From the NCBI GenBank assembly GCA_964644695.1, contig CAZXWN010000002.1:248001-312000 (forward strand): a DNA stretch of 64,000 nucleotides, read 5' to 3'. Each line of letters opens with the position of its first letter. The stretch's first letter is position 1. The stretch is from an uncultured bacterium. GTDB lineage: Bacteria > UBP4 > UBA4092. The translations under genes and the position numbers were made by a program. Below the pieces are notes generated by a model. That model was given only the letters and a program-made list of their open reading frames with translations. It searched no databases and was not told the origin of the DNA. Positions 1-64,000 of this stretch are shown one piece after another.

Positions 1-95
1 TAAAATACCGATAGGATATCTCTGTCATCAGACCTAAAGATGAAGGTAGGATTGTAATGAAACAAGACCCGGCAAAGAAAGGAGCCTCCTGCGCC

Positions 96-1280
96 ATGAA
101 ACGATCAAGTCTCAGACACAGTGTGAAAGATGAAACTCCCGAGTGGATGAAAAACAAGAAACATCCTCATAAGCATAAGTTTATGTCTGGCCGTGCTATT
201 GCACCCAAGGGGATCACCGGTAAAGAGTCACTGACAAAATTGGTGAGTGAAACCTTCCTGGCCTACAATGCAGCGCGCCTGCGTGAAGCCTGTGAATTAT
301 ATACACAGAAAATGCTTGAACCGGATGTGACAATCGGGATGTCTCTGGCAGGTGCGCTTACTCCAGCCGGTATTGGCTGTTCCTGTGTTATCCCGTTGAT
401 TGAATCCGGTTTCGTTGACTGGATAGTCGCGACCGGTGCCAATATGTACCATGATATGCATTTCGCCTTGAATTTATTCCCGCGGGTTGGGTCATTCCAG
501 GCTGACGATGTCTTATTACGAGAAAATGATGTCGTTCGAATTTACGACATATTCCTGGGTTATACCGATGGTTTGATGGCCACGGATGATATCCTCCGTA
601 TGATCATTAAGCAGCCAGAATTCCAGAAGGAAATGGGCACGGCTGAGTTCTATCACCTCCTGGGAAAATACTTGAATGAATACGAAAAGAAAAATAAAGT
701 GGGTAAAGTCTCTGTCCTGGCTGCTGCCTATCGTTCCGGTGTGCCTGTTTTTACTTCCTCCCCTGGCGATTCTACGATTGGGATGAATATGGCAGGTGTT
801 GAGCTGGAAGGGTATAAGTGCCGAATCAATCCTTCAATTGATGTGAATGAGACCACCTCCATTGTTTTACATGCCAAACGCTCTGGTGGTAAATCTGGAG
901 TGGTTTTGGTGGGTGGAGGTAGTCCTAAAAACTTTATGCTCCAGACAGAGCCTCAGATCCAGGAAGTTCTTCGGATCAAGGAAGTCGGACAGGATTATTT
1001 CCTTCAGTTTACGGATGCTCGGCCCGATACAGGTGGATTATCCGGAGCCACCCCCAGTGAAGCCGTATCTTGGGGTAAAGTAGATCCCAATCGTTTACCT
1101 GATGCGATTGTCTGTTACCTGGATTCTACGGTAGCTCTTCCCATCATGGTTCATTATGCCATGGAGAACCGAAAGAAACGGCCTCTGAAACGGCTCTATG
1201 AAAAACGCGAAGAGATGCTTAAAAACCTGGTGGTTGAGTATTTTGCTCATAACAAAATTACTCATCTGAGCCATAAATAA
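96..1280 (+). CDS. Deoxyhypusine synthase-like protein (probable homospermidine synthase, SpeY type)
   Basis: Motifs GGGSPKNF and [22 protein letters not shown] (catalytic Lys in SWGK). Start placed at ATG 96 after AAGGAG; ORF is open from 57. Confidence 0.88.
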
Positions 1281-1303
1281 TCAGAGATTCAGTAAACAAC
1301 GAC

Positions 1304-1340
1304 AACCGGCAGGTTCAGTAATGAGCCTGCCGGTTTTTTT
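1304..1340 (+). terminator. Intrinsic terminator
   Basis: AACCGGCAGGTTCA-GTAA-TGAGCCTGCCGGTT followed by a T-run, just after the DHS-like gene. Confidence 0.85.
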
Positions 1341-1443
1341 ATTGATTTATGAATTGTGCCGGATGTGTTGATTACCTTCTTTTAATGATGTGGGAGTATG
1401 ATAAATATGAGGAAGAAATGTTGATTTTAAGGTGTTCGTTACG

Positions 1444-1815
1444 ATGAAAGAATCATTTTACATTTTTATCGGCGGTGGATTAGGGAGTGTCAGCCGGTAT
1501 TGGTTATCCAAAGGTGTAAATAGCCTGTATCTTGGAAGTTTCCCGGCAGGAACTCTGGTCTGTAATCTGGTGGGTTGTTTTCTCATTGGATTATGGATGG
1601 TAATGATGGCGCAGCGGTTTTTGATCAATCCCTACTTACGGATGTTTTTGTGTATTGGTTTTCTGGGAGGACTGACGACATTTTCAACTTTCAGTTATGA
1701 GACATTAAGTTTGTTTGAAGGGCGCAGTTATTTATGGGCGGGATTAAATATTCTGGCCAGCCTGGTGGGTTGTTTGACGGCTGTTTACCTGGGTAGTTTG
1801 CTGGCAAAGGCTTAG
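1444..1815 (+). CDS. crcB: Fluoride efflux channel FluC/CrcB
   Basis: GGGLGSVSRY, FPAGTLVCNLVG and GFLGGLTTFSTF signatures; four hydrophobic segments. GTG 1432 is an alternative start. Confidence 0.95.
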   Translation: MKESFYIFIGGGLGSVSRYWLSKGVNSLYLGSFPAGTLVCNLVGCFLIGLWMVMMAQRFLINPYLRMFLCIGFLGGLTTFSTFSYETLSLFEGRSYLWAGLNILASLVGCLTAVYLGSLLAKA

Positions 1816-1840
1816 TTTCTTCATAAGGAGGAGCAAGAAG

Positions 1841-2197
1841 ATGCATCTACAGGGCGAAGGTAAATTACTAAGGATTTTTATTGGCGAATCGGATCATCTG
1901 AAGCATGAACCCCTTTATTCCGTGATTGTGAATTTGGCACGAAAGGAAGGGCTGGCAGGAGTGACTGTTTTACGGGGACTGATGGGATATGGAGCTAACA
2001 CCCGAATCCATCGGGCAAACCTCCTGGATTTGTCTTCCGACTTACCCATTGTCGTAGAAATAGTCGATACAGAAGAAAAACTAACCACCTTCTTTCCCAA
2101 ATTGAATCAGGTACTGGAAGAAACAAATTGCGGTGGAATGGTGACCCTGGAACGGGCCGATATTATCCGTTATTTCCACGAAAAAAAGTCCTGGTAA
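1841..2197 (+). CDS. DUF190 family (PII-like) protein
   Basis: LLRIFIGESD...GLAGVTVLRG...LSSDLPIVVEIVD; typical partner of crcB; strong RBS AAGGAGG. Confidence 0.9.
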   Translation: MHLQGEGKLLRIFIGESDHLKHEPLYSVIVNLARKEGLAGVTVLRGLMGYGANTRIHRANLLDLSSDLPIVVEIVDTEEKLTTFFPKLNQVLEETNCGGMVTLERADIIRYFHEKKSW

Positions 2198-2211
2198 ATC
2201 AACCGTCTGAA

Positions 2212-2256
2212 CGAATCACCCACGGACTTGCTCGGAGCAGCTCCGTGAATGCTTCG
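2212..2256. repeat. 45-bp palindromic intergenic repeat, copy 1
   Basis: CGAATCACCCACGGA-CTTGCTCGGAGCAGC-TCCGTGAATGCTTCG; 40/45 identical to the reverse complement of 26348-26392. Confidence 0.85.
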
Positions 2257-2299
2257 AATGTTTCAGGGGTAAGTGTTTGGGATGAAGAAAGATAAAATT

Positions 2300-2330
2300 A
2301 AAAAGCCCGGGTATTGGATACCCGGGCTTT
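2300..2330. terminator. Intrinsic terminator between convergent DUF190 and malic enzyme genes
   Basis: AAAAAGCCCGGGTAT-TGG-ATACCCGGGCTTT hairpin with A/T runs on both sides. Confidence 0.8.
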
Positions 2331-2347
2331 ATTTATACTCTTGAGGA

Positions 2348-3754
2348 TTACCGGCGGCGGGCCACTCCGGTTTTACGGGCTGTTTCCGCAACTACCTCAG
2401 ATACCTTGGCGGTTACTTTCCGATTAAACACAGACGGGATGATATAGTCTTCATTCAGTTCATCGGGGGTGACGATACCCGCGATAGCTCTGGCGGCGGC
2501 CAGACACATTTCCTGATTAATATCGGTGGCGCGTACATCCAAAGCCCCACGGAACAGGCCTGGGAAGGCCAACACATTGTTGATTTGATTAGGATAGTCT
2601 GAACGCCCAGTGGCAACGATTCGTGCGTGCTTTTCAGCAATTTCCGGCATTATTTCGGGAGTGGGATTTGCCAGCGCGAAGATAATGGAATCTTTGGCCA
2701 TTTTCATAATATCTTCTTCCGTCACAATGCCCGGCCCTGAAACACCGACGAATACATCAGCATCGACTAATGCATCGGAAACTGTTCCTTTGAAACCGTG
2801 GGGATTGGTATTATCGGCAAACCATTCTTTCAACAGGTTCATGTGTTCAGTCCGTCCCTTGTAGATAATTCCGGATCGGTCACAAACGATAATATTTTTA
2901 ACGCCCATTCCCTGCAGCATCTTTGTACAGGCAATACCGGCAGCTCCGGCACCCACGATAACCAGTTTGATATCTTCAAAATTTTTCTTCACTACTTTAA
3001 GTGCGTTGATCATGGCGGCCGTTACGACTGTGGCGGTTCCATGTTGGTCATCATGAAATACAGGAATATCTAATTCCTGTTTTAATCTCTGTTCAATCTC
3101 GACACACCGAGGAGCCGAGATGTCTTCAAGATTGATTCCACCAAACCCCGGGGCGATATTTTTCACAGTCCGAATAATTTCTTCTGTATCTTTGGTATCC
3201 AGACAAATCGGGTAGGCATCAATATCAGCAAATTCCTTAAACAACATGGCTTTGCCTTCCATGACGGGCATGGCAGCAAAAGGTCCAATATCACCTAAAC
3301 CCAGAACCGCCGTTCCATCAGATACGACAGCGACTGAATTTTTCTTAATGGTCAGTGTCCATGCTTTTTGCGGTTCATCGTGGATAGCCGTACATACTCG
3401 GGCCACCCCGGGTGTATAAGCTCGGGATAAGGCATCACGGGTATTGACCGGGACTTTGTTTTGAATGTGGATTTTTCCGCCCAGGTGCATGAGGAATACG
3501 ATGTCTGTCATGTGGATGATTTTGACATCTTCAATCTGGGCTACTAAATCAGAGATGGTTTTGGCATGTTGTGAATTTCGTGAATGAATGGTGATATCCC
3601 GAATGGTGGAATTTTTACCACCCTGTACAAGGTCAATCGCGTCAATATAGGCTTCGGCATCTCCGATGACTGTGAGTACTTTTCCCAGTGTGGCATGTGA
3701 GTTGGGGACCTCCAGTCTCAGGGTAAAACTATACTGCGCACTTGTTGTAGGCAT
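2348..3754 (-). CDS. NAD(P)-dependent malic enzyme with N-terminal ACT domain
   Basis: [46 protein letters not shown] and [11 protein letters not shown] motifs. Start placed at ATG 3754 after GGAG. Confidence 0.95.
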
Positions 3755-3879
3755 GACTTTTTGCTCCAATGTGATAGGTTTGGCGTATTACCGACTCTTT
3801 ATTTATTCTAATACGAAAAACTTTATTTCTCGGAAAATAACGGGTCATGACATTATTCGAAATGAATTTCCAATCCCTT

Positions 3880-4734
3880 TTAAGGCAACAATAAACTCAA
3901 TGTTGATTTTAATAATTCAGGAGTAGATGCAACCGCCAGGTCATACGTTTTATGAATGTTATCCTCAAAATCCAGAGGTTTATCGGTGAGGGAAGCAATC
4001 GCCGCTCCTGCGCATTGGGCTATCGCCAAACTGGAATAACATTCCGTGATTCCCTCTCCCCGGGCCAGATATAAATCAACGGTTCCCCGGGCAACATCCG
4101 TGAATCCTCCAGGGCCTCCATTGGGTAAAACAAATTTACATTGTTCCAGGACTTTTTGATATTGATGAGTGCCGGCATACAAGGCGTGAGGTTTCATTAA
4201 GTAGGTTTCAACATAGGATTCATTCAGCTGTGTTGTGCCGGATAATTTCATCGGTTGATAGGTAAAGCGGTCTTGATTATTGAAGGATCCTGTATAGGAT
4301 TTATTCTGATTGATGAAATCTATCTGGCCGGTGATGAGATTGACGACGAATGAACCCAGAGGAGTATTCCCCTCCCACAAACCCATGGCAGACAGCCAGA
4401 AAGCAGGGATTTGACGGCGATACAGAGCGCTGCCGTCCAGAGGATCCACCACTGCATAGAAGGGAGATGTCAATCCAGGATTCAATTCTACTCGGCCTTT
4501 TTCTTCGGTTAATACCACCCATGAATGACGGGTGGATTCAAGCCGATTCAAAATCAGGTCTTCCAGGATTTTATCCATCCCAATAATATCTGGATCCGTT
4601 TCCCGATATCCTGATTCACGGTGGGCAATGACTTCCGTTCCCACGCCAGTTGTTTGACTGACTTGTTGGTAAATTTGTTCTGCTGTATTCAAGCAAAACA
4701 ACGGCCATCCTTCAAAATCACTGAAACGATTCAT
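3880..4734 (-). CDS. Inositol monophosphatase / FIG superfamily phosphatase
   Basis: LTEE and VVDPLDGS metal-binding motifs; VARGTVDLY; AQCAGA. Confidence 0.8.
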   Translation of the reverse strand: MNRFSDFEGWPLFCLNTAEQIYQQVSQTTGVGTEVIAHRESGYRETDPDIIGMDKILEDLILNRLESTRHSWVVLTEEKGRVELNPGLTSPFYAVVDPLDGSALYRRQIPAFWLSAMGLWEGNTPLGSFVVNLITGQIDFINQNKSYTGSFNNQDRFTYQPMKLSGTTQLNESYVETYLMKPHALYAGTHQYQKVLEQCKFVLPNGGPGGFTDVARGTVDLYLARGEGITECYSSLAIAQCAGAAIASLTDKPLDFEDNIHKTYDLAVASTPELLKSTLSLLLP

Positions 4735-4753
4735 GGGTTACTCCGAGATTAAT

Positions 4754-4783
4754 AAAAGGGACAGATACTGTCATATCTGTCCC
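4754..4783 (-). terminator. Probable intrinsic terminator
   Basis: GGGACAGATA/TATCTGTCCC stem with a T-tract on the minus strand. Confidence 0.6.
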
Positions 4784-4789
4784 CTGGGA

Positions 4790-5119
4790 TTATTCTTTAA
4801 TTTTCTTAAGCTGTGTTTTTAATGCTTTCATTTTTCCGGTTGATGAGAGATCCTTATCCCGCCGTTCATCAATCAGTATGGTTGTGGAAACCCGTTGAAT
4901 CTCTTTGGAAAAGACCGCATTGTGCGCTTTAGTGATGGCGGCCATCACGTCGCGCATTTCACCTTCTACGGTGGTTGACCCTGAACCCAGTGAAACGGTT
5001 ATTTTGGGTTGAGATTGAAGTGTTTTAACAGCCTTGGCCACATGGGCACTCACACTGGGTGTCCCCGTTCCAAGAGGAACTATTTTAACTTCTGCAACAA
5101 CTTTTCCCATGATTATCAT
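4790..5119 (-). CDS. MTH1187/YkoF-like thiamine-binding protein
   Basis: AEVKIVPLGTGTPSVS...TTVEGE...RVSTTILIDERRDK family pattern. Confidence 0.85.
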   Translation of the reverse strand: MIIMGKVVAEVKIVPLGTGTPSVSAHVAKAVKTLQSQPKITVSLGSGSTTVEGEMRDVMAAITKAHNAVFSKEIQRVSTTILIDERRDKDLSSTGKMKALKTQLKKIKE

Positions 5120-5144
5120 TCTCCTTTAAGAGAATCTTTAAGCA

Positions 5145-6155
5145 TTATTCAATACCGGGATAACGCGCCAGTTTCACCGGAAGTCCTGTCTTATTGGATT
5201 CATATGCCGCAAGTACTCCCGCCACAGCTGAGAATCCCATCTCCGGTGTAACACTGGGTTCTCGTTCTTCCTTGATGGCGGCGGCAAATTCTTTGAGCTC
5301 CGCCGTCAGTCCATATTCACCTTCGGCCTTAATTTCCTGCCATTCCTTTTCACCTACAAGGGCACACTTTACCACAGGCATGAAAGCGGGTATTTCAAGT
5401 GCACCTTTGGTCCCCAGGATTCTGGCGACAGCCTGACCCGCGGGCTGAGGTGTGCTCCAACTGATTTCGGAAAAAGCGGTTGCCTTATTTTCAAGGGTCA
5501 TGAACATGAGTCCATTGTCTTCAACATCAATATCAAAATGATAAGTTCCACAACGGGCTGTAATGGTGTCCACCAATGAGCCTGACCAATACTGGACTCG
5601 ATCAATACTGTGGACCCCATTGTTCATTAATATCCCGCCACCTGACAAAACTTTTTTACCCATCCACTGCGGATATCCTGCTTGTAATCCAAGCATATTG
5701 ATTTTGTCCACAATATAGACAACATCTCCGATTTTCCCTGAATCAATGATTTTTTTAGCCATCACATTCTCAGGATAAAAACGATGTGTATGTCCCGGCA
5801 TCACGATCACTTTGTTTTTATGAGCGGCCCGGTATATGTCCATGATGTTTTCCAGACTGACTTCTACCGGTTTTTCGCACAGGATGTGTTTGCCGGCATT
5901 TGCTGCGGCAACAGCACAGTCTCGGTGCAGGGTATGCGGCAGGCAGATTGAAACAGCCTGAATGTCCGTCTGGCCCAGCAGGTCCTGATAGTTAGAATAG
6001 GAATGAATTCCATATTCTTTGCTGAAAGCATCCGCTCTTGTCGCGTCATTGTCAGCCACAGCCACGACTTTAAATCCATCAATGGCATTAAAAATATCCG
6101 TATGGTACTTGCCCATGCGGCCAGCACCAATAATTCCAATTCCGATGTAACTCAT
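5145..6155 (-). CDS. Gfo/Idh/MocA family oxidoreductase
   Basis: GIIGAGRMG Rossmann motif, GKHILCEKP, GGGILMNNGVHSID. Confidence 0.92.
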   Translation of the reverse strand: MSYIGIGIIGAGRMGKYHTDIFNAIDGFKVVAVADNDATRADAFSKEYGIHSYSNYQDLLGQTDIQAVSICLPHTLHRDCAVAAANAGKHILCEKPVEVSLENIMDIYRAAHKNKVIVMPGHTHRFYPENVMAKKIIDSGKIGDVVYIVDKINMLGLQAGYPQWMGKKVLSGGGILMNNGVHSIDRVQYWSGSLVDTITARCGTYHFDIDVEDNGLMFMTLENKATAFSEISWSTPQPAGQAVARILGTKGALEIPAFMPVVKCALVGEKEWQEIKAEGEYGLTAELKEFAAAIKEEREPSVTPEMGFSAVAGVLAAYESNKTGLPVKLARYPGIE

Positions 6156-6328
6156 AGTTAAATCCTTTGCTGATTTGATAATAGTTCCTTTTTTATACTA
6201 TCAAAAACCGGGTTATGTAGTATTAAACACCCATTTTATATGAATATTTGGTATAATTTTATATTTAACCGGGCCGAGTGGTCCCAATTTATCTGGCCCA
6301 CCCATTTCAATAGTGCAAGGTGACGAAT

Positions 6329-7324
6329 ATGACCCCGAAAAATATTGCTGTCGCAGGTGCGACAGGCGCCGTTGGCGCAGAATTCGTAAGTGTTTTAGAA
6401 AAGCGCAATTTCCCCGTTAAAAACATCAAATTCTTAGCGTCTGCTCGGTCTGTGGGTAAGAAAATCACCTTCAAAGGCGAAGAATTTGCGGTCGAAGAAA
6501 TGACCAAAGATTCATTTAAGGGAATGGATGTCGCCTTATTCTCTGCCGGTGGTTCACAATCCAAAATCTATGCTCAATCTTGTGTGGATGCGGGTTGTGT
6601 CATGGTAGATAATTCTTCTGCATTCCGCATGACTCCTGATGTTCCTCTGGTCATTCCTGAAATTAATCCCGAAGATGTGAAATGGCACAAAGGGATCATT
6701 GCCAATCCGAATTGCTCTACCATTATCATGTTGATGGCCGTTTATCCCATCTATCAACTTTCCAAAGTTAAACGCGTGATTGTTTCGACTTATCAGGCGG
6801 CCAGTGGTGCTGGTGCTAAAGCTATGAAGGAACTGGAAGATCAGGCACGCGACTTTCTGGATGGAAAGCCCGTTAAAAAGGAAGTCCTTCCTTATCAAAT
6901 CGCTTTCAATCTTTTCAGCCATAACACCAAAATCGGCGATGATGGATACAATGAAGAAGAAGTCAAGATGATTAAAGAGACTAATAAAATCCTTCACGAC
7001 GAAAACATTAAAGTCACACCAACTTGTGTCCGCGTTCCTGTCTTACGGGCTCATTCAGAATCTATCGTGGTGGAAACAGAACAAAAGCTGAGTCTTGATG
7101 CTGTGCGGTCAGCCATTGCGAAGTTCCCCGGCTGTCAGTTGGTAGATGATCGTGAAAAGAATTACTTCCCCATGCCGTTGGAAGTGTCTGGTGAGTATGA
7201 TTGTAAAGTGGGTCGTATTCGTTACGATTATACTTTTGATAATGGAATTGCTTTATTCGTCTGTGGTGACCAGCTTCTAAAGGGTGCTGCATTAAACGCT
7301 GTACAGATTGCAGAATTACTCTAA
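6329..7324 (+). CDS. asd: Aspartate-semialdehyde dehydrogenase
   Basis: GATGAVG, DNSSAFRM, IANPNCST (catalytic Cys), TYQAASGAG, RVPVLRAHSE, DQLLKGAALNAVQIAE. Confidence 0.97.
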   Translation: MTPKNIAVAGATGAVGAEFVSVLEKRNFPVKNIKFLASARSVGKKITFKGEEFAVEEMTKDSFKGMDVALFSAGGSQSKIYAQSCVDAGCVMVDNSSAFRMTPDVPLVIPEINPEDVKWHKGIIANPNCSTIIMLMAVYPIYQLSKVKRVIVSTYQAASGAGAKAMKELEDQARDFLDGKPVKKEVLPYQIAFNLFSHNTKIGDDGYNEEEVKMIKETNKILHDENIKVTPTCVRVPVLRAHSESIVVETEQKLSLDAVRSAIAKFPGCQLVDDREKNYFPMPLEVSGEYDCKVGRIRYDYTFDNGIALFVCGDQLLKGAALNAVQIAELL

Positions 7325-7355
7325 TCCGATTTATGGATTATGGAGACTTAATATT

Positions 7356-10300
7356 ATGACTTCTCATGTTAATTTCAAAGGATGGCTTATCGCCATCCTT
7401 TTTTTATTTACCGGATACATGGTTATGGCAAAACAACCTATAGCTGTTTCACAGGACTGGAGTTCTCCCCAGATGGGTGTTCTGTTGCAGTCCGATTCCA
7501 AAGGCGAAGTATGGCGTGCAGAGAAAACAACTCAGGACAACATTGACCGTATGGTGTTGAGATGCCCCATTACACGGAAACTCACCCCAGAATTACCAAT
7601 GACTTTTCGGTATCGGATTCAGACCTTGCGTGAAGTGTTAGATTTTCGTATCAACCTGATTGACAAGTCGGGTACACGATATTCGTACCTCATTACCAAA
7701 CCTTCTCCGGATGTCTGGCAATCCGATTCTTCACCCGTAAATGAACTGAGAGACGACAAATACCGGAGACTCTGGAATCCACAGAACATCACTACATTGG
7801 AATATGAAGTTCTGACCCGGGGTAAATCTGGAGAAAAAGTGATTCTGGATTTTGAACCTGTTGTCTATGAAGCAAATACTACCGTGTCAGAAGAAAATTC
7901 GTTTTTTACATATCCCAAACGGGGTGTTTTTGCCAGTGCCAATCCTCCTTTCATCAGTTGGAGTCTGGTCACGGGTGCCACTCAATACAGAGTAACTTTG
8001 TCCCAGGACAGTCTGATGAAATATCAGAATGCTATCGACTACCAATCTGACTGGATAACGACTAACTTTCACACCCCAACCAGGATTATTGAGGATGGTA
8101 ACTGGTATGCTCGTGTTGAGTATAAGACGGCTGACGGGATTAAAGTCAGTCCGATAACCCGTTTTCTGATTTCCGAGAAATCTAAGAAATTCCTAGTACC
8201 CTCTGTCCCAGATAAATTGAAATCAGTTCATCCCTACTTGATGGTCAATCCGACTATCTTACAAAGATTGCGCAATGAAATTACCAATTCCAAACAAAAT
8301 ACCTGGATAGAACTGACCACTTGGCTATATACCACCTCTTTACAGTATCAGCCAGAAGAACCTCCTGTATTTAAAGATGGTGTGTGGGATTATGAAACCT
8401 GGCGGACCATTGATAATAAAGCGGGTGCGGCACAAACCAATATTCTGCAATCTGCATTAATCTATATGGTCTCTCATGATACTGTGGCCGCTGAGAATGC
8501 CCGAAGGGTCATGCTTGATGTGGCTCGTTGGAAGGTTGATGGGTCCACAGGAATAAATAGTGTGGACCACGCTGCTCAAGGACTGCTGTACAGTATGAGC
8601 CTTGGATATGACTGGTTAAATGATTACCTGTCAGACGCTGATAAGAAAGTAGTCAGAGAGTGCATCCGGCAACGTGCCGACCTGATGTATAAGTTCCTGA
8701 ATCCACTCCGTTCAGATCCTGCAAACAATCACCCATGGTTCTGTACTTCCGCATTGGGGATTGGTGGTCTTGCTCTTTATAATGAAGTCCCGGAAGCTAA
8801 AGACTGGGTAGATTATGCTGTGCAGCTTTATTGTGGACAGTATTTATCATTAGGCGGTCCTGACGGTGAATGGCATGAAGGTATTGCTTATTGGTCTTAT
8901 ACATTGTTCTTTGTGTTTCAGTTCACCGACAGTTTGTATGAAGCCACGGGTGTGGATCTTTACCAATACCCATGGTTAAAGAAAACAGCCAGCTACAAAA
9001 TCAATGCGCAACCCCCCGTGAGTTTCGGTGTTCCCTTTGGTGATTCGAAACCGCTGCTTCCCTCAGCTTTTGATGCATTGATTATGTCTCGATTTGCCAG
9101 CCGATATAAGGATGGTTTAGCACAGTGGTATTGTACTCAGATTCCGGCACTTGGTAAATCATATTTGCCTTATTACATGTTATGGTTTGATTCAAATTTG
9201 AAACCGGCAGTCGTGGATAATCAGCCCGCATCAGCTATGTGGAAGGAGTGGGGTGTTGCTGTACATCATTCTAGCCTGGTAGGTGCAGATAATAATATGG
9301 TTGCTATCAAGTCCGGTGATTACCTGGGGCGGCGTTGGAGTCATTCTCACCCAGACCTGAACAGTTTTGTGTTGTATGGCAAAGGTGAACCGTTGCTCTG
9401 TGATTCCGGATACTATGATCCATCGGGTGGCGTGCCTTATGGTGGAGACCATCATATCGAGTGGTCTCTACAATCCAAGGCCCATAATCTGCCTTTAGTG
9501 AATGGAAATGGACAGTCCATCTTTACACCGGGCGCAGATGGTGAGATCAGCAAATATCTGGCACTGAAGGATATGCTTTATGTGTGTGCGGATGCTTCCA
9601 ACCCGATGATTTATAATTGGCAGCTGGACCAGTATAAGCGGCATTTGTTTGCTTTGGACAGTGAGACCTATTTGACTTGGGATGAGATTGCTGCACCGGA
9701 GCCGGCTCGTTACGACTGGCTCTATCATTCGGCCTTCCCCATGACAGTCAACCCAGAACAACGGATGATTTCCATTACGGGTAAAAAATCACGACTGGAA
9801 ATGCGTTTCCTGAATCCGCTGAAACTAAGTTACAGCTTGTCTTCAGGATTCACCATTGTTCCTGCCCGGAAAACACCCACTTCATTCCCGGATCAGTATC
9901 ATGTGGCCATCTATCCGGCTACAACAACTCGGGTGGACTGGGTTCCAATCAAAGACTATGCTGAGCCGTCATCAATTGATAGTCAGCCTGGAGTTAAATT
10001 AAAACAGACCGGATTTGGCGTTCTTTATTCGCTGTCTAATGCCAGTGGAAAGAGACCTGTGAGTTGTTCTCCACTGTCTGTTCCTTATGCAGATGCCGGA
10101 AAGATATACTTAGGGAACACCCACTATTATTATTTATTTAATCGGACGAATACTTCTTTACCCTTAACTGTATCTGCAAATGTAGATCAGGTAACAGACA
10201 ATCCATTGGTTATGTTGTTGAGTAGCATTGTCTCCTTTGAAGCTGAATTCCGAGGTAAGGGATTAATTCTGGGTACGGATCAAGATAAACATATTAAGCG

Positions 10301-10589
10301 TTTAATTCTGGTGGATGCCCTTTCAGTGAAAGCTCTGGGAATGACTTGGTTCCAATCTGAGAAACCTGTATCTGCTCTGGTAGATGTTCAGAAAACGGGG
10401 GTATTGATTCAGGCTGAGGTCAAAGAAACAACCAAAATTTCTCTTTCCATAGATAAAGCACCTAAGCAAGTTTATGTGGATGGAGTGTTGATTCCAGCTG
10501 GTGCATTGTGGAAATATGATAACAGGGCAGGGAAACTGATTGTTCAGGTTGAACCCGGTAAACACTTGGTTCGAGCGATTACGAAGTAA
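7356..10589 (+). CDS. Large secreted heparinase II/III-like polysaccharide lyase (DUF4962-type N-terminal region)
   Basis: N-terminal signal-like segment; ANNHPWF, WHEGIAYWSY, PFGDS, HSHPDLNSF, LCDSGYY and AHN motifs. Start placed at ATG 7356 after GGAG. Confidence 0.8.
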   Translation: MTSHVNFKGWLIAILFLFTGYMVMAKQPIAVSQDWSSPQMGVLLQSDSKGEVWRAEKTTQDNIDRMVLRCPITRKLTPELPMTFRYRIQTLREVLDFRINLIDKSGTRYSYLITKPSPDVWQSDSSPVNELRDDKYRRLWNPQNITTLEYEVLTRGKSGEKVILDFEPVVYEANTTVSEENSFFTYPKRGVFASANPPFISWSLVTGATQYRVTLSQDSLMKYQNAIDYQSDWITTNFHTPTRIIEDGNWYARVEYKTADGIKVSPITRFLISEKSKKFLVPSVPDKLKSVHPYLMVNPTILQRLRNEITNSKQNTWIELTTWLYTTSLQYQPEEPPVFKDGVWDYETWRTIDNKAGAAQTNILQSALIYMVSHDTVAAENARRVMLDVARWKVDGSTGINSVDHAAQGLLYSMSLGYDWLNDYLSDADKKVVRECIRQRADLMYKFLNPLRSDPANNHPWFCTSALGIGGLALYNEVPEAKDWVDYAVQLYCGQYLSLGGPDGEWHEGIAYWSYTLFFVFQFTDSLYEATGVDLYQYPWLKKTASYKINAQPPVSFGVPFGDSKPLLPSAFDALIMSRFASRYKDGLAQWYCTQIPALGKSYLPYYMLWFDSNLKPAVVDNQPASAMWKEWGVAVHHSSLVGADNNMVAIKSGDYLGRRWSHSHPDLNSFVLYGKGEPLLCDSGYYDPSGGVPYGGDHHIEWSLQSKAHNLPLVNGNGQSIFTPGADGEISKYLALKDMLYVCADASNPMIYNWQLDQYKRHLFALDSETYLTWDEIAAPEPARYDWLYHSAFPMTVNPEQRMISITGKKSRLEMRFLNPLKLSYSLSSGFTIVPARKTPTSFPDQYHVAIYPATTTRVDWVPIKDYAEPSSIDSQPGVKLKQTGFGVLYSLSNASGKRPVSCSPLSVPYADAGKIYLGNTHYYYLFNRTNTSLPLTVSANVDQVTDNPLVMLLSSIVSFEAEFRGKGLILGTDQDKHIKRLILVDALSVKALGMTWFQSEKPVSALVDVQKTGVLIQAEVKETTKISLSIDKAPKQVYVDGVLIPAGALWKYDNRAGKLIVQVEPGKHLVRAITK

Positions 10590-10614
10590 TCTATATAGAC
10601 CCTGTTTTTGATGT

Positions 10615-10649
10615 AAAAGGCGGCTTGTTATTACAAGCCGCCTTTTTTT
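10615..10649 (+). terminator. Intrinsic terminator
   Basis: AAAAGGCGGCTTGT-TATT-ACAAGCCGCCTTTTTTT. Confidence 0.9.
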
Positions 10650-10667
10650 ATTATTAGGTGTTGTTTG

Positions 10668-10696
10668 TTCACATTGTCAATGACTTATGGTAATAT
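10668..10696 (+). promoter_or_regulatory. Putative sigma70-type promoter
   Basis: TTCACA-17 nt-TAATAT with an extended TGn -10. Confidence 0.5.
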
Positions 10697-10698
10697 CT

Positions 10699-10905
10699 CA
10701 GTTGACGGCAGGTGTGTCGAGGTAGATTACCAACAGATTGCCGCGGAAAGGTAAGCCAGGTTCTGGTCATCAAAACCGATGTGGCTTTTAGATATGAAGC
10801 AGCAGAGAAAGTTTGACTGCCGGATAATATCAAATAGTTTAATCTATAAGTGTCTTTACATACAGCTCGATGGAATTGGGTATTTCCGTCGAGCTGTTTT
10901 ATTTT
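10699..10905 (+). ncRNA. Candidate structured leader RNA or sRNA ending in an intrinsic terminator upstream of korA
   Basis: Nested complementarities GTGTGT/ACATAC, TAGATTA/TAATCTA and AAGCCA/TGGCTT; terminator ACAGCTCGATGGAA...TTCCGTCGAGCTGT-TTT at 10862-10905. Confidence 0.5.
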
Positions 10906-10961
10906 ATTAACATTCTCGACTGGAGTCTGTATCTGGTCGGAAAAAGTTGAGGATAGAATAC

Positions 10962-12752
10962 ATGAATGGTCTAGTCTTTAGAATTGGCGGTGAGGGCGGT
11001 GAAGGTGTCATCAGTACTGGAGAATTGTTGACGCTTGCCTGTGCCCGTGCGGGATATGAAATCTATGCTTACAAGACTTATCCTGCCGAAATCAAGGGTG
11101 GCTATGCCATGTGGCAGGTCCGTGTGAAAGATGAAATACTCCTGTCGCAAGGCGATAAAGTCGATGTCCTGATTTGTTTTAATCAAGAATCTTATGATCG
11201 GGATATAAGAGACATTTCAGATAATGGAGTGCTTTTATACGATGTTGACCAATGCCCCAATGTGAAGGATGAGGGTAGTTATCAAAAAATTGGGATTGCC
11301 TTCAACAAACTGGCTGTTGAAAAAGTGGGATCCAAGCGATCAAAGAATGTTCTGATTCTGGGTATCATTGCCGGGTTGTTTAAGTTCCCAGAGGACATCC
11401 TGATTGGTATGGTTCGGCACAAATGGGCTCACAAAGGGGAAACGATCGTCCAGAAAAATGTGGAAGCTTTGCAAGTTGGGATTGAGTATGTCCACGAAAA
11501 TTTGAATATTGATCTGAAGTTAAGCCTTCCCAAAATAGATAAAGAGCCCACCTTAGTTTTGTCTGGAAATGAAGCGTTATCTCTGGGTGCCATAGCCGCA
11601 GGAATTAAGTTCTATGGTGGTTATCCTATTACACCGGCCTCTGACATTATGGAATTTCTGGCGGAACACCTTCCCAAATTGGGTGGGACTGTTATCCAGA
11701 CAGAAGATGAAATATCCGCATTAGCTTCGGTCCTGGGCGCTTCTTATGCCGGAGCAAAATCCATGACAGCTACTTCCGGTCCTGGTCTGTCTTTAATGTG
11801 TGAATTAATTGGACTGAGCTCGATGGCTGAGATTCCCTGTGTTGTTGTGGATGTGCAGCGAGGTGGCCCTTCCACAGGGTTGCCGACCAAAGTGGAACAG
11901 TCTGATTTGAACTTAGCCCTATACGGAGCACATGGGGATTCTCCCCGTGTCGTCATGGCTTTATCTAGTGTGGAAGATGCTTTTTATGGGATGATTCGTG
12001 CTTTTAATATTGCGGAACGAGTCCAGATGCCGGTTATTGTGTTAAGTGATCAATACCTGGCTCAGCGAAAGGCGAGTGTAAGAATTCCTGACATTACCCG
12101 TATTAAACCCGAAAATCGTTTGCAGCCAGATCCTGCAACTCAAACATCGGATTATAAGCGTTATGAAATGACGGAGTCAGGAATATCGCCCATGGCAATA
12201 CCCGGACTGCACCCCTATGGATATGTGGCAACAGGTATTGAGCACCATGAAAATGCAAAACCAGGATATAGTCCCAAACTCCATGATTCCATGACACGAA
12301 AACGGTTTGCTAAATTAGCGAGTGTCCATGATGATTCCAACGAATATGTGAAATATTATGGTGATGAAAATCCGGAAGTGGGAATTATCGGGTGGGGGTC
12401 GTCCGAAGGTGTAATTCGGGAAGCTGTAAAAATGGCGAACGCCAAAGGTATGAAGGTGGCGGCTCTCCATCCCAAGATAATCAGCCCCTTGCCTTATCAG
12501 GCGATTGACAAATTTCTCAGTAAAACAAAACGGATCATTGTGCCGGAGATGAACTATATCGGCCAATTTGCAAATTATCTGACAGCCTGGCACGACTTCA
12601 GGCCGATTCGGTTAAACAAATATCAGGGAATGCCTTTTACCCCGGATGATATATATTCCAAGATTGAAGAAGTATATGGTAACAAAGATATTGAACATAC
12701 CCATTCACCGATTTATGAAGCCCCGGTTTCACCCCGGGGCGGGAGGTCATAA
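10962..12752 (+). CDS. korA: 2-oxoacid:ferredoxin oxidoreductase alpha subunit (gamma-alpha fusion)
   Basis: IGGEGGEGVIS, YPAEIKGG, GYPITPAS, QTEDEI, ATSGPG, VQRGGPSTGLPT. Start placed at ATG 10962. Confidence 0.93.
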   Translation: MNGLVFRIGGEGGEGVISTGELLTLACARAGYEIYAYKTYPAEIKGGYAMWQVRVKDEILLSQGDKVDVLICFNQESYDRDIRDISDNGVLLYDVDQCPNVKDEGSYQKIGIAFNKLAVEKVGSKRSKNVLILGIIAGLFKFPEDILIGMVRHKWAHKGETIVQKNVEALQVGIEYVHENLNIDLKLSLPKIDKEPTLVLSGNEALSLGAIAAGIKFYGGYPITPASDIMEFLAEHLPKLGGTVIQTEDEISALASVLGASYAGAKSMTATSGPGLSLMCELIGLSSMAEIPCVVVDVQRGGPSTGLPTKVEQSDLNLALYGAHGDSPRVVMALSSVEDAFYGMIRAFNIAERVQMPVIVLSDQYLAQRKASVRIPDITRIKPENRLQPDPATQTSDYKRYEMTESGISPMAIPGLHPYGYVATGIEHHENAKPGYSPKLHDSMTRKRFAKLASVHDDSNEYVKYYGDENPEVGIIGWGSSEGVIREAVKMANAKGMKVAALHPKIISPLPYQAIDKFLSKTKRIIVPEMNYIGQFANYLTAWHDFRPIRLNKYQGMPFTPDDIYSKIEEVYGNKDIEHTHSPIYEAPVSPRGGRS

Positions 12753-12755
12753 ACC

Positions 12756-13631
12756 ATGTCCGTGCCAGATAAAGTAGAAACTCCAGAGCCGTTGGTTCGT
12801 ACGGCGAAAGACTATAAATCCGGGAATGATCCAATTTGGTGTCCCGGGTGTGGTGATTATGGAGTATTAGCTTCACTCTATGATATGTTGGTTACTCATA
12901 ATTATGATCCCAAAGATGTCGTGGTTGTTTCTGGAATTGGATGTTCTTCTCGACTGCCCGGATTCCTGACTACCTACGGATTTCATGGTGTACATGGCAG
13001 AGCCCTTCCGATTGCCATGGGAGTTAAACTGGCTAATCCTCAGCTATCTGTCATAGTTACCGGTGGAGATGGTGATGGATTTGCCATTGGCGGTGGTCAT
13101 ATACCTCATATGTGCCGGCGAAATGCGGATTTAACCTATATTGTGATGGATAATGAAATTTACGGATTAACAAAAGGTCAAATATCACCCACCAGTCCTA
13201 TTGGTCTGGACACGGGAACAACACCTCTGGGTTCAATCGAAAGACCTATTAATCCAATTGCCATGACCCTGATTTACGGTGCTACCTTTGTGGCGAGGAC
13301 CTATTCCGGTAAAAGACCGGATATGACCAAGATATTCATCAAGGGAATTGACCATAAAGGGTTCTCATTCATTGACGTATATAGTCCATGTATTACCTTC
13401 TATGATACCTACAAGACATGGCCGCAAAAGATTGCTCCTATCCCAGAAGACCACGATGTGACGGATTTACAGGCCGCATTAAAACTGGCTATGGACACCG
13501 AAAAAATGTATGTGGGTATTTTTTATCAGAAAGAAGAACCTACTCTGGAGCAACAGCAGGAGCAAATGCATTCAGAATCAATGAAGTACGGTGTTCCCAC
13601 TATGGAAAATTTCTACGAGATGTTCCGGTAG
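12756..13631 (+). CDS. korB: 2-oxoacid:ferredoxin oxidoreductase beta subunit (TPP-binding)
   Basis: WCPGCGD, SGIGCSS, HGRA, GGDGD, DNEIYGLTKGQ. Confidence 0.95.
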   Translation: MSVPDKVETPEPLVRTAKDYKSGNDPIWCPGCGDYGVLASLYDMLVTHNYDPKDVVVVSGIGCSSRLPGFLTTYGFHGVHGRALPIAMGVKLANPQLSVIVTGGDGDGFAIGGGHIPHMCRRNADLTYIVMDNEIYGLTKGQISPTSPIGLDTGTTPLGSIERPINPIAMTLIYGATFVARTYSGKRPDMTKIFIKGIDHKGFSFIDVYSPCITFYDTYKTWPQKIAPIPEDHDVTDLQAALKLAMDTEKMYVGIFYQKEEPTLEQQQEQMHSESMKYGVPTMENFYEMFR

Positions 13632-13656
13632 TAATCCCTCTTTAAATCATGACTCC

Positions 13657-13687
13657 AAAGGGTCGGTTGAACTAGCCGGCCCTTTCT
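13657..13687 (+). terminator. Probable intrinsic terminator of korAB
   Basis: AAAGGGTCGGTT-GAACT-AGCCGGCCCTTT. Confidence 0.65.
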
Positions 13688-13697
13688 CATTTCTATT

Positions 13698-13742
13698 CGA
13701 AGAATCCACGGAGCTACTCGGAACAACTCCGTGGATTCTACC
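13698..13742. repeat. 45-bp palindromic intergenic repeat, copy 2
   Basis: CGAAGAATCCACGGA-GCTACTCGGAACAAC-TCCGTGGATTCTACC; 39/45 identical to the reverse complement of 49853-49897. Confidence 0.85.
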
Positions 13743-13868
13743 GTCTAAAAATAAATGTGACATTTTAAATCTTGAGATATACTATGCAACTGAAGAGTCG
13801 GTTATTGAGGTAATTAAGAACGTTTTCCAAGAGAATTATTTGTATTATTCATTTTGGGGAGGTATTGT

Positions 13869-14222
13869 ATGTTGTTGAGCAAAGTGTTTCCGCCACTGAA
13901 TCGTGAGGATCGGACCTTTTTGGCAGTTATTTGCCGACTGGTAAACTATGGCTTTGCGTTTATGCTGGGGGCCTGTATTGCCATGGGTGCGTGGGTTGTA
14001 GGGCAGTACATCATGATTATTGTTGGTTTTTGTCTGGTGTTGGATATGCTGTTTATCAAGATGAATGCTCGAAATATCGTCGCTTTAGTCTTGCTTCAGG
14101 TGTTTTTTCTGACGTGTTCCTTGGGACTTGGTTTTCGCATGGGATATGAAAATTCAGACAAATCGGTTTATACTCAGGTGGCAAATAGAACAACTAATGA
14201 AAAAGCCATGGAATCAAAATAA
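13869..14222 (+). CDS. Hypothetical membrane protein (about 3 TM helices)
   Basis: GGAGG RBS before ATG 13869; hydrophobic segments; no family recognised. Confidence 0.65.
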   Translation: MLLSKVFPPLNREDRTFLAVICRLVNYGFAFMLGACIAMGAWVVGQYIMIIVGFCLVLDMLFIKMNARNIVALVLLQVFFLTCSLGLGFRMGYENSDKSVYTQVANRTTNEKAMESK

Positions 14223-14244
14223 TCCCAGGGCGTATAAATTTAAT

Positions 14245-15483
14245 TTATTTATCTAATTTAGCAACTGGGCCTACAACACTCCAGGCCATTCGTTCGGGTT
14301 GCAGCAGGGTTTTGGATATTCTCTGTACATCTTCGATCGTAACACTGTCAATCTTGGTTAATATGTCATCAATACTTAAGTAAGTCTGATAGTAAATCTC
14401 TTGTTCAGCCAGTCGATTCATCCTGCTATTAGTACTTTCCAATCCAAGAACCAGGTGACCTTTGATTTGTTCGCGGGCTTCCATAAATTCCTGTTCAGGT
14501 ACAGCTTCATTTCCAACCTTTGCAAGTTCAACAAAAATCAGGTCCTTTACCTGTTTGAAATATTCTGGGGATGTACCGCCATAAATCCCAAATATCCCTG
14601 TATCCCGGTAGGATTGACCAAAAGTACCGATGCCATAAACAAGTCCTCGTTTCTCACGAATTTCCTGGAACAACCGGGAACTCATTCCACCACCTAAAAT
14701 CGTACTCAAGACTGTTAATGCATAACGGTCCCGATGGTCTCGGGCATAACTATCCGTTGCCATGGAGAAATGTATCTGTTCCACTGGTTTTTCATAATAC
14801 ATCTCTGGATAGGCGGATGGAGGTGTTGGAGGTATTTCGATGGGATGGTCCGAACCCGGGAGATGGTCGAAATGAGTTTTAACTAAATCGACTAATTGTT
14901 GATGGTCAACATCTCCGGCGGCTGAAACAATCAAATTGTGAAATACATAATTTCGTTTTCGGTATGCATCTACAAATTCCTTATTGAAGGAATTAACTGT
15001 TTCCCGGAATCCAATGGTGGGTCTTCCTAATGAACTTCCTGGCCATAACCCTTCGGTCAGTTTATCAATAGAGACTTCGTCAGGATCGTCTTCATACATG
15101 CTGATTTCTTCCAGGATAACTTTCTTTTCTTTCTCCATTTCATCGGCTGGATAAGTAGAATTCAACACGATATCGGAAAGGAGATTGACAGCACGGTCCA
15201 AATGAGTGCCGAGGATTTTGCAATAAAAACAGCAGGTTTCTTTGTCCGTCATCGCATTCAATATGCCGCCAACGGATTCAACTTCCCGTGCTATTTCCTG
15301 GGGATTTCGAGTCGTGGTTCCTTTGAAGGTCGTATGTTCTATAAAATGGGCCAAACCGGCTTCTTCCGGTGTTTCCTGTCGACTTCCGGCGGCCACCCAG
15401 ATTCCAATACTGACGGATCGATAGGAATCCATTTTTTCACTGATTATTGTGAGCCCGTTATCCAATACTGTCTTGTTATACAT
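14245..15483 (-). CDS. M16 family (pitrilysin-like) zinc peptidase
   Basis: GLAHFIEH (HxxEH) and LGGGMSSRLFQEIREKRGLVY; usual position after pnp. Confidence 0.95.
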   Translation of the reverse strand: MYNKTVLDNGLTIISEKMDSYRSVSIGIWVAAGSRQETPEEAGLAHFIEHTTFKGTTTRNPQEIAREVESVGGILNAMTDKETCCFYCKILGTHLDRAVNLLSDIVLNSTYPADEMEKEKKVILEEISMYEDDPDEVSIDKLTEGLWPGSSLGRPTIGFRETVNSFNKEFVDAYRKRNYVFHNLIVSAAGDVDHQQLVDLVKTHFDHLPGSDHPIEIPPTPPSAYPEMYYEKPVEQIHFSMATDSYARDHRDRYALTVLSTILGGGMSSRLFQEIREKRGLVYGIGTFGQSYRDTGIFGIYGGTSPEYFKQVKDLIFVELAKVGNEAVPEQEFMEAREQIKGHLVLGLESTNSRMNRLAEQEIYYQTYLSIDDILTKIDSVTIEDVQRISKTLLQPERMAWSVVGPVAKLDK

Positions 15484-15511
15484 ACGGAAATTAGTCCTCC
15501 GGTTGGGTAAT

Positions 15512-15544
15512 AAAAAAAGTCGGGGTTGTTATTACCCCGACTTT
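15512..15544 (-). terminator. Intrinsic terminator after pnp
   Basis: AAAGTCGGGG...CCCCGACTTT stem with a 7-T tract on the minus strand. Confidence 0.8.
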
Positions 15545-15574
15545 AATCTTATCTAAAAATTAAGGTTTTGGATA

Positions 15575-17773
15575 TTAGCGGCGAGGCCCACGACGATCTC
15601 GGTCTCCGCCACGGTGATCATGTCCACCTGGACGAGGTCCACGATTTTCACGGGGACGACGGGGTGGTTCATTAGGATCTACTTCGGGTAAACCAGCCAT
15701 TTCACGCATGGCGCGTTTACGGGAGAGATTCAACCGGCCTTTGTCATCAATTTCGAAGGCTTTCACGAAAATCATGTCGCCTTCTTTGACGACATCTTCA
15801 ACCTTGGCAACTCGTTGCATATCAAGTTCAGAGATATGGACCAGTCCTTCTTTGCCGGGAATTATCTCGACAAAAGCACCGAACTCCATTAACCGGGTAA
15901 CCTTACCATGATAAGTCTTACCGACTTCAACTTCCTGAACCATGGACTTGATCATGTTCTCGGCTTTAGCTGCAGCTGCGGCATCTGTGGTAGCGATAAC
16001 AACCTTACCATCATCGTCGATGTCAATCTTCACACCTGTTTCTTCAATGATGCTCTTGATCTTCTTACCGCCGGGCCCAATGACATCGCCAATCTTGGTC
16101 TTATCAATCATAAAGACGGTCAGACGAGGTGCATACGGACTCAGTTCAGGACGTGGCTCGGTGAGGGCTTTACCCATTTCACCCAGAATATGCATACGGC
16201 CTTCCTTAGCTTGCGCCAAAGCTTTGGCCATTGTATCAATAGTGATACCATCGCACTTCAGGTCTAACTGAAATGCTGTAATTCCAGTGGATGTTCCAGC
16301 AACCTTAAAGTCCATATCACCCAGGTGATCTTCCATACCCATGATGTCGGACAGAATTGCGAACTTCTCACCATCGGTGATTAATCCCATGGCGATACCC
16401 GCAACAGGTGCTTTTATTGGAACACCGGCATCCATCAGTGAAAGGCTGCCGCCACACACTGAAGCCATTGAAGAAGAACCATTGGATTCAAGGATGTCTG
16501 AGACAATTCTGATGGTGTAGGGGAATGACATCGCATCTGGAAGAACTGCCGTTAAGGCTCTTTCTGCCAGCATGCCGTGTCCAATTTCTCTGCGGCCTGG
16601 TCCAGATATTCTCCGAACTTCACCCACAGAGAAAGGCGGGAAGTTATAGTGCAGCATGAACCGTTTACTGGTTTCGCCCAGCATAGTGTCCACGATTTGT
16701 TCATCACTTCCAGAACCCAGTGTCGTTGCCGCAAGAGCCTGAGTTTGACCCCGAGTGAATAACGCTGACCCGTGAGTTCTTGCCAAGACGCCTACTTCAG
16801 CAACAATGTTTCTGATTTGAGTATAGGTACGACCATCAGCACGGACACCTTCATTCAAAATCATCTGACGGACCATGGTATATTCCATGTTTTCCATGAT
16901 GGCTTTGATGGTGTTTTTCTGGTCAGGGTAGGACTCTTCGAAATTCAGAAGGGTTGCATCTTTGGCTTCACTTAAAGCTTTTTCGCGGGCTTCCTTGTCA
17001 GCAATGCGAATGGCCTGATTAATCTTCTCTCTGACAAAGCTTTCAACAGCTTCCTTCAGTGTAGCATCAACCTCTTTGGCCACGACTTCCCGTTTAGGTT
17101 TCCCACAAAGAGCTATTAACTCTTCCTGGGCACCGATGATTTTCTTAATGTTATCATGGGCGACCTGTAAAGCTTCGAGCATCTCTTCTTCCGAGATTTC
17201 TTTGGCAGAACCTTCTACCATAACTACAGCATCTTTGGTCCCGGCAACAACCAAATCTATGGTGCATTCGGGTAATTGACTGTAGGTGGGGTTAACAATG
17301 ATTTCTCCGTTTATCTTTCCGATTTTTACACCGGCAATTAATTTAGTCAACGGAATATCAGAGATACCCAATGCGGCAGAGGCTGCGGAAATACCCATTA
17401 CACCCGCATCATTTTCCAAATCAGATGAAAGAACCAACACCATTACCTGTGTTTCATTGAAGAAACCTTCAGGGAACAGTGGGCGAATGGGTCTGTCAAT
17501 CAGTCGGGATGATAGAATTTCGTTATCAGACGGACGTCCTTCTCTCTTGATAAATCCTCCCGGGAAACGGCCTGAAGCATATAACCGTTCACGGAATTCA
17601 ATAGTCAGAGGAAAGAAGTCCTGATTCTCGGAGGGCTTATCCGCCGCAACAGCGGCCGCAATGATCTGGGTATCGCCGTATATAGCATGGATAGAACCAT
17701 CTGCCTGGCGAGCCATTTTACCCGTTTCCAGGCGGAGTGTTCTCCCGCCGATTTCTACTTCTACTGAATACAT
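15575..17773 (-). CDS. pnp: Polyribonucleotide nucleotidyltransferase (PNPase)
   Basis: FFPL, GGFIKREGRP, RREIGHG, ESNGSSSMA, DHLGDMDFK; KH and S1 domains. Confidence 0.99.
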   Translation of the reverse strand: MYSVEVEIGGRTLRLETGKMARQADGSIHAIYGDTQIIAAAVAADKPSENQDFFPLTIEFRERLYASGRFPGGFIKREGRPSDNEILSSRLIDRPIRPLFPEGFFNETQVMVLVLSSDLENDAGVMGISAASAALGISDIPLTKLIAGVKIGKINGEIIVNPTYSQLPECTIDLVVAGTKDAVVMVEGSAKEISEEEMLEALQVAHDNIKKIIGAQEELIALCGKPKREVVAKEVDATLKEAVESFVREKINQAIRIADKEAREKALSEAKDATLLNFEESYPDQKNTIKAIMENMEYTMVRQMILNEGVRADGRTYTQIRNIVAEVGVLARTHGSALFTRGQTQALAATTLGSGSDEQIVDTMLGETSKRFMLHYNFPPFSVGEVRRISGPGRREIGHGMLAERALTAVLPDAMSFPYTIRIVSDILESNGSSSMASVCGGSLSLMDAGVPIKAPVAGIAMGLITDGEKFAILSDIMGMEDHLGDMDFKVAGTSTGITAFQLDLKCDGITIDTMAKALAQAKEGRMHILGEMGKALTEPRPELSPYAPRLTVFMIDKTKIGDVIGPGGKKIKSIIEETGVKIDIDDDGKVVIATTDAAAAAKAENMIKSMVQEVEVGKTYHGKVTRLMEFGAFVEIIPGKEGLVHISELDMQRVAKVEDVVKEGDMIFVKAFEIDDKGRLNLSRKRAMREMAGLPEVDPNEPPRRPRENRGPRPGGHDHRGGDRDRRGPRR

Positions 17774-17847
17774 GCTTTAACTCCTTGTTTGTGCAGTGTT
17801 CCTGAAGTTGTTACTTTTCCAGGAATTGACGCTGAGATGGTCAGGAA

Positions 17848-18117
17848 CTACTTGCGGAGCCCAAGCTTCTCAATCAGTTTCAGATACCGATCGGCATCTG
17901 CTTTTTTCAGATAATCCAGTAATCTACGACGTTGTCCTACCATTTTCAGCAGACCGCGACGTGATGCATGGTCTTTCTTGTGGCTATCAAAATGGGCTGA
18001 CAGGCTGTTGATACGTTCGGTCAAAAGTGCAATTTGCACTTCCGGTGAACCGGTATCTCCTTCATGAGTTTTGTTCATGGAGATAACCTTGTCTTTTTTG
18101 TCTTTGGTCAAAGGCAT
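17848..18117 (-). CDS. rpsO: 30S ribosomal protein S15
   Basis: [13 protein letters not shown]...[25 protein letters not shown]. Confidence 0.99.
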
Positions 18118-18143
18118 TTGACCTTCCTCCTTAGTGTTTTATG

Positions 18144-18188
18144 CCTTGTTCCCAGAAACTCGTCGCCAGCGTGGCCCCGAGAGCAAGG
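18144..18188 (-). promoter_or_regulatory. Putative S15 autoregulatory leader hairpin
   Basis: Minus-strand CCTTGCTCTCGGGGC...GTTTCTGGGAACAAGG stem directly 5' of the rpsO RBS (AAGGAGG). Confidence 0.5.
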
Positions 18189-18236
18189 TCTGTTCTGCCC
18201 GGAATACCGGGTCAGTTCTTTAAAATTCAAATTATA

Positions 18237-19010
18237 CTAATCTTCGGATGAATCATCTGTTTCACTGCTGTTATCCAGTGAGGATTCTTGTTCCGGAGCT
18301 TGTGTGTTCAGATTGATCTTGTATTCCATCATGATTTTAGGAAGACCATGAAGGTGTTGTGCAATCTTCTCACGGTTAACCAGTGTTTCGATGTTCCGTG
18401 ATCTGTCCACCTCGAAACTACCTACACTCATCCGGTCCAATAATAGGAGATGACCACCACAACCGAGTTTCTTCCCAATATCTTCGCACAGAGTCCGAAT
18501 GTAAGTTCCAGAGGAAACGCGACATTTAAATGTAATGACGGGAGATTCCCAGTCGAGTAACTCAATATCATAGATATTGATGCGAGAGGGTTTTCTTTCT
18601 ACTTCAATTCCCTTACGAGCCAGTTTATATAACCTTTGTCCTTGATGTCGTTTAGCTGACATCATGGGTGGAATCTGTTCCTGCTCACCAATAAAAGACT
18701 TCAAGCACTCTAAAATCTGGTCTTTGGATAGTTCTGGAACATCCTTCTTTTCCAAAACCTGTCCTTGCGCATCCTGTGTGTCAGTTGATACACCCAACAC
18801 ACATTGTGCCCAGTAAGTCTTTTCTAATCCAAGGAAATGCTGAGATAATTTGGTACCTTTACCAATACAAATCAAAAGGACTCCCGTGGCTTGAGGATCC
18901 AGAGTACCACAGTGTCCGACTTTTTCATGTTTAAGTATCTTCCGGATTTTCTGAACAACATCGTGTGAAGTCATTCCGGAGGGTTTATTTACATTCAGGA
19001 TTCCATCCAT
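18237..19010 (-). CDS. truB: tRNA pseudouridine(55) synthase
   Basis: NKPSGMTSHDVV, GHCGTLDP, QIPPMMSA, SSGTYIRTL. Confidence 0.96.
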   Translation of the reverse strand: MDGILNVNKPSGMTSHDVVQKIRKILKHEKVGHCGTLDPQATGVLLICIGKGTKLSQHFLGLEKTYWAQCVLGVSTDTQDAQGQVLEKKDVPELSKDQILECLKSFIGEQEQIPPMMSAKRHQGQRLYKLARKGIEVERKPSRINIYDIELLDWESPVITFKCRVSSGTYIRTLCEDIGKKLGCGGHLLLLDRMSVGSFEVDRSRNIETLVNREKIAQHLHGLPKIMMEYKINLNTQAPEQESSLDNSSETDDSSED

Positions 19011-19963
19011 TGAATCACCTTTTGTATCGTTGAATCCACAATTTCACATAGCGGTTTATTAACCAAAGCACCCGCGGCCATGGAGTGACCTCCTCCGCCG
19101 AATTCTCTGGCCAACATGGAAACATCATATTTGCCCATAGACCGGAAACTGATTTTAGTTTTCTCATCCTTTGTTTCCTGGAAAAGAATGGCAATATCAA
19201 TGCCTTCCACGGCTCTTACAGGAGTGATAAAACCTTCTGTTTCTGCAGGCTCACACTGGTACTTGTTAAACAATTCCCAAGGGAGAGCTGCATAGGCAAC
19301 CTTACCGTCACCAACAGTTCTGATATTTGCCATCATATCGCCCATTAGTCGAGTCAGATTCAAGGGGCGGGTGTGGTAAACACGCCGGGCAACATCCCAT
19401 CCATCGACACCTTTTTCCAGTAAATCCGCAGAAATCCTGAGGGTTTTTCCGGTTGTGTTGGAGTAATGGAATCCGCCGGTATCTGTCAGTAACCCGGTAT
19501 AAAGACAAAGGGCTGTTTCATAGTCAATACCCTCTGGATTTATACTTATCATTATCTCATAAACCAGCTCAGCCAGGGCGGCGGCATTTGCATCCAGCCA
19601 GCAGACATCACCATACAGCTGATTATCTTTATGGTGGTCAATATTGATCATCCGATAACCTTGCTCAACATGAGTGAGGGCTTTACCCATCCGCTCCAGT
19701 GAAGGACATTCGCAAGCAATGACTAAATCAACAGGTTTTCCAACCTGTTCCGGTGAAATAATATCAGTTACACCGGGTAAAAAACGATAAGCAGGAGGGA
19801 TAGTGCCGTCCTGTACACATTGTACAGTTTTCCCCATTTTTCTCAGGAACCGAGTGAGTGAAAGCATGCAGCCTAAACTGTCCCCATCCGGATAAATATG
19901 TCCGGTGACAAGGATGTTCTGGCTATCATGGATTAATTTAACTATTTTCTGTATCAGACTCAT
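18995..19963 (-). CDS. nrnA: DHH/DHHA1 oligoribonuclease / pAp phosphatase
   Basis: HIYPDGDSLG, NIDHH, TDTGGF, SFRS, GGGGH; position between rbfA and truB. Confidence 0.92.
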   Translation of the reverse strand: MSLIQKIVKLIHDSQNILVTGHIYPDGDSLGCMLSLTRFLRKMGKTVQCVQDGTIPPAYRFLPGVTDIISPEQVGKPVDLVIACECPSLERMGKALTHVEQGYRMINIDHHKDNQLYGDVCWLDANAAALAELVYEIMISINPEGIDYETALCLYTGLLTDTGGFHYSNTTGKTLRISADLLEKGVDGWDVARRVYHTRPLNLTRLMGDMMANIRTVGDGKVAYAALPWELFNKYQCEPAETEGFITPVRAVEGIDIAILFQETKDEKTKISFRSMGKYDVSMLAREFGGGGHSMAAGALVNKPLCEIVDSTIQKVIQWMES

Positions 19964-20312
19964 TCTTTTCCATTTGTTGTTTTGACTTAATTAACAGTTC
20001 GTTAATATGAGCCGCGTGTTCGATAGATTCGTCAAAGGCAAAATGAAGGTCTGGTGTGAACTTTAGTTCTATCCGATGACCTATTTCATGACGAATATAT
20101 GATTTTGCTTTTTCAAAGGCGACTTTTGCGTTGGCAATATCCGTTTCATCGCCTAAGACGGAATAATATATGCTTGCATTACGGATGTCATGTGAAACAG
20201 TGACCCCCGTAATAGTGACTCTGGCTAATCTGGGGTCACGTAAATCTTTGGTTACAATTTCTCCAACTTCATGTTGAATTAATGATTGGATACGTTGAAT
20301 TCTAAATGACAT
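19938..20312 (-). CDS. rbfA: Ribosome-binding factor A
   Basis: RIQRIQSLIQ...DPRL...VTIT...FTPDLHF...DESIE. Start placed at ATG 20312 after AAAGGAG. Confidence 0.96.
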   Translation of the reverse strand: MSFRIQRIQSLIQHEVGEIVTKDLRDPRLARVTITGVTVSHDIRNASIYYSVLGDETDIANAKVAFEKAKSYIRHEIGHRIELKFTPDLHFAFDESIEHAAHINELLIKSKQQMEKNESDTENS

Positions 20313-20325
20313 AATGTGACTCCTT

Positions 20326-20607
20326 TCATAACATTTCGATCTGGTTTTCGGTGAGCACTGCATCAGGCAAATCATCTGCCATGCGGAGAACCGTATCCAG
20401 AACCTGATGGACTCGGGCCTGTTCATTACTAACCGTTACGATTGCCAGTACAGCTTCCTGCCAAGAATCCAGCTGGTCAACTTCCGCAATGGATACATTG
20501 GTCTTTTGCCGGACTCGTTCTTTCAGGCTTTGTACGACCTGCCGTTTTCCTTTTAGGGATGTATTTCCCGGCAGGTGAAGACGAATCCTTAATAAACCAA
20601 TATGCAT
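20326..20607 (-). CDS. DUF503 (YlxP-like) protein
   Basis: SLKGKRQVVQS...NVSIAEVDQLDSWQ; conserved position after infB. Confidence 0.92.
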   Translation of the reverse strand: MHIGLLRIRLHLPGNTSLKGKRQVVQSLKERVRQKTNVSIAEVDQLDSWQEAVLAIVTVSNEQARVHQVLDTVLRMADDLPDAVLTENQIEML

Positions 20608-20634
20608 GCTGATTTGCCTTAACGAATAACCTGT

Positions 20635-23526
20635 TTATAAGGTGGCGGCCACTTCTTCCATAACATAGACCTCAATAATGTCACCTTCGCGCAGGTCATT
20701 GTAGTTTTCGATAGTCAGACCGCATTCATATCCTTCAAGGACTTCCTTGGCATCATCCTTAAACCGCTTCAAGGAACCCAGCATATTCTCATAGACAACT
20801 TTGTTGTCCCTGAGGAGACGCACTTTGCTGTTTCGTGTAATCTTGCCAGACTGGACATAACATCCGGCAATACTCCCAACCTTTGCGGATTTAAAGACCT
20901 GGCGGACTACCACCCGGCCAATAACATTTTCCTTGAATGAAGGACCTAACAGACCGGCCATGGCGGCTCGTACTTCATTGACCGCATCATAAATGACGCG
21001 ATAAAGCCGAACATCAACGCCTTCTTTTTTGGCCATTTCCATCGCATTAGGTTCAGGGCGGACGTGGAATCCGATAATGATGGCATTTGATGCAGAGGCC
21101 AACAAGATATCTGATTCTGTAATAGCGCCGACACCGGTATGAATCGCGATGAGTTTAACTTTTTCAGTACTTTGTTTTTGTAAGGATTCAGTAAGTGCTT
21201 CAATAGAACCCTGTACGTCACCTTTAATGATGATGGGTAATTCTTTAACTTCACCGGATGCCACCTTGGTAGACAGCTCATCCAATGAAAGGTGATGCCG
21301 GGTTATCAAATCTTCCTCGCGTTTAAGCATCTCACGCTTGTATGCGGTTTCACGGGCTATTTTTTCAGACACAGTGACAATGAATTTGTCACCAGCTTCT
21401 GGCACAGATGAGAATCCGATTAATTCTACAGCAACACCCGGTCCGACACTGTCCAACTGTTCGGCCCGGTCGTTGAACATGGCACGAATACGACCATGTG
21501 TTATACCGCAAACGAAGGGATCTCCTGTTTTAAGGGTACCCTGCTGAACAAGGATGGTAGAGACTGGACCACGGCCACGATCCAGTTTTGCCTCAACGAC
21601 AGTTCCCTGTGCCGGCAATCTTGGATTAGCCTTGAGTTCCATTAAGTCCGCCTGTAAAAGGACGAGTTCCAGCAAGTTTTCCAAGCCGGTCCGTTTTTTA
21701 GCGGATACTTCAGCATAAATGGTCTTTCCACCCCAGTCTTCTGGAACCAGCCCGTGTTGAGCTAATTGTTGTTTTACATTATCCGGGTTTGCACCGGCAA
21801 CATCCATCTTATTGATGGCAACAATCAAAGGAACACCTGCGGCTTTGGAGTGGTTGATGGCTTCAACTGTTTGTGGCATCATTCCATCTACTGCGGAAAC
21901 AACGAGAATAACAATATCGGTTACCTTGGCACCACGGGCACGCATGGCAGTAAATGCTTCGTGACCAGGAGTGTCCAGGAAAACGATGGACCGATTATTG
22001 ATAGTGACATTATATGCACCGATGTGCTGAGTGATACCGCCGAACTCCCCAGACTGAACATGGGTATGACGAATGGCATCCAATAGAGATGTCTTACCAT
22101 GATCAACATGTCCCATGATGGTTACAACCGGACTTCTGGGTTCAGTATAATTTTTATCTTCTTCAGACACTTCAAATGTAGGGTTGCTTTCATCAAAAGT
22201 ATCTTCAATAAATTCGACATCCGCATTATATTCTGCAGCTAGTAAAAATACGGTTTCTTCATCCAGTCTTTGGTTAATGGTTACCATCTTGCCAAGGAGC
22301 ATGGCTTTTTTTATCAAGTCCGCTGCTGAAACACCCAAACTAGCTGACAGTGACTGAATATTTTGAACGCCAATAAGTTTTACTTCCCTTGGCTCCATAT
22401 TGTTTGGAGTAATTACGGGTGTCTCAATATGTTCAATGGCTGATATTTGTTCACGCCGTTTATTACGGTGATTTGTTTTTTTCTTCTGTGGTTTACCAAA
22501 CCTCTGAGAACCGGGTGAAGTTCGTGTGTTATGAAGAGTCCTTCCACCTGGTGCTGGAGTTAAGGATGGAGGTCCGGAGCGTAAGCCCTGTGGTCTCTGA
22601 CCGCCACCTGGACGTTGTCCGCCGCCTGGACGGCCTGGACCTGAATTCTGTCCTGGACGACCGGCACCCTGAGGACGATTGCCCTGATAAGGAGGACGCT
22701 GACCGGAAGACTGATTGGGTCCACCAGTTTGTGGTCGGTTGCCTTGATAGGGTGGACGTTGTCCTGAAGGTCCACCAGATGAGGGCCGATTGCCCTGATA
22801 AGGAGGACGCTGACCGGAAGACTGATTGGGTCCACCGGTTTGTGGTCGGTTACCCTGATAGGGTGGTCTCTGTCCTGAAGGTCCACCAGATGAGGGACGA
22901 TTGCCCTGATAAGGAGGACGCTGACCGGAAGACTGATTGGGTCCACCACCTTGGGGTCTATTACCTTGATAGGGTGGTCTTTGTCCTGAAGGTCCACCAG
23001 ATGAGGAACGATTACCCTGATAGGGAGGCCGTTGTCCAGATTGATTTTGTCCACTTGTTTGTGGGCGTGGAGCACGATTATCTCCGGCAGGTCTCGGTCT
23101 GTCTTGGGACATAGGCCTGGTTCCGGGGCGATTATTGGTACCAGATTCTTGAGGACGGCTTGTCGTCTGAGGCGGACGAGACTGACCCTGTTGTGGGGCC
23201 GGTCTGGCAGCCTGAGGTTGTGGCTGTGCCTGCTGTTGAACTGGAGCTGCAGGTTTCGCCGTGGGAGCTTGAGGGGCAGCAGGTGTTGCTTTGGGTACAG
23301 CTGGAGCTGCCTTCGGAGCCGGAGGAACTGAAGGAGCGGCTTTAGGTGCCGCAGGGGTGGCTGCCGTTTTTTTATAGGCTGCCCTTATTTTCTCGGCTGT
23401 ATCAACCTCGAGTGTGCTTGAATGGGATTTGGCTTCAATCCCTTTCTGATGACAATGATCTAACAACTCGGTGTTTGCGACACCCAGTTCTTTAGCCAGT
23501 TGATATATTCTGATTTTTTCCGCCAT
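20635..23526 (-). CDS. infB: Translation initiation factor IF-2
   Basis: [12 protein letters not shown]-domain, [36 protein letters not shown]. Confidence 0.99.
22675..23040 (-). repeat. Coding tandem repeat in infB (7 x [11 protein letters not shown]; 111-bp higher-order period)
   Basis: GCCCTGATAAGGAGGACGCTGACCGGAAGACTGATTGGGTCCACC recurs at 22681, 22792 and 22903. Confidence 0.92.
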
Positions 23527-23532
23527 GTACGA

Positions 23533-24768
23533 TTAATCCTTCTCCTCTTTGTTCTCGACATCATCAGTTGTTTCTTCTATCTGATCGAGAAACTCGGTTT
23601 CCGTCTCCTCAACAAAATCCGGGGAATCCGCCGGGAGAGTAATGCTGTCATCTATTTGATTCGAATTGGTTTCTTCAATTATTGGCTCATCAAGAGTGAG
23701 CTCTGTTTCATTATCTGTTGCTTCTTCTGAAGTATCTTCCGTTTGTTCAGCGATAATATCCAAGTTCCATCCTGTCAGTTTGGATGCGAGTTTGGCGTTC
23801 TGTCCGTGTTTTCCAATAGCCAGGGATAACTGGTTTTCTTCAACCGTTACCGTAGCTTTTGAGTTTTCCGGGTCTAACTCTGCATACAATATCTTGGCTG
23901 GATTTAAAGCATTCGCAATATATTGCTGCGCGTCTTCACTCCAGGGCACGATATCAACCTTTTCGCCCTTTAGTTCACGCACGACAATCTGGACTCGGGA
24001 ACCCTTCATACCCACACAGGCACCCACAGGGTCCACATTACGGTCTGAACAGGATACGGCTATTTTAGCTCTGTCACCGGGTTCTCGGGAAACTGACTGA
24101 ATGGTTACAACACCATCAGCGATTTCTGGAACTTCCTGCTCAAAAAGCAGACGAACGAGGTCCGGGTGCGTACGGGATAAGATGATTTGGGGGCCTTTGG
24201 CTGAAGATTTTACTTCCATACACAGGCACTTAATCAGGTCACCCTGGTGTAATCCATGATTCTTGGGTAATTCCCGATAAGGTATCAGAGCTTCTGTCTG
24301 CTCGACATCGGCAATGACCCCTTCTTTGTCAAATCGTTGAACTCGGCCGGTGATGAGATGGCCTTCTTTATGTTTAAACTGATCAAAAATATTTGTGCGT
24401 TGGGCATCGCGGATTTTTTGATGAATAATTTGTTTAACTGTCTGGGCAGCAATACGACCCAAGTCCTGAGCAGGGATTTCATCCTCAACCAGGGCACCAA
24501 TAGCAATATTTTCATCCACTCGTTTACGGGCAGATTTTAAATCCATCTCATTTTCCGGGTCTGCAACAGCCTTTACGACAGTCTTAATCGCATATAAATG
24601 AATTTCACCGGTTTTCCGGTCGATTTCGACGCGCAGTTCATTCACAGTCGGACGGTATTTTTTAGCAGCTTGAAGCAGGGCCTGTTCTATTGCTACAAAC
24701 AGAGTTTCCGGATCTACACCACGGTCGGCGCAAATCTGTCTAATGATGTGACTCAGTTCGTTTGCCAT
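23533..24768 (-). CDS. nusA: Transcription termination/antitermination factor NusA
   Basis: GRIAAQTVKQ, LSRTHP, REPGDRAKIAV, DPVGACVG, LSLAIGKHGQNA; acidic tail. Start placed at ATG 24768. Confidence 0.98.
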   Translation of the reverse strand: MANELSHIIRQICADRGVDPETLFVAIEQALLQAAKKYRPTVNELRVEIDRKTGEIHLYAIKTVVKAVADPENEMDLKSARKRVDENIAIGALVEDEIPAQDLGRIAAQTVKQIIHQKIRDAQRTNIFDQFKHKEGHLITGRVQRFDKEGVIADVEQTEALIPYRELPKNHGLHQGDLIKCLCMEVKSSAKGPQIILSRTHPDLVRLLFEQEVPEIADGVVTIQSVSREPGDRAKIAVSCSDRNVDPVGACVGMKGSRVQIVVRELKGEKVDIVPWSEDAQQYIANALNPAKILYAELDPENSKATVTVEENQLSLAIGKHGQNAKLASKLTGWNLDIIAEQTEDTSEEATDNETELTLDEPIIEETNSNQIDDSITLPADSPDFVEETETEFLDQIEETTDDVENKEEKD

Positions 24769-24862
24769 CGTAACCCCTCGTCTCCCGCCTCTGTGACCGA
24801 TTTTCGGTCTTTCAGTGTCAGTTTCGGGATGGTTAGTCCCGCCATTGACTCGGCGTTTATAA

Positions 24863-25411
24863 TTATTTCGTTGGTTTCTTTTTTTTCTTTTTGGGATGGT
24901 GGTTGGTTCCGCCAAACATGGCATCCCAATCAACATCCAAATGACAGACAGCGATCTCTTCCAGCTGGATATGCCGGTGAGGTTCTCCTTCGGTTTCTTC
25001 TAACAGGAGATACCCACCTTCCGGAGATTCCGGTTCGAACTTATCCAGCAGACCTACATAGACATTCTGTCCGTCTATCGGGGTACGGGTGACAACTTTG
25101 ACCCGCTTCCCTAAATTTCGTTGGTAATCCCGCTCTTTCTTAAAGGGGCGATCCAGTCCCGGCGAAGAGACTTCCAGTGAATAAGTACCGGGAATCATGT
25201 TCTCCTGTTCATCCAGGAATTCACTCAATCGCCGACTTACTTTTTCACAATGACTGACCTCAACACCATCCGGATGATCAATGATGAACCGGATGACACG
25301 ACGTCTGCCCTCAGTGCTGAATTCAATGTCCACAAGTTCTACACCGACCTCTTCCGTGATCGGAAGGGCCATTTCTTCCAACTTATGGAGCAGAAGCGGA
25401 TGATTCAGCAT
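24863..25411 (-). CDS. rimP: Ribosome maturation factor RimP
   Basis: YSLEVSSPGLDRP signature; first gene of the nusA-infB operon. Confidence 0.97.
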   Translation of the reverse strand: MLNHPLLLHKLEEMALPITEEVGVELVDIEFSTEGRRRVIRFIIDHPDGVEVSHCEKVSRRLSEFLDEQENMIPGTYSLEVSSPGLDRPFKKERDYQRNLGKRVKVVTRTPIDGQNVYVGLLDKFEPESPEGGYLLLEETEGEPHRHIQLEEIAVCHLDVDWDAMFGGTNHHPKKKKKKPTK

Positions 25412-25440
25412 AAAAATTTATTTATTCAGTTCCTTAAAAT

Positions 25441-25465
25441 AAAAAAGTCTCGAACTGTCGAGACT
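25441..25465 (-). promoter_or_regulatory. Terminator-like attenuator in the rimP leader
   Basis: Minus-strand AGTCTCGA-CAGT-TCGAGACT followed by a T-tract, between the promoter and the rimP RBS. Confidence 0.65.
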
Positions 25466-25482
25466 CCTCTTCTCAGTACAAT

Positions 25483-25512
25483 ATTATACTCCCTAAGGCC
25501 TTGATTTTGCAA
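25483..25512 (-). promoter_or_regulatory. sigma70-type promoter of the rimP operon
   Basis: TTGCAA-18 nt-TATAAT on the minus strand. Confidence 0.65.
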
Positions 25513-25619
25513 GTCAAAATCCACCTAACTCAAAACAAGTCAAGTCTGGGGATTAAAACCATTCGGCCCCTCTGGTGTAAACTTATCCATACAGTTGATT
25601 CATATCAGGGAGGTTGAGT

Positions 25620-26255
25620 ATGAGTACTGTTTTATATATAGTGGCGAATCCGAAGACCAGCCAGGAATCTTTTAGTCAAAAAGTAGGAGATTATTTCCTT
25701 CAGGAATATCGAAAACAACATCCGGATTCAAAAATCACCGTTCTGGATTTGTACTCGACTTCCGTCCCCTTTTTGGATGAAGACCACTTTACCGGCTGGA
25801 AACTGATGGAACAAGGGATTCCTTTGGACCAGATGCCAGAACCCGTTCGGGGAAAAATGACGGTTGCTATGTCCTTCATTGATGCATTGATTGAACATGA
25901 CCATTATATCATGGTGACACCCTTCTGGAATTTGGGGATTCCCGGAATATTAAAGTCATTCATTGATTTGATTGTAGTTGCAGGAAAAACCTTCAAGTTT
26001 ACTGAGAAGGGTTCAGAAGGATTGTTGACAGGTAAAAAAGCTCTCCATATCCAATCTCGGGGAGGGACCTTTTCCGAAGGACCTTATCAGGATTTTGAAT
26101 ATGGTGACCGATATCTTCGGACCCTGTTTGGATTTCTGGGGGTTCGGGATTTTCAATCACTCATTATTGAGGGAACCAGTCAGTTTCCAGAGAAAACCGA
26201 TCTCATTGTTGCTGATGCACTCGAGAAGGCTCGTAAGCTGGCAGTTATATTTTAA
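25620..26255 (+). CDS. azoR: FMN-dependent NADH-azoreductase (flavodoxin-2 family)
   Basis: VLYIVANP, PFWNLGIPGILKSFID, AGKTFKFTEKG, SRGG, YLRTLFGFLG. Confidence 0.88.
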   Translation: MSTVLYIVANPKTSQESFSQKVGDYFLQEYRKQHPDSKITVLDLYSTSVPFLDEDHFTGWKLMEQGIPLDQMPEPVRGKMTVAMSFIDALIEHDHYIMVTPFWNLGIPGILKSFIDLIVVAGKTFKFTEKGSEGLLTGKKALHIQSRGGTFSEGPYQDFEYGDRYLRTLFGFLGVRDFQSLIIEGTSQFPEKTDLIVADALEKARKLAVIF

Positions 26256-26347
26256 TCTTCAATCTATAAATTAACAGTATAAATCTAAAATCAATTAAAT
26301 CAATATTTTATAGTTTATACTATTAGCATGATGGAACGAAGCAGAAA

Positions 26348-26392
26348 CGAAGCACCTACGGAGCTGTTCCGAGCAAGTCCGTGGGTGCTTCG
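26348..26392. repeat. 45-bp palindromic intergenic repeat, copy 3 (loop in opposite orientation)
   Basis: CGAAGCACCTACGGA-GCTGTTCCGAGCAAG-TCCGTGGGTGCTTCG. Confidence 0.85.
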
Positions 26393-26400
26393 AAAGACTC

Positions 26401-27471
26401 TTATTTCTGAGTGGGTTTATATTCTGAGAGATATTTCAAGATACTGGGGTCAATCCCACCCAGTCTCCAAAAAGTGATTCCCCCCAGTTGGTATTTATTG
26501 GCCATCTCCCACCGTGATTCAAAGACTCGGAGATCATGATACCAGACGGTTCTTTGGGAGTAGGTGGAGGGGTCTTGATAGGTGAACCACCATTCCTGAG
26601 CGGTGGTATCCCAGGTGGGGGTAATATTATTTTCTTTTATCAATTTAGTCGCTGTGGTCCACATGGCTTCCTTTTCTTTGGGTGCACCCCAATCCAGACC
26701 ATAAGTGGCTACTCCCATGTACAGCTTTTCAGGAGGAATGACCGTTACGGCAAACTGGGTGATTTTTTCAACCCAGTCCACGGGAGCAATACATCCCGGG
26801 GCTCCTCCGGAATAATGATGGTCATAAGCCATGATCCGAACCCTGTCACACACTTTACCTAAGGCGACATAATTGTGGGCAATCTGGGAATCCCAGTCTC
26901 CCGGTTCGGAAAATTTGGCATGGACAGCCACAGAAAGCAGTTTTCCTTTTTTATGGAGAGCCGTGCTTAACTCGGTCATGAAAAGAGAGAAGGCATCCCG
27001 GTCTTCTCTTTTCAATCCCTCATAATCAATATCTACACCATCATAGTTATACTTTTGGGTAAGACTCACCAGGTTTTTAACATGTCTTTTTCGGAGAACC
27101 GGATTATTGACAACCTGGGAGACTCTCTCTGATTGAAAAGCATTACTAATGAGCGGAATCACCTTGATTCCATTTTTATGACAATACTGAACAAATTTCC
27201 GATGACTAAATTTAAGTTTTTTGGCTTTGAGCATTTCGGGGATTCCCTGGGCAGATTTCAGATTCCCTGTGGAATCCATGTCATACCAGAAGGGAAGTAC
27301 CTCGGTGAACAATCCCGGATAAGTGGTCATTTCAGTGAAGGATCTGTCCCAGTCCCAAAATGCCATCCAGGTCGTTACCTGGGGGCGGTGAGGGGATTGG
27401 GCGGAGCTGATAGAGAATAAAAGAGTAAAAAAGAGTAATAGGGTTAGTTGGGGGATAAGTTTTGTTTTCAT
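26401..27471 (-). CDS. Secreted glycoside hydrolase family 18
   Basis: Signal peptide; YDGVDIDYE (DxxDxDxE), IMAYD, YGLDW, GITFWRLG. Confidence 0.92.
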   Translation of the reverse strand: MKTKLIPQLTLLLFFTLLFSISSAQSPHRPQVTTWMAFWDWDRSFTEMTTYPGLFTEVLPFWYDMDSTGNLKSAQGIPEMLKAKKLKFSHRKFVQYCHKNGIKVIPLISNAFQSERVSQVVNNPVLRKRHVKNLVSLTQKYNYDGVDIDYEGLKREDRDAFSLFMTELSTALHKKGKLLSVAVHAKFSEPGDWDSQIAHNYVALGKVCDRVRIMAYDHHYSGGAPGCIAPVDWVEKITQFAVTVIPPEKLYMGVATYGLDWGAPKEKEAMWTTATKLIKENNITPTWDTTAQEWWFTYQDPSTYSQRTVWYHDLRVFESRWEMANKYQLGGITFWRLGGIDPSILKYLSEYKPTQK

Positions 27472-27558
27472 GGCAACATTATAACCAGAATCTGTTAAAT
27501 ATGTCCCGGTAAGATGTTAAAATGATTGTCGTAACAATGAAAATTGACGGGTCTTTTA

Positions 27559-27587
27559 TTGACTTCAATGAGGGGCTCGTTTAAGAT
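27559..27587 (+). promoter_or_regulatory. sigma70-type promoter of the SRP RNA gene
   Basis: TTGACT-17 nt-TAAGAT. Confidence 0.65.
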
Positions 27588-27602
27588 GATTATTCTATTA
27601 CC

Positions 27603-27793
27603 GGGGGAAAGACTTCCTGGTTCCCAGCCTGCCGTGCTGGAGTGAATGATGATAGCAAGGTCCCGTGCGACAGATGCCTTCGAAATTTGTCAGGTCCGGA
27701 AGGAAGCAGCAATAAGGAGATACATCTGGGTGCCGCGGGTTTCCGGGTTATTAAAGTTCCTTCTCACGGTGGGTTGGGTACCAGGAGGTCCCC
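27603..27793 (+). ncRNA. ffs: Signal recognition particle RNA, extended form
   Basis: Helix-8 core TGTCAGGTCCGGAAGGAAGCAGCA; long closing helix GACTTCCTGG..CCCAGCCTGCCGTG / CACGGTGGGTTGGG..CCAGGAGGTC; canonical position before dnaX. Confidence 0.93.
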
Positions 27794-27847
27794 ATCCGGA
27801 ACATCAGGGTCAAAAATGGCCGTCTTATCCATAGTTTCGAGGTGGAG

Positions 27848-29644
27848 ATGAGTTATCAAGTCATAGCTCGCCGATATCGTCCGCAGACCTTCAAAGAAGT
27901 CATTGGACAGGATCATGTGAGCGAATCGCTGGCCAAGTCTATTGTTCAGAACCGCGTGGCGCATGCCTATTTATTTTGTGGTCCACGGGGTTGTGGTAAG
28001 ACGACGACTGCCCGTATTCTGGCAAAGGCTCTGAATTGCCTCAAAGGACCTACCCCTACGCCCTGTAATGAATGTGACAACTGTCGCAGTATTACAGATG
28101 GTTCCAATGTCGATGTGATTGAAATCGATGCTGCCTCCAACAACGGCGTAGATGATGTCCGTCAATTACGGGAATATGTCCAGCTGGCCCCCAGTGGAAT
28201 GAGCAAGTACCGGGTTTATGTCATTGACGAAGTTCACATGCTCTCCACATCCGCCTTCAATGCGTTATTAAAAACCATCGAAGAACCGCCGTCTCATGCT
28301 ATTTTCATCCTGGCGACAACAGAGAAACATAAAGTCCCCGTCACCATCGTTTCCCGGTGTCAGCAATATGATTTCAAGATGATGACCCTGAAAGATTTGG
28401 TGAATCAGTTAGCTTTTATTGCGGACCATGAGGAAGGATTGAAGATTGTTCCTGAAGAACGGGATGCCATCATGGGAATGTTGGCGAAAGCGGGCCGTGG
28501 TTCCATGCGGGATGCTGAATCTTTGTTGGAACAATTGATTGCCTTTAGTGGTGGTGAATTGACTCTGGAGAAAACAAAATCTCTATTAGGGTCTCTTCCC
28601 AGTGAAATCGTTTCTTTGTATGTGGATGCCATACTTGTGGAGGATAATCGAGAAGCGATCATCAAGATGTCCTCCCTGTTAGATCAGGGCATTGAATATG
28701 AACAGGTCTGTAAAGAATTATTAGAATATTACCGGTCATTGGCACTTCTGCGAGTGTTGGGTCCGGAAAATCATGGATTAGATTTAACGGTGGATGAAGT
28801 CCAAAGACGGATGCCCCAGTCACAGGTGTTGGAAAATGCCCAGCTGATCCAGTTGATGAAATTATGTACTCATGCCATTGAACAGTTACGGAAAACGGTT
28901 CCCGGTAAAGTGGTTCTGGATTTATTGACTCTTGATTCTATTCAGGTGAAGCAGACAATGTCTTTACCTGAAATCGTGGATCAAATCCGGGCAATTCAAA
29001 AGGGACTGACTCCAACAACCCGGGCCCAGGTGGCATATGTTCCTCCGGCGTCTTATACAACCACTCCCCGGAAAAACTATTCAAGTCAATCGTTGAATCT
29101 GGAATTACCGTCTGTTAAATTACCGTCAATGTTGGATTCCACAGATGAGGTTTCCTCATCAGAAAATAATGAACCGGATGTTGTAGTGACTGCCGGGTCC
29201 AATCCAGTATTGGACCAGGTGATTGAAATCGTCCAAAATGAAAATCCTGCCGTAGGTGCCGCATTACGGAGGGTTACGGTATTAAATGAATCTTCAGACC
29301 AGATGGTATTAGGGATTGATTCGTCTCTCGAATTTCAAATTTCCAGTCTGGAACGGCCTGAAATTAAACACCTGCTTGATGTTACACTGGCTAAAATCAA
29401 AGGTGCTCCATGCCGGTTTACTTTGGAAAAAGTAGCTGGGCTGGAGGCTCGACTGGGTAAGAAAAAGCCGGCTAAAGCTCAGGTACGAAAAAATGAGTTT
29501 ATTAAAAACAGTGGTATTGAAATGGAATTAAAAAAGGATCCGATGGTCCTTAAAGTGATTGAACTTTTTGGAGCGGCCCACTTCGACTATACAGCGCTGG
29601 TGGTGCCTGCCGAAACGGAAAACTCCCAGGAGGAAAAAGAATGA
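27848..29644 (+). CDS. dnaX: DNA polymerase III subunit gamma/tau
   Basis: ARRYRPQTF, GPRGCGKTT, zinc Cys cluster, EIDAASN, IDEVHML, SRC. Confidence 0.98.
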   Translation: MSYQVIARRYRPQTFKEVIGQDHVSESLAKSIVQNRVAHAYLFCGPRGCGKTTTARILAKALNCLKGPTPTPCNECDNCRSITDGSNVDVIEIDAASNNGVDDVRQLREYVQLAPSGMSKYRVYVIDEVHMLSTSAFNALLKTIEEPPSHAIFILATTEKHKVPVTIVSRCQQYDFKMMTLKDLVNQLAFIADHEEGLKIVPEERDAIMGMLAKAGRGSMRDAESLLEQLIAFSGGELTLEKTKSLLGSLPSEIVSLYVDAILVEDNREAIIKMSSLLDQGIEYEQVCKELLEYYRSLALLRVLGPENHGLDLTVDEVQRRMPQSQVLENAQLIQLMKLCTHAIEQLRKTVPGKVVLDLLTLDSIQVKQTMSLPEIVDQIRAIQKGLTPTTRAQVAYVPPASYTTTPRKNYSSQSLNLELPSVKLPSMLDSTDEVSSSENNEPDVVVTAGSNPVLDQVIEIVQNENPAVGAALRRVTVLNESSDQMVLGIDSSLEFQISSLERPEIKHLLDVTLAKIKGAPCRFTLEKVAGLEARLGKKKPAKAQVRKNEFIKNSGIEMELKKDPMVLKVIELFGAAHFDYTALVVPAETENSQEEKE

Positions 29645-29958
29645 ATCTGCATAAATTAATGAAACAGGCGCAGCAAATGCAAAACAAGATTGCCAGCGTT
29701 CAGGAAGAAGTGGCAAAGAAAACTGTGGAAGGTGCTGCAGGCGGCGGTACGGTCAAATGTGTCGCCAGCGGTGATGGAAAACTGGTTTCCATCGAAATCT
29801 CCCCGGAAGTCATTTCTGCGGATGACCGCGATATGCTGCAGGACCTCGTTTTAGCGGCAGTGAACAATGCTCTGGAAAATGCCAAAGCCATGTCTCAGGA
29901 AGAGATGAAGAAAGTGGCCGGCGGCATGAACATCCCGGGCATGGACGGCCTGTTTTAA
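29641..29958 (+). CDS. ybaB: YbaB/EbfC nucleoid-associated protein
   Basis: MKQAQQMQ...GAAGGG...MLQDLVLAAVN. Confidence 0.97.
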   Translation: MNLHKLMKQAQQMQNKIASVQEEVAKKTVEGAAGGGTVKCVASGDGKLVSIEISPEVISADDRDMLQDLVLAAVNNALENAKAMSQEEMKKVAGGMNIPGMDGLF

Positions 29959-29974
29959 TTTATCCTGAATTATT

Positions 29975-30574
29975 GTGTTATACACTCCTGTCATAGAGCG
30001 TCTGGTTAATGAACTTCGACAACTGCCTGGAATCGGTCCGAAATCAGCGCAGCGGTTAACCTATTATTTGCTCAAGCAGGATTCAACCCGGGTACAGGCA
30101 TTGGCGGATTCCATTCAGGGAATCATCGGGAAAATTAAGTATTGTGAGATATGCTGCAATATCACCGAAGATGACCAGTGTTCCATCTGTCGGGATGCCT
30201 CTCGGAATCAGTCCACTATTTTAGTTGTTGAACAGCCCTTTGATATCCTGGCCTTTGAACGGACGGGAGTATTCAAAGGGCTGTATCATTGTCTTCTGGG
30301 TTCACTCTCTCCCATGGATGGGATCACACCGGATCAGTTACGAATCCAGCCCTTAATCAAAAGAGTGGAGTCAGGGACGATCACGGAAGTCATTATTGGG
30401 ACAAATCCCACCTCTGAAGGGGAAGCTACCGGAGTGTATCTTCTCAATCGCCTCAAACCTTATGGTATTACAATCTCCCGGATTGGTGTCGGTATCCCTA
30501 TGGGGGGAGATTTGGAATATACCGATCAGCAAACTCTTTCCCGCGCCTTCGAAGGCCGCCATATCCTTCGCTAA
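29975..30574 (+). CDS. recR: Recombination mediator RecR
   Basis: LPGIGPKSAQR HhH, C4 zinc finger, TOPRIM NPTSEGEAT, GIPMGGDLEY; GTG start. Confidence 0.98.
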   Translation: MLYTPVIERLVNELRQLPGIGPKSAQRLTYYLLKQDSTRVQALADSIQGIIGKIKYCEICCNITEDDQCSICRDASRNQSTILVVEQPFDILAFERTGVFKGLYHCLLGSLSPMDGITPDQLRIQPLIKRVESGTITEVIIGTNPTSEGEATGVYLLNRLKPYGITISRIGVGIPMGGDLEYTDQQTLSRAFEGRHILR

Positions 30575-30784
30575 TTTCTGCGATGGGATTAATGAATCCC
30601 TCTCTTTATAAAACAACCCATGAAAAGGGGTTTATTAGTAATTATTTATTTTAATGATAGGATGTGTCTGCACTAAGCTATATTTTGAAACACCTAAATC
30701 ATCTAAAATGCTATACAATACAGCAAAAGACAACGGGGATCTAAATTCTCTCCCCATCTAACATGATTTTAATAGGAAATATTT

Positions 30785-33601
30785 ATGAGTATACCTCACG
30801 AATTAATTGATTTAGTCGATCGCTTTGATCGGAATAAAGAAGATTATAAGTCCAGTGGATATAATGAGACTCAAATTCGCCGTGAATTTATTGATCCATT
30901 ATTTATTTTAATGGGTTGGGATGTTAATAATAAAAATGGATATGGGGAAGCTTATAAAGATGTTATTCATGAGGACTCAATAAAAATTGGTGGAGAAGTG
31001 AAGGCTCCAGACTATTGTTTCCGTATTGGGGGGACACGTAAATTCTTCTTAGAAGCCAAGAAACCATTTGTCAATATAAAGCAGGATATTGGTCCTGCAT
31101 TCCAATTACGTAGATATGGTTGGTCAGCGAAACTGCCAGTTAGTATATTGACCGATTTTGAAGAATTTGCAGTCTATGATTGCAGGATAAAGCCACAGAA
31201 AAACGATAAATCATCCGTTGCAAGGATCATGTATTTTACCTATGACCAATATGTTAATAACTGGGAAGAGTTGAATGGTATCTTTTCTAAAGATGCGGTA
31301 TTAAAAGGGTCTTTTGATAGATTTGTGGAATCCAAGAAACAGAAAAAAGGAACAATGGGCGTAGATGATGAGTTTTTATTAGAAATTGAGTCATGGCGAG
31401 ATGTTCTTGCAAGGAATTTGGCAGTCAGAAATCCAAATCTTACTACCAGAGACTTGAACTTTGCTGTTCATCGTATCATTGATCGATTTATCTTTTTAAG
31501 GATTTGTGAGGACCGAGGAATTGAGAATTATGGTCGCCTTAGAGGGCTCTTAAATGGAGATAGGGTTTATCCACGGTTATGCCAATTTTTCACAGAAGCC
31601 GATGACCGGTATAATTCAGGTCTTTTTCACTTCAATACAGAAAGAGGTAGGGATGAAGTACCTGATAATCTAACCTTGACACTAAATATAGATGACAAGA
31701 TATTTAAAGACATTATTCGGAGTACTTATTATCCGGATAGTCCTTATGAATTTTCTGTATTACCTGCAGATATCCTTGGACAAATTTATGAACAGTTTTT
31801 AGGAAAGGTTATCCGATTAACTGAAGGACATCAGGCAAAAGTCGAAGAAAAACCAGATGTTCGAAAAGCTGGGGGTGTTTATTACACTCCGACATTTATT
31901 GTGGATTATATTGTAAAAAATACTTTGGGTGAATTGGTTAAAGATAAAACTCCTCAGCAAGTATCTAAATTGAAAATATTAGACCCAGCTTGCGGGTCTG
32001 GATCTTTCCTCATTGGAGCCTACCAGTTTTTATTAGATTGGCATAGGGATTGGTATTTCCAGAACAATCCTGAAAAACATCAAAAGGAAATATATAAGGT
32101 CGGATTAAATGACTGGAGATTAACTACCAAGGAAAGAAAAAGAATACTTCTGAATAATATCTTTGGTGTAGATATAGATTCACAAGCTGTCGAAGTAACT
32201 AAGCTGTCGCTTCTTCTGAAGGTCCTTGAAGGAGAAAATGAACAATCAATCAATAAACAGCTCGAATTATTTCATGAACGGGCACTTCCTGATCTCGGGA
32301 ATAATATTAAATGTGGAAATTCATTGATTGGGCCCGACTTCTATGACCAGCAAGAGTTTTTATTTTTGTCTGAAGAAGAAAAATATAGGATAAATGTGTT
32401 TGATTGGAATAAAGAGTTTGAGAATATTATGAGTAATGGGGGATTTGATGCGATTATTGGAAATCCACCATATATACCAATTGAAACTATGTTTGATTAT
32501 GAAAGAAACTATTACCAGCATTTAGTGAATTCTTTGGAAAGAAAGTATGATTCTTCGGTGATTTTTATTGCAGTTTTGGCTCAAAAAGTCGCTAAGAATG
32601 GTTTTCTTGGATTTATATCTTCGCTAACATGGTGGACTGGTGAAAACTATTCCTTGCTAAGGAAATTCTTACTTGAAAAAATTGGTTTTTTGAAGTTTAT
32701 AGATTTACCATTTAATGTGTTTAAAAATGCATATGTTGACACAGGGATATATATATTAACGAAGAAGTCGGTTAAAGAGTATTCGATATATAGATTTAAG
32801 AAGAAAGATAAAATTGACAATTTAGACAATATAAGGTTTGTGTCTATTCCAATCGATTCTATTTCCGCTCCAGATTATAAAATCGTTTTAAACTCTTTGG
32901 CTAAACAAATCATAACTCGTTGTGCTAGTGATAATAAGTTCGTACCTCTTGGTCGCATATCTATCTCTACACAAGGATTAACCGGAAGTAAGTATAAAAA
33001 GTATGATGTAAAAAATGGGGACGAATATTTTGAATATCTAGAAAAAGGTCAGGTTTATCGCTATTGCCAAGAAATTAAAACAATAAAATATGTAAATATG
33101 GAAACACATAAATCACTTATAAAGTATTATCTTGGTGTACCGAAAATATTAATACGCAGACTTGTCAATAGACAAGACCGAATAATGGCTACATATACTA
33201 CTGATACAATGGTATTCACAAAAGATATAAATCCTTTCTTAATAACTGACAAAAGACATGATACCAAGTGTATTTTAGGTATCCTGAATAGTAAACTGAT
33301 ATCCTATTTGTATGTAAATTCATCATCCATTGCTACTAAAGACGATTTTAGACAGACGACTTTAGCTGAACTTAGAAACATTCCTATCCCCCAGAATAGT
33401 GATGATAAAAGATGCGATTCAATAGTCCAGTTGGTAGATAATATGCTAGAGCTAAACAATAAGCTTCATCGGTTTACCACTCCCCATGAATTAAATACAA
33501 TTAAAAGGCTTATGAAAATTACTGATGAGCAAATAGATATGCTTGTTTATGAGTTGTATGGGCTTACTGAGGAAGAAATCAATATTGTTGAAAACCAGTA
33601 A
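30785..33601 (+). CDS. Type IIG (Eco57I-like) fused restriction endonuclease / m6A methyltransferase with C-terminal specificity domain
   Basis: N-terminal NETQIRREFIDP...PDY...EAK nuclease motif; GVYYTP, LDPACGSGSF (motif I), IIGNPPY (motif IV); C-terminal ILNSKL...IDMLVYELYGLT. Confidence 0.9.
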   Translation: MSIPHELIDLVDRFDRNKEDYKSSGYNETQIRREFIDPLFILMGWDVNNKNGYGEAYKDVIHEDSIKIGGEVKAPDYCFRIGGTRKFFLEAKKPFVNIKQDIGPAFQLRRYGWSAKLPVSILTDFEEFAVYDCRIKPQKNDKSSVARIMYFTYDQYVNNWEELNGIFSKDAVLKGSFDRFVESKKQKKGTMGVDDEFLLEIESWRDVLARNLAVRNPNLTTRDLNFAVHRIIDRFIFLRICEDRGIENYGRLRGLLNGDRVYPRLCQFFTEADDRYNSGLFHFNTERGRDEVPDNLTLTLNIDDKIFKDIIRSTYYPDSPYEFSVLPADILGQIYEQFLGKVIRLTEGHQAKVEEKPDVRKAGGVYYTPTFIVDYIVKNTLGELVKDKTPQQVSKLKILDPACGSGSFLIGAYQFLLDWHRDWYFQNNPEKHQKEIYKVGLNDWRLTTKERKRILLNNIFGVDIDSQAVEVTKLSLLLKVLEGENEQSINKQLELFHERALPDLGNNIKCGNSLIGPDFYDQQEFLFLSEEEKYRINVFDWNKEFENIMSNGGFDAIIGNPPYIPIETMFDYERNYYQHLVNSLERKYDSSVIFIAVLAQKVAKNGFLGFISSLTWWTGENYSLLRKFLLEKIGFLKFIDLPFNVFKNAYVDTGIYILTKKSVKEYSIYRFKKKDKIDNLDNIRFVSIPIDSISAPDYKIVLNSLAKQIITRCASDNKFVPLGRISISTQGLTGSKYKKYDVKNGDEYFEYLEKGQVYRYCQEIKTIKYVNMETHKSLIKYYLGVPKILIRRLVNRQDRIMATYTTDTMVFTKDINPFLITDKRHDTKCILGILNSKLISYLYVNSSSIATKDDFRQTTLAELRNIPIPQNSDDKRCDSIVQLVDNMLELNNKLHRFTTPHELNTIKRLMKITDEQIDMLVYELYGLTEEEINIVENQ

Positions 33602-33779
33602 TATATGAATTATCAAATTTGATTTGACGGTTTTAAATCTATGATATTGCAATCCATGATGCTTTTCTTGGACAGATTAATATAAACTCTCACAGGTCAA
33701 TTCAGGTATGTTAATATGAGCAGAATCGGTGAGGTCATCGGTTGATAAGAAATTCCCCGGATAATAGGGTATAAAAACT

Positions 33780-35738
33780 ATGAAAAAGACAGTTAAACTT
33801 CTGAATTACACCATCTTATTAAGTGTTTTGACATTGACGTGGTCCTATGGAGATATGGTTACCCTGGTCTCGGGTAATGAGATATTTGGACAGGTGATTT
33901 CTGAGGGAGTTGTTGTGAAACTTCGGACACCAACAGGTTCAATGGATATTCCTAAAAACCGGATCGCCAAAATTGTCCGGGAAAAACCTGATGTAACCTA
34001 TGCCAAATTTGGGAAGAACCTTTTTGACCGTAAGAATTATGTTTTAGCGTTGGATTACTATAAATTAGCTCTTGAACAGGCACCTGGGAATGAGCAATAC
34101 CAATCCATGGTTGCCCTGTGCGAGAAAAGTCTTGCTGATACCAAGACGGCAGAAGTTGAAGGATATATGGCCACCGCTCAGCGCTATATTGAGCAGAACC
34201 GTTTAATGGATGCATTGGATACTTATGACTCCGTAACTGCCATGGGGTTAGGGGAAGCGTGGGACACCCGCGCCAAACAGGGCATGTCAAAAGTTTATTT
34301 ATTACAAACACAGGGATTTCTGGAACCCGCTGATCGCGAAGCCCTGGTCGAGAAAGCGCTTAATGCAGACCCTACAAACCCTGAAGCTCATTACGAAAAA
34401 GGAATGGTCTTATTACAGAAGAAACAGCGGACGGATGCCCTTGAATCTTTTGAGCTGTCTGTCAATCTCGACCCGAATTTTGCCAAGGGTTTTAAAATGC
34501 TTGGGACTCTATATTTTGAGGATAAGAATTATCTAAAGGCCTCAGAAAATCTTGAGAAACTGAAAGCACTTTCTAAGGATTTATTCTCCAGCATGAAAGT
34601 GGCTTTGGTGACTTGTTATACAGAACTGGGGACTAAATCCTTCCAGGCTCAGAATTATGATGAAGCAAATCTCTGGCTTGAAAAAGCTATTGAGCTGGAT
34701 CCTAACCAGAACTGGCCTGTGTTATGGCAGACCAAATATCAACTTCGAAAAGCGGAAACCAGTCCTGATAATGCGGAAGACCAATTCAGCCTGGGGTTGT
34801 GGTGTTTGGATAAGAAGATGGACCAGGAAGCTCTGGAACATTTTAAAACTGCATATGCCGTTCAACCGGGGATGTATAAAGCTCGCCAGAAAATCCGTGA
34901 AATCACAGACAAATTTGCTTCAAGCCTTTATCAAAGTGCCGTTGCAAATTTGAACAGTCGAAATTATCAAGGTGCCATTACCGGATTCCAGCAATTAGCT
35001 CAGCAGTATCCGGACAGTTCTTATACACCGGATGCAAAACGGCTGGTGACTGCCACTCGGGAACAATGGGCGGAAATCATCTTCCGGGATTCCAAAGCTG
35101 CCTATGATGCAAAATATTATGATCGTGCATTGATAGGTTTCAAGAGAATCGTTGATGAGTTCTCTGATACAAACCGGTTTGTGGATGCCCAACGATTCCT
35201 CTCCCGTACTCGGACTTTAGTAAAAGAAACCGATACAGAAGTGGGTGAGCGCCAGCAACAAATGACTAATATTGATGAGATGATAGCCTCTTCCTATGGC
35301 AATGACAGTATTGCCTGGACCCAGATTAAAGGCTTATCCAATCTCACTAATCAGGCCTTGGAACGGGCACTGATGAACAGGACCCCACTGGAAAAGAGAT
35401 TAATGAGAGACAATCTCGATAAAGTGATTTACCTGTTTTATGATACCGACAGAGGCATTGATCGGTTGCGGCCCATTGCTATCCGGAATCGGCTTCCCGT
35501 AGGAGACCGTTCTAAAGTCCGGAATGATTCTGACTACCAGAAAATTCTTAAGTTGACGCTGATGATTCTCTTATCAACCGGTGAGGATTACCAGAATGCC
35601 TGGTTGGAATTGGCCCCATATTTTGGAACAAGCCGCAGTGAAGTAGAAGATAATCGGAGCCGATTTGGTGAAGAAACCCGTCGACTTCTGGATGATAACG
35701 CCGGAGAAGTTTATCAATTATTAAATTTACGCCGTTAG
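33780..35738 (+). CDS. Secreted tetratricopeptide-repeat protein with a BamD/YfiO-like TPR region
   Basis: Signal-like N-terminus; multiple TPR units (ALNADPTNPEAH, AIELDPN, YPDSSY). Confidence 0.85.
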   Translation: MKKTVKLLNYTILLSVLTLTWSYGDMVTLVSGNEIFGQVISEGVVVKLRTPTGSMDIPKNRIAKIVREKPDVTYAKFGKNLFDRKNYVLALDYYKLALEQAPGNEQYQSMVALCEKSLADTKTAEVEGYMATAQRYIEQNRLMDALDTYDSVTAMGLGEAWDTRAKQGMSKVYLLQTQGFLEPADREALVEKALNADPTNPEAHYEKGMVLLQKKQRTDALESFELSVNLDPNFAKGFKMLGTLYFEDKNYLKASENLEKLKALSKDLFSSMKVALVTCYTELGTKSFQAQNYDEANLWLEKAIELDPNQNWPVLWQTKYQLRKAETSPDNAEDQFSLGLWCLDKKMDQEALEHFKTAYAVQPGMYKARQKIREITDKFASSLYQSAVANLNSRNYQGAITGFQQLAQQYPDSSYTPDAKRLVTATREQWAEIIFRDSKAAYDAKYYDRALIGFKRIVDEFSDTNRFVDAQRFLSRTRTLVKETDTEVGERQQQMTNIDEMIASSYGNDSIAWTQIKGLSNLTNQALERALMNRTPLEKRLMRDNLDKVIYLFYDTDRGIDRLRPIAIRNRLPVGDRSKVRNDSDYQKILKLTLMILLSTGEDYQNAWLELAPYFGTSRSEVEDNRSRFGEETRRLLDDNAGEVYQLLNLRR

Positions 35739-35805
35739 TTTGATTCTGTGATACAATCCTGTCCAATAAGATATCTATCTTCGAAATCAGAAAAAGGTTG
35801 CGTTG

Positions 35806-36240
35806 ATGGAAACAACTGACACGACAAGATTCGTAAACTTGAATACGTATGCTGAAAGTCGCCCTGTTGAGGGTGATATAGTGATGGTATTGGATGGTCG
35901 TCATGAACAGCGTGGTATTAAACTCATCTCCTCTTACAGCCGTGCCATTCCCCGGTATTCAATTCATGAATTAATTGCCACCGATGAACGGGATAAAAAA
36001 CCGGGTGATACCCTGGACCGTATTTCGTATTTAGCTTTTTTTGAAGTAGTTGCTGGAGGATGTTTACTGGTGGGGCAAACTGTCAACATCGGGGGGCTCC
36101 CTGTGGGACATATTATTGGTTTTGATGAAACCCATGAACCGAATCATCTGAATATCATTATTTCAGTGTCAGAAAGAAAGACCGGACGAGAATTAGATCT
36201 CCATCCAGGATTTGGCGTCCGTTTTGAACTGCAGCGATAA
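35806..36240 (+). CDS. Uncharacterised beta-rich protein (recalled as DUF6917-like)
   Basis: Clean ORF; SRA...IHELI, YLAFFE and GFDETHEPNHLNI motifs. Family name is from memory only. Confidence 0.65.
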   Translation: METTDTTRFVNLNTYAESRPVEGDIVMVLDGRHEQRGIKLISSYSRAIPRYSIHELIATDERDKKPGDTLDRISYLAFFEVVAGGCLLVGQTVNIGGLPVGHIIGFDETHEPNHLNIIISVSERKTGRELDLHPGFGVRFELQR

Positions 36241-36317
36241 CCCTCAATAATTATTGGGGATAACGGGCCCCAGGATTACCTGTCCCGTAAATCGTGATAG
36301 AAGAAAGGGTTGTATTT

Positions 36318-37778
36318 ATGTCGTTCAAATATCGGTTTCAGATGTACAAAGAGTTACACAAAAATCTACCATCCATTTATGCGGATGCCCGGAAGTATGC
36401 GGATGAAATTGGAATCACCCCGGAGATGAAGGGGAAAGTTGGATTAACTGGAGCTGTTTCCAGTTGTCATGCCTTATTATCCAAAGAAGTAAGTCAGGCG
36501 ATGGATGATGCATCCCGGAAAGTTATTGAGAACAAATTTCTCGTCGAAGACATTCGGGAAATTGTGAAAGATGTTTACGGGGATGAATATGATGCTGCCC
36601 CCGTCAATACCTGTGAAGCGGCATTATGGGTCAGTTTTGATTGTCTATTTTCACCTCCTATGCAAGGCCGTGGCGATAGTTATCGTGCCCGGTATATTGC
36701 TCCCTATGAACGGCATTTACATCATCAAGGTTCTTATGGACGGCCTTTCCCGGGCAGATATAAAGACTTATTTGCCGACAGAGGTGTGACTGCGGGTGAA
36801 TTAGGTTTTAATGGAAAACGATTGGATCATGTGGATTCTGTGTTTGTAAAGATGGCTGGTGCTGATTATACAAATCATGGTATCAAAGGCCATCCTGCTG
36901 TTCTTCTGGGTGGACATAAATGCAAGGAGACATTGGAATCCATTGAGAAAACTGCAGAACGTCATGCTGACTCTTTGACTGGATTTACTTCTCTGGCTTA
37001 TGACACCAAAGGGTATGGTTATGGTGAGAAAGATGCCAATAATACTCCCTTATTCCAACAGGGTATTGCGGCTATTGCAAAAGAATATGGTGTTCCCTAT
37101 GTTGTCGATAATGCCTGGGGTACTCCTTTTACCGGAACAGACCCGCGCAAGATTGGTGCAGATGTGGTTTGTTATTCTATGGATAAGAGTGCGGGTGCGC
37201 CGACGGTTGGTTTGATTATTGGTAAGGAAGATGCTTTAGTCCCAATTCGTCGTGCATTAGGGTATCACTCAGACCGTTCTGGTGCAGGATTTTCTTATGG
37301 TAAGGCAGCATTTGTAGCCAATGATCCTGGTAAGGAAGCACTGGTAGGTTTGATTGCTGCGCTGAAAGTGTTGAAAGATAACCCCACGAAGATGCTGAAG
37401 CCGGTTGAACAGATGGCTCAAATTTGTCGTGAAGAATTTAAAAATCTCCCGGCCCGGTTTGTAAATGATATTGATATCAGTGTCAGTCAGAACTCACTGG
37501 CTGTTGAAGTCAATTATGAACGAACTTGGAAAAATGGACAGATGGGTATTCCTATTTTTGCTATTGAAGATATGTATTCCGGAACGAATATTTTCCAGGC
37601 GGGTATGATGCAAATGGGTATTATTCCTACGATTGCATATGATGCCAATATTTACATTTCTCTCGGATTGGGTACACTTGATGAAGACGGTAATTTGATT
37701 GAAGATGTGGCTCGTAAAATCGTCAAAGCCCAGGTCGGATTAATGAATATAACCTGCAAGTATGCCGGTGTTATCTAA
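36318..37778 (+). CDS. Fold-type I PLP-dependent enzyme, SelA/DgaE-like
   Basis: VVDNAWG (PLP Asp) and GADVVCYSMDKSAGAPTVGLIIGK (Schiff-base Lys). Start placed at ATG 36318. Confidence 0.78.
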   Translation: MSFKYRFQMYKELHKNLPSIYADARKYADEIGITPEMKGKVGLTGAVSSCHALLSKEVSQAMDDASRKVIENKFLVEDIREIVKDVYGDEYDAAPVNTCEAALWVSFDCLFSPPMQGRGDSYRARYIAPYERHLHHQGSYGRPFPGRYKDLFADRGVTAGELGFNGKRLDHVDSVFVKMAGADYTNHGIKGHPAVLLGGHKCKETLESIEKTAERHADSLTGFTSLAYDTKGYGYGEKDANNTPLFQQGIAAIAKEYGVPYVVDNAWGTPFTGTDPRKIGADVVCYSMDKSAGAPTVGLIIGKEDALVPIRRALGYHSDRSGAGFSYGKAAFVANDPGKEALVGLIAALKVLKDNPTKMLKPVEQMAQICREEFKNLPARFVNDIDISVSQNSLAVEVNYERTWKNGQMGIPIFAIEDMYSGTNIFQAGMMQMGIIPTIAYDANIYISLGLGTLDEDGNLIEDVARKIVKAQVGLMNITCKYAGVI

Positions 37779-37796
37779 TCAGGAGGATTGTAGTTT

Positions 37797-38186
37797 ATGA
37801 CGACTAAACGTGTGATTGATACAGAAAAAGCTCCCAGTGCTATCGGTCCATATTCACAGGCAATTAAGGCCGGGGGATGGATTTATACTGCAGGCGTTAT
37901 TCCTCTTGATCCTGCCACGGGTCAAATGGTTGAAGGCGATATTCAGGTTAAGGCTCACAGAGTCTTGGACAGTTTGAAAGCAATTATTGAATCTGCTGGT
38001 GCCAGTATGTCTGATGTGGTTAAAACAACCATATTTCTTAAGGACTTGAAGGATTTTGTGGCGGTGAATGAAGTCTATAGCCAGTATTTTTCTGCTCCTT
38101 TTCCTGCACGATCTACGGTTCAGGTTGCCATGCTGCCTAAAGACGCTGAAGTTGAAATTGAAGCCATCGTTTATCACCCTGAATAA
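37797..38186 (+). CDS. ridA: RidA family enamine/imine deaminase
   Basis: APSAIGPYSQA, VVKTTIFL, FPARSTVQV..LPK..VEIE (catalytic Arg present). Confidence 0.95.
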   Translation: MTTKRVIDTEKAPSAIGPYSQAIKAGGWIYTAGVIPLDPATGQMVEGDIQVKAHRVLDSLKAIIESAGASMSDVVKTTIFLKDLKDFVAVNEVYSQYFSAPFPARSTVQVAMLPKDAEVEIEAIVYHPE

Positions 38187-38215
38187 TCTGTTTACACCTC
38201 CTTTGGGGGAAGAAT

Positions 38216-38449
38216 ATGTCCAGTGCTAAAGACCGGATAATGGATGCGATAGACATCCAGAGTTTTTTGTTCTGTAACAGTGAAAAAGAAGCTCGAACCC
38301 TCATCGACAGTCTGATGCAGGAACTGGGTTTGGGACGATATGTTATTGTTTCGTTGGAATTTAATGGCCCGGGTGCTAATTTTCACGCCCGGGCCTATCT
38401 TAATAAACCCGGGGACACTTATTCCTGGTTGAAAGGGGGAATAGTATGA
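38216..38449 (+). CDS. Small protein resembling the aminomutase (KamE/OraE) dimerisation domain
   Basis: RBS GGGGAAG; ATGA overlap with the next gene; beta-alpha-beta-beta pattern DAIDIQSFL..EARTLIDSLMQELGL..VIVSLEF..GANFHARAY. Confidence 0.6.
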   Translation: MSSAKDRIMDAIDIQSFLFCNSEKEARTLIDSLMQELGLGRYVIVSLEFNGPGANFHARAYLNKPGDTYSWLKGGIV

Positions 38450-40269
38450 AGATACTTCTGGCCCCTTTAGATCCTGTCCATGATGCCGGGTTAAAACTCA
38501 TAAAACGGAAATTGGAAAAGCTGGGATATGAGTGTTTGTTGTTGCCACCCGATATTACAGTTGAGGAAATTGGTGAGACAGCTATTCATGAAAATGTAGA
38601 TTTGATTTTTATCAGCCGAACTGTTGGATATGGGGTGGAACAGTTATTTGCCCGAGTTCGACAGGTTTTGGAGCAGCAGGGTATCTTTGGCAAAATTCGA
38701 ATTGCCATAGGTGGAATGGCCGTAACGGATGAGTTGGCTAAATCTCTTGGATTTGAAGCGGGTTTTGGGCAAAATACCCGTGTTGAAGAAATTCATGCCT
38801 TTATTGAACAAAATCCAGATTTGGCGATATCTGTTACCAGTCCTGTAAAAAATAAACCTGAATTTCCCTCGAAATTTACCAACAAGATAAAGGATTCCAC
38901 GACACAAAAGTATCTAGACATCATTGTTGATGGAATATTAGAGTGGTCTTTACGGAAGGTTTCTCCTGGGACTCGGAGAGCTAGGATAACCGAAAGGCAG
39001 CTTCAGGAAGTAAAAGGTTCAGTTGAAGAATATACAGCAATGCCGTTTACCCGAGAATATTTGTCTCAGTGTGATGAAACCGTTGCTGACTTTTTTCAAA
39101 AGGGTGATTACCCTGCTTATGTTCGATTGATTAAGCGAGAAGAAATATTTTCGCTTCAGGAAAAAATAGCTGAATCAAAAGTTCATCTTCGGCCAAGGTC
39201 GTTGCAACATATCCGTAAAAAGCCACTAGTATTCTGTCAGTACGGGACAGGGTGTCCTATGATGGATGCTCTTCATATTAAAGTTTGTGAAAGCTGGGGT
39301 GCTGATGGTGTTCTCCATTTTGACCCGGCCTGGGGTGCACGTACTGAAGGTTTATTGGATGGCCTACTGACAAATTCTACCGATGGTACTCCAGTGACCT
39401 ATGCGAATTTATCTTTGATAAAAAGTGCCTTGGAAGATTCTACACTTTGGTCTGTACGTTCTCATCGGGGATTAAATACTCCCGAAATTACAGTGTTGGC
39501 CGGGTTCTTGGGTGCTGATCTAACTAAAATAAATATTCCATATGGTTCTCTGGCGGGTGGAACCGATCCTGCAAGATTGACTATTGATGGTGTGGAATCT
39601 ATCAAAATTGCTGCGCGATATCGGATGCCATTTGATATTCCAACAAATGAAGAATTGGCTGGAGTTCCTCCATATAAAGCTTTTGCCAGCATGCTTATTA
39701 TGGCTTGGTTGGGTGTAAAGTTGGGGGCACAGCCCATCTTGAAACCACTGGTATGTCATGGTCCGTATATTATGGTTCAGGGATACATGGAGCAGGATTA
39801 TGTGGACTATAACGTAGCTAAAATAACGGCATTACAACAGCTGGCTGATTTTCCAATTTGGCCGGGTGAGCCTATTGGTTTTATGACACACACCGAGGAA
39901 AAAACGCAATCAGCTACGGCAACAGCCTTTCATGTGGCTTTATGCAGTAGCCTAAATTTGGAAGCGGTAACGATTGCTTCAACAGATGAAGCTTTTTCTC
40001 GCGGATCAATTACTGCTGGAGCCAGAGCCAGTTCTTTAAAAGCAATTGAAGAGTCATTCCGAGTTTTAGGGCTGTCAAGTATTAATCCTGGCCCAATGGC
40101 CTCTGTATGGAAAAATGAATTGGTTGAGAAAATCAATGAAACGCTTAAGGACGTAGCTGAATCCCCTTCTTTTGTGGATGCATTGTATCAGGGATTGTTG
40201 GGTAGTAAAGAAGATGGTGTTTATCCTGGCAGAGCAGGCCGAAACAGCGTCGAAGAGGTGACTGATTAA
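38446..40269 (+). CDS. Cobalamin-dependent aminomutase-like protein (N-terminal B12-binding domain, C-terminal TIM-barrel-like domain)
   Basis: DPVHDAG...ISRTV...IGG...LGFEAGFG B12 motifs; C-terminal GTG..D...WGADG, DGTPVT, GLNTPEI and PYGSL segments align by eye with KamD/OraE barrels. Confidence 0.75.
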   Translation: MKILLAPLDPVHDAGLKLIKRKLEKLGYECLLLPPDITVEEIGETAIHENVDLIFISRTVGYGVEQLFARVRQVLEQQGIFGKIRIAIGGMAVTDELAKSLGFEAGFGQNTRVEEIHAFIEQNPDLAISVTSPVKNKPEFPSKFTNKIKDSTTQKYLDIIVDGILEWSLRKVSPGTRRARITERQLQEVKGSVEEYTAMPFTREYLSQCDETVADFFQKGDYPAYVRLIKREEIFSLQEKIAESKVHLRPRSLQHIRKKPLVFCQYGTGCPMMDALHIKVCESWGADGVLHFDPAWGARTEGLLDGLLTNSTDGTPVTYANLSLIKSALEDSTLWSVRSHRGLNTPEITVLAGFLGADLTKINIPYGSLAGGTDPARLTIDGVESIKIAARYRMPFDIPTNEELAGVPPYKAFASMLIMAWLGVKLGAQPILKPLVCHGPYIMVQGYMEQDYVDYNVAKITALQQLADFPIWPGEPIGFMTHTEEKTQSATATAFHVALCSSLNLEAVTIASTDEAFSRGSITAGARASSLKAIEESFRVLGLSSINPGPMASVWKNELVEKINETLKDVAESPSFVDALYQGLLGSKEDGVYPGRAGRNSVEEVTD

Positions 40270-40312
40270 TAGATAATTTGAATCTTTAGTATGATTAATC
40301 TGGTATTTTTCT

Positions 40313-40350
40313 TGTCAGCTGTTGGATTTGTTCCAATAGCTGACAGTTTT
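40313..40350 (+). terminator. Probable terminator closing the B12/PLP operon
   Basis: TGTCAGCTGTTGGA-TTTGT-TCCAATAGCTGACA-GTTTT. Confidence 0.7.
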
Positions 40351-40477
40351 ATAAGAATAGCGTGTTTACCTTTTGTGCCTAATTGGTGGACACCCCTGAT
40401 CTAAAAGGTGATTTATTATCACTTATGAAGGTAGAAATTTTTACTAACAATATATAAGCTTTGTTAAACTTGAAAAT

Positions 40478-41203
40478 ATGAATATTCATGTTGAGCCAAG
40501 TATGTGGTTATTGTTATTGAAATTATCAGCGTTATCGGGTTTATTAATGCTTGATGCCGCAATGGTAGGGCAATGGATGTTGGCATACCCTATTTTTGCT
40601 GCACCTTTGATAGGGTTTTTATTCGGACAACCTTATGCAGGTTTTATTATAGGGATACTCTTTCAGCTGTTTTGGTCCAACAAATTACCGGTTGGAGTGT
40701 CTTCTCCACCGGAGACTCCTTTGCTGGCGATTGTGGCCATTGTTTGTTATGTGTTGTCCTCTCATTTGGGTGCAATGAGCTTATATTCTCCATGGATATT
40801 GCCCCTATTGTTAATCAGTCTATCTGGAGGAGTGCTAGGTGGTTATTTAACAGTCTGGATTCGGACTTTTAATAATCATTTAGCAGCCTGGGCAGATAAA
40901 CAGGCTGATGCTCTGAATGTGATGGCATTGAATGTCATGCCCCTGGGTGCTCTTATCATGGGATGGGTCTTATATGGAGGACTTGTATTTCTTCTGGGAG
41001 GAGTATTCCTTTTACTCAGGACCTATGTTTCTTTAGATGTATTGTCATTGCACTATACCCGTCTATATGTCTGGATTTTGGCTGCATTAGGATTTGCTGC
41101 GATAGTGGAATTATTTGAAGTAACCAAAAGATACCGTTGGTTGTTTTTTGGATTAGGTGCAGGGTTAATTGTAGGATTATTGGCTCGCTGGTTGCGGGGA
41201 TGA
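40478..41203 (+). CDS. PTS mannose/fructose/sorbose family IIC component
   Basis: LDAAMVGQWMLAYPIFAAPLIG, QLFW..LPVG..PPE; hydrophobic. Confidence 0.85.
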   Translation: MNIHVEPSMWLLLLKLSALSGLLMLDAAMVGQWMLAYPIFAAPLIGFLFGQPYAGFIIGILFQLFWSNKLPVGVSSPPETPLLAIVAIVCYVLSSHLGAMSLYSPWILPLLLISLSGGVLGGYLTVWIRTFNNHLAAWADKQADALNVMALNVMPLGALIMGWVLYGGLVFLLGGVFLLLRTYVSLDVLSLHYTRLYVWILAALGFAAIVELFEVTKRYRWLFFGLGAGLIVGLLARWLRG

Positions 41204-41206
41204 AAA

Positions 41207-42022
41207 ATGACTAAAATATCCAAATTTACATTATTCCGGGTAGCATTTAGAACACATCTAATGTTATCTATGATGAACTACCAGCGGATGTTAAATTTGA
41301 GTTTTTTGTGGGCTTTATTACCAGTCTTTCAGAGATTTAATTTATCCCATGATCGCTATAAGGAAGTTCTTAAACGACACTTGAATTTTTTTAATGCGCA
41401 TCCCTATATGTCTGGAATTGTGTTGGGTATTATGGCTGCCCATGAAGAAAAGTGGGTTCAGGAAATTGACCCTGAAAATCAAAAGAGAATTGCATCCGTA
41501 ACGGAATCTCTTAGAAAAGGGTTTATGGGACCTATGGGCGCTTTAGGCGATTCCTTCTTTTGGCAAAGTTGGCGTCCGTTTTGCGGGATTATTGCTATTT
41601 TGCTGAGTGTATTACTCTTGCCGGATGTGTATACGGCTGGAGTTGGCATCCTTTTTTCTCTTTTACTGTATAATGTAATTCACGAATATGTTATATTTCG
41701 TGGCGTATTTTCGGGTTATCGTTTGTCAGATGAAATGATTCGCACGATTCAACAATACAATATCCCGAAACTTAACGATAAGATAAAAAATGCCGGCACT
41801 TTTATGGGCGGCATGGTGATAGGAGTGTTATCTTTGGCCACTTGGCTGGGTCCTGTATGGATACCTACTTCACTCATTATGAATTCATTAGCCCGTATTA
41901 GTGTACTTGGACTAGCATCTATCGCATTTATTTTTGGGATGCATAAAGGTTGGTCTATGACCCAATTATTCTTAGTTGTGTTGGGTGGAATGGCATTAAT
42001 TGATTTGATTCTCTGGTTTTGA
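41207..42022 (+). CDS. PTS mannose/fructose/sorbose family IID component
   Basis: NYQRM, RHLNFFNAHP, MGPMGALGDSFFW. Confidence 0.9.
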   Translation: MTKISKFTLFRVAFRTHLMLSMMNYQRMLNLSFLWALLPVFQRFNLSHDRYKEVLKRHLNFFNAHPYMSGIVLGIMAAHEEKWVQEIDPENQKRIASVTESLRKGFMGPMGALGDSFFWQSWRPFCGIIAILLSVLLLPDVYTAGVGILFSLLLYNVIHEYVIFRGVFSGYRLSDEMIRTIQQYNIPKLNDKIKNAGTFMGGMVIGVLSLATWLGPVWIPTSLIMNSLARISVLGLASIAFIFGMHKGWSMTQLFLVVLGGMALIDLILWF

Positions 42023-42032
42023 AAGGGTAATT

Positions 42033-42320
42033 ATGGCATCGGCAGAGAAAAACCTCACTATTATCAATGAACTAGGGTTGCATGTGCGACCTGCAGGGAT
42101 GATGGTGAAGGTTGCCAATCGGTTTAAATCAAAAATTGTTTTAGAAAAAGATGAAGATAAGGTGGATGCTAAATCTATCATGGGTGTTATGATGTTGGGG
42201 GCATCCAAAGGAAGTATAATCAGAGTGCATGCTGAAGGTGAGGATGCCGAAGAAGCAGTGCGAGCTCTGGAAGAGTTGTTTGAAAATGGTTTTGGTGAGT
42301 TGGAAAGTTGCGGGGGATAA
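42033..42320 (+). CDS. ptsH: Phosphocarrier protein HPr
   Basis: GLHVRPA (His15) and DAKSIMG (Ser46). Confidence 0.96.
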   Translation: MASAEKNLTIINELGLHVRPAGMMVKVANRFKSKIVLEKDEDKVDAKSIMGVMMLGASKGSIIRVHAEGEDAEEAVRALEELFENGFGELESCGG

Positions 42321-42323
42321 ACC

Positions 42324-44054
42324 GTGAGTGTCCAGGGTATTGGAGTATCTCAAGGAATCATCGTAGGTCGTGTTTTTTTACTTGAAAGAGAAGGTCTTAA
42401 CACGGTTAGGCGGGATATACCTGCAGATAAAGTGAATTCAGAAGTTCTTCGATTTCAACATGCCATACAGAAAACTAAGAATCAGTTAAAGAAGTTTCGC
42501 GACAAAATAAAAAGTGAGTTAGGGGATTCTCACGCTACCTTATTCGACAGTCATGCCTTAATCTTGGATGATCCAATGTTTTTGGATCCTACTATCCAGA
42601 TGATTAAAAATGAGAAAATAAATCCTGAACATGCTGTCCATATCGTCTTTCTTGATTATATTGAAAAACTGGAAAAGTTTAATGATCCCTATCTGAAGGC
42701 CAGAATAGCTGATTTTCGTGATGTGGGTCGCCGATTGTTGTTAAACTTGGCTGGGATCGAGAAAAATCCACTTGCTAAACTGGAAGAAAAAGTCATCGTT
42801 GTTTCATTTGATTTATCACCTTCAGAAACAGCTGCCATGGATAAAACAAAAGTGATTGGGTTTGTTACTGAGTCTGGCAGCAGGACATCTCACACAGCTA
42901 TTATGGCAAAAGCACTAGAAATTCCAGCTGTTGTCGGTGCTCAGGGTATAACAAAAACAGTCCGAAATGGTGATGTGATTATTCTTGATGGGACGCATGG
43001 AACGGTAATTATTAATCCAGACAGAGAGACTCTCAAAGAATATCTTGCTGCGCAGAAAAAGAGTACTGTTACTGATAAGGAATTGGATAATCTAAGGAAA
43101 CTCTCAGCCCAAACCACCGATGGAATTCAAATACAATTGGCAGCTAATATCGAATTGCCTGATGAAGTGGAACATGTGAAACAGTATGGTGGAAAAGGAG
43201 TTGGGCTTTTTCGAACAGAATTTCTTTATTTATATAACACCACGTTGCCTTCAGAAGAGTTCTCCTTTAAATCGTATAAGCAGGTTGTAAAGAGTTTTGC
43301 TCCAGAGCCAGTAACAATCCGAACTTTAGATATTGGTGGAGATAAGTTTGTTTCTCAGTTGAATTTGCCCTCGGAATTAAATCCATTTCTAGGCTTACGT
43401 GCGATTCGTTTGTGTTTGCAAAGGCCTGAGTTGTTTAAAACTCAGTTAAGAGCCATCTTGCGTGCCAGTATATTCGGAAATGTGAAATTGATGTATCCAA
43501 TGATTTCTGGCTTAGATGAGTTACGCCAAGCAAATGCTATTTTGGAAGAAACAAAAGCAGAATTGAGACAACAAGGAGTTCCTTTTAAAGAAGATATTCC
43601 TGTAGGAATAATGATCGAAATCCCCTCTGCTGCGATAATTTCAGATGTGTTAGCCAAAGAAGTAGATTTTTTTAGTATTGGTACAAATGATTTAATTCAA
43701 TACACTTTGGCTGTAGATCGTGGGAACGAGAACGTTGCCTATCTCTATGAACCTTTACATCCATCTATTCTTCGACTTTTAAAACTAATTATTGAGTCAG
43801 CACATCGAGGAGGAGCTCGAGTAAGTCTGTGTGGTGAAATGGCTGGAGACCCTGATTTTACCCCAATACTACTGGGTTTGGGTATTGATGAACTCAGTAT
43901 GGCCCCTCCTGCTATTCGTGGTGTGAAGATGAAAATACGATCCATATCCATGGCGGATGCGCATCAACTATCTAATGAAATCATGGAATTGAATTCAACG
44001 GACGAAATTCGTCAGCATTTAAATCAGTTTCATTCAAAGAATATCCGGAAGTAG
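42324..44054 (+). CDS. ptsI: PTS enzyme I (PEP-protein phosphotransferase)
   Basis: GSRTSHTAI, GLFRTEF, RTLDIGGDK, NPFLGLRAIR, SIGTNDLIQY, CGEMAG. Confidence 0.97.
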   Translation: MSVQGIGVSQGIIVGRVFLLEREGLNTVRRDIPADKVNSEVLRFQHAIQKTKNQLKKFRDKIKSELGDSHATLFDSHALILDDPMFLDPTIQMIKNEKINPEHAVHIVFLDYIEKLEKFNDPYLKARIADFRDVGRRLLLNLAGIEKNPLAKLEEKVIVVSFDLSPSETAAMDKTKVIGFVTESGSRTSHTAIMAKALEIPAVVGAQGITKTVRNGDVIILDGTHGTVIINPDRETLKEYLAAQKKSTVTDKELDNLRKLSAQTTDGIQIQLAANIELPDEVEHVKQYGGKGVGLFRTEFLYLYNTTLPSEEFSFKSYKQVVKSFAPEPVTIRTLDIGGDKFVSQLNLPSELNPFLGLRAIRLCLQRPELFKTQLRAILRASIFGNVKLMYPMISGLDELRQANAILEETKAELRQQGVPFKEDIPVGIMIEIPSAAIISDVLAKEVDFFSIGTNDLIQYTLAVDRGNENVAYLYEPLHPSILRLLKLIIESAHRGGARVSLCGEMAGDPDFTPILLGLGIDELSMAPPAIRGVKMKIRSISMADAHQLSNEIMELNSTDEIRQHLNQFHSKNIRK

Positions 44055-44097
44055 ATCTGGACCGGATACCAAGAAAATAATATATAGAGGTTTATCT

Positions 44098-45480
44098 ATG
44101 AAAAATAAGCTCTGGGAGGGTCGTTTCTCCAAACCTGCAGATCCTCAAGTGGAGAGATTCACCGCATCTATTGGCTTTGATAAGCGGCTTTATCCTTATG
44201 ATATTGAAGGTAGCATGGCTCATGTTCAGATGCTGGCCAAGCAAGAGATCATTAAACAGTCCGAATGTAAACAAATTTTAAAAGGGTTGACTCAGATTTT
44301 GAAAGAATTGGATAAAGGTCAATTCCAGTTTATTCATAATGATGAAGATATCCATATGGCAATTGAACGTCGTTTGCATGAAATTATTGGTGCTGTGGCT
44401 GGCAAGATGCATACAGCTAGAAGCCGCAATGATCAAGTGATTTTGGATGTTCGATTATTTCTGCGTGATATAACCGCACAGGTTATTCAGCATATCAGTG
44501 TCTTACAGATGGCGCTTGTTGACCAGGCTGAAAAAAACAAGAAGGTTATAGCTCCTGGTTTTACTCACATGCAGCATGCACAGCCCATCATGTTATCCCA
44601 TCATTTCATGGCCTACTTTCAGATGTTAGAACGAGATTATGAGCGATTTTCTCAAGCCTATGAACGTATAAATGTGCTGCCGTTAGGTGCCGGTGCTATG
44701 GCTGGGACGACTTTCTCTATTGATCGGCATTATGTTGCAAAGTTGTTGAGTTTTCCTAAGGTTAGTGAAAACAGTATGGATACTGTTTCTGACCGTGATT
44801 TCGTTCTGGATTTCCTATCCGCCGCTGCAGTTTTACAGATGCATTTATCTCGAATGGCTGAAGAACTAGTATATTGGTCAACGATGGAGTTCCGGTTTAT
44901 CAAGTTGCCCGACGAATTTTGTACAGGCAGCTCCATAATGCCACAGAAAAAGAATCCTGACGTAGCTGAATTAACTCGTGGTAAAACCGGTCGTATCTAT
45001 GGAAATCTAATATCAGTCCTCACCACAATGAAGGGATTACCTCTTACATATAACAGTGATATGCAGGAAGACAAACCTCCTCTCTTTGATACTATTGATA
45101 ATATTCTCCCCTGTTTAGCTGTTGTTGCAGGGTTAATCAAGGGATTAACTGTTCGTGAAGATATTGTGAAGAAATCTGCCAAAATGGGATATATTACGGC
45201 TACAAATCTGGCAAATTATTTAGCAGAACGAGGCATTCCTTTCCGTGAAGCACATTTCATAGTGGGGTCTATTGTGAAACATTGTGAAGATAAAGGCATT
45301 GAGTTGGAAGAATTGGATTTAGCTGGATATCAAGCCTTCTCGAACAAATTTGAAAAAAATCTCTATGATGTATTAACCTTGGATTACAGTGTGAAGTCCA
45401 TACGGTCATATGGTGGAGCAAGTCCGGACTCAGTACAAAAGCAAATCAAAACTGCTCGTGAGATTCTAAAAAAACGGTAA
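44098..45480 (+). CDS. argH: Argininosuccinate lyase
   Basis: LWEGRF, HTARSRNDQ, GFTHMQ, GSSIMPQKKNPD. Confidence 0.98.
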   Translation: MKNKLWEGRFSKPADPQVERFTASIGFDKRLYPYDIEGSMAHVQMLAKQEIIKQSECKQILKGLTQILKELDKGQFQFIHNDEDIHMAIERRLHEIIGAVAGKMHTARSRNDQVILDVRLFLRDITAQVIQHISVLQMALVDQAEKNKKVIAPGFTHMQHAQPIMLSHHFMAYFQMLERDYERFSQAYERINVLPLGAGAMAGTTFSIDRHYVAKLLSFPKVSENSMDTVSDRDFVLDFLSAAAVLQMHLSRMAEELVYWSTMEFRFIKLPDEFCTGSSIMPQKKNPDVAELTRGKTGRIYGNLISVLTTMKGLPLTYNSDMQEDKPPLFDTIDNILPCLAVVAGLIKGLTVREDIVKKSAKMGYITATNLANYLAERGIPFREAHFIVGSIVKHCEDKGIELEELDLAGYQAFSNKFEKNLYDVLTLDYSVKSIRSYGGASPDSVQKQIKTAREILKKR

Positions 45481-45496
45481 AGATATACAGATAAAG

Positions 45497-45534
45497 AAAA
45501 GCCCTCTGATCAGTGATGACCAGAGGGCTTTTTT
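45497..45534. terminator. Bidirectional intrinsic terminator
   Basis: AAAAGCCCTCTG...CAGAGGGCTTTTTT between convergent genes. Confidence 0.85.
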
Positions 45535-45544
45535 GTGAGTTGGT

Positions 45545-46534
45545 TTATACGAATGGAAGTTGGATGGGTTTACCTGTCTCAGCAGATTTATATGCGCCAA
45601 GAGCTAATTCCATGGCAGCCATACCATCTTCTCCTGAGATGAAAACGGGTTTATCGTTTTCAACAGAATCAATGAAAGAGGCTACGAGACCTGCATCCGT
45701 GTTGGAACCCCAGTATTGATAACGCATGGAGGTATCCTTAATACTGTAAAGGTTAAACTTCTGGTTAAACATATCAACATTTACAGCACCTTTGGTTCCT
45801 AGAATACGCATGGTGACATCACCCCACGTTGGGTAATATTTGGGGTTGCGTGACCAACTGGGATCCAGAGAGCATATGATATTCTTTTCCATTTTCATGG
45901 AAAGAGTACCACAGTCGTCACATTCAAGTTCCGGATGGAATTTTTTGTCAATCTCAGCATATACTTCAGTGAAATTGGCTCCTGTGAACCAGCGAATCAA
46001 ATCAGCAACATGGACGGTATGGTCCATGACTGCACCACCACCCGATAATGCTTTATCAACAAACCAGCCACCTGGCATAGAACCACGGTTTGTACCTGCA
46101 ATAGCAATAATGTCTCCCAGTTTGCCATCAGCCACTAATTGCTGGGCACGCATAACGGCAGGGGAGAACCGACAGGGAAATGCGGTCATCAATTTAACAT
46201 TATTTTTCTTACAGACATCAATCATGTCTTGTGCGTCTTCCATGCTGACTGATATGGGTTTTTCACACATGACATGCTTTTTTGCATTAGCTGCTTTGAT
46301 AGTGACTTCTTTGTGATGAACATTTGCTGTGGTGACAACCACGGCATCTACTTTGGACAGAAGCTCATCTATATCACGGAACCAAGGTTTCTGAATGATT
46401 TCAGAGACTTTTTTTGCGCGTTCTTCGTTATCATCCCAGAAGCCGACAAAATCAACATTTTTCAAGAGTTTCAGGCCATGAGCATAACCACCTGCATGCA
46501 TATGGGCGAAACTTAATACACCTGCTTTGACCAT
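45545..46534 (-). CDS. Gfo/Idh/MocA family oxidoreductase
   Basis: SFAHMHA variant N-terminus, HVMCEKP, GGGAVMDHTVH. Confidence 0.92.
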   Translation of the reverse strand: MVKAGVLSFAHMHAGGYAHGLKLLKNVDFVGFWDDNEERAKKVSEIIQKPWFRDIDELLSKVDAVVVTTANVHHKEVTIKAANAKKHVMCEKPISVSMEDAQDMIDVCKKNNVKLMTAFPCRFSPAVMRAQQLVADGKLGDIIAIAGTNRGSMPGGWFVDKALSGGGAVMDHTVHVADLIRWFTGANFTEVYAEIDKKFHPELECDDCGTLSMKMEKNIICSLDPSWSRNPKYYPTWGDVTMRILGTKGAVNVDMFNQKFNLYSIKDTSMRYQYWGSNTDAGLVASFIDSVENDKPVFISGEDGMAAMELALGAYKSAETGKPIQLPFV

Positions 46535-46552
46535 TGTCAGAATCTCCTCTCG

Positions 46553-47542
46553 TTAGTCAATATTGACTGGTTGGCCAGTTTGGATGGATTCAAGAGCGGC
46601 AAGGCCGACCTTGATGGCATAGATGCCGTCATCTACTGTAACTCGTGGTGTTTTGTTTTCCTGGATACATTCAATAAAATGCCGAATTTCCGTTGTATAT
46701 GGAGACTCACTTAAGGGAGATTCGGGAACCGCCACAGCGGGTTTAGATGTATCAGTCTGTTTCAGGTTAACTTGTAAAGGAGATTCACTGTTTGTAGATT
46801 CAATGATACCTTCAGAGCCTGAAACTTCACATTTCACAGTAAAACCAGAAGGTTCAGCCCAGCTTCCTTCAACATGAGCAATAACACCGCTTTCATAGCG
46901 GATCATAACCTGGGCATAATCCATGGGTTCTGCTAACTTTTGACCAAATAACCCACGGGCAAATACCCGTTTTGGTTTACCAAAGAACCAGTTGAGATAG
47001 TCAAAATCATGAATAATTAAGTCCAGTACGCATCCGCCGCTCATCTGCATATTTTCATACCATTCACGAATACCATGAGGCATGGGAGCAAGACGGCAAG
47101 TACGGGCAATTGCTGGTGTTCCAATCTGTCCGGACTCAATCAAATGTTTCATATGAGAAAAATCAGGGAAGAATCGAACGACATGACCGACCATGAATTT
47201 CTTGTCAGAAGCTTCGACTGCTTTCTTGACTTCATAAGCATCTTCGAGGGTTCGGGCAACCGGTTTCTCACAAAACACATGTTTTCCGGCTTTTAGTGCT
47301 TTTATTGCGTATTCTTTGTGGAACGGGGTTGGCAAACAGATATCTATGATATCTATTGCCGGGTCATTAATGACCTGATCGTATGACTTAACCGCTTTAG
47401 CGCCAAAACTTGCGGCAACGGATTCAAGCGGACCGGGCAATTCATCGGCAAAATACACGATTTCCACACCCTCAATTGCCTTGTAACCCGGGGCGTGAGT
47501 TCGTGCCATTGTGCCTGTACCCAGAATGGCAACTTTCAGCAT
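46553..47542 (-). CDS. Gfo/Idh/MocA family oxidoreductase
   Basis: GTGTMA, GKHVFCEKP, GGCVLDLIIHDFD. Confidence 0.92.
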   Translation of the reverse strand: MLKVAILGTGTMARTHAPGYKAIEGVEIVYFADELPGPLESVAASFGAKAVKSYDQVINDPAIDIIDICLPTPFHKEYAIKALKAGKHVFCEKPVARTLEDAYEVKKAVEASDKKFMVGHVVRFFPDFSHMKHLIESGQIGTPAIARTCRLAPMPHGIREWYENMQMSGGCVLDLIIHDFDYLNWFFGKPKRVFARGLFGQKLAEPMDYAQVMIRYESGVIAHVEGSWAEPSGFTVKCEVSGSEGIIESTNSESPLQVNLKQTDTSKPAVAVPESPLSESPYTTEIRHFIECIQENKTPRVTVDDGIYAIKVGLAALESIQTGQPVNID

Positions 47543-47683
47543 GATGCTACTCCTTGACTGAGAAAAATATTTTGTTCAGGGGTTGAAATAGTATAACAAA
47601 AAAAAGACTATATTCCCTATTTACATAAGAAAAAAACAATGATTTTAGGGTTTTTGTATAAGAATGGTGAATATTGTACATAA

Positions 47684-49762
47684 CTATCTGATGATAAGTG
47701 TAATGGGAACATTTATGAAGTGTTTGTCCAGCATAACCTTTAACAATTTGAAAGGAATTGGGACTCCAGCAGGTCCATTCAGAGCCTTTTGGAGAGACGA
47801 TGGCTGTAATAACGAGTCCGTCGTATCTATGGACAGGGGTGGTCCCATTTGAAGTCCGTTTAAATCCGATCCAGGGATATAGTCAACACCAGCAGTCTGC
47901 AGGAATCGGTCTGAGATGATTGGATTCGTTTCTTCAAACAGCTGGGCTTCGATTCCGGTTTTCCATGCTTCCTGATGGAGAAGGTTATTAAGTTGGTTGA
48001 GGATGGACAGGCCTGATTGTAACTGACCTTCGAGAGACAAGTCTCCTGTCGAATGGAGTTGATTTACGGTCCTGTTCAATAAGGAAATCCCCAGCCTTAA
48101 ACACGGCCGAGAGGATTTGCTGTTGGGTGACATATCTAATAGTGAGGTCATCATTGACAGGGGATTGTCAGGATTATTGCTGATGATTTCATTCATAAAA
48201 TTATTTTTTGCTTCAAAGGCTCTGAAAGCCATCCTGATTTGCCGTTGTATCAGCGAATAAAATATTTCCGTATTTCCCTCGGATTCCTGGGCAGCCTGAA
48301 TTGAATTTAAACTGACTTTCATTGATACACAGGGGCATTCGGGATGAAGTGGATGCTTATAAATATTTAGGAGAAAAGGTCTTTCCTCAGCAATCAATTC
48401 GTCCATACTGGCACGAAAGACTGGCCATTCCGGATGTTCGGTAAAATTAACGGGAATCTGAAGATTTAATTGTATATTCGGGTAGGGTCTTCCGGTATCA
48501 TCCCCCAGAGCTATCCAGTGAATAATCTTACTGGCGAGCTGAACTTCCATGGATGAACCCTTACTTGAGAGTACTAAATGAATTATTTGTGGAGTCTCTT
48601 GGGAACCAGATTCAAGTCGTTCCAGAAATGAATGGAGTTCTTGTTCCATTAAATCCGGATTTTCCTCCGAGTAATAGGAAGAAAGTATCTGATTCAGGGC
48701 TGTCCAATGAACTTCATCTCCAAAACACTTTACAGCTGTTATTCCAAAACAGGAAAACTGATTGAGTAAATCCGAGAGTGTTGCCGCCGGCTTAAAATAA
48801 AGGCCTTTTCCGGGAAGGGTCAGTCCATTATTCTTTATTTTATCCAGAGGGATATTTCCTGAAACCCATTTCATCAAAGAATCCAGACCATATAAATGAA
48901 TCTGTCCCTGAGTATGCGCTTCAACAACATCAGCGGGATATAAGGTATTTAATGCATATTTTCTGGACATTCGACCCGCAACAGCAGAATCTCCTCCCGG
49001 ACGAGTGTATCCCTTGTAATACTGTTCCAAATCAAATACGGGGAGTCCCAGCCGGATATGTTTACGGTGTTCCTCAATCAATCCATGATGCAGAAGACGG
49101 GCATTTACCAGTTCTCGAATGATACCTACCGTAACCATGGGTAATCGTGCCATGACGACTTGGGATTCTACTTCCTTGGCAATAATATCTGCTGTCTCTT
49201 TGTTTAAGCCTGTTTCTCGAACCAGGGCATCTACTATTTTCTGGCGGTTCCAGGCCTTCAATGTCTGGTCGGCTCGTTGAACTCGAACCTGGGTTTTATC
49301 CTGGGATAAATCTACATTGGGAAGGGCATCAACAGGGCCGCGCATTTTTCTCAGGCGAGCCCGGTTTTCTCTCATCAGAATAAAGGATTTTGACGTCTGA
49401 GCGTGTCCATTCTCAATCAAGACTTTTTCGACAGCATCTTCAATTTGTTCCACATTTAAAATACTGTCTTCATAATTCCGAGCCATATAAAGAATAACCA
49501 GGTCGGCGGTATGGTCTGCCAATGGATAATCTTTACCCCCCACAGAACGGGCGGCTTCCCAGATACAGTTTGTGATTTCCTGTTTATCAAAATCTACCAG
49601 GGCCCCGTCCCGTTTCTGAACTCGTTGAAACATGACACGGGGATGTGACACCGCATCAATGACAGGCTGCGGGAAAAGAAATTCTGGTGGATTATTATGT
49701 ATAGGTTGCTCAGGCATAAGTTTTCTATATCTATTATCCCAGAAAAAGAGATAAGTTATCAT
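47684..49762 (-). CDS. NrdD-derived protein with two ATP cones, lacking catalytic motifs
   Basis: VQKRDG..FD...VEQIEDAVEKVL (cone 1); WNRQKIVDALVRET...IRELVN (cone 2); YAL...AH..G.IHL NrdD segment; no C-terminal RxxGY. Start uncertain (49762, 49717 or later). Confidence 0.75.
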   Translation of the reverse strand: MITYLFFWDNRYRKLMPEQPIHNNPPEFLFPQPVIDAVSHPRVMFQRVQKRDGALVDFDKQEITNCIWEAARSVGGKDYPLADHTADLVILYMARNYEDSILNVEQIEDAVEKVLIENGHAQTSKSFILMRENRARLRKMRGPVDALPNVDLSQDKTQVRVQRADQTLKAWNRQKIVDALVRETGLNKETADIIAKEVESQVVMARLPMVTVGIIRELVNARLLHHGLIEEHRKHIRLGLPVFDLEQYYKGYTRPGGDSAVAGRMSRKYALNTLYPADVVEAHTQGQIHLYGLDSLMKWVSGNIPLDKIKNNGLTLPGKGLYFKPAATLSDLLNQFSCFGITAVKCFGDEVHWTALNQILSSYYSEENPDLMEQELHSFLERLESGSQETPQIIHLVLSSKGSSMEVQLASKIIHWIALGDDTGRPYPNIQLNLQIPVNFTEHPEWPVFRASMDELIAEERPFLLNIYKHPLHPECPCVSMKVSLNSIQAAQESEGNTEIFYSLIQRQIRMAFRAFEAKNNFMNEIISNNPDNPLSMMTSLLDMSPNSKSSRPCLRLGISLLNRTVNQLHSTGDLSLEGQLQSGLSILNQLNNLLHQEAWKTGIEAQLFEETNPIISDRFLQTAGVDYIPGSDLNGLQMGPPLSIDTTDSLLQPSSLQKALNGPAGVPIPFKLLKVMLDKHFINVPITLIIR

Positions 49763-49852
49763 GACCCTCCATATGGGTCAATGCTGTATATCTCTATTAT
49801 TGAAATTATTACACAATAAAAAAGTTTAGGGCCATGATATCTCTTCTGCAAA

Positions 49853-49897
49853 CGAAGAATCCACGGAGTTGTTCTGAGCTGGTCCGTGGATTCTTCG
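49853..49897. repeat. 45-bp palindromic intergenic repeat, copy 4 (perfect 15-bp arms)
   Basis: CGAAGAATCCACGGA-GTTGTTCTGAGCTGG-TCCGTGGATTCTTCG. Confidence 0.88.
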
Positions 49898-49963
49898 GAC
49901 CGGAGGGATAATAATGTCAGAATGGCATTATAATAAAGGGATAGTAAAGAGGAATAAATTATT

Positions 49964-50857
49964 ATGTGTCCCCAGTCATCCCGCAGTCATTTTCGGGTTG
50001 TTTATAAGGCACCCGACACTCCTGATAATCCCCTGATGGGGATTCCCCCTCGGGTATGTTATGTCGGTCGTCATGAATTAAATGGAGAGTGGCAGGTCAA
50101 ACCCCAGTTTTCGGACGAGTACAGTCTGAGTTATATCCAGGAGGGGAAAGCCGTTATTACTGTCCGCGGCATTGAATATTCGGCGGAGGAGGGGGACATC
50201 CTCCTTTATCGTCCCCATGAAATCCACTGGGGGAAAGCGTTTGAAAACTATCCCTATAAAACGGTCATCCTCCGTGTTGATTTTGCGGATCCAAATCGGT
50301 TTGCGGGAGAGGCCATCGCTTCACTGGATTACATCAGCCTGTTTCCAGCATCTCGAAACTGGAAACTCCGGACTTTGCTGGATGCTTTGATTCGCGAATA
50401 CGCAAAACCTGAGAAAGAGCAAGACCCTTTATTCATTAAAACCCATTTACTGGAAGTGTTCCAGGTCATACAGGAATATACACGGAATCAGTCTGACAAA
50501 GATGTTGAATCTGGGGTGAGTAAAAACCGGCGGTCTGATCATGTGGTGTTGAAAGTGAAATCCTACATTGAAAAGAATTATCATCGTCGGTTGACCTTGG
50601 AAGAACTGGCAGAGACTGTGGCATTAAGCCCCTCCCGTTTCAGTCATCTATTTAAGGAAAATACAGGATATTCTCCCATTGATTATCTGATTCGGGTTCG
50701 AATCGATATGGTTCGGAAATTACTTCTTGAGACAGATCGAAATGTTGCGGAAATTGCTGCTGATTGTGGGTTTACCAATTTGAGTTTTTTCATTCGGACC
50801 TTTAAGAAAGCCGAAGGGCTTTCTCCCTCCCAATTCCGGAAAAAGATAGCAAGATAG
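49964..50857 (+). CDS. AraC family transcriptional regulator
   Basis: N-terminal cupin; LSPSRFSHLFK and CGFTNLSFFIRTFKKAEGLSPSQFR double HTH. Confidence 0.96.
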   Translation: MCPQSSRSHFRVVYKAPDTPDNPLMGIPPRVCYVGRHELNGEWQVKPQFSDEYSLSYIQEGKAVITVRGIEYSAEEGDILLYRPHEIHWGKAFENYPYKTVILRVDFADPNRFAGEAIASLDYISLFPASRNWKLRTLLDALIREYAKPEKEQDPLFIKTHLLEVFQVIQEYTRNQSDKDVESGVSKNRRSDHVVLKVKSYIEKNYHRRLTLEELAETVALSPSRFSHLFKENTGYSPIDYLIRVRIDMVRKLLLETDRNVAEIAADCGFTNLSFFIRTFKKAEGLSPSQFRKKIAR

Positions 50858-50874
50858 TACAATTATTCAGCAAG
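50848..50874 (+). promoter_or_regulatory. Putative AraC-type direct-repeat operator
   Basis: AGCAAG at 50848 and 50869 (21-bp spacing) upstream of the next operon. Confidence 0.4.
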
Positions 50875-50952
50875 TCATGACCTCCCTGCCGCCCTTCAGA
50901 TTCCCTAAGATTGTATTATAAAACGGGTACAACTAAAGGAGTAACTTAGGGT

Positions 50953-51828
50953 ATGTCAGATTTAACAAAGGCACTAATTGAAGGTGCACAAGGATGGGGC
51001 GCTGACTTAGTCGGAATAGCACCCATTGAGCGATTCAAAGATGTTGCTGCTGAAAACCATCCAAGCACTATTTTCCCGGAATGTAAGTCGGTGATTGTCT
51101 TAGGCCGCCGTATTACCCGGGGAACTCTTCGGGGTATTGAAGAAGGAACACAGTTCGACCTGTATCGTCAGTATGGTTATCAGTGGTTGGAAGACCGTTT
51201 CCTCTCTTTATTGACCTTCAAGGTTTCTGAATTGCTTGAAGACAATCGGTGGGAAGCCGTTCCCCTGTTCCATCTCCCCACACAAATCCCTCCCATGGGA
51301 ATTCCAGTTCGTGAGAATCAGCCTGCCCCCAATGTCCTGATTGATTTTGATGCGGCAGCTGTTCGCGCAGGATTAGGCGAGATTTCTTATCTGCGGGTAT
51401 TTGTATCCAAGGAGTTTGGTCCCCGTCAGCGGTTCCAGGTCATTCTGACCGATGCCGAACTTGAAGGCACTGAAATGGTGAAAGAGCCCATTTGTCCTGC
51501 GGATCCCCGGTTAGCTGGATTATGTCCCCTGGATGCCATTGATGCTTCTAAAGAAGAAATGATTGAAATTGCAGGCAAAAAGATGACTGTTGCGGCTGTC
51601 GATTATAAGAAATGTAAGACCTGTAAGAATGGTGCTTTTGCCAATCGTTATTATGATGCTGCTCCGCCTGATCGGTTGGGTGCATTATGTATTCGTTCAT
51701 TAGTGGATTATCTGGATAAACACGACCATACAACCAATAAATTTAAAACACCGTTCCGGAAACGGACTCCATGGATTATAAAATCCGAATCCCATACCTT
51801 CCTTCAGGAAGGTAGTGAAATTGAATAA
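50953..51828 (+). CDS. QueG/reductive-dehalogenase-like protein with degenerate Fe-S motif
   Basis: GADLVGIAPIERF, PECKSVIVLG, AAVRAGLGEI, FGPRQRF..ILTD; the Cys cluster motif is incomplete. Confidence 0.75.
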   Translation: MSDLTKALIEGAQGWGADLVGIAPIERFKDVAAENHPSTIFPECKSVIVLGRRITRGTLRGIEEGTQFDLYRQYGYQWLEDRFLSLLTFKVSELLEDNRWEAVPLFHLPTQIPPMGIPVRENQPAPNVLIDFDAAAVRAGLGEISYLRVFVSKEFGPRQRFQVILTDAELEGTEMVKEPICPADPRLAGLCPLDAIDASKEEMIEIAGKKMTVAAVDYKKCKTCKNGAFANRYYDAAPPDRLGALCIRSLVDYLDKHDHTTNKFKTPFRKRTPWIIKSESHTFLQEGSEIE

Positions 51829-51847
51829 GGATCCCGGAGCAAAAACC

Positions 51848-52891
51848 ATGAAAACAGTCACTAAAGAACAGTTGCGAGAGTTTGCTCTCAAACAGGGTCT
51901 GGATTTTCTGGGTGTGGCAAACATTGAACGGTTTGCCGGTGCTCCTCCGCGGATGCACCCCTCCAGTATTTTACCGGAAGCTAAATCCGTCATTGTTGTT
52001 GGAAAAAGGATTGTCCGAGGCGGATGGCGTGGTATTGAAGAAGGAACCCATTGGCCCAATTACACCTATTTTGATTATCACGGTCAGTTAAACAGTTATT
52101 TTATCCATCTTCCGATGTATGAAGTTGCCTGTTTGATTGAGGACTGTGGTTTTGAAGCCGTTCCCTATTATCCTGGACCTCCTGAGGGGCAGGGTATTGA
52201 TGAACCTATTCGTCCGGGGTCTGTTGCACCGAATGTCCATCTGGCTATCCGTATCGCCGGTGTAGCGGCGGGACTGGGTGAGATGGGCTGGTCTAAAGTC
52301 TTTTTAACGGAAAAGTTTGGCCCCAGAGTTCGTTTGGCCTGTATTATTACAGACATGGAACTCGAACCGGATCCTCTGGTTCCTCCAGGTACTATCTGTG
52401 ATAAATGTATGGAGTGTGTCAAAGGATGTTCGGCCTGTGCTATTCCGCATTTCAAAGAACATAAGACCATTAAAATCAAAATCGAAGATTATGAATATGA
52501 ATGGGCGGATGTCCATATGGGCCGTTGTACCATGAGCTATCATGGTGGCGATGCCATGATGTCTCCCTTTATTCATAAATCTTTCCCGGGTTGGCATTTC
52601 GATGTCCGGGAACAGGATATCAGTGAAGAAGCCGCCTATAAATTAGTCTGGACTTTATCCACTACCGAGTGGCGTAAAACCGCTGAATTCCCCTCTGGAT
52701 ACATCATTGAGGGTCATGCCTATACCTTCAAGTGGGGTGAGGCAGGCAGTTACGGGATTGAAGGTTCCCGCGGATGTATGCGGAGTTGTTTCAATCACCT
52801 TGAGAAACGTAAGAAAATCGAACAAACCTTTGAAGGCGGGGAATTCATCAAACGACCTCGCTGGATACTCCCTCCCAAGGTCAGCCGTTAA
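51848..52891 (+). CDS. QueG/reductive-dehalogenase-like 4Fe-4S protein
   Basis: GLDFLGVANIERF, PEAKSVIVVG, AAGLGEMG, FGPRVRLACIITD, CDKCMECVKGC, CMRSC. Start placed at ATG 51848. Confidence 0.8.
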   Translation: MKTVTKEQLREFALKQGLDFLGVANIERFAGAPPRMHPSSILPEAKSVIVVGKRIVRGGWRGIEEGTHWPNYTYFDYHGQLNSYFIHLPMYEVACLIEDCGFEAVPYYPGPPEGQGIDEPIRPGSVAPNVHLAIRIAGVAAGLGEMGWSKVFLTEKFGPRVRLACIITDMELEPDPLVPPGTICDKCMECVKGCSACAIPHFKEHKTIKIKIEDYEYEWADVHMGRCTMSYHGGDAMMSPFIHKSFPGWHFDVREQDISEEAAYKLVWTLSTTEWRKTAEFPSGYIIEGHAYTFKWGEAGSYGIEGSRGCMRSCFNHLEKRKKIEQTFEGGEFIKRPRWILPPKVSR

Positions 52892-52893
52892 TC

Positions 52894-52932
52894 AAACCGG
52901 GAAACTCGAGTCAGTCGGGTTTCCCGGTTTTT
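52894..52932 (+). terminator. Intrinsic terminator
   Basis: AAACCGGGAAACTCGA...TCGGGTTTCCCGGTTTTT. Confidence 0.85.
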
Positions 52933-53045
52933 ATAATTCCATAGACCTCCAGTAATGCTTGCCTGTAGGGTTGAATCCTGATTCGGCTTGTTTTGAGGTT
53001 TACTTATTTATTTAAATATATTTTTACATTCAATAGAATATATGT

Positions 53046-53600
53046 ATGTATGAGCACCTGATAAAAAAACTAAAAACAGATACTGCTCACTGGGATTATG
53101 TGAAAACCTTATTCCATGAGAAAAAAATAGAGGCTAAGACTACTCTACTAAATGAAGGTGAGGTATCTAAAACTCTCTATTTTATAAAAAAGGGTTGTTT
53201 ACGGCTGTGGTTTAATAATGAGGGAAAAGACATAACATTTCAGTTCTTTTTTGAAAATCAGGCCGTATCTTCATTTGAGAGTTTTTTTTCAAAGCAGCCC
53301 AGCCAGTTCAATTTAGAAAGTATTGAGCCGAGTGTTGTTGTTGCCATTAGTCGTAAGGGATTTGATACATTGTTAAGTAGATATCCTGATCTTAAAGAAG
53401 GGTTCCAGTCCATTATTATCCAACGGTTGGCAAACTATGCGAACCTATTTTTGTCTCGAATCAAAGACTCTCCTCAAAAACGATATCATGATTTTCTTAA
53501 GAACCATCCTGAAATAATTCAGCGTGTTCCGCAACATTATATTGCTTCCTATTTGGGAATAACTCCCATTTCCCTAAGCCGTATCAGAAACCGGAGATAA
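53046..53600 (+). CDS. Crp/Fnr family transcriptional regulator
   Basis: cNMP-binding fold LYFIKKGCLR; C-terminal RVPQHYIASYLGITPISLSRIR. Confidence 0.92.
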   Translation: MYEHLIKKLKTDTAHWDYVKTLFHEKKIEAKTTLLNEGEVSKTLYFIKKGCLRLWFNNEGKDITFQFFFENQAVSSFESFFSKQPSQFNLESIEPSVVVAISRKGFDTLLSRYPDLKEGFQSIIIQRLANYANLFLSRIKDSPQKRYHDFLKNHPEIIQRVPQHYIASYLGITPISLSRIRNRR

Positions 53601-53608
53601 TCCGTTTT

Positions 53609-53620
53609 TAACAATTGTTA
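53609..53620. promoter_or_regulatory. Putative Crp/Fnr operator palindrome
   Basis: Perfect 12-bp palindrome TAACAATTGTTA directly after the regulator stop codon and upstream of the next gene. Confidence 0.5.
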
Positions 53621-53723
53621 TCGTTGAACTCTACTGGGTATTGTTATCTTTGTAATTAAAGAGAACCCATGCAAAGGAAGGGTATTTAATCTATTTATTC
53701 AACGAATGATGGAGGTTTTAAAT

Positions 53724-54095
53724 ATGGCCGTTATCACTCAATCCAAGAATAGTTCACATGAAGTAGTAAAAAAGGGGTTTAATTTCCGGGCATTTGCCTC
53801 TGTGGGAATGTGCATGTCCCTACTGTTTCTATCCGTGTCAGGTATTATGAATCACCAATTACAGTTCAATACCTTAACAGTGGACAGGCATTTCTGGATG
53901 TCTGTCCATAATATGGCAGCGTCGCTGTTTATTCTATTCATAGTTATCCATTTGGTATATAACTGGCGGTTATTAATACATTATGTAGAAAAAATACAGG
54001 GAATACGCATCCGCAAAGAAGCTGTCCTGGCTATTTTACTGGTTCTGGTGATTGTTGGTGTGTTCTCTTCGCATGTTTTTCATATCAGGCAATAA
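53724..54095 (+). CDS. DUF4405-like membrane protein (possibly heme b binding)
   Basis: SGI...W..VH......LF.....HL..NW pattern; 3 TM segments; GGAGG RBS. Confidence 0.75.
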   Translation: MAVITQSKNSSHEVVKKGFNFRAFASVGMCMSLLFLSVSGIMNHQLQFNTLTVDRHFWMSVHNMAASLFILFIVIHLVYNWRLLIHYVEKIQGIRIRKEAVLAILLVLVIVGVFSSHVFHIRQ

Positions 54096-54140
54096 ATCAG
54101 GGGTGTTACACCTGGTTCCAACCGGTGGACACCCCTGATT
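54095..54140. repeat. 46-bp palindrome of a possible second repeat family
   Basis: AATCAGGGGTGT...ACACCCCTGATT; the 16-mer GGTGGACACCCCTGAT also occurs at 40385-40400. Confidence 0.6.
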
Positions 54141-54208
54141 ATTTTTGTATGTGAGGATGATGTTACTGCTGGCAAAGAGCCAGAATGTTTTTTGACAATT
54201 GAATCTCT

Positions 54209-55213
54209 TTATTTAACCTGATAGGTCATTCCAAAGATATATCGGGTAGATTGTCCCGGTTGAAGTGTTATTTCAGCTTGGCAGTCTTCTCGATTAAAAG
54301 CATTCGTGGGACATTGCATCGGTTCAATGGCAACGGAATTACGCGGTCGATATTTGAGTGTATCTCCGGTGAACAGGACAACAAATCCAGATTCCTGAAA
54401 CATGGAAATCTGAATGCCTGTATCCGGTGCAAACAACCTGCAGGTTGACCAACCTTCATGGTCCTTGTCCAAATGTCCGTAACACAAATCAAAAGCCTGC
54501 TTGTTGATTTTACGGAAGGGAACTTTTCGGAAATCCTTATCTGGGAAATGATCTACTGGAACATAGGCCTCATTCCCTGGTAAAGGGATTTCGTTTGAAT
54601 CAGCCTTAATTAAGGTTTGTGCGGGAAGAGATAATTCCAAATCATCGACACCATTGGGTGAGGGTTTGAAATAAGCATGCCAACCTACCCAGAAGGGCAG
54701 GGGTTTGTCTCCGGCATTTAATCCACCCACCTCGATAGTGAGTTTTTTGCCGGACCAAATATATCTGACAAATACATCCAGTGAATATGGATATCCTGGG
54801 AATTTTCCCGGTCTAATATCGCTGGATGTGAATTCAATGACAAAAGAATGGTTGAATTCTTTCGCCACCGAGAGATTGAACTCAATATCTTTCAGGAAAC
54901 CATGACGAACTTTTTGATAAAGTGGATTGACTGGAACAATCGTATGTGTTTCTCCATTGAAGGTGTAAGTCCCTTCGGGGATACGATTGGCAAAGGGCGC
55001 CATAATGACCATCCGGGCACCTCCTTGCGTCTCCAGTTCTTCTGGAGTTGCGAATCCATCAATGATGTCGTATAGCTTTTCTTTGAGAGGGATCCAGTAA
55101 TTTAATAATAGAGCGCCTTGATGAGAAAACCGAAGTTCCGCACCCGTCTGAGTATCTTTGACACTGGTTATAGGAAATTTTCCAAATGTGGATTGTTCAA
55201 CTTGATAATGCAT
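54209..55213 (-). CDS. Aldose 1-epimerase family protein
   Basis: PFANRI, RHG, GWHAYF, FDLCY, AIEPM. Confidence 0.92.
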   Translation of the reverse strand: MHYQVEQSTFGKFPITSVKDTQTGAELRFSHQGALLLNYWIPLKEKLYDIIDGFATPEELETQGGARMVIMAPFANRIPEGTYTFNGETHTIVPVNPLYQKVRHGFLKDIEFNLSVAKEFNHSFVIEFTSSDIRPGKFPGYPYSLDVFVRYIWSGKKLTIEVGGLNAGDKPLPFWVGWHAYFKPSPNGVDDLELSLPAQTLIKADSNEIPLPGNEAYVPVDHFPDKDFRKVPFRKINKQAFDLCYGHLDKDHEGWSTCRLFAPDTGIQISMFQESGFVVLFTGDTLKYRPRNSVAIEPMQCPTNAFNREDCQAEITLQPGQSTRYIFGMTYQVK

Positions 55214-55229
55214 TGCAAGCTCCTTCCAT

Positions 55230-55269
55230 AAAAAACGCCCCGCAGGTCATGATAATCTGCAGGGCGTTT
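55230..55269 (-). terminator. Probable intrinsic terminator after pgi
   Basis: AAACGCCC.GCAG...CTGC.GGGCGTTT with a T-tract on the minus strand. Confidence 0.7.
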
Positions 55270-55291
55270 GTGTTCTCATCATTTGACCTGG

Positions 55292-57025
55292 TTATTTGAT
55301 TTGCTCTAAAACGTTTTCTAATGCTTTTCCAAAGGTTTCCAAGTCTTTCATGTAATTTTTACCCAGTTCAATTCGTAATGTTCTGCAATTAGCTTCCTGT
55401 AAGGCCTGGTAATCACCCACAGCCTGGGCATACTTTAATTGTCCGAAAGTGTAAACTTCTCCGGGAACCTGAAGGTCTTTGTCATTCTGTACCACAAACT
55501 CAATAAACAGACCCCGGTTGGGTCCACCTTTGTGGAGTTGCCCAATAGAGTGTAAATATCTTGGACCATATCCATGCAGTGTCGTGATTCTGAGTTTATA
55601 GGTAATCATCTTCCGCCATTCATCAAAAAGACCTTGAACAGCTTCTGATTTAGCCATAAAAGACAGGAAAGAGAGGTAATCTCCAGGAGTTACTGTACCC
55701 AGGTAAGCTTTTAACACATCTTCCAGAGATTTTGCGGTCTTGAGAGATTTCCCTGCATCCCATATCTTGGGATTCGTATAAACAGACATTCCTTTGGAGG
55801 TTACAACCGGCTCTTCAGTCGGGAATTTACCTTTTTCCTGGAAGTTTGCTAATAATTTATTGGTCAGAGTTTTTGCTGATTGAACATTGGGCTGGTCAAA
55901 CGGGTCAATACCAAATACCACACCCATTGCTGCCGTGGCTATTTCCCATCGGTAAAATTCACCCGCCAGGTCATAAACATTACTCACCTTGATGACGATA
56001 ACCGGCATACCGGCTTTCTTTAACTCGTTCACTTTTTTGGAGAATAATTTCCGGAACTGACTTTTCAGTCCAATTGCCACAAATACACGGTCTGAACTGT
56101 AATTACGGAGGGCAGCGACAGGTTCCCCTTCCACGGGGATAATACCTTTTTCTTCTTTTCCAGTAGATTCTGCGACTAATTGTTCAATCCAGTAACCCAG
56201 AGGATAGAACTTTCCGGGAATCAGGAGTGTCATTTTATCAATACCATCTTTGGCCAGTTCAGCCAGAACCAAACCTGGATAAATGGCGGGATTTTCTTTC
56301 AGATCTTCAGTCTCAATAATGGCTTTTCTCATTTTGATTGCTGACCGGAGGAATTTTTTCAGGTCAACACCCATTAATGCGGCGGGAACCATCCCAAAGA
56401 AAGAAAGAACAGAGAACCGTCCTCCGATATCTGATGGGTTTACGAAGATTTTACGGAATCCCTTTTCTTGAGCTAACCGCTGAAGAGATGTTCCATCATC
56501 GGTAATGGCTACAAAGTGCGCGCCTATGCCGGTTTTTTTGATTTTACTTAATTGGTCATAGAAATATTTGAATTGTGAATTAGTTTCTACCGTTCCACCG
56601 GATTTGGAGGACATAATGAATAAGGTGGAGGAAAGCTTGATTTGTTTTTCGATATTGGCAACGGCCTCAGGATCTGTTGCATCCAGCATATAGAAATTGG
56701 GGTAATACTGTTTGACACCCAGGGTGATACTCATTACCTCGGGGGCGAGACTGGAGCCACCCATTCCCAACAGGACAATATCCGTGAACTTATCTTTACG
56801 GACAGCCGCTACAAATTGCATGATTTCTTTTACTTTACTGAGTGACCATTCAGGCAGGTTTAACCAGCCCAATCTGTCCACTATCATCTGATGGCGTTCA
56901 GCCGGACCTTCAATCCACAAAGAAGGGTCTTTGTCGAAAAGTCGTTTGGCAAGATTTTGGGACTCATAGGATGCAAGGCGGGATGCCAGAATATCGCCTT
57001 TGTCACCCAAATAATATTTGATCAT
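55292..57025 (-). CDS. pgi: Glucose-6-phosphate isomerase (type found in transaldolase-PGI fusions, here stand-alone)
   Basis: RLGWL, LGMGGSSL, SSKSGGTVET, IGGRFSVLS, EQLVAESTGK, PFDQPNV, GPRYLHSIGQLHKGGP. Confidence 0.9.
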   Translation of the reverse strand: MIKYYLGDKGDILASRLASYESQNLAKRLFDKDPSLWIEGPAERHQMIVDRLGWLNLPEWSLSKVKEIMQFVAAVRKDKFTDIVLLGMGGSSLAPEVMSITLGVKQYYPNFYMLDATDPEAVANIEKQIKLSSTLFIMSSKSGGTVETNSQFKYFYDQLSKIKKTGIGAHFVAITDDGTSLQRLAQEKGFRKIFVNPSDIGGRFSVLSFFGMVPAALMGVDLKKFLRSAIKMRKAIIETEDLKENPAIYPGLVLAELAKDGIDKMTLLIPGKFYPLGYWIEQLVAESTGKEEKGIIPVEGEPVAALRNYSSDRVFVAIGLKSQFRKLFSKKVNELKKAGMPVIVIKVSNVYDLAGEFYRWEIATAAMGVVFGIDPFDQPNVQSAKTLTNKLLANFQEKGKFPTEEPVVTSKGMSVYTNPKIWDAGKSLKTAKSLEDVLKAYLGTVTPGDYLSFLSFMAKSEAVQGLFDEWRKMITYKLRITTLHGYGPRYLHSIGQLHKGGPNRGLFIEFVVQNDKDLQVPGEVYTFGQLKYAQAVGDYQALQEANCRTLRIELGKNYMKDLETFGKALENVLEQIK

Positions 57026-57094
57026 ACAATGTCTCCCTGGAAATATTTAATTACCGAAAACGCTGTTTATATTATAACAAGACCTAAAAAGCGT

Positions 57095-58252
57095 TTAGAA
57101 ATCTTCTTTCAATGTTTTTTCTAAAAACCGAATTATTCGTGCATTATCTTCGGGAGTGATTTTGTGATTCTCTCGATTTGTCATACCGATTCGATGTGAA
57201 TAACCCATTACTTGATAAACTTCGCCTACACGGTTCAATGGTCTCCATTGGCGAGGTTTGTCACAACTTCCCCCAGATACCAGGAAGGGTCTGGGGGCCA
57301 TTAATGCCAATAATTCATGTAAATCATGGTTTTCTTCCCACAGTTTTTTATATGCACTAAACCGCTTTATTTCAGGAGTAATTCTTTTATTTGCTTCCTC
57401 ATTTCGTCCCGGTTCCCATCCTAAATACCAGGATTCCCAGTAATTTGTATCTGGATGCGATTCATCCCAGACAATCCCTGGGTCGGACCATACACCGGTG
57501 GCAAATTTGTCATTCAGACATGCTGAGAACATAGCCCATTTCCCTCCCATTGAGTGGCCAACGACGCCGATTCGGTTTGACTTGACCTGGGGCATTTGTC
57601 TTAACAGTGTATTCATATTTGCAGAAATATATGCCATAAAATTCAAAGGTTGAAGAGTAGGGTGTTCTCTGTCTGGGTACAGGATGTTTTCTCTGATGTC
57701 CTGAGGTGTCCCGATACACAAGGCTACTATGCCTCTTTGTGCTAGTTGATAGCCAAAATCAATTTCATTACGGCGTGATTCATCCAGTCCTGCTCCCGGT
57801 TCAGGACGATAGTATAAATCCAAAACTGCAGGGAAGGGTCCTTTTCCCTGTGGAACTAATAGATAGGCCTCCATAAAAAGACCTGGCGCATATTCAACCT
57901 GAATCTTATTACGGGTGAAGGATTCTGTTGTTTCACTGGACAGTATCTTCCACTCGGGGTGGTCAATCAATTGAGGCCATTCACCCATAACCCTCATCCA
58001 ATATTGACGGATGTCCTGTCGTTTTCTCTCCCATTCTTCAGAGGTTGTGATAAGTGTCCCGTCAGATTTTTTTAACAAGGAGGAGTAATCACCAAAATCA
58101 CCTGAATATTCGGGGATAGGAGAAAAGTAGTTAAATACATCGTCCATATAAGTTACCTGTTTCGTTGAAGATTGAATCCAGAGAGTCGTTTCCTGGGTTG
58201 TATTTTTGTGTTGAATATTAGTTTGCTGAGCTTCAGTACAGGGATAGTCCAT
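57095..58252 (-). CDS. Alpha/beta-hydrolase (dienelactone hydrolase / glucuronoyl-esterase-like)
   Basis: GVVGHSMGGK nucleophile elbow, GPFPAVL, ELLALMAPRP. Confidence 0.8.
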   Translation of the reverse strand: MDYPCTEAQQTNIQHKNTTQETTLWIQSSTKQVTYMDDVFNYFSPIPEYSGDFGDYSSLLKKSDGTLITTSEEWERKRQDIRQYWMRVMGEWPQLIDHPEWKILSSETTESFTRNKIQVEYAPGLFMEAYLLVPQGKGPFPAVLDLYYRPEPGAGLDESRRNEIDFGYQLAQRGIVALCIGTPQDIRENILYPDREHPTLQPLNFMAYISANMNTLLRQMPQVKSNRIGVVGHSMGGKWAMFSACLNDKFATGVWSDPGIVWDESHPDTNYWESWYLGWEPGRNEEANKRITPEIKRFSAYKKLWEENHDLHELLALMAPRPFLVSGGSCDKPRQWRPLNRVGEVYQVMGYSHRIGMTNRENHKITPEDNARIIRFLEKTLKEDF

Positions 58253-58270
58253 TTTTATCTTTTCTTGGGT

Positions 58271-59194
58271 TTATTTATTAAAGATTTCTTCCATATATCG
58301 CGAATATAGATTGCGAGCTGCCTGATAACATGAATTAGGACTCATGAAGTGAGAAAACTCGAAAGTGATTTGTTTCTCAACATATGGATCGGCAATTTCC
58401 ATTTTCTTCTTTAATAGTCGCCAATCCATGGGGGGGAACTTGATATGACACTCTCTCCAGAAACATTCTACATTATTCCATTGCGTTCTCTTCAGGTCTT
58501 TCAGAAGTGCATGGGTGGTTTTAATGTATTCCTCTAATTCGAAAAGAGGATATCCTGGTTGTGTGAAATTACATGACCCATCTTGAAATGCCACAATATC
58601 AATACCTGGTGATTGGCTGAGAATTTTATACCAATCATCGCTAAATTTTTTCATTCGGTCCGATGGGGTGTCACTGGAATAATTCCATGATGGATAATAA
58701 GGTGAAATAAGAACTGGTTTTTGCGGTGTCAGCTCTTTCATTCGGTCACTTAGCCGTTTAAATATTTCGACATAACAAGGCGCTGCCACAGGACCTTCCG
58801 GTGCGACATACCATCCTTTAAAGGCAGGGTGAGAACCGTAGCGATTCATTAACTCATTAAGGACTTTCTGATTAATGTCCCAGTCGTGTTTATAATCTCC
58901 TGTGCGGTCCAGAAGTCCAGAATCATAACAACCCAGGTAAAAATCAATGTTGCGTTTAGCTGATTCCTCCAGGAATAACTGGATAAGGTCAGGAGTGCAT
59001 CCTTTAAAAGGAGTCTCTGCCACCTCGGTGGGGTAGGCCCACATCTCCCGGTATCCGCATCGGATGAGAATAAGAGTATCAATTCCAGAGGCTGAGAATG
59101 TATCAAATTCTTTTTTCCACTCGGAGATTCCCCAATTCTGGGAAGGAATATCACAGGTGATTTCATCAATAAACGTTCCAGAAATAGGCTTCAT
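58271..59194 (-). CDS. DUF4434 / TIM-barrel glycoside-hydrolase-like protein
   Basis: GTFIDEIT.DIPSQNWG, FKGWYVAPE, IVAFQDG, W.NVE.F, TFEFSHFMSPNS. Start placed at ATG 59194. Confidence 0.8.
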   Translation of the reverse strand: MKPISGTFIDEITCDIPSQNWGISEWKKEFDTFSASGIDTLILIRCGYREMWAYPTEVAETPFKGCTPDLIQLFLEESAKRNIDFYLGCYDSGLLDRTGDYKHDWDINQKVLNELMNRYGSHPAFKGWYVAPEGPVAAPCYVEIFKRLSDRMKELTPQKPVLISPYYPSWNYSSDTPSDRMKKFSDDWYKILSQSPGIDIVAFQDGSCNFTQPGYPLFELEEYIKTTHALLKDLKRTQWNNVECFWRECHIKFPPMDWRLLKKKMEIADPYVEKQITFEFSHFMSPNSCYQAARNLYSRYMEEIFNK

Positions 59195-59221
59195 ATAGTG
59201 TCCCTCACGCCTTAATAAAAT

Positions 59222-59250
59222 AAAAGCGCCTCTCATGAGAAAGGCGCTTT
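59222..59250 (-). terminator. Probable intrinsic terminator
   Basis: AAAGCGCCT...AGGCGCTTT hairpin with a T-tract on the minus strand. Confidence 0.6.
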
Positions 59251-59265
59251 CAGGATTAACTTAGT

Positions 59266-60303
59266 TTAGAGAACACCCCAGTCTAGTACAAATCCTAGAG
59301 CAGGTTTTCCATTCACTACCTGGTCATAAGCTTCAGTGGCTTTATCAATAGGATAACGACCAGAAACCAGCTTCGACAAATTTAATTTACCTGAGGCGAT
59401 TAACCGGAGAGACTCCTCCACATTTCTTCCTTCGGTCCAACGGATATACTGGTAGGGATAATCATACCCGTCCTTCTCATAGCCAGGGTCATATCGACCA
59501 GGGCCACCTGCACGCGAAATCGTGACCGTAGCCTCTTTCATGAAGAAGGGTTCTCTTGAAATGTGAATGTCTAAAACACCGACTACAATAATTTGTCCCC
59601 CGCGGCGGACTTGCTGGAGAGCTTGTTCCATTGGATCTGCAGAACGAGTACTCATACATAAATAAACCTTATCAGCACCAATATTATGAGTTATATCTGC
59701 AACTGCCTCGTTTAATTGGTCTGGACTGACTGCCAGATAATCAGCATTTTCTGGGACAGACTCTTTAAACAGGTTTAGTCTGGATGCCTCGAAATCTGAG
59801 ACAATGACTCTGCATCCAGTCAGCAATGCCATCTGTGCACAGAGATTTCCAATCAAACCCATACCTGAAACAACACATATTTCACCAAGTGTGGGATGTC
59901 CTTGCCGAAGCCCGTGCATGGCAATTGCACCTAAACCACAGAATGTGGCTGACTCATTACTGCAATTATCCGGGATCGGGTAAATTAAATGCTTAGGGAC
60001 ACAAAGATACTCACTGTGTGAGACATAGGGAGCACCATAAAAAGCGACTCTTTGTCCTTTGGATAAACCCAGGTCTCCATTTACATCTTCGACAATACCT
60101 GCTCCTGTATATCCAAGACGGTTATTGGCTTGTTGAATCTGCTCCCTGGATTTACCTTTACAGGCCAAGATAATACCTCGTTCTGTCCCAGCACTGATGA
60201 TTCCATGCGTCACTCTGCATAGAGCTGCATCTTTAAATAATTCTGGTTTTGCCACTTCGGGGAAAAAAACTGAATCTGCCCCGTCCGGCATTATCGTTTT
60301 CAT
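59266..60303 (-). CDS. MDR (zinc-ADH-like) dehydrogenase
   Basis: ISAGTE, LGYTGAG, GMGLIG, GPGRYDP.YE..G.DYP..YIRWTEGRN. Confidence 0.85.
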   Translation of the reverse strand: MKTIMPDGADSVFFPEVAKPELFKDAALCRVTHGIISAGTERGIILACKGKSREQIQQANNRLGYTGAGIVEDVNGDLGLSKGQRVAFYGAPYVSHSEYLCVPKHLIYPIPDNCSNESATFCGLGAIAMHGLRQGHPTLGEICVVSGMGLIGNLCAQMALLTGCRVIVSDFEASRLNLFKESVPENADYLAVSPDQLNEAVADITHNIGADKVYLCMSTRSADPMEQALQQVRRGGQIIVVGVLDIHISREPFFMKEATVTISRAGGPGRYDPGYEKDGYDYPYQYIRWTEGRNVEESLRLIASGKLNLSKLVSGRYPIDKATEAYDQVVNGKPALGFVLDWGVL

Positions 60304-60321
60304 GACATAAGTCCTTGTTAT

Positions 60322-61491
60322 TTATTTAGTTTGTTTAAAAAGGTCTAAGCCTTCTTTAGAATCCATCATCCAGTCATAACAGAAGATACTGAATCCCGGG
60401 ATTCCTTTTCTTGTCATTAATTCCTGTTGTTCTATTACGGGAGGATGACCTGTGCCCGCATATTGGTCTGCACCCAGTTTTTGAATGGCCAATACCGGTT
60501 CTACTTTTACTTTAGATCCTTTGGGGACCGCTACCAGAACATTATCGACTTCTTTTTCAATCCCACTTATACCGTAGGCATAACTCATGGGGATGATAGT
60601 GTCCAGGAGATCGCGTTTCATCATCTCCCGCCAATTTTGGAAATGGGAATCCAGGGTGTATCGAGCTTCTGCTGGACCTGGGAAGATGGCAGCGGACAAA
60701 ACAGCCTTTGGACGAGCATTATCACGGGCTTTCTTAATTAATGCTACTGTTTTCAAAACCTGTTCTTCACGATACTCAACCCATTTTTGCCACTTGGCAT
60801 CCTTCGAATTGATTGCTACAGAGCGTGGGTCATATTTATGGATTTTTTGGAAGGCCTTGAGAGTTGCAGGATCATAGCCCCCGTCCTGGAATCCTATGGG
60901 GTATCTCACATAATCCAAATTAATTCCATCGAGAGGATATTTAGTAAGCATTTCTTTTACATACGCAGCAAGGAATTTCTGGACTTCCGGATTGGCCGGA
61001 TTGGCGAAGATATGGGCTTTTTCATCTTTTTCTGAAGTCTTCCCATTCCGCATAATTAATCGCCAGCTTGGGTGTTTTGTAAACAGAGGGGTTTTCGGAA
61101 ATTGTGGATAGTCTTTTGTATCCACTTCCCAGTAAAACACTTCAATCCATGCATGGACTTCAATTCCCCGTTTGTGAGCTTCTTCTATGTAGAAACGGAG
61201 ATAATCAGTCTCATTCATTTCGGGCCGAATAGGTACATAACGGCTATTCGGATAGATTGTGAACCCATGGTAAAAGGTTTCCAGATAAATGGCGTTGAAA
61301 CCCGCTTTTGCAATATTATCTATTTGGATTTTGGCCGAATCAAGAGAGGCTACGGGGCGAACCCAAACACCTCTCAAAGTTTTATCTCCAAAGGTTCTAC
61401 ATGAGTCTGACGCAGATGTGGTGGCACTGGCCAGGCTGATTAGGCATGACAAGGCCAAAAGGATAGCAATGGTTTTAGCTAGTAATTTCAT
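60322..61491 (-). CDS. Secreted glycoside hydrolase-like family 10 (YddW-like)
   Basis: Signal peptide; RGVW, EAHKRGIEVHAW, NPANPEVQ, DGINLDYVRYP. Start placed at ATG 61491 after AAGGAG. Confidence 0.85.
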   Translation of the reverse strand: MKLLAKTIAILLALSCLISLASATTSASDSCRTFGDKTLRGVWVRPVASLDSAKIQIDNIAKAGFNAIYLETFYHGFTIYPNSRYVPIRPEMNETDYLRFYIEEAHKRGIEVHAWIEVFYWEVDTKDYPQFPKTPLFTKHPSWRLIMRNGKTSEKDEKAHIFANPANPEVQKFLAAYVKEMLTKYPLDGINLDYVRYPIGFQDGGYDPATLKAFQKIHKYDPRSVAINSKDAKWQKWVEYREEQVLKTVALIKKARDNARPKAVLSAAIFPGPAEARYTLDSHFQNWREMMKRDLLDTIIPMSYAYGISGIEKEVDNVLVAVPKGSKVKVEPVLAIQKLGADQYAGTGHPPVIEQQELMTRKGIPGFSIFCYDWMMDSKEGLDLFKQTK

Positions 61492-61622
61492 GGGATGACT
61501 CCTTCTGGTTTGATTGTGTCTGGATACTAGATTTCTCATTAAGTTAACAAAGCCTGACAATTTTCTCAATCGAAAAGATATTACAAATCAATGATGAAAA
61601 TTGCATGAACCAAGGTATCTAG

Positions 61623-62696
61623 TTATTTTTTCCAATCAGACATGTTTTGTTTGATGAAATCATCATCCGTTAACCATGAATGTTCTCTGTAAATTCGGTC
61701 GATTTCTTCAGATTGTCCTGGAGAAAGAACCTCATCCGGATTTAAACAATAGTTGGTCGGCAGGAGTCCCTGACGGCGTAGTACTTCATTGATGCCGGGA
61801 ATACACCCTTTGAAACTATGCGCTGCATCAAAGACTACGGCATTTGCATCCGTATAAGCAGCATTTCTTTCCAGCCATTCAACAGGGATATCACGTCCTG
61901 TTTCCGTAAGCTGGTGAATGGCTGACAATAGTTCCACAGCAGTTCTTGTCCATACTGCCCACTGCCCCAGTAGTCCGCCTTTAATTCGCAATACTTTCAA
62001 TCCAAGAGGTGTATCAATCCTGTAAGGAGTTAACAGGTCCATGATAATGTTGTCGTCATTCCCTGTATAAAGGGTGATATCTTCTTCTCGGCCAGACATA
62101 GCAACAGCGCGGACAACATCAAGTGTCTGATAACGATTAAAAGGAGCCATTTTAATCGCTACTACATTTTCGATTTCTGAGAATTGACGCCAGAATTCAT
62201 AGGGGAGTATCCGCCCACCCACTGCTGGTTGGAGATAAAAACCAATTAAAGGCATAACATTGGATACTTCTTTGCAGTGCTGAATCAGTGTTGCATCGTC
62301 GGCATTTTTTAATGCCGCCAGACTCAGAAGGACGACATCATAACCTAGCTCTTTAGCTATTTGAGCTTCTTTGACGGCTTGTTCAGTTTTGCCGCAGACA
62401 CCCACAACTTTTATGATAGGTCGATTGTATTGATTCTCGAGTTCTTTTAATTCAATTGCTGCCAGTTCAAGTAAAGGTTGGAATAAACCATGTTTACTGT
62501 CACGGATCTCAAACTGAGTTGTGTGAACTCCGACAGCAACACCACCCGCTCCGGCTGCTACATAATAACGATAAACAAGTTTCTGATATTCGATATCCCA
62601 TTGACGGTTTGCATTCAGAGCCAATGGTGATGCTGGGATAGCTGTGCCTTCTCTGAGAAGAGTGAGTTTATCGGATGATGGCATGATAAATGACAT
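61623..62696 (-). CDS. Dihydrodipicolinate synthase-family aldolase/dehydratase
   Basis: AVGVHTTQF, FYLQPAVGG, AIKMAPFNRY (Schiff-base Lys), YTGNDD. Confidence 0.9.
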   Translation of the reverse strand: MSFIMPSSDKLTLLREGTAIPASPLALNANRQWDIEYQKLVYRYYVAAGAGGVAVGVHTTQFEIRDSKHGLFQPLLELAAIELKELENQYNRPIIKVVGVCGKTEQAVKEAQIAKELGYDVVLLSLAALKNADDATLIQHCKEVSNVMPLIGFYLQPAVGGRILPYEFWRQFSEIENVVAIKMAPFNRYQTLDVVRAVAMSGREEDITLYTGNDDNIIMDLLTPYRIDTPLGLKVLRIKGGLLGQWAVWTRTAVELLSAIHQLTETGRDIPVEWLERNAAYTDANAVVFDAAHSFKGCIPGINEVLRRQGLLPTNYCLNPDEVLSPGQSEEIDRIYREHSWLTDDDFIKQNMSDWKK

Positions 62697-62708
62697 TTAT
62701 GTCTCCTG

Positions 62709-63737
62709 TTAATCTAAGAACTGACCATTAGTGACTTCAAAATGGGTAGGCTTGTCTAACAAATTTCCACCTTGATTGATCCAATCGGCCACCCATTGAA
62801 TCATTTGTTCGGGTTTGATTTTTGGGAGACCGTATAATTCTATAGAGCGGGAAGCGTTGCTCAGGTAATATGCCCCATTGTCTTTTCCTGTGAAATGGAC
62901 TTCCTTACCCAGGAGTTTCCCAAATTGTTCAGCAATATCCTTTATATGTAACAGTTCTGGCCCCGTGATGTTTAAAATTGTGGCTGGAGTTCCTGTATGT
63001 TCAAGGCCTAACAATGCACGATTACAAGCATCCCCCTGCCAAATAATATTGACATAACTGACACCCAAGTCGATTGGCTGGTTTGATATAATTTTTCGTG
63101 CGACATCAACGAGTACTCCATATCGGCAATCAATTGAATAATTCAGTCGATATAATTGTACTTTGGTCCCATGTTTTTCTGAATAATACTGGAAGATTCT
63201 TTCCCGTCCCAGACAGGAATTAGCATACTCTCCCACAGGTTCTGGAAAGTCAGATTCTTTGCTTCCACCCGATTCTGGTGTGGAAAGTGAGTAAACACAT
63301 CCCGTGGAGAATACCAGTAGATTACTCTTCTGATATCGTTCTGCAACGATGCCGGGTACAATAACATTCATCATCCATGTAAGGGGTTCAGAGCCCACAG
63401 AACCAAATTTTCTGCCTGCCATAAATATAACATTCTCAGCATCAGGAAGGGCCTGTACTTGTTGAGGGTCCATTAAATCGCAGCGGATCGTTTCAATGCC
63501 TGCATGATTTAGTTTCTCTCTGATTCCTGTTTCTGAAAAACGGGCAACCCCAATAATGCATTGGTGTGTCCCTGCTTCTTCCACGGCTCGTTTAGCCATC
63601 ATGGCTAAAGAAGGGCCCATCTTACCACCCACGCCAAGAATAAGGATGTCTCCCTTTAACCGTTTCATCATAGCAACGGTCTCAGGGTAAGGTTGAGACA
63701 AAGCGATATCTAACTCTTCTTCAGTACGAAAACTCAT
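62709..63737 (-). CDS. NAD-dependent epimerase/dehydratase (extended SDR)
   Basis: LGVGGKMG, FSTGCVY, EYANSCLGRER, RLNY. Confidence 0.9.
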   Translation of the reverse strand: MSFRTEEELDIALSQPYPETVAMMKRLKGDILILGVGGKMGPSLAMMAKRAVEEAGTHQCIIGVARFSETGIREKLNHAGIETIRCDLMDPQQVQALPDAENVIFMAGRKFGSVGSEPLTWMMNVIVPGIVAERYQKSNLLVFSTGCVYSLSTPESGGSKESDFPEPVGEYANSCLGRERIFQYYSEKHGTKVQLYRLNYSIDCRYGVLVDVARKIISNQPIDLGVSYVNIIWQGDACNRALLGLEHTGTPATILNITGPELLHIKDIAEQFGKLLGKEVHFTGKDNGAYYLSNASRSIELYGLPKIKPEQMIQWVADWINQGGNLLDKPTHFEVTNGQFLD

Positions 63738-64000
63738 GACTTTTTACCTTTTTGTAATTCGATGGCTTTTTTAGCTTTTTTCCAACCGGTCCAGATCATC
63801 ATCAATGCAAAGAAGATAATGAATCCGGCGACAAAAAGAATATGCTGTCGTCCGGCCCAGGTGTTTGGCAAAAGTAATAATAACAACAGGAATAAACCAA
63901 TAGGAAGCGATACCCAGCCAACGAACTGCAGTTGTTTGGGGTCATTGGCATGGCCCACTTCTTTTTCGAAATCAACAGGTGTATGCATTCTCTTATAGAA
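63734..64000 (-). CDS. C-terminal fragment of a membrane transporter (probably sodium:solute symporter); gene starts beyond the window
   Basis: Frame is open to the window edge; TPVDFEKEVG..ND..QL followed by two TM helices; ATGA overlap with the epimerase. Confidence 0.6.
   Translation of the reverse strand, partial: FYKRMHTPVDFEKEVGHANDPKQLQFVGWVSLPIGLFLLLLLLLPNTWAGRQHILFVAGFIIFFALMMIWTGWKKAKKAIELQKGKKS

Follow-up and report, generated by a model that had tools for sequence, protein, structure and literature searches.

In the window analyzed here, by which we mean the whole stretch of 64,000 nucleotides, five co-oriented genes at positions 35806-40269 of the plus strand encode a DUF6917 protein, a SelA/DgaE-like pyridoxal phosphate (PLP) enzyme, RidA, a 77-aa protein and a 607-aa B12 protein. 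The question raised by this locus is whether such a set of genes belongs to a characterized pathway for amino compounds or to one that has yet to be described. On balance we lean towards the second answer, in which the five genes form one operon of two interdependent modules for an undescribed amino-compound pathway that runs from the mutase through a PLP-dependent elimination to RidA. The features on which the argument is built are the following.

33780..35738, plus strand: TPR-repeat protein, 652 aa (TPR families), 65 nt upstream of the operon
35806..36240, plus strand: DUF6917 protein, 144 aa from ATG (PF21891, 146 bits); a TTG lies at 35803
36318..37778, plus strand: fold-type-I PLP enzyme, 486 aa from ATG (Aminotran_5, 27.5 bits, cut-off 21.5)
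37797..38186, plus strand: RidA, enamine/imine deaminase, 129 aa (TIGR00004, 176.6 bits, cut-off 106.25; PF01042, 146 bits)
38216..38449, plus strand: putative small subunit of the mutase, 77 aa (AF2 model, pLDDT 84.3), predicted counterpart of the KamE N-terminal domain (OraE residues 498-580)
38446..40269, plus strand: putative AdoCbl-type mutase, 607 aa (AF2 pLDDT 83.9, pTM 0.80; PF02310 B12-binding, 36.5 bits)
40312..40352, plus strand: intrinsic terminator closing the operon, with a 15-bp stem (40312-40346), a 5-nt loop and then TTTTAT

Organization and distribution of the gene cluster

All five closely packed open reading frames of the original prediction were found on the plus strand, and its assignment of domains agrees with the profile matches (PF21891, Aminotran_5/TIGR01437, TIGR00004 and PF02310). 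The first gene had been called a 144-aa unknown; it falls in a named domain family, DUF6917. The first three junctions have gaps of 77, 18 and 29 nt, and the last two genes share the 4 nt of the expected ATGA overlap, the ATG at 38446 overlapping the TGA at 38447-38449. The longest reading frame of the PLP gene begins with GTG at 36294, and its ATG is preceded by a GAAAGGG ribosome-binding site. A terminator had been placed at 40313 and was confirmed as the hairpin at 40312-40346, which has a minimum free energy of -24.2 kcal/mol (z -6.0), with an equally good folding in 0 of 200 shuffles. The TPR-repeat gene may be co-transcribed with the operon. It also lies upstream of the cluster in two relatives of the same class, G001 (48% identity) and G003 (28%), and among 80 loci from other genomes it was found at only one (L015, which is the record of G001); its position is conserved within the source organism's class only.

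The arrangement of the genes is more than a chance association, as the gene order is identical in three same-class relatives (G001, G003 and G004), with RidA in the same position in each, and the pairing of mutase and PLP enzyme is found again in distant phyla. The original prediction had proposed conservation of the neighborhood across genomes as a check, and we sampled it in 80 fetched loci that span about nine phylum-level groups by their record labels, with denominators of 76, 72 or 50 for individual genes. Homologues of these genes do occur together. In 73 of 76 loci that could accommodate it, the 77-aa gene immediately precedes the mutase; of the 50 loci with sufficient flanking sequence, 46 contain the PLP enzyme, and in 39 DUF6917 is found upstream of the gene for the PLP enzyme. 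For the four loci without the PLP gene it was found elsewhere in the genome in every case.

Taken over whole genomes, mutase and PLP enzyme are both present or both absent in 79/79 (38 with both, 41 with neither), including cases in which they are unlinked. Of 41 sampled genomes, five have a full-length mutase, and exactly these five also have the PLP enzyme and DUF6917; one of the five carries the two modules on different contigs. In a second class, of the Bacillota, mutase and PLP enzyme were both found in 29 of 34 genomes and both lacking from the other five. The distribution is patchy: besides the five of 41 sampled genomes, a collection of 185,579 species gave 337 matching stretches.

The predicted B12 mutase and its relatives

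A likeness of the B12 protein to the KamDE and OraSE aminomutases had been claimed, and the structural matches of both the 77-aa and the 607-aa protein back it. The latter consists of a B12-binding Rossmann domain (residues 1-124, with an invariant D9-P-V-H12-D), a linker with invariant K135 and K137, and a KamD-type TIM barrel (about 149-607). Foldseek matched its model to 1xrs_A at E 8.5e-16, and in VIA the barrel matched 8t0v_A with Z 32.0 (rmsd 3.0 Å, 389 residues aligned, model 149-607 against chain 12-504), compared with Z 25.6 for OraE and GlmE. The Rossmann domain gave its best profile match to KamE (1.8e-16), with OraE at 2.1e-10 and GlmS at 1.4e-4. For the model of the 77-aa protein the top seven Foldseek rows and the top six VIA rows were all aminomutase chains, the best being 8t0v_D (Z 6.8, rmsd 3.4 Å, 68 residues aligned, chain residues 13-91); the match to KamE is a modest one, at Z 6.2-6.8 with the next unrelated row at Z 5.7. 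Within the six VIA rows the model is aligned with KamE residues 13-91 and with OraE residues 498-580.

All three structural parts of KamD-KamE, the D-lysine / L-beta-lysine 5,6-aminomutase (PDB 1xrs, 8t0v, 9q1a), thus have counterparts in the operon mutase, which also has the invariant His of the B12-binding domain. In contrast to KamDE, however, the N-terminal domain stands alone as the 77-aa protein and the Rossmann domain is fused ahead of the barrel, which is 17% identical to KamD. The mutase reached 37.8 bits on the curated KamE model, where the cut-off is 280, and Pfam PF09043 was not among its matches at E <= 0.01. OraS-OraE, the D-ornithine 4,5-aminomutase (PDB 3kow, 3kp0, 3kp1), is similar in its barrel (Z 25.6) and Rossmann profile, and the motifs GAD...DG.P.T, PE, Y, D..xN and YP.R.G are in common and in the same order, but the domain order is reversed, carboxylate-binding Arg297 is not retained (in a low-confidence alignment), the OraE model, with its cut-off of 800, gives 36.2 bits, and no OraS counterpart was identified for the operon mutase. 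Judged by these modeled structures, the 77-aa and 607-aa proteins together form a relative of the B12/PLP aminomutases in which the domains are permuted, and from which the Rossmann-domain lysine that holds PLP in KamE and OraE is missing. The first module would be a radical isomerase that depends on adenosylcobalamin and comes from the lineage of the lysine and ornithine aminomutases, with its parts in a new arrangement. The claimed mismatch with the kam and ora clusters also stands, given the failed KamE and OraE cut-offs and the lack of kamA, kdd and kce in the window.

KamDE is accompanied by the KamB/KamC reactivase, and in other phyla a helper of the KamB family is encoded just after the mutase (NF052386, 241 bits, cut-off 210), being present at 46/72 loci. 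No KamB-type helper was found in the source genome, which is 98.7% complete, and its form of the cluster contains neither a flavoprotein nor a dedicated importer; the window holds the minimal form of the cluster, without the helper.

It is possible, though we consider it unlikely, that the B12 enzyme is instead a PLP-independent isomerase, either a carbon-skeleton mutase of the glutamate mutase kind or an enzyme catalyzing some other 1,2-shift, acting on an amino-dicarboxylate. The PLP enzyme would then be separate, supplying or consuming the substrate of the mutase, and there would therefore be no aminomutase route. No counterpart of the PLP-tethering lysine (KamE Lys144, OraE Lys629) was found in any of 25 aligned mutase sequences, from which the four-residue stretch that bears Lys629 in OraE is missing. 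The mutase may use no PLP at all, because its invariant Arg341 occupies the position of the OraE Ser162 that contacts the pyridine nitrogen (Ser162/Ser238). The same barrel alignment, which has an HHalign probability of only 7.5%, nevertheless places Tyr366 on the PLP-stacking Tyr and Asn401 on the Asn at the PLP phenol. Glutamate mutase binds carboxylates through arginines, and the invariant R299, R338, R341 and R377 of the barrel would suit such a role. GlmS-GlmE (PDB 1cb7, 6h9e) also combines an AdoCbl Rossmann domain with a TIM barrel, lacks the PLP tether as the operon mutase does, and strongly resembles it in structure (Z 25.5-25.6 over 348 aligned residues). Against this reading, KamD lies about six Z units above GlmE and OraE, the Rossmann domain is closest to the aminomutase subfamily and hits GlmS only weakly, the helper in other phyla scores as KamB, and the 77-aa protein resembles a KamE/OraE domain, for which glutamate mutase has no similar partner. 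The pathway partner of glutamate mutase is methylaspartate ammonia-lyase, which was not seen here.

The PLP enzyme, RidA and DUF6917

The PLP enzyme had been described as SelA/DgaE-like, and a PDB profile search supports this in the lysine region, which aligns with DgaE (D-glucosaminate-6-phosphate ammonia-lyase; 7lc0) and with an O-acetylhomoserine sulfhydrylase. The pattern Y-S-x-x-K-A-x-x-A-x-T-S-G-x-I-x-G is common to the operon enzyme, DgaE and the SelA-related fold-I enzymes (PDB 7lc0, 8t7j), and Lys290 in Y-S-M-D-K-S is presumably the PLP lysine. Asp264 is invariant, and the mean column identity across phyla is 75%. Compared with DgaE, however, the enzyme has about 120 additional residues and a highly conserved N-terminal half of its own that is rich in His, and it accompanies a B12 mutase instead of a PTS and an aldolase. 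Its scores are far below the cut-offs of that family, at 36 bits (E 3.7e-9) against 385 for TIGR01437 'DgaE family' and 20.7 bits against 600 for the DgaE equivalog NF047797. Judged by sequence it is a distant SelA/DgaE relative, and it may be an ammonia-lyase.

RidA might be a dedicated member of the system. It is also the only RidA-like gene found in the source genome by tblastn and so could be a housekeeping enzyme; elsewhere, Rid-family genes are present at 21/50 loci and absent from 29/50. DUF6917 has an invariant H54-E55 and an invariant motif G-x-D-x-T-H-x-P-N-H-x-N in 25 sequences, with His, Asp and Glu among the invariant residues, and one genome encodes it as a fusion with a Rid-family domain (L053:4001-4906). 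We take DUF6917 to be an accessory protein that works with the PLP enzyme and RidA, and the three proteins together would constitute a deaminating module. Verrucomicrobia-type loci have a gene for a thiamine-dependent 2-oxo-acid E1-like protein between DUF6917 and the PLP gene (nine loci), which, like the canonical RidA of the operon and the DUF6917-Rid fusion, fits an enamine logic.

Neighboring genes and the proposed pathway

At other loci the cluster is joined by an FAD oxidoreductase (31/50), an HTH+FCD regulator (33 loci of the 80-locus set), a 12-TM permease (19 of the same set) and varied importers of Opp/Dpp, Liv and TAXI-TRAP type. Genes for diaminopimelate and lysine adjoin it in four lineages, although at only 21/80 loci: LysA in 13 loci, DapF directly upstream in six loci of three phyla, and a Ddh equivalog and a DapA-like gene in Atribacterota. 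These LysA, DapF, Ddh and DapA-like neighbors in other genomes suggest a link to diamino acids.

The same neighbors could suggest that the system is biosynthetic or modifying and serves to produce or transform a diamino acid of the diaminopimelate/lysine type, for instance one used in the cell wall, a reading that we regard as quite doubtful. Each of five Verrucomicrobia genomes checked has one lysA above the family cut-off, which adjoins the cluster in four and lies elsewhere in the fifth; a Pseudothermotoga genome has no dapF besides the one at the cluster, and the cluster is nearly universal in the Bacillota class (29/34 genomes). However, the dapF at the cluster is a second copy in three genomes, and the source genome has its own lysA-dapF-dapA block and Ddh, both away from the operon, so that its lysine pathway has no missing step. 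The patchy distribution, and the importers, GntR/FCD and YheO-type regulators and amino-acid dehydrogenase-like flavoproteins that surround the cluster in other phyla, also argue against biosynthesis.

The dga operon combines a man-family PTS with DgaE, and man-family IIC, IID, HPr and enzyme I genes follow our operon at 40478-44054. An amino-sugar-acid route in which this PTS imports and phosphorylates the substrate, the PLP enzyme deaminates it as its DgaE-like lysine region might suggest, and the B12 enzyme is auxiliary is nonetheless highly improbable, as the PTS genes begin beyond the strong terminator, after a gap of 208 nt, they adjoin the cluster only in the window and its family relative (1/80 loci) and not in same-class G003 and G004, the IIA and IIB genes are on another contig, this being the genome's only such set, the DgaE equivalog score is far too low, and no KDPG-aldolase-type partner was seen; the original prediction's amino-sugar-acid alternative thus gained no support.

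Full-text searches found no literature description of this gene set, and the failure of the curated KamE, OraE and DgaE cut-offs likewise gives no match to a characterized pathway. In the aminomutase-based pathway that we favor, the mutase, with adenosylcobalamin as its likely cofactor, would transfer an amino group to the adjacent carbon of an amino or diamino acid taken up by the cell. This substrate could be of the diaminopimelate, lysine, ornithine or 2,4-diaminobutyrate type and might derive from cell walls or peptides. The PLP enzyme would then eliminate the moved group to give an enamine or imine, which RidA would hydrolyze to a 2-oxo acid and ammonia. We infer the substrate, the elimination chemistry and the catabolic direction from the genes and their neighbors, and the mutase could plausibly act first. 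The operon is probably a still undescribed route of amino-compound breakdown.

Operon structure and gene families

The operon comprises five forward-strand genes, the second encoding a SelA/DgaE-like PLP enzyme and the last a B12 protein, called the mutase here, whose gene adjoins that of a 77-aa partner:

35806-36240, + strand, DUF6917 gene, 144 aa
36318-37778, + strand, PLP enzyme gene, 486 aa
37797-38186, + strand, RidA gene, 129 aa
38216-38449, + strand, small protein gene, 77 aa
38446-40269, + strand, B12 protein gene, 607 aa

Family scans were in line with the labels that the original prediction had given these genes, and its reading of the layout also held: the first four genes are separated by 77, 18 and 29 nt, the 77-aa and mutase genes are coupled through an ATGA common to both ends, and the terminator consists of a 15-bp hairpin at 40312-40346 followed by a T-run (MFE -24.2 kcal/mol, z -6.0). 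A promoter scan was uninformative because it gave 38 sites against 30.9 ± 5.6 expected, and Rfam found no riboswitch in the whole window, its sole match being an SRP RNA. No RNA data set is listed as containing the window. A 159-nt contig from a metatranscriptomic library of what is likely the source sample is identical to 39736-39894 with zero differences, a match for which DNA carry-over is possible; that run leaves the rest of the window uncovered. Several studies of sludge, biogas fermenters and wastewater yielded metagenomes with near-identical DNA.

The PLP enzyme is of fold-type I (Aminotran_5, 27.5 bits, cut-off 21.5). Its lysine region aligns with that of DgaE (7lc0), with K290 and D264 invariant, and resembles DgaE and γ-eliminating enzymes. 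The fold and the lysine-region motif are thus common to this protein and the DgaE/SelA-related enzymes, but the PLP enzyme fails their family cut-offs (36 against 385 for TIGR01437, 20.7 against 600 for NF047797 and 19.3 against 267.9 for TIGR00474, the SelA model). RidA is canonical (TIGR00004, 176.6 bits, cut-off 106.25; PF01042, 146.4 bits) and is the only RidA of the genome. The DUF6917 protein matches PF21891 with 146 bits (cut-off 27) over profile positions 2-126 of 127; its profile has no match among PDB sequences at E <= 10, and the ESM Atlas returned DUF6917 clusters alone. A complex prediction for the PLP enzyme and DUF6917, run without controls, scored 0.00 against a mark of 0.32 and speaks neither for nor against binding. 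At one locus from another genome (L053:4001-4906, labelled Desulfovirgula thermocuniculi), a 301-aa ORF combines DUF6917 (residues 16-140) and a YjgF/Rid-family domain (152-290) in a single fusion protein.

On the 5′ side of the operon lies a TPR gene (33780-35738) that is conserved within the class only; in an unrelated genome, G032, two TPR genes are located 3′ of a KamB-like gene (L014, G032:C1, 5959-7892), which may be chance if these genomes are TPR-rich. A 938-aa Eco57I/MmeI-type fused restriction-modification enzyme is encoded at 30785-33601, in a stretch with a GC content of 33-39% against about 43-46% around it that is likely an acquired island, and 27654-30574 is an ordinary housekeeping block of a small SRP RNA (65 bits), dnaX, a 105-aa ORF and recR. 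Behind the terminator, 40478-44054 encodes divergent mannose-family PTS IIC (241 aa) and IID (271 aa) proteins, HPr and enzyme I; these are the only mannose-family PTS membrane parts of the genome, and the sole IIA-man and IIB-sorbose genes are on another of its contigs (C1:75481-76355). The PTS as importer of the cluster is not supported, given the terminator between them and a layout shared with the family relative G001 and absent in G003 and G004, two further relatives of the class. The PTS genes are followed by an argininosuccinate lyase gene (argH, 44098-45480), homologues of which (45-46% identity) lie within 8 kb of the cluster at L016, L025 (labelled Acidobacteriota) and L033, in the Verrucomicrobia-type clade. 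The - strand carries a tandem pair of 329-aa GFO/IDH/MocA-family oxidoreductase genes at 45545-47542, and adjoining them, at 47684-49762, is a gene with an ATP-cone and a partial anaerobic ribonucleotide reductase match.

Conservation across genomes

Within the window's class, G001, G003 and G004 keep the order DUF6917, PLP enzyme, RidA, 77-aa gene and mutase, with identities of 79, 59 and 59%, respectively, in the mutase and 78, 69 and 70% in the PLP enzyme. A one-genome-per-species scan gave 410 pattern matches, 337 of which encode a relative, and neighbourhoods were counted in the best 80 of these 337 loci. Phylum assignments are those of the record labels, and the best 80, which contain a few oddly labelled bins, are labelled Verrucomicrobiota-type, Bacillota, Atribacterota, Thermotogota, Sumerlaeota, KSB3-type, Spirochaetota and UBP4. 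Genus names on the records of the loci include Tepidanaerobacter, Pseudothermotoga, Desulfosporosinus and Heliorestis.

The original prediction depended on the neighbourhood being conserved, and this is what the counts show. Among the best 80 of 337 loci, 76 have at least 300 nt upstream, and all of these except L021, L035 and L036 contain the 77-aa gene (73 of 76). Fifty of the best 80 have at least 7 kb upstream and at least 2 kb downstream, and these contain the PLP gene in 46 cases, DUF6917 in 39, a KamB-type gene in 35, a GIDA-like FAD oxidoreductase in 31 and a Rid-family gene in 21. Where the PLP gene is missing from the locus, in four cases, the genome has a copy elsewhere, and one of these copies is cut by a contig end. 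In L035 and L036, both Thermovenabulum-labelled, a gap of about 35 nt separates the PLP gene from the mutase gene that follows it, and neither locus yielded a 77-aa gene.

Co-occurrence, the other expectation of the original prediction, was likewise observed. The same 5 of 41 sampled genomes contain the full-length mutase, the PLP enzyme and DUF6917, and the other 36 contain none of the three. In the class of a Tepidanaerobacter-labelled genome (Bacillota), the mutase is present in 29 of 34 genomes and the PLP enzyme in the same 29. Genomes discordant for mutase and PLP enzyme number 0 of 79, a count that includes four genomes with an unlinked PLP gene and is inflated by relatedness. Co-occurrence holds across several phyla and with the genes unlinked. 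G032 carries the DUF6917-PLP pair on a separate contig from its 77-aa, mutase and KamB-like genes; behind this unlinked pair lies a gene of the PBP4B/AmpH-like serine DD-peptidase family (L096, G032:C8, 6401-7603), a homologue of which (39% identity) is found in the window's genome at C1:123056-124207.

The mutase is closer to Verrucomicrobia-labelled proteins (69-73% identity) than to its counterparts in two genomes from the window's class (59%), and the PLP enzyme follows the same trend (72-76% against 69-70%), which suggests horizontal transfer of the operon.

The mutase and its 77-aa partner

An AlphaFold2 model of the mutase built from 25 homologues (pLDDT 83.9, pTM 0.80) has a Rossmann domain at residues 1-124, which a linker connects to an α/β barrel. 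The top Foldseek match is KamD of lysine 5,6-aminomutase (1xrs_A, E 8.5e-16), and VIA aligned residues 149-607 of the model with residues 12-504 of 8t0v_A, a KamD-type TIM-barrel fold (Z 32.0, rmsd 3.0 Å, 389 residues aligned); next come OraE of D-ornithine 4,5-aminomutase and the glutamate mutase GlmE (Z 25.5-25.6) and then methylmalonyl-CoA mutase (about 17-19). The first Rossmann matches of the mutase-family profile among solved structures are KamE (1.8e-16) and OraE (2.1e-10), the B12-binding family PF02310 is matched with 36.5 bits (cut-off 32.1), and D9, H12 and D13 are invariant, as expected of a B12 Rossmann domain that carries the His ligand motif; Asp and His are one residue further apart than in the DxHxxG motif. 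The KamD-type barrel and the B12 Rossmann domain are thus common to the mutase and KamD/KamE, but the mutase fails the curated models, scoring 37.8 bits against a cut-off of 280 for KamE (NF052385) and 36.2 bits against 800 for the OraE equivalog (NF040743), with no match to PF09043 (Lys-AminoMut_A) at E <= 0.01.

The 77-aa protein matched no family in the family scans, and the sole PDB match of its profile, BurrH (2.7e-7), was rejected as an artefact, the sum of 15 weak repeat matches. Its model is a small β-α-β-β unit (pLDDT 84.3) for which the top seven Foldseek and the top six VIA matches are aminomutases throughout. It aligns with KamE residues 13-91 (Z 6.8, rmsd 3.4 Å, 68 residues aligned) and OraE residues 498-580 (Z 6.7), modest values with the first unrelated chain at Z 5.7; within OraS/OraE, the match is to this internal domain of OraE and to no OraS chain. 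Because the domain absent from the 607-aa protein is found here, and because the two genes are coupled through ATGA and constantly lie side by side, the 77-aa protein is probably the KamE-type domain. On these models, the two genes together would hold all three parts of KamD/KamE, cut and joined differently.

A further difference concerns the PLP anchor. The review PMC3958899 describes the internal aldimine with PLP as formed by a lysine of the Rossmann domain, Lys144 in KamE and Lys629 in OraE. In the KamE chain sequence (1xrs_B), the PLP lysine is 11 residues past the cobalt-binding His. In contrast, the mutase family lacks this lysine: the position 11 residues past His12 is Leu, and among 25 sequences no nearby lysine is conserved and K20, near that site, varies between K, R and N. 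In an HHalign comparison with three OraE sequences, the D-I-K-H of OraE falls exactly on a gap of four residues.

Barrel residues were mapped to OraE numbering through an OraE orthologue and an HHalign alignment with a probability of 7.5%, the OraE sequence having been sought with PF09043 in five cluster-bearing Bacillota genomes (an OraE-type frame in three, no match at E <= 0.001 in two). In this alignment of 7.5% probability, Y366 of the mutase corresponds to the PLP-stacking Tyr187 of OraE, N401 to the Asn beside His225, K361 to His182, E232/E233 to Glu81 and R341 to Ser162; the KamD/KamE PLP contacts Tyr263, Asn299 and Ser238 stand opposite Y366, N401 and R341, the phosphate loop (Arg184/Gly187-Ser189) is unaligned, and five short motifs are common to the mutase and OraE in the same order. 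The mapped residues, together with the five motifs kept in order, suggest that the mutase barrel may still bind PLP.

Neighbouring genes, candidate substrate and proposed route

Among the best 80 of 337 loci, the gene right behind the mutase passes the KamB model in 46 of 72 (241 bits, cut-off 210), and the KamB-type gene is absent from all 19 loci of the clade formed by UBP4 and the Verrucomicrobia-type records. KamD/KamE have a KamB/KamC reactivase, whereas nothing in the window's genome (98.7% complete) matches the KamB model NF052386 at E <= 1 and KamB-type genes accompany the mutase in other phyla. The operon in the window is the minimal form, with neither the KamB-type helper nor the flavoprotein. 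Elsewhere in the best 80, recurrent neighbours are an HTH+FCD regulator (33 loci), a 12-TM permease without a family (19 loci), a ProC-like NADP oxidoreductase (10 loci), an FAD/NAD electron-transfer subunit (6 loci), importers of the Opp/Dpp, Liv and TAXI-TRAP types, D-amino-acid-dehydrogenase-like flavoprotein sets, an Asp/Glu-type racemase and peptidases, and in nine Verrucomicrobia-type loci a thiamine-dependent E1-like gene is located between the DUF6917 and PLP genes. These neighbours can be read as a regulated uptake-and-breakdown operon ending in a 2-oxo acid.

Genes of diaminopimelate and lysine metabolism recur as well. Among the best 80 of 337 loci, lysA (equivalog, 471 bits) comes after the mutase gene in 13 loci, all from the Verrucomicrobia-type clade, and dapF (equivalog, 248 bits) immediately precedes the gene of the 77-aa protein in 6 loci from three phyla. 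In one Atribacterota locus, genes for a Ddh equivalog (287.7 bits, cut-off 180.6) and for an enzyme of the D-cysteine-desulfhydrase family come before dapF, and in another a DapA-like gene (233.8 bits, cut-off 206) separates the DUF6917 and PLP genes. Three genomes have a further dapF besides that of the cluster and one genome has none, and in the Verrucomicrobia a single lysA is above cut-off in 5 of 5 genomes checked, adjoining the cluster in 4. The idea that the cluster supplies a missing step of lysine synthesis was rejected for the window's genome, where lysA, dapF and dapA are together on contig C1 and Ddh is above cut-off on contig C2 (DapL-like matches are all under cut-off); the operon is therefore not needed for lysine synthesis, since a full Ddh-type pathway is encoded elsewhere. 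The neighbours are a pointer to a diamino-acid substrate, not proof of diaminopimelate.

The proposed route starts with the mutase, which would shift an amino group onto the adjacent carbon. The PLP enzyme, with its lysine region akin to those of DgaE and γ-eliminating enzymes, would then eliminate the repositioned group, and RidA would hydrolyse the enamine or imine product. A short diamino acid would in this way yield a 2-oxo acid and two ammonia without a redox step or CoA, an outcome that fits the five-gene minimal form of the window. A more specific joint reading, which we consider improbable when all its parts are taken together, is that the mutase represents a third kind of B12/PLP aminomutase acting on a diaminopimelate-type substrate in a new deaminating route. 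PLP would be located in the barrel, off the Rossmann domain, with an invariant Lys361 five residues before Tyr366 and with Arg341 at the pyridine nitrogen, as in fold-type-III enzymes; mutase and PLP lyase, with DUF6917 and RidA, would then constitute the missing anaerobic, redox-neutral path from a cell-wall diamino acid to a 2-oxo acid and ammonia.

We know of no third aminomutase of the B12/PLP kind. The open main-text literature searched returned no description of the family or cluster, no mention of DUF6917 by name, no cobalamin aminomutase route for diaminopimelate degradation, no gene cluster of a cobalamin aminomutase, RidA and a PLP-dependent enzyme, and, for sequence similarity networks, no relevant uncharacterized adenosylcobalamin aminomutase. 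Nothing relevant appeared there on DgaE/SelA or KamB/KamC, the results for the latter being swamped by unrelated words.

The control mechanism of the known aminomutases rests on the PLP-tethering lysine, which this mutase family lacks, and a rearranged relative without the tether would reveal either another coupling of the two vitamins or a new B12 reaction. Nor is the family rare, with 337 stretches at one genome per species, 29 of 34 genomes in one Bacillota class and a presence in digester, sludge and wastewater communities. The constant pairing of the mutase with an orphan PLP enzyme provides a well-defined, testable two-enzyme core, and the window, as the smallest version seen, with five genes and no helper ATPase, is a handy starting point for reconstitution.
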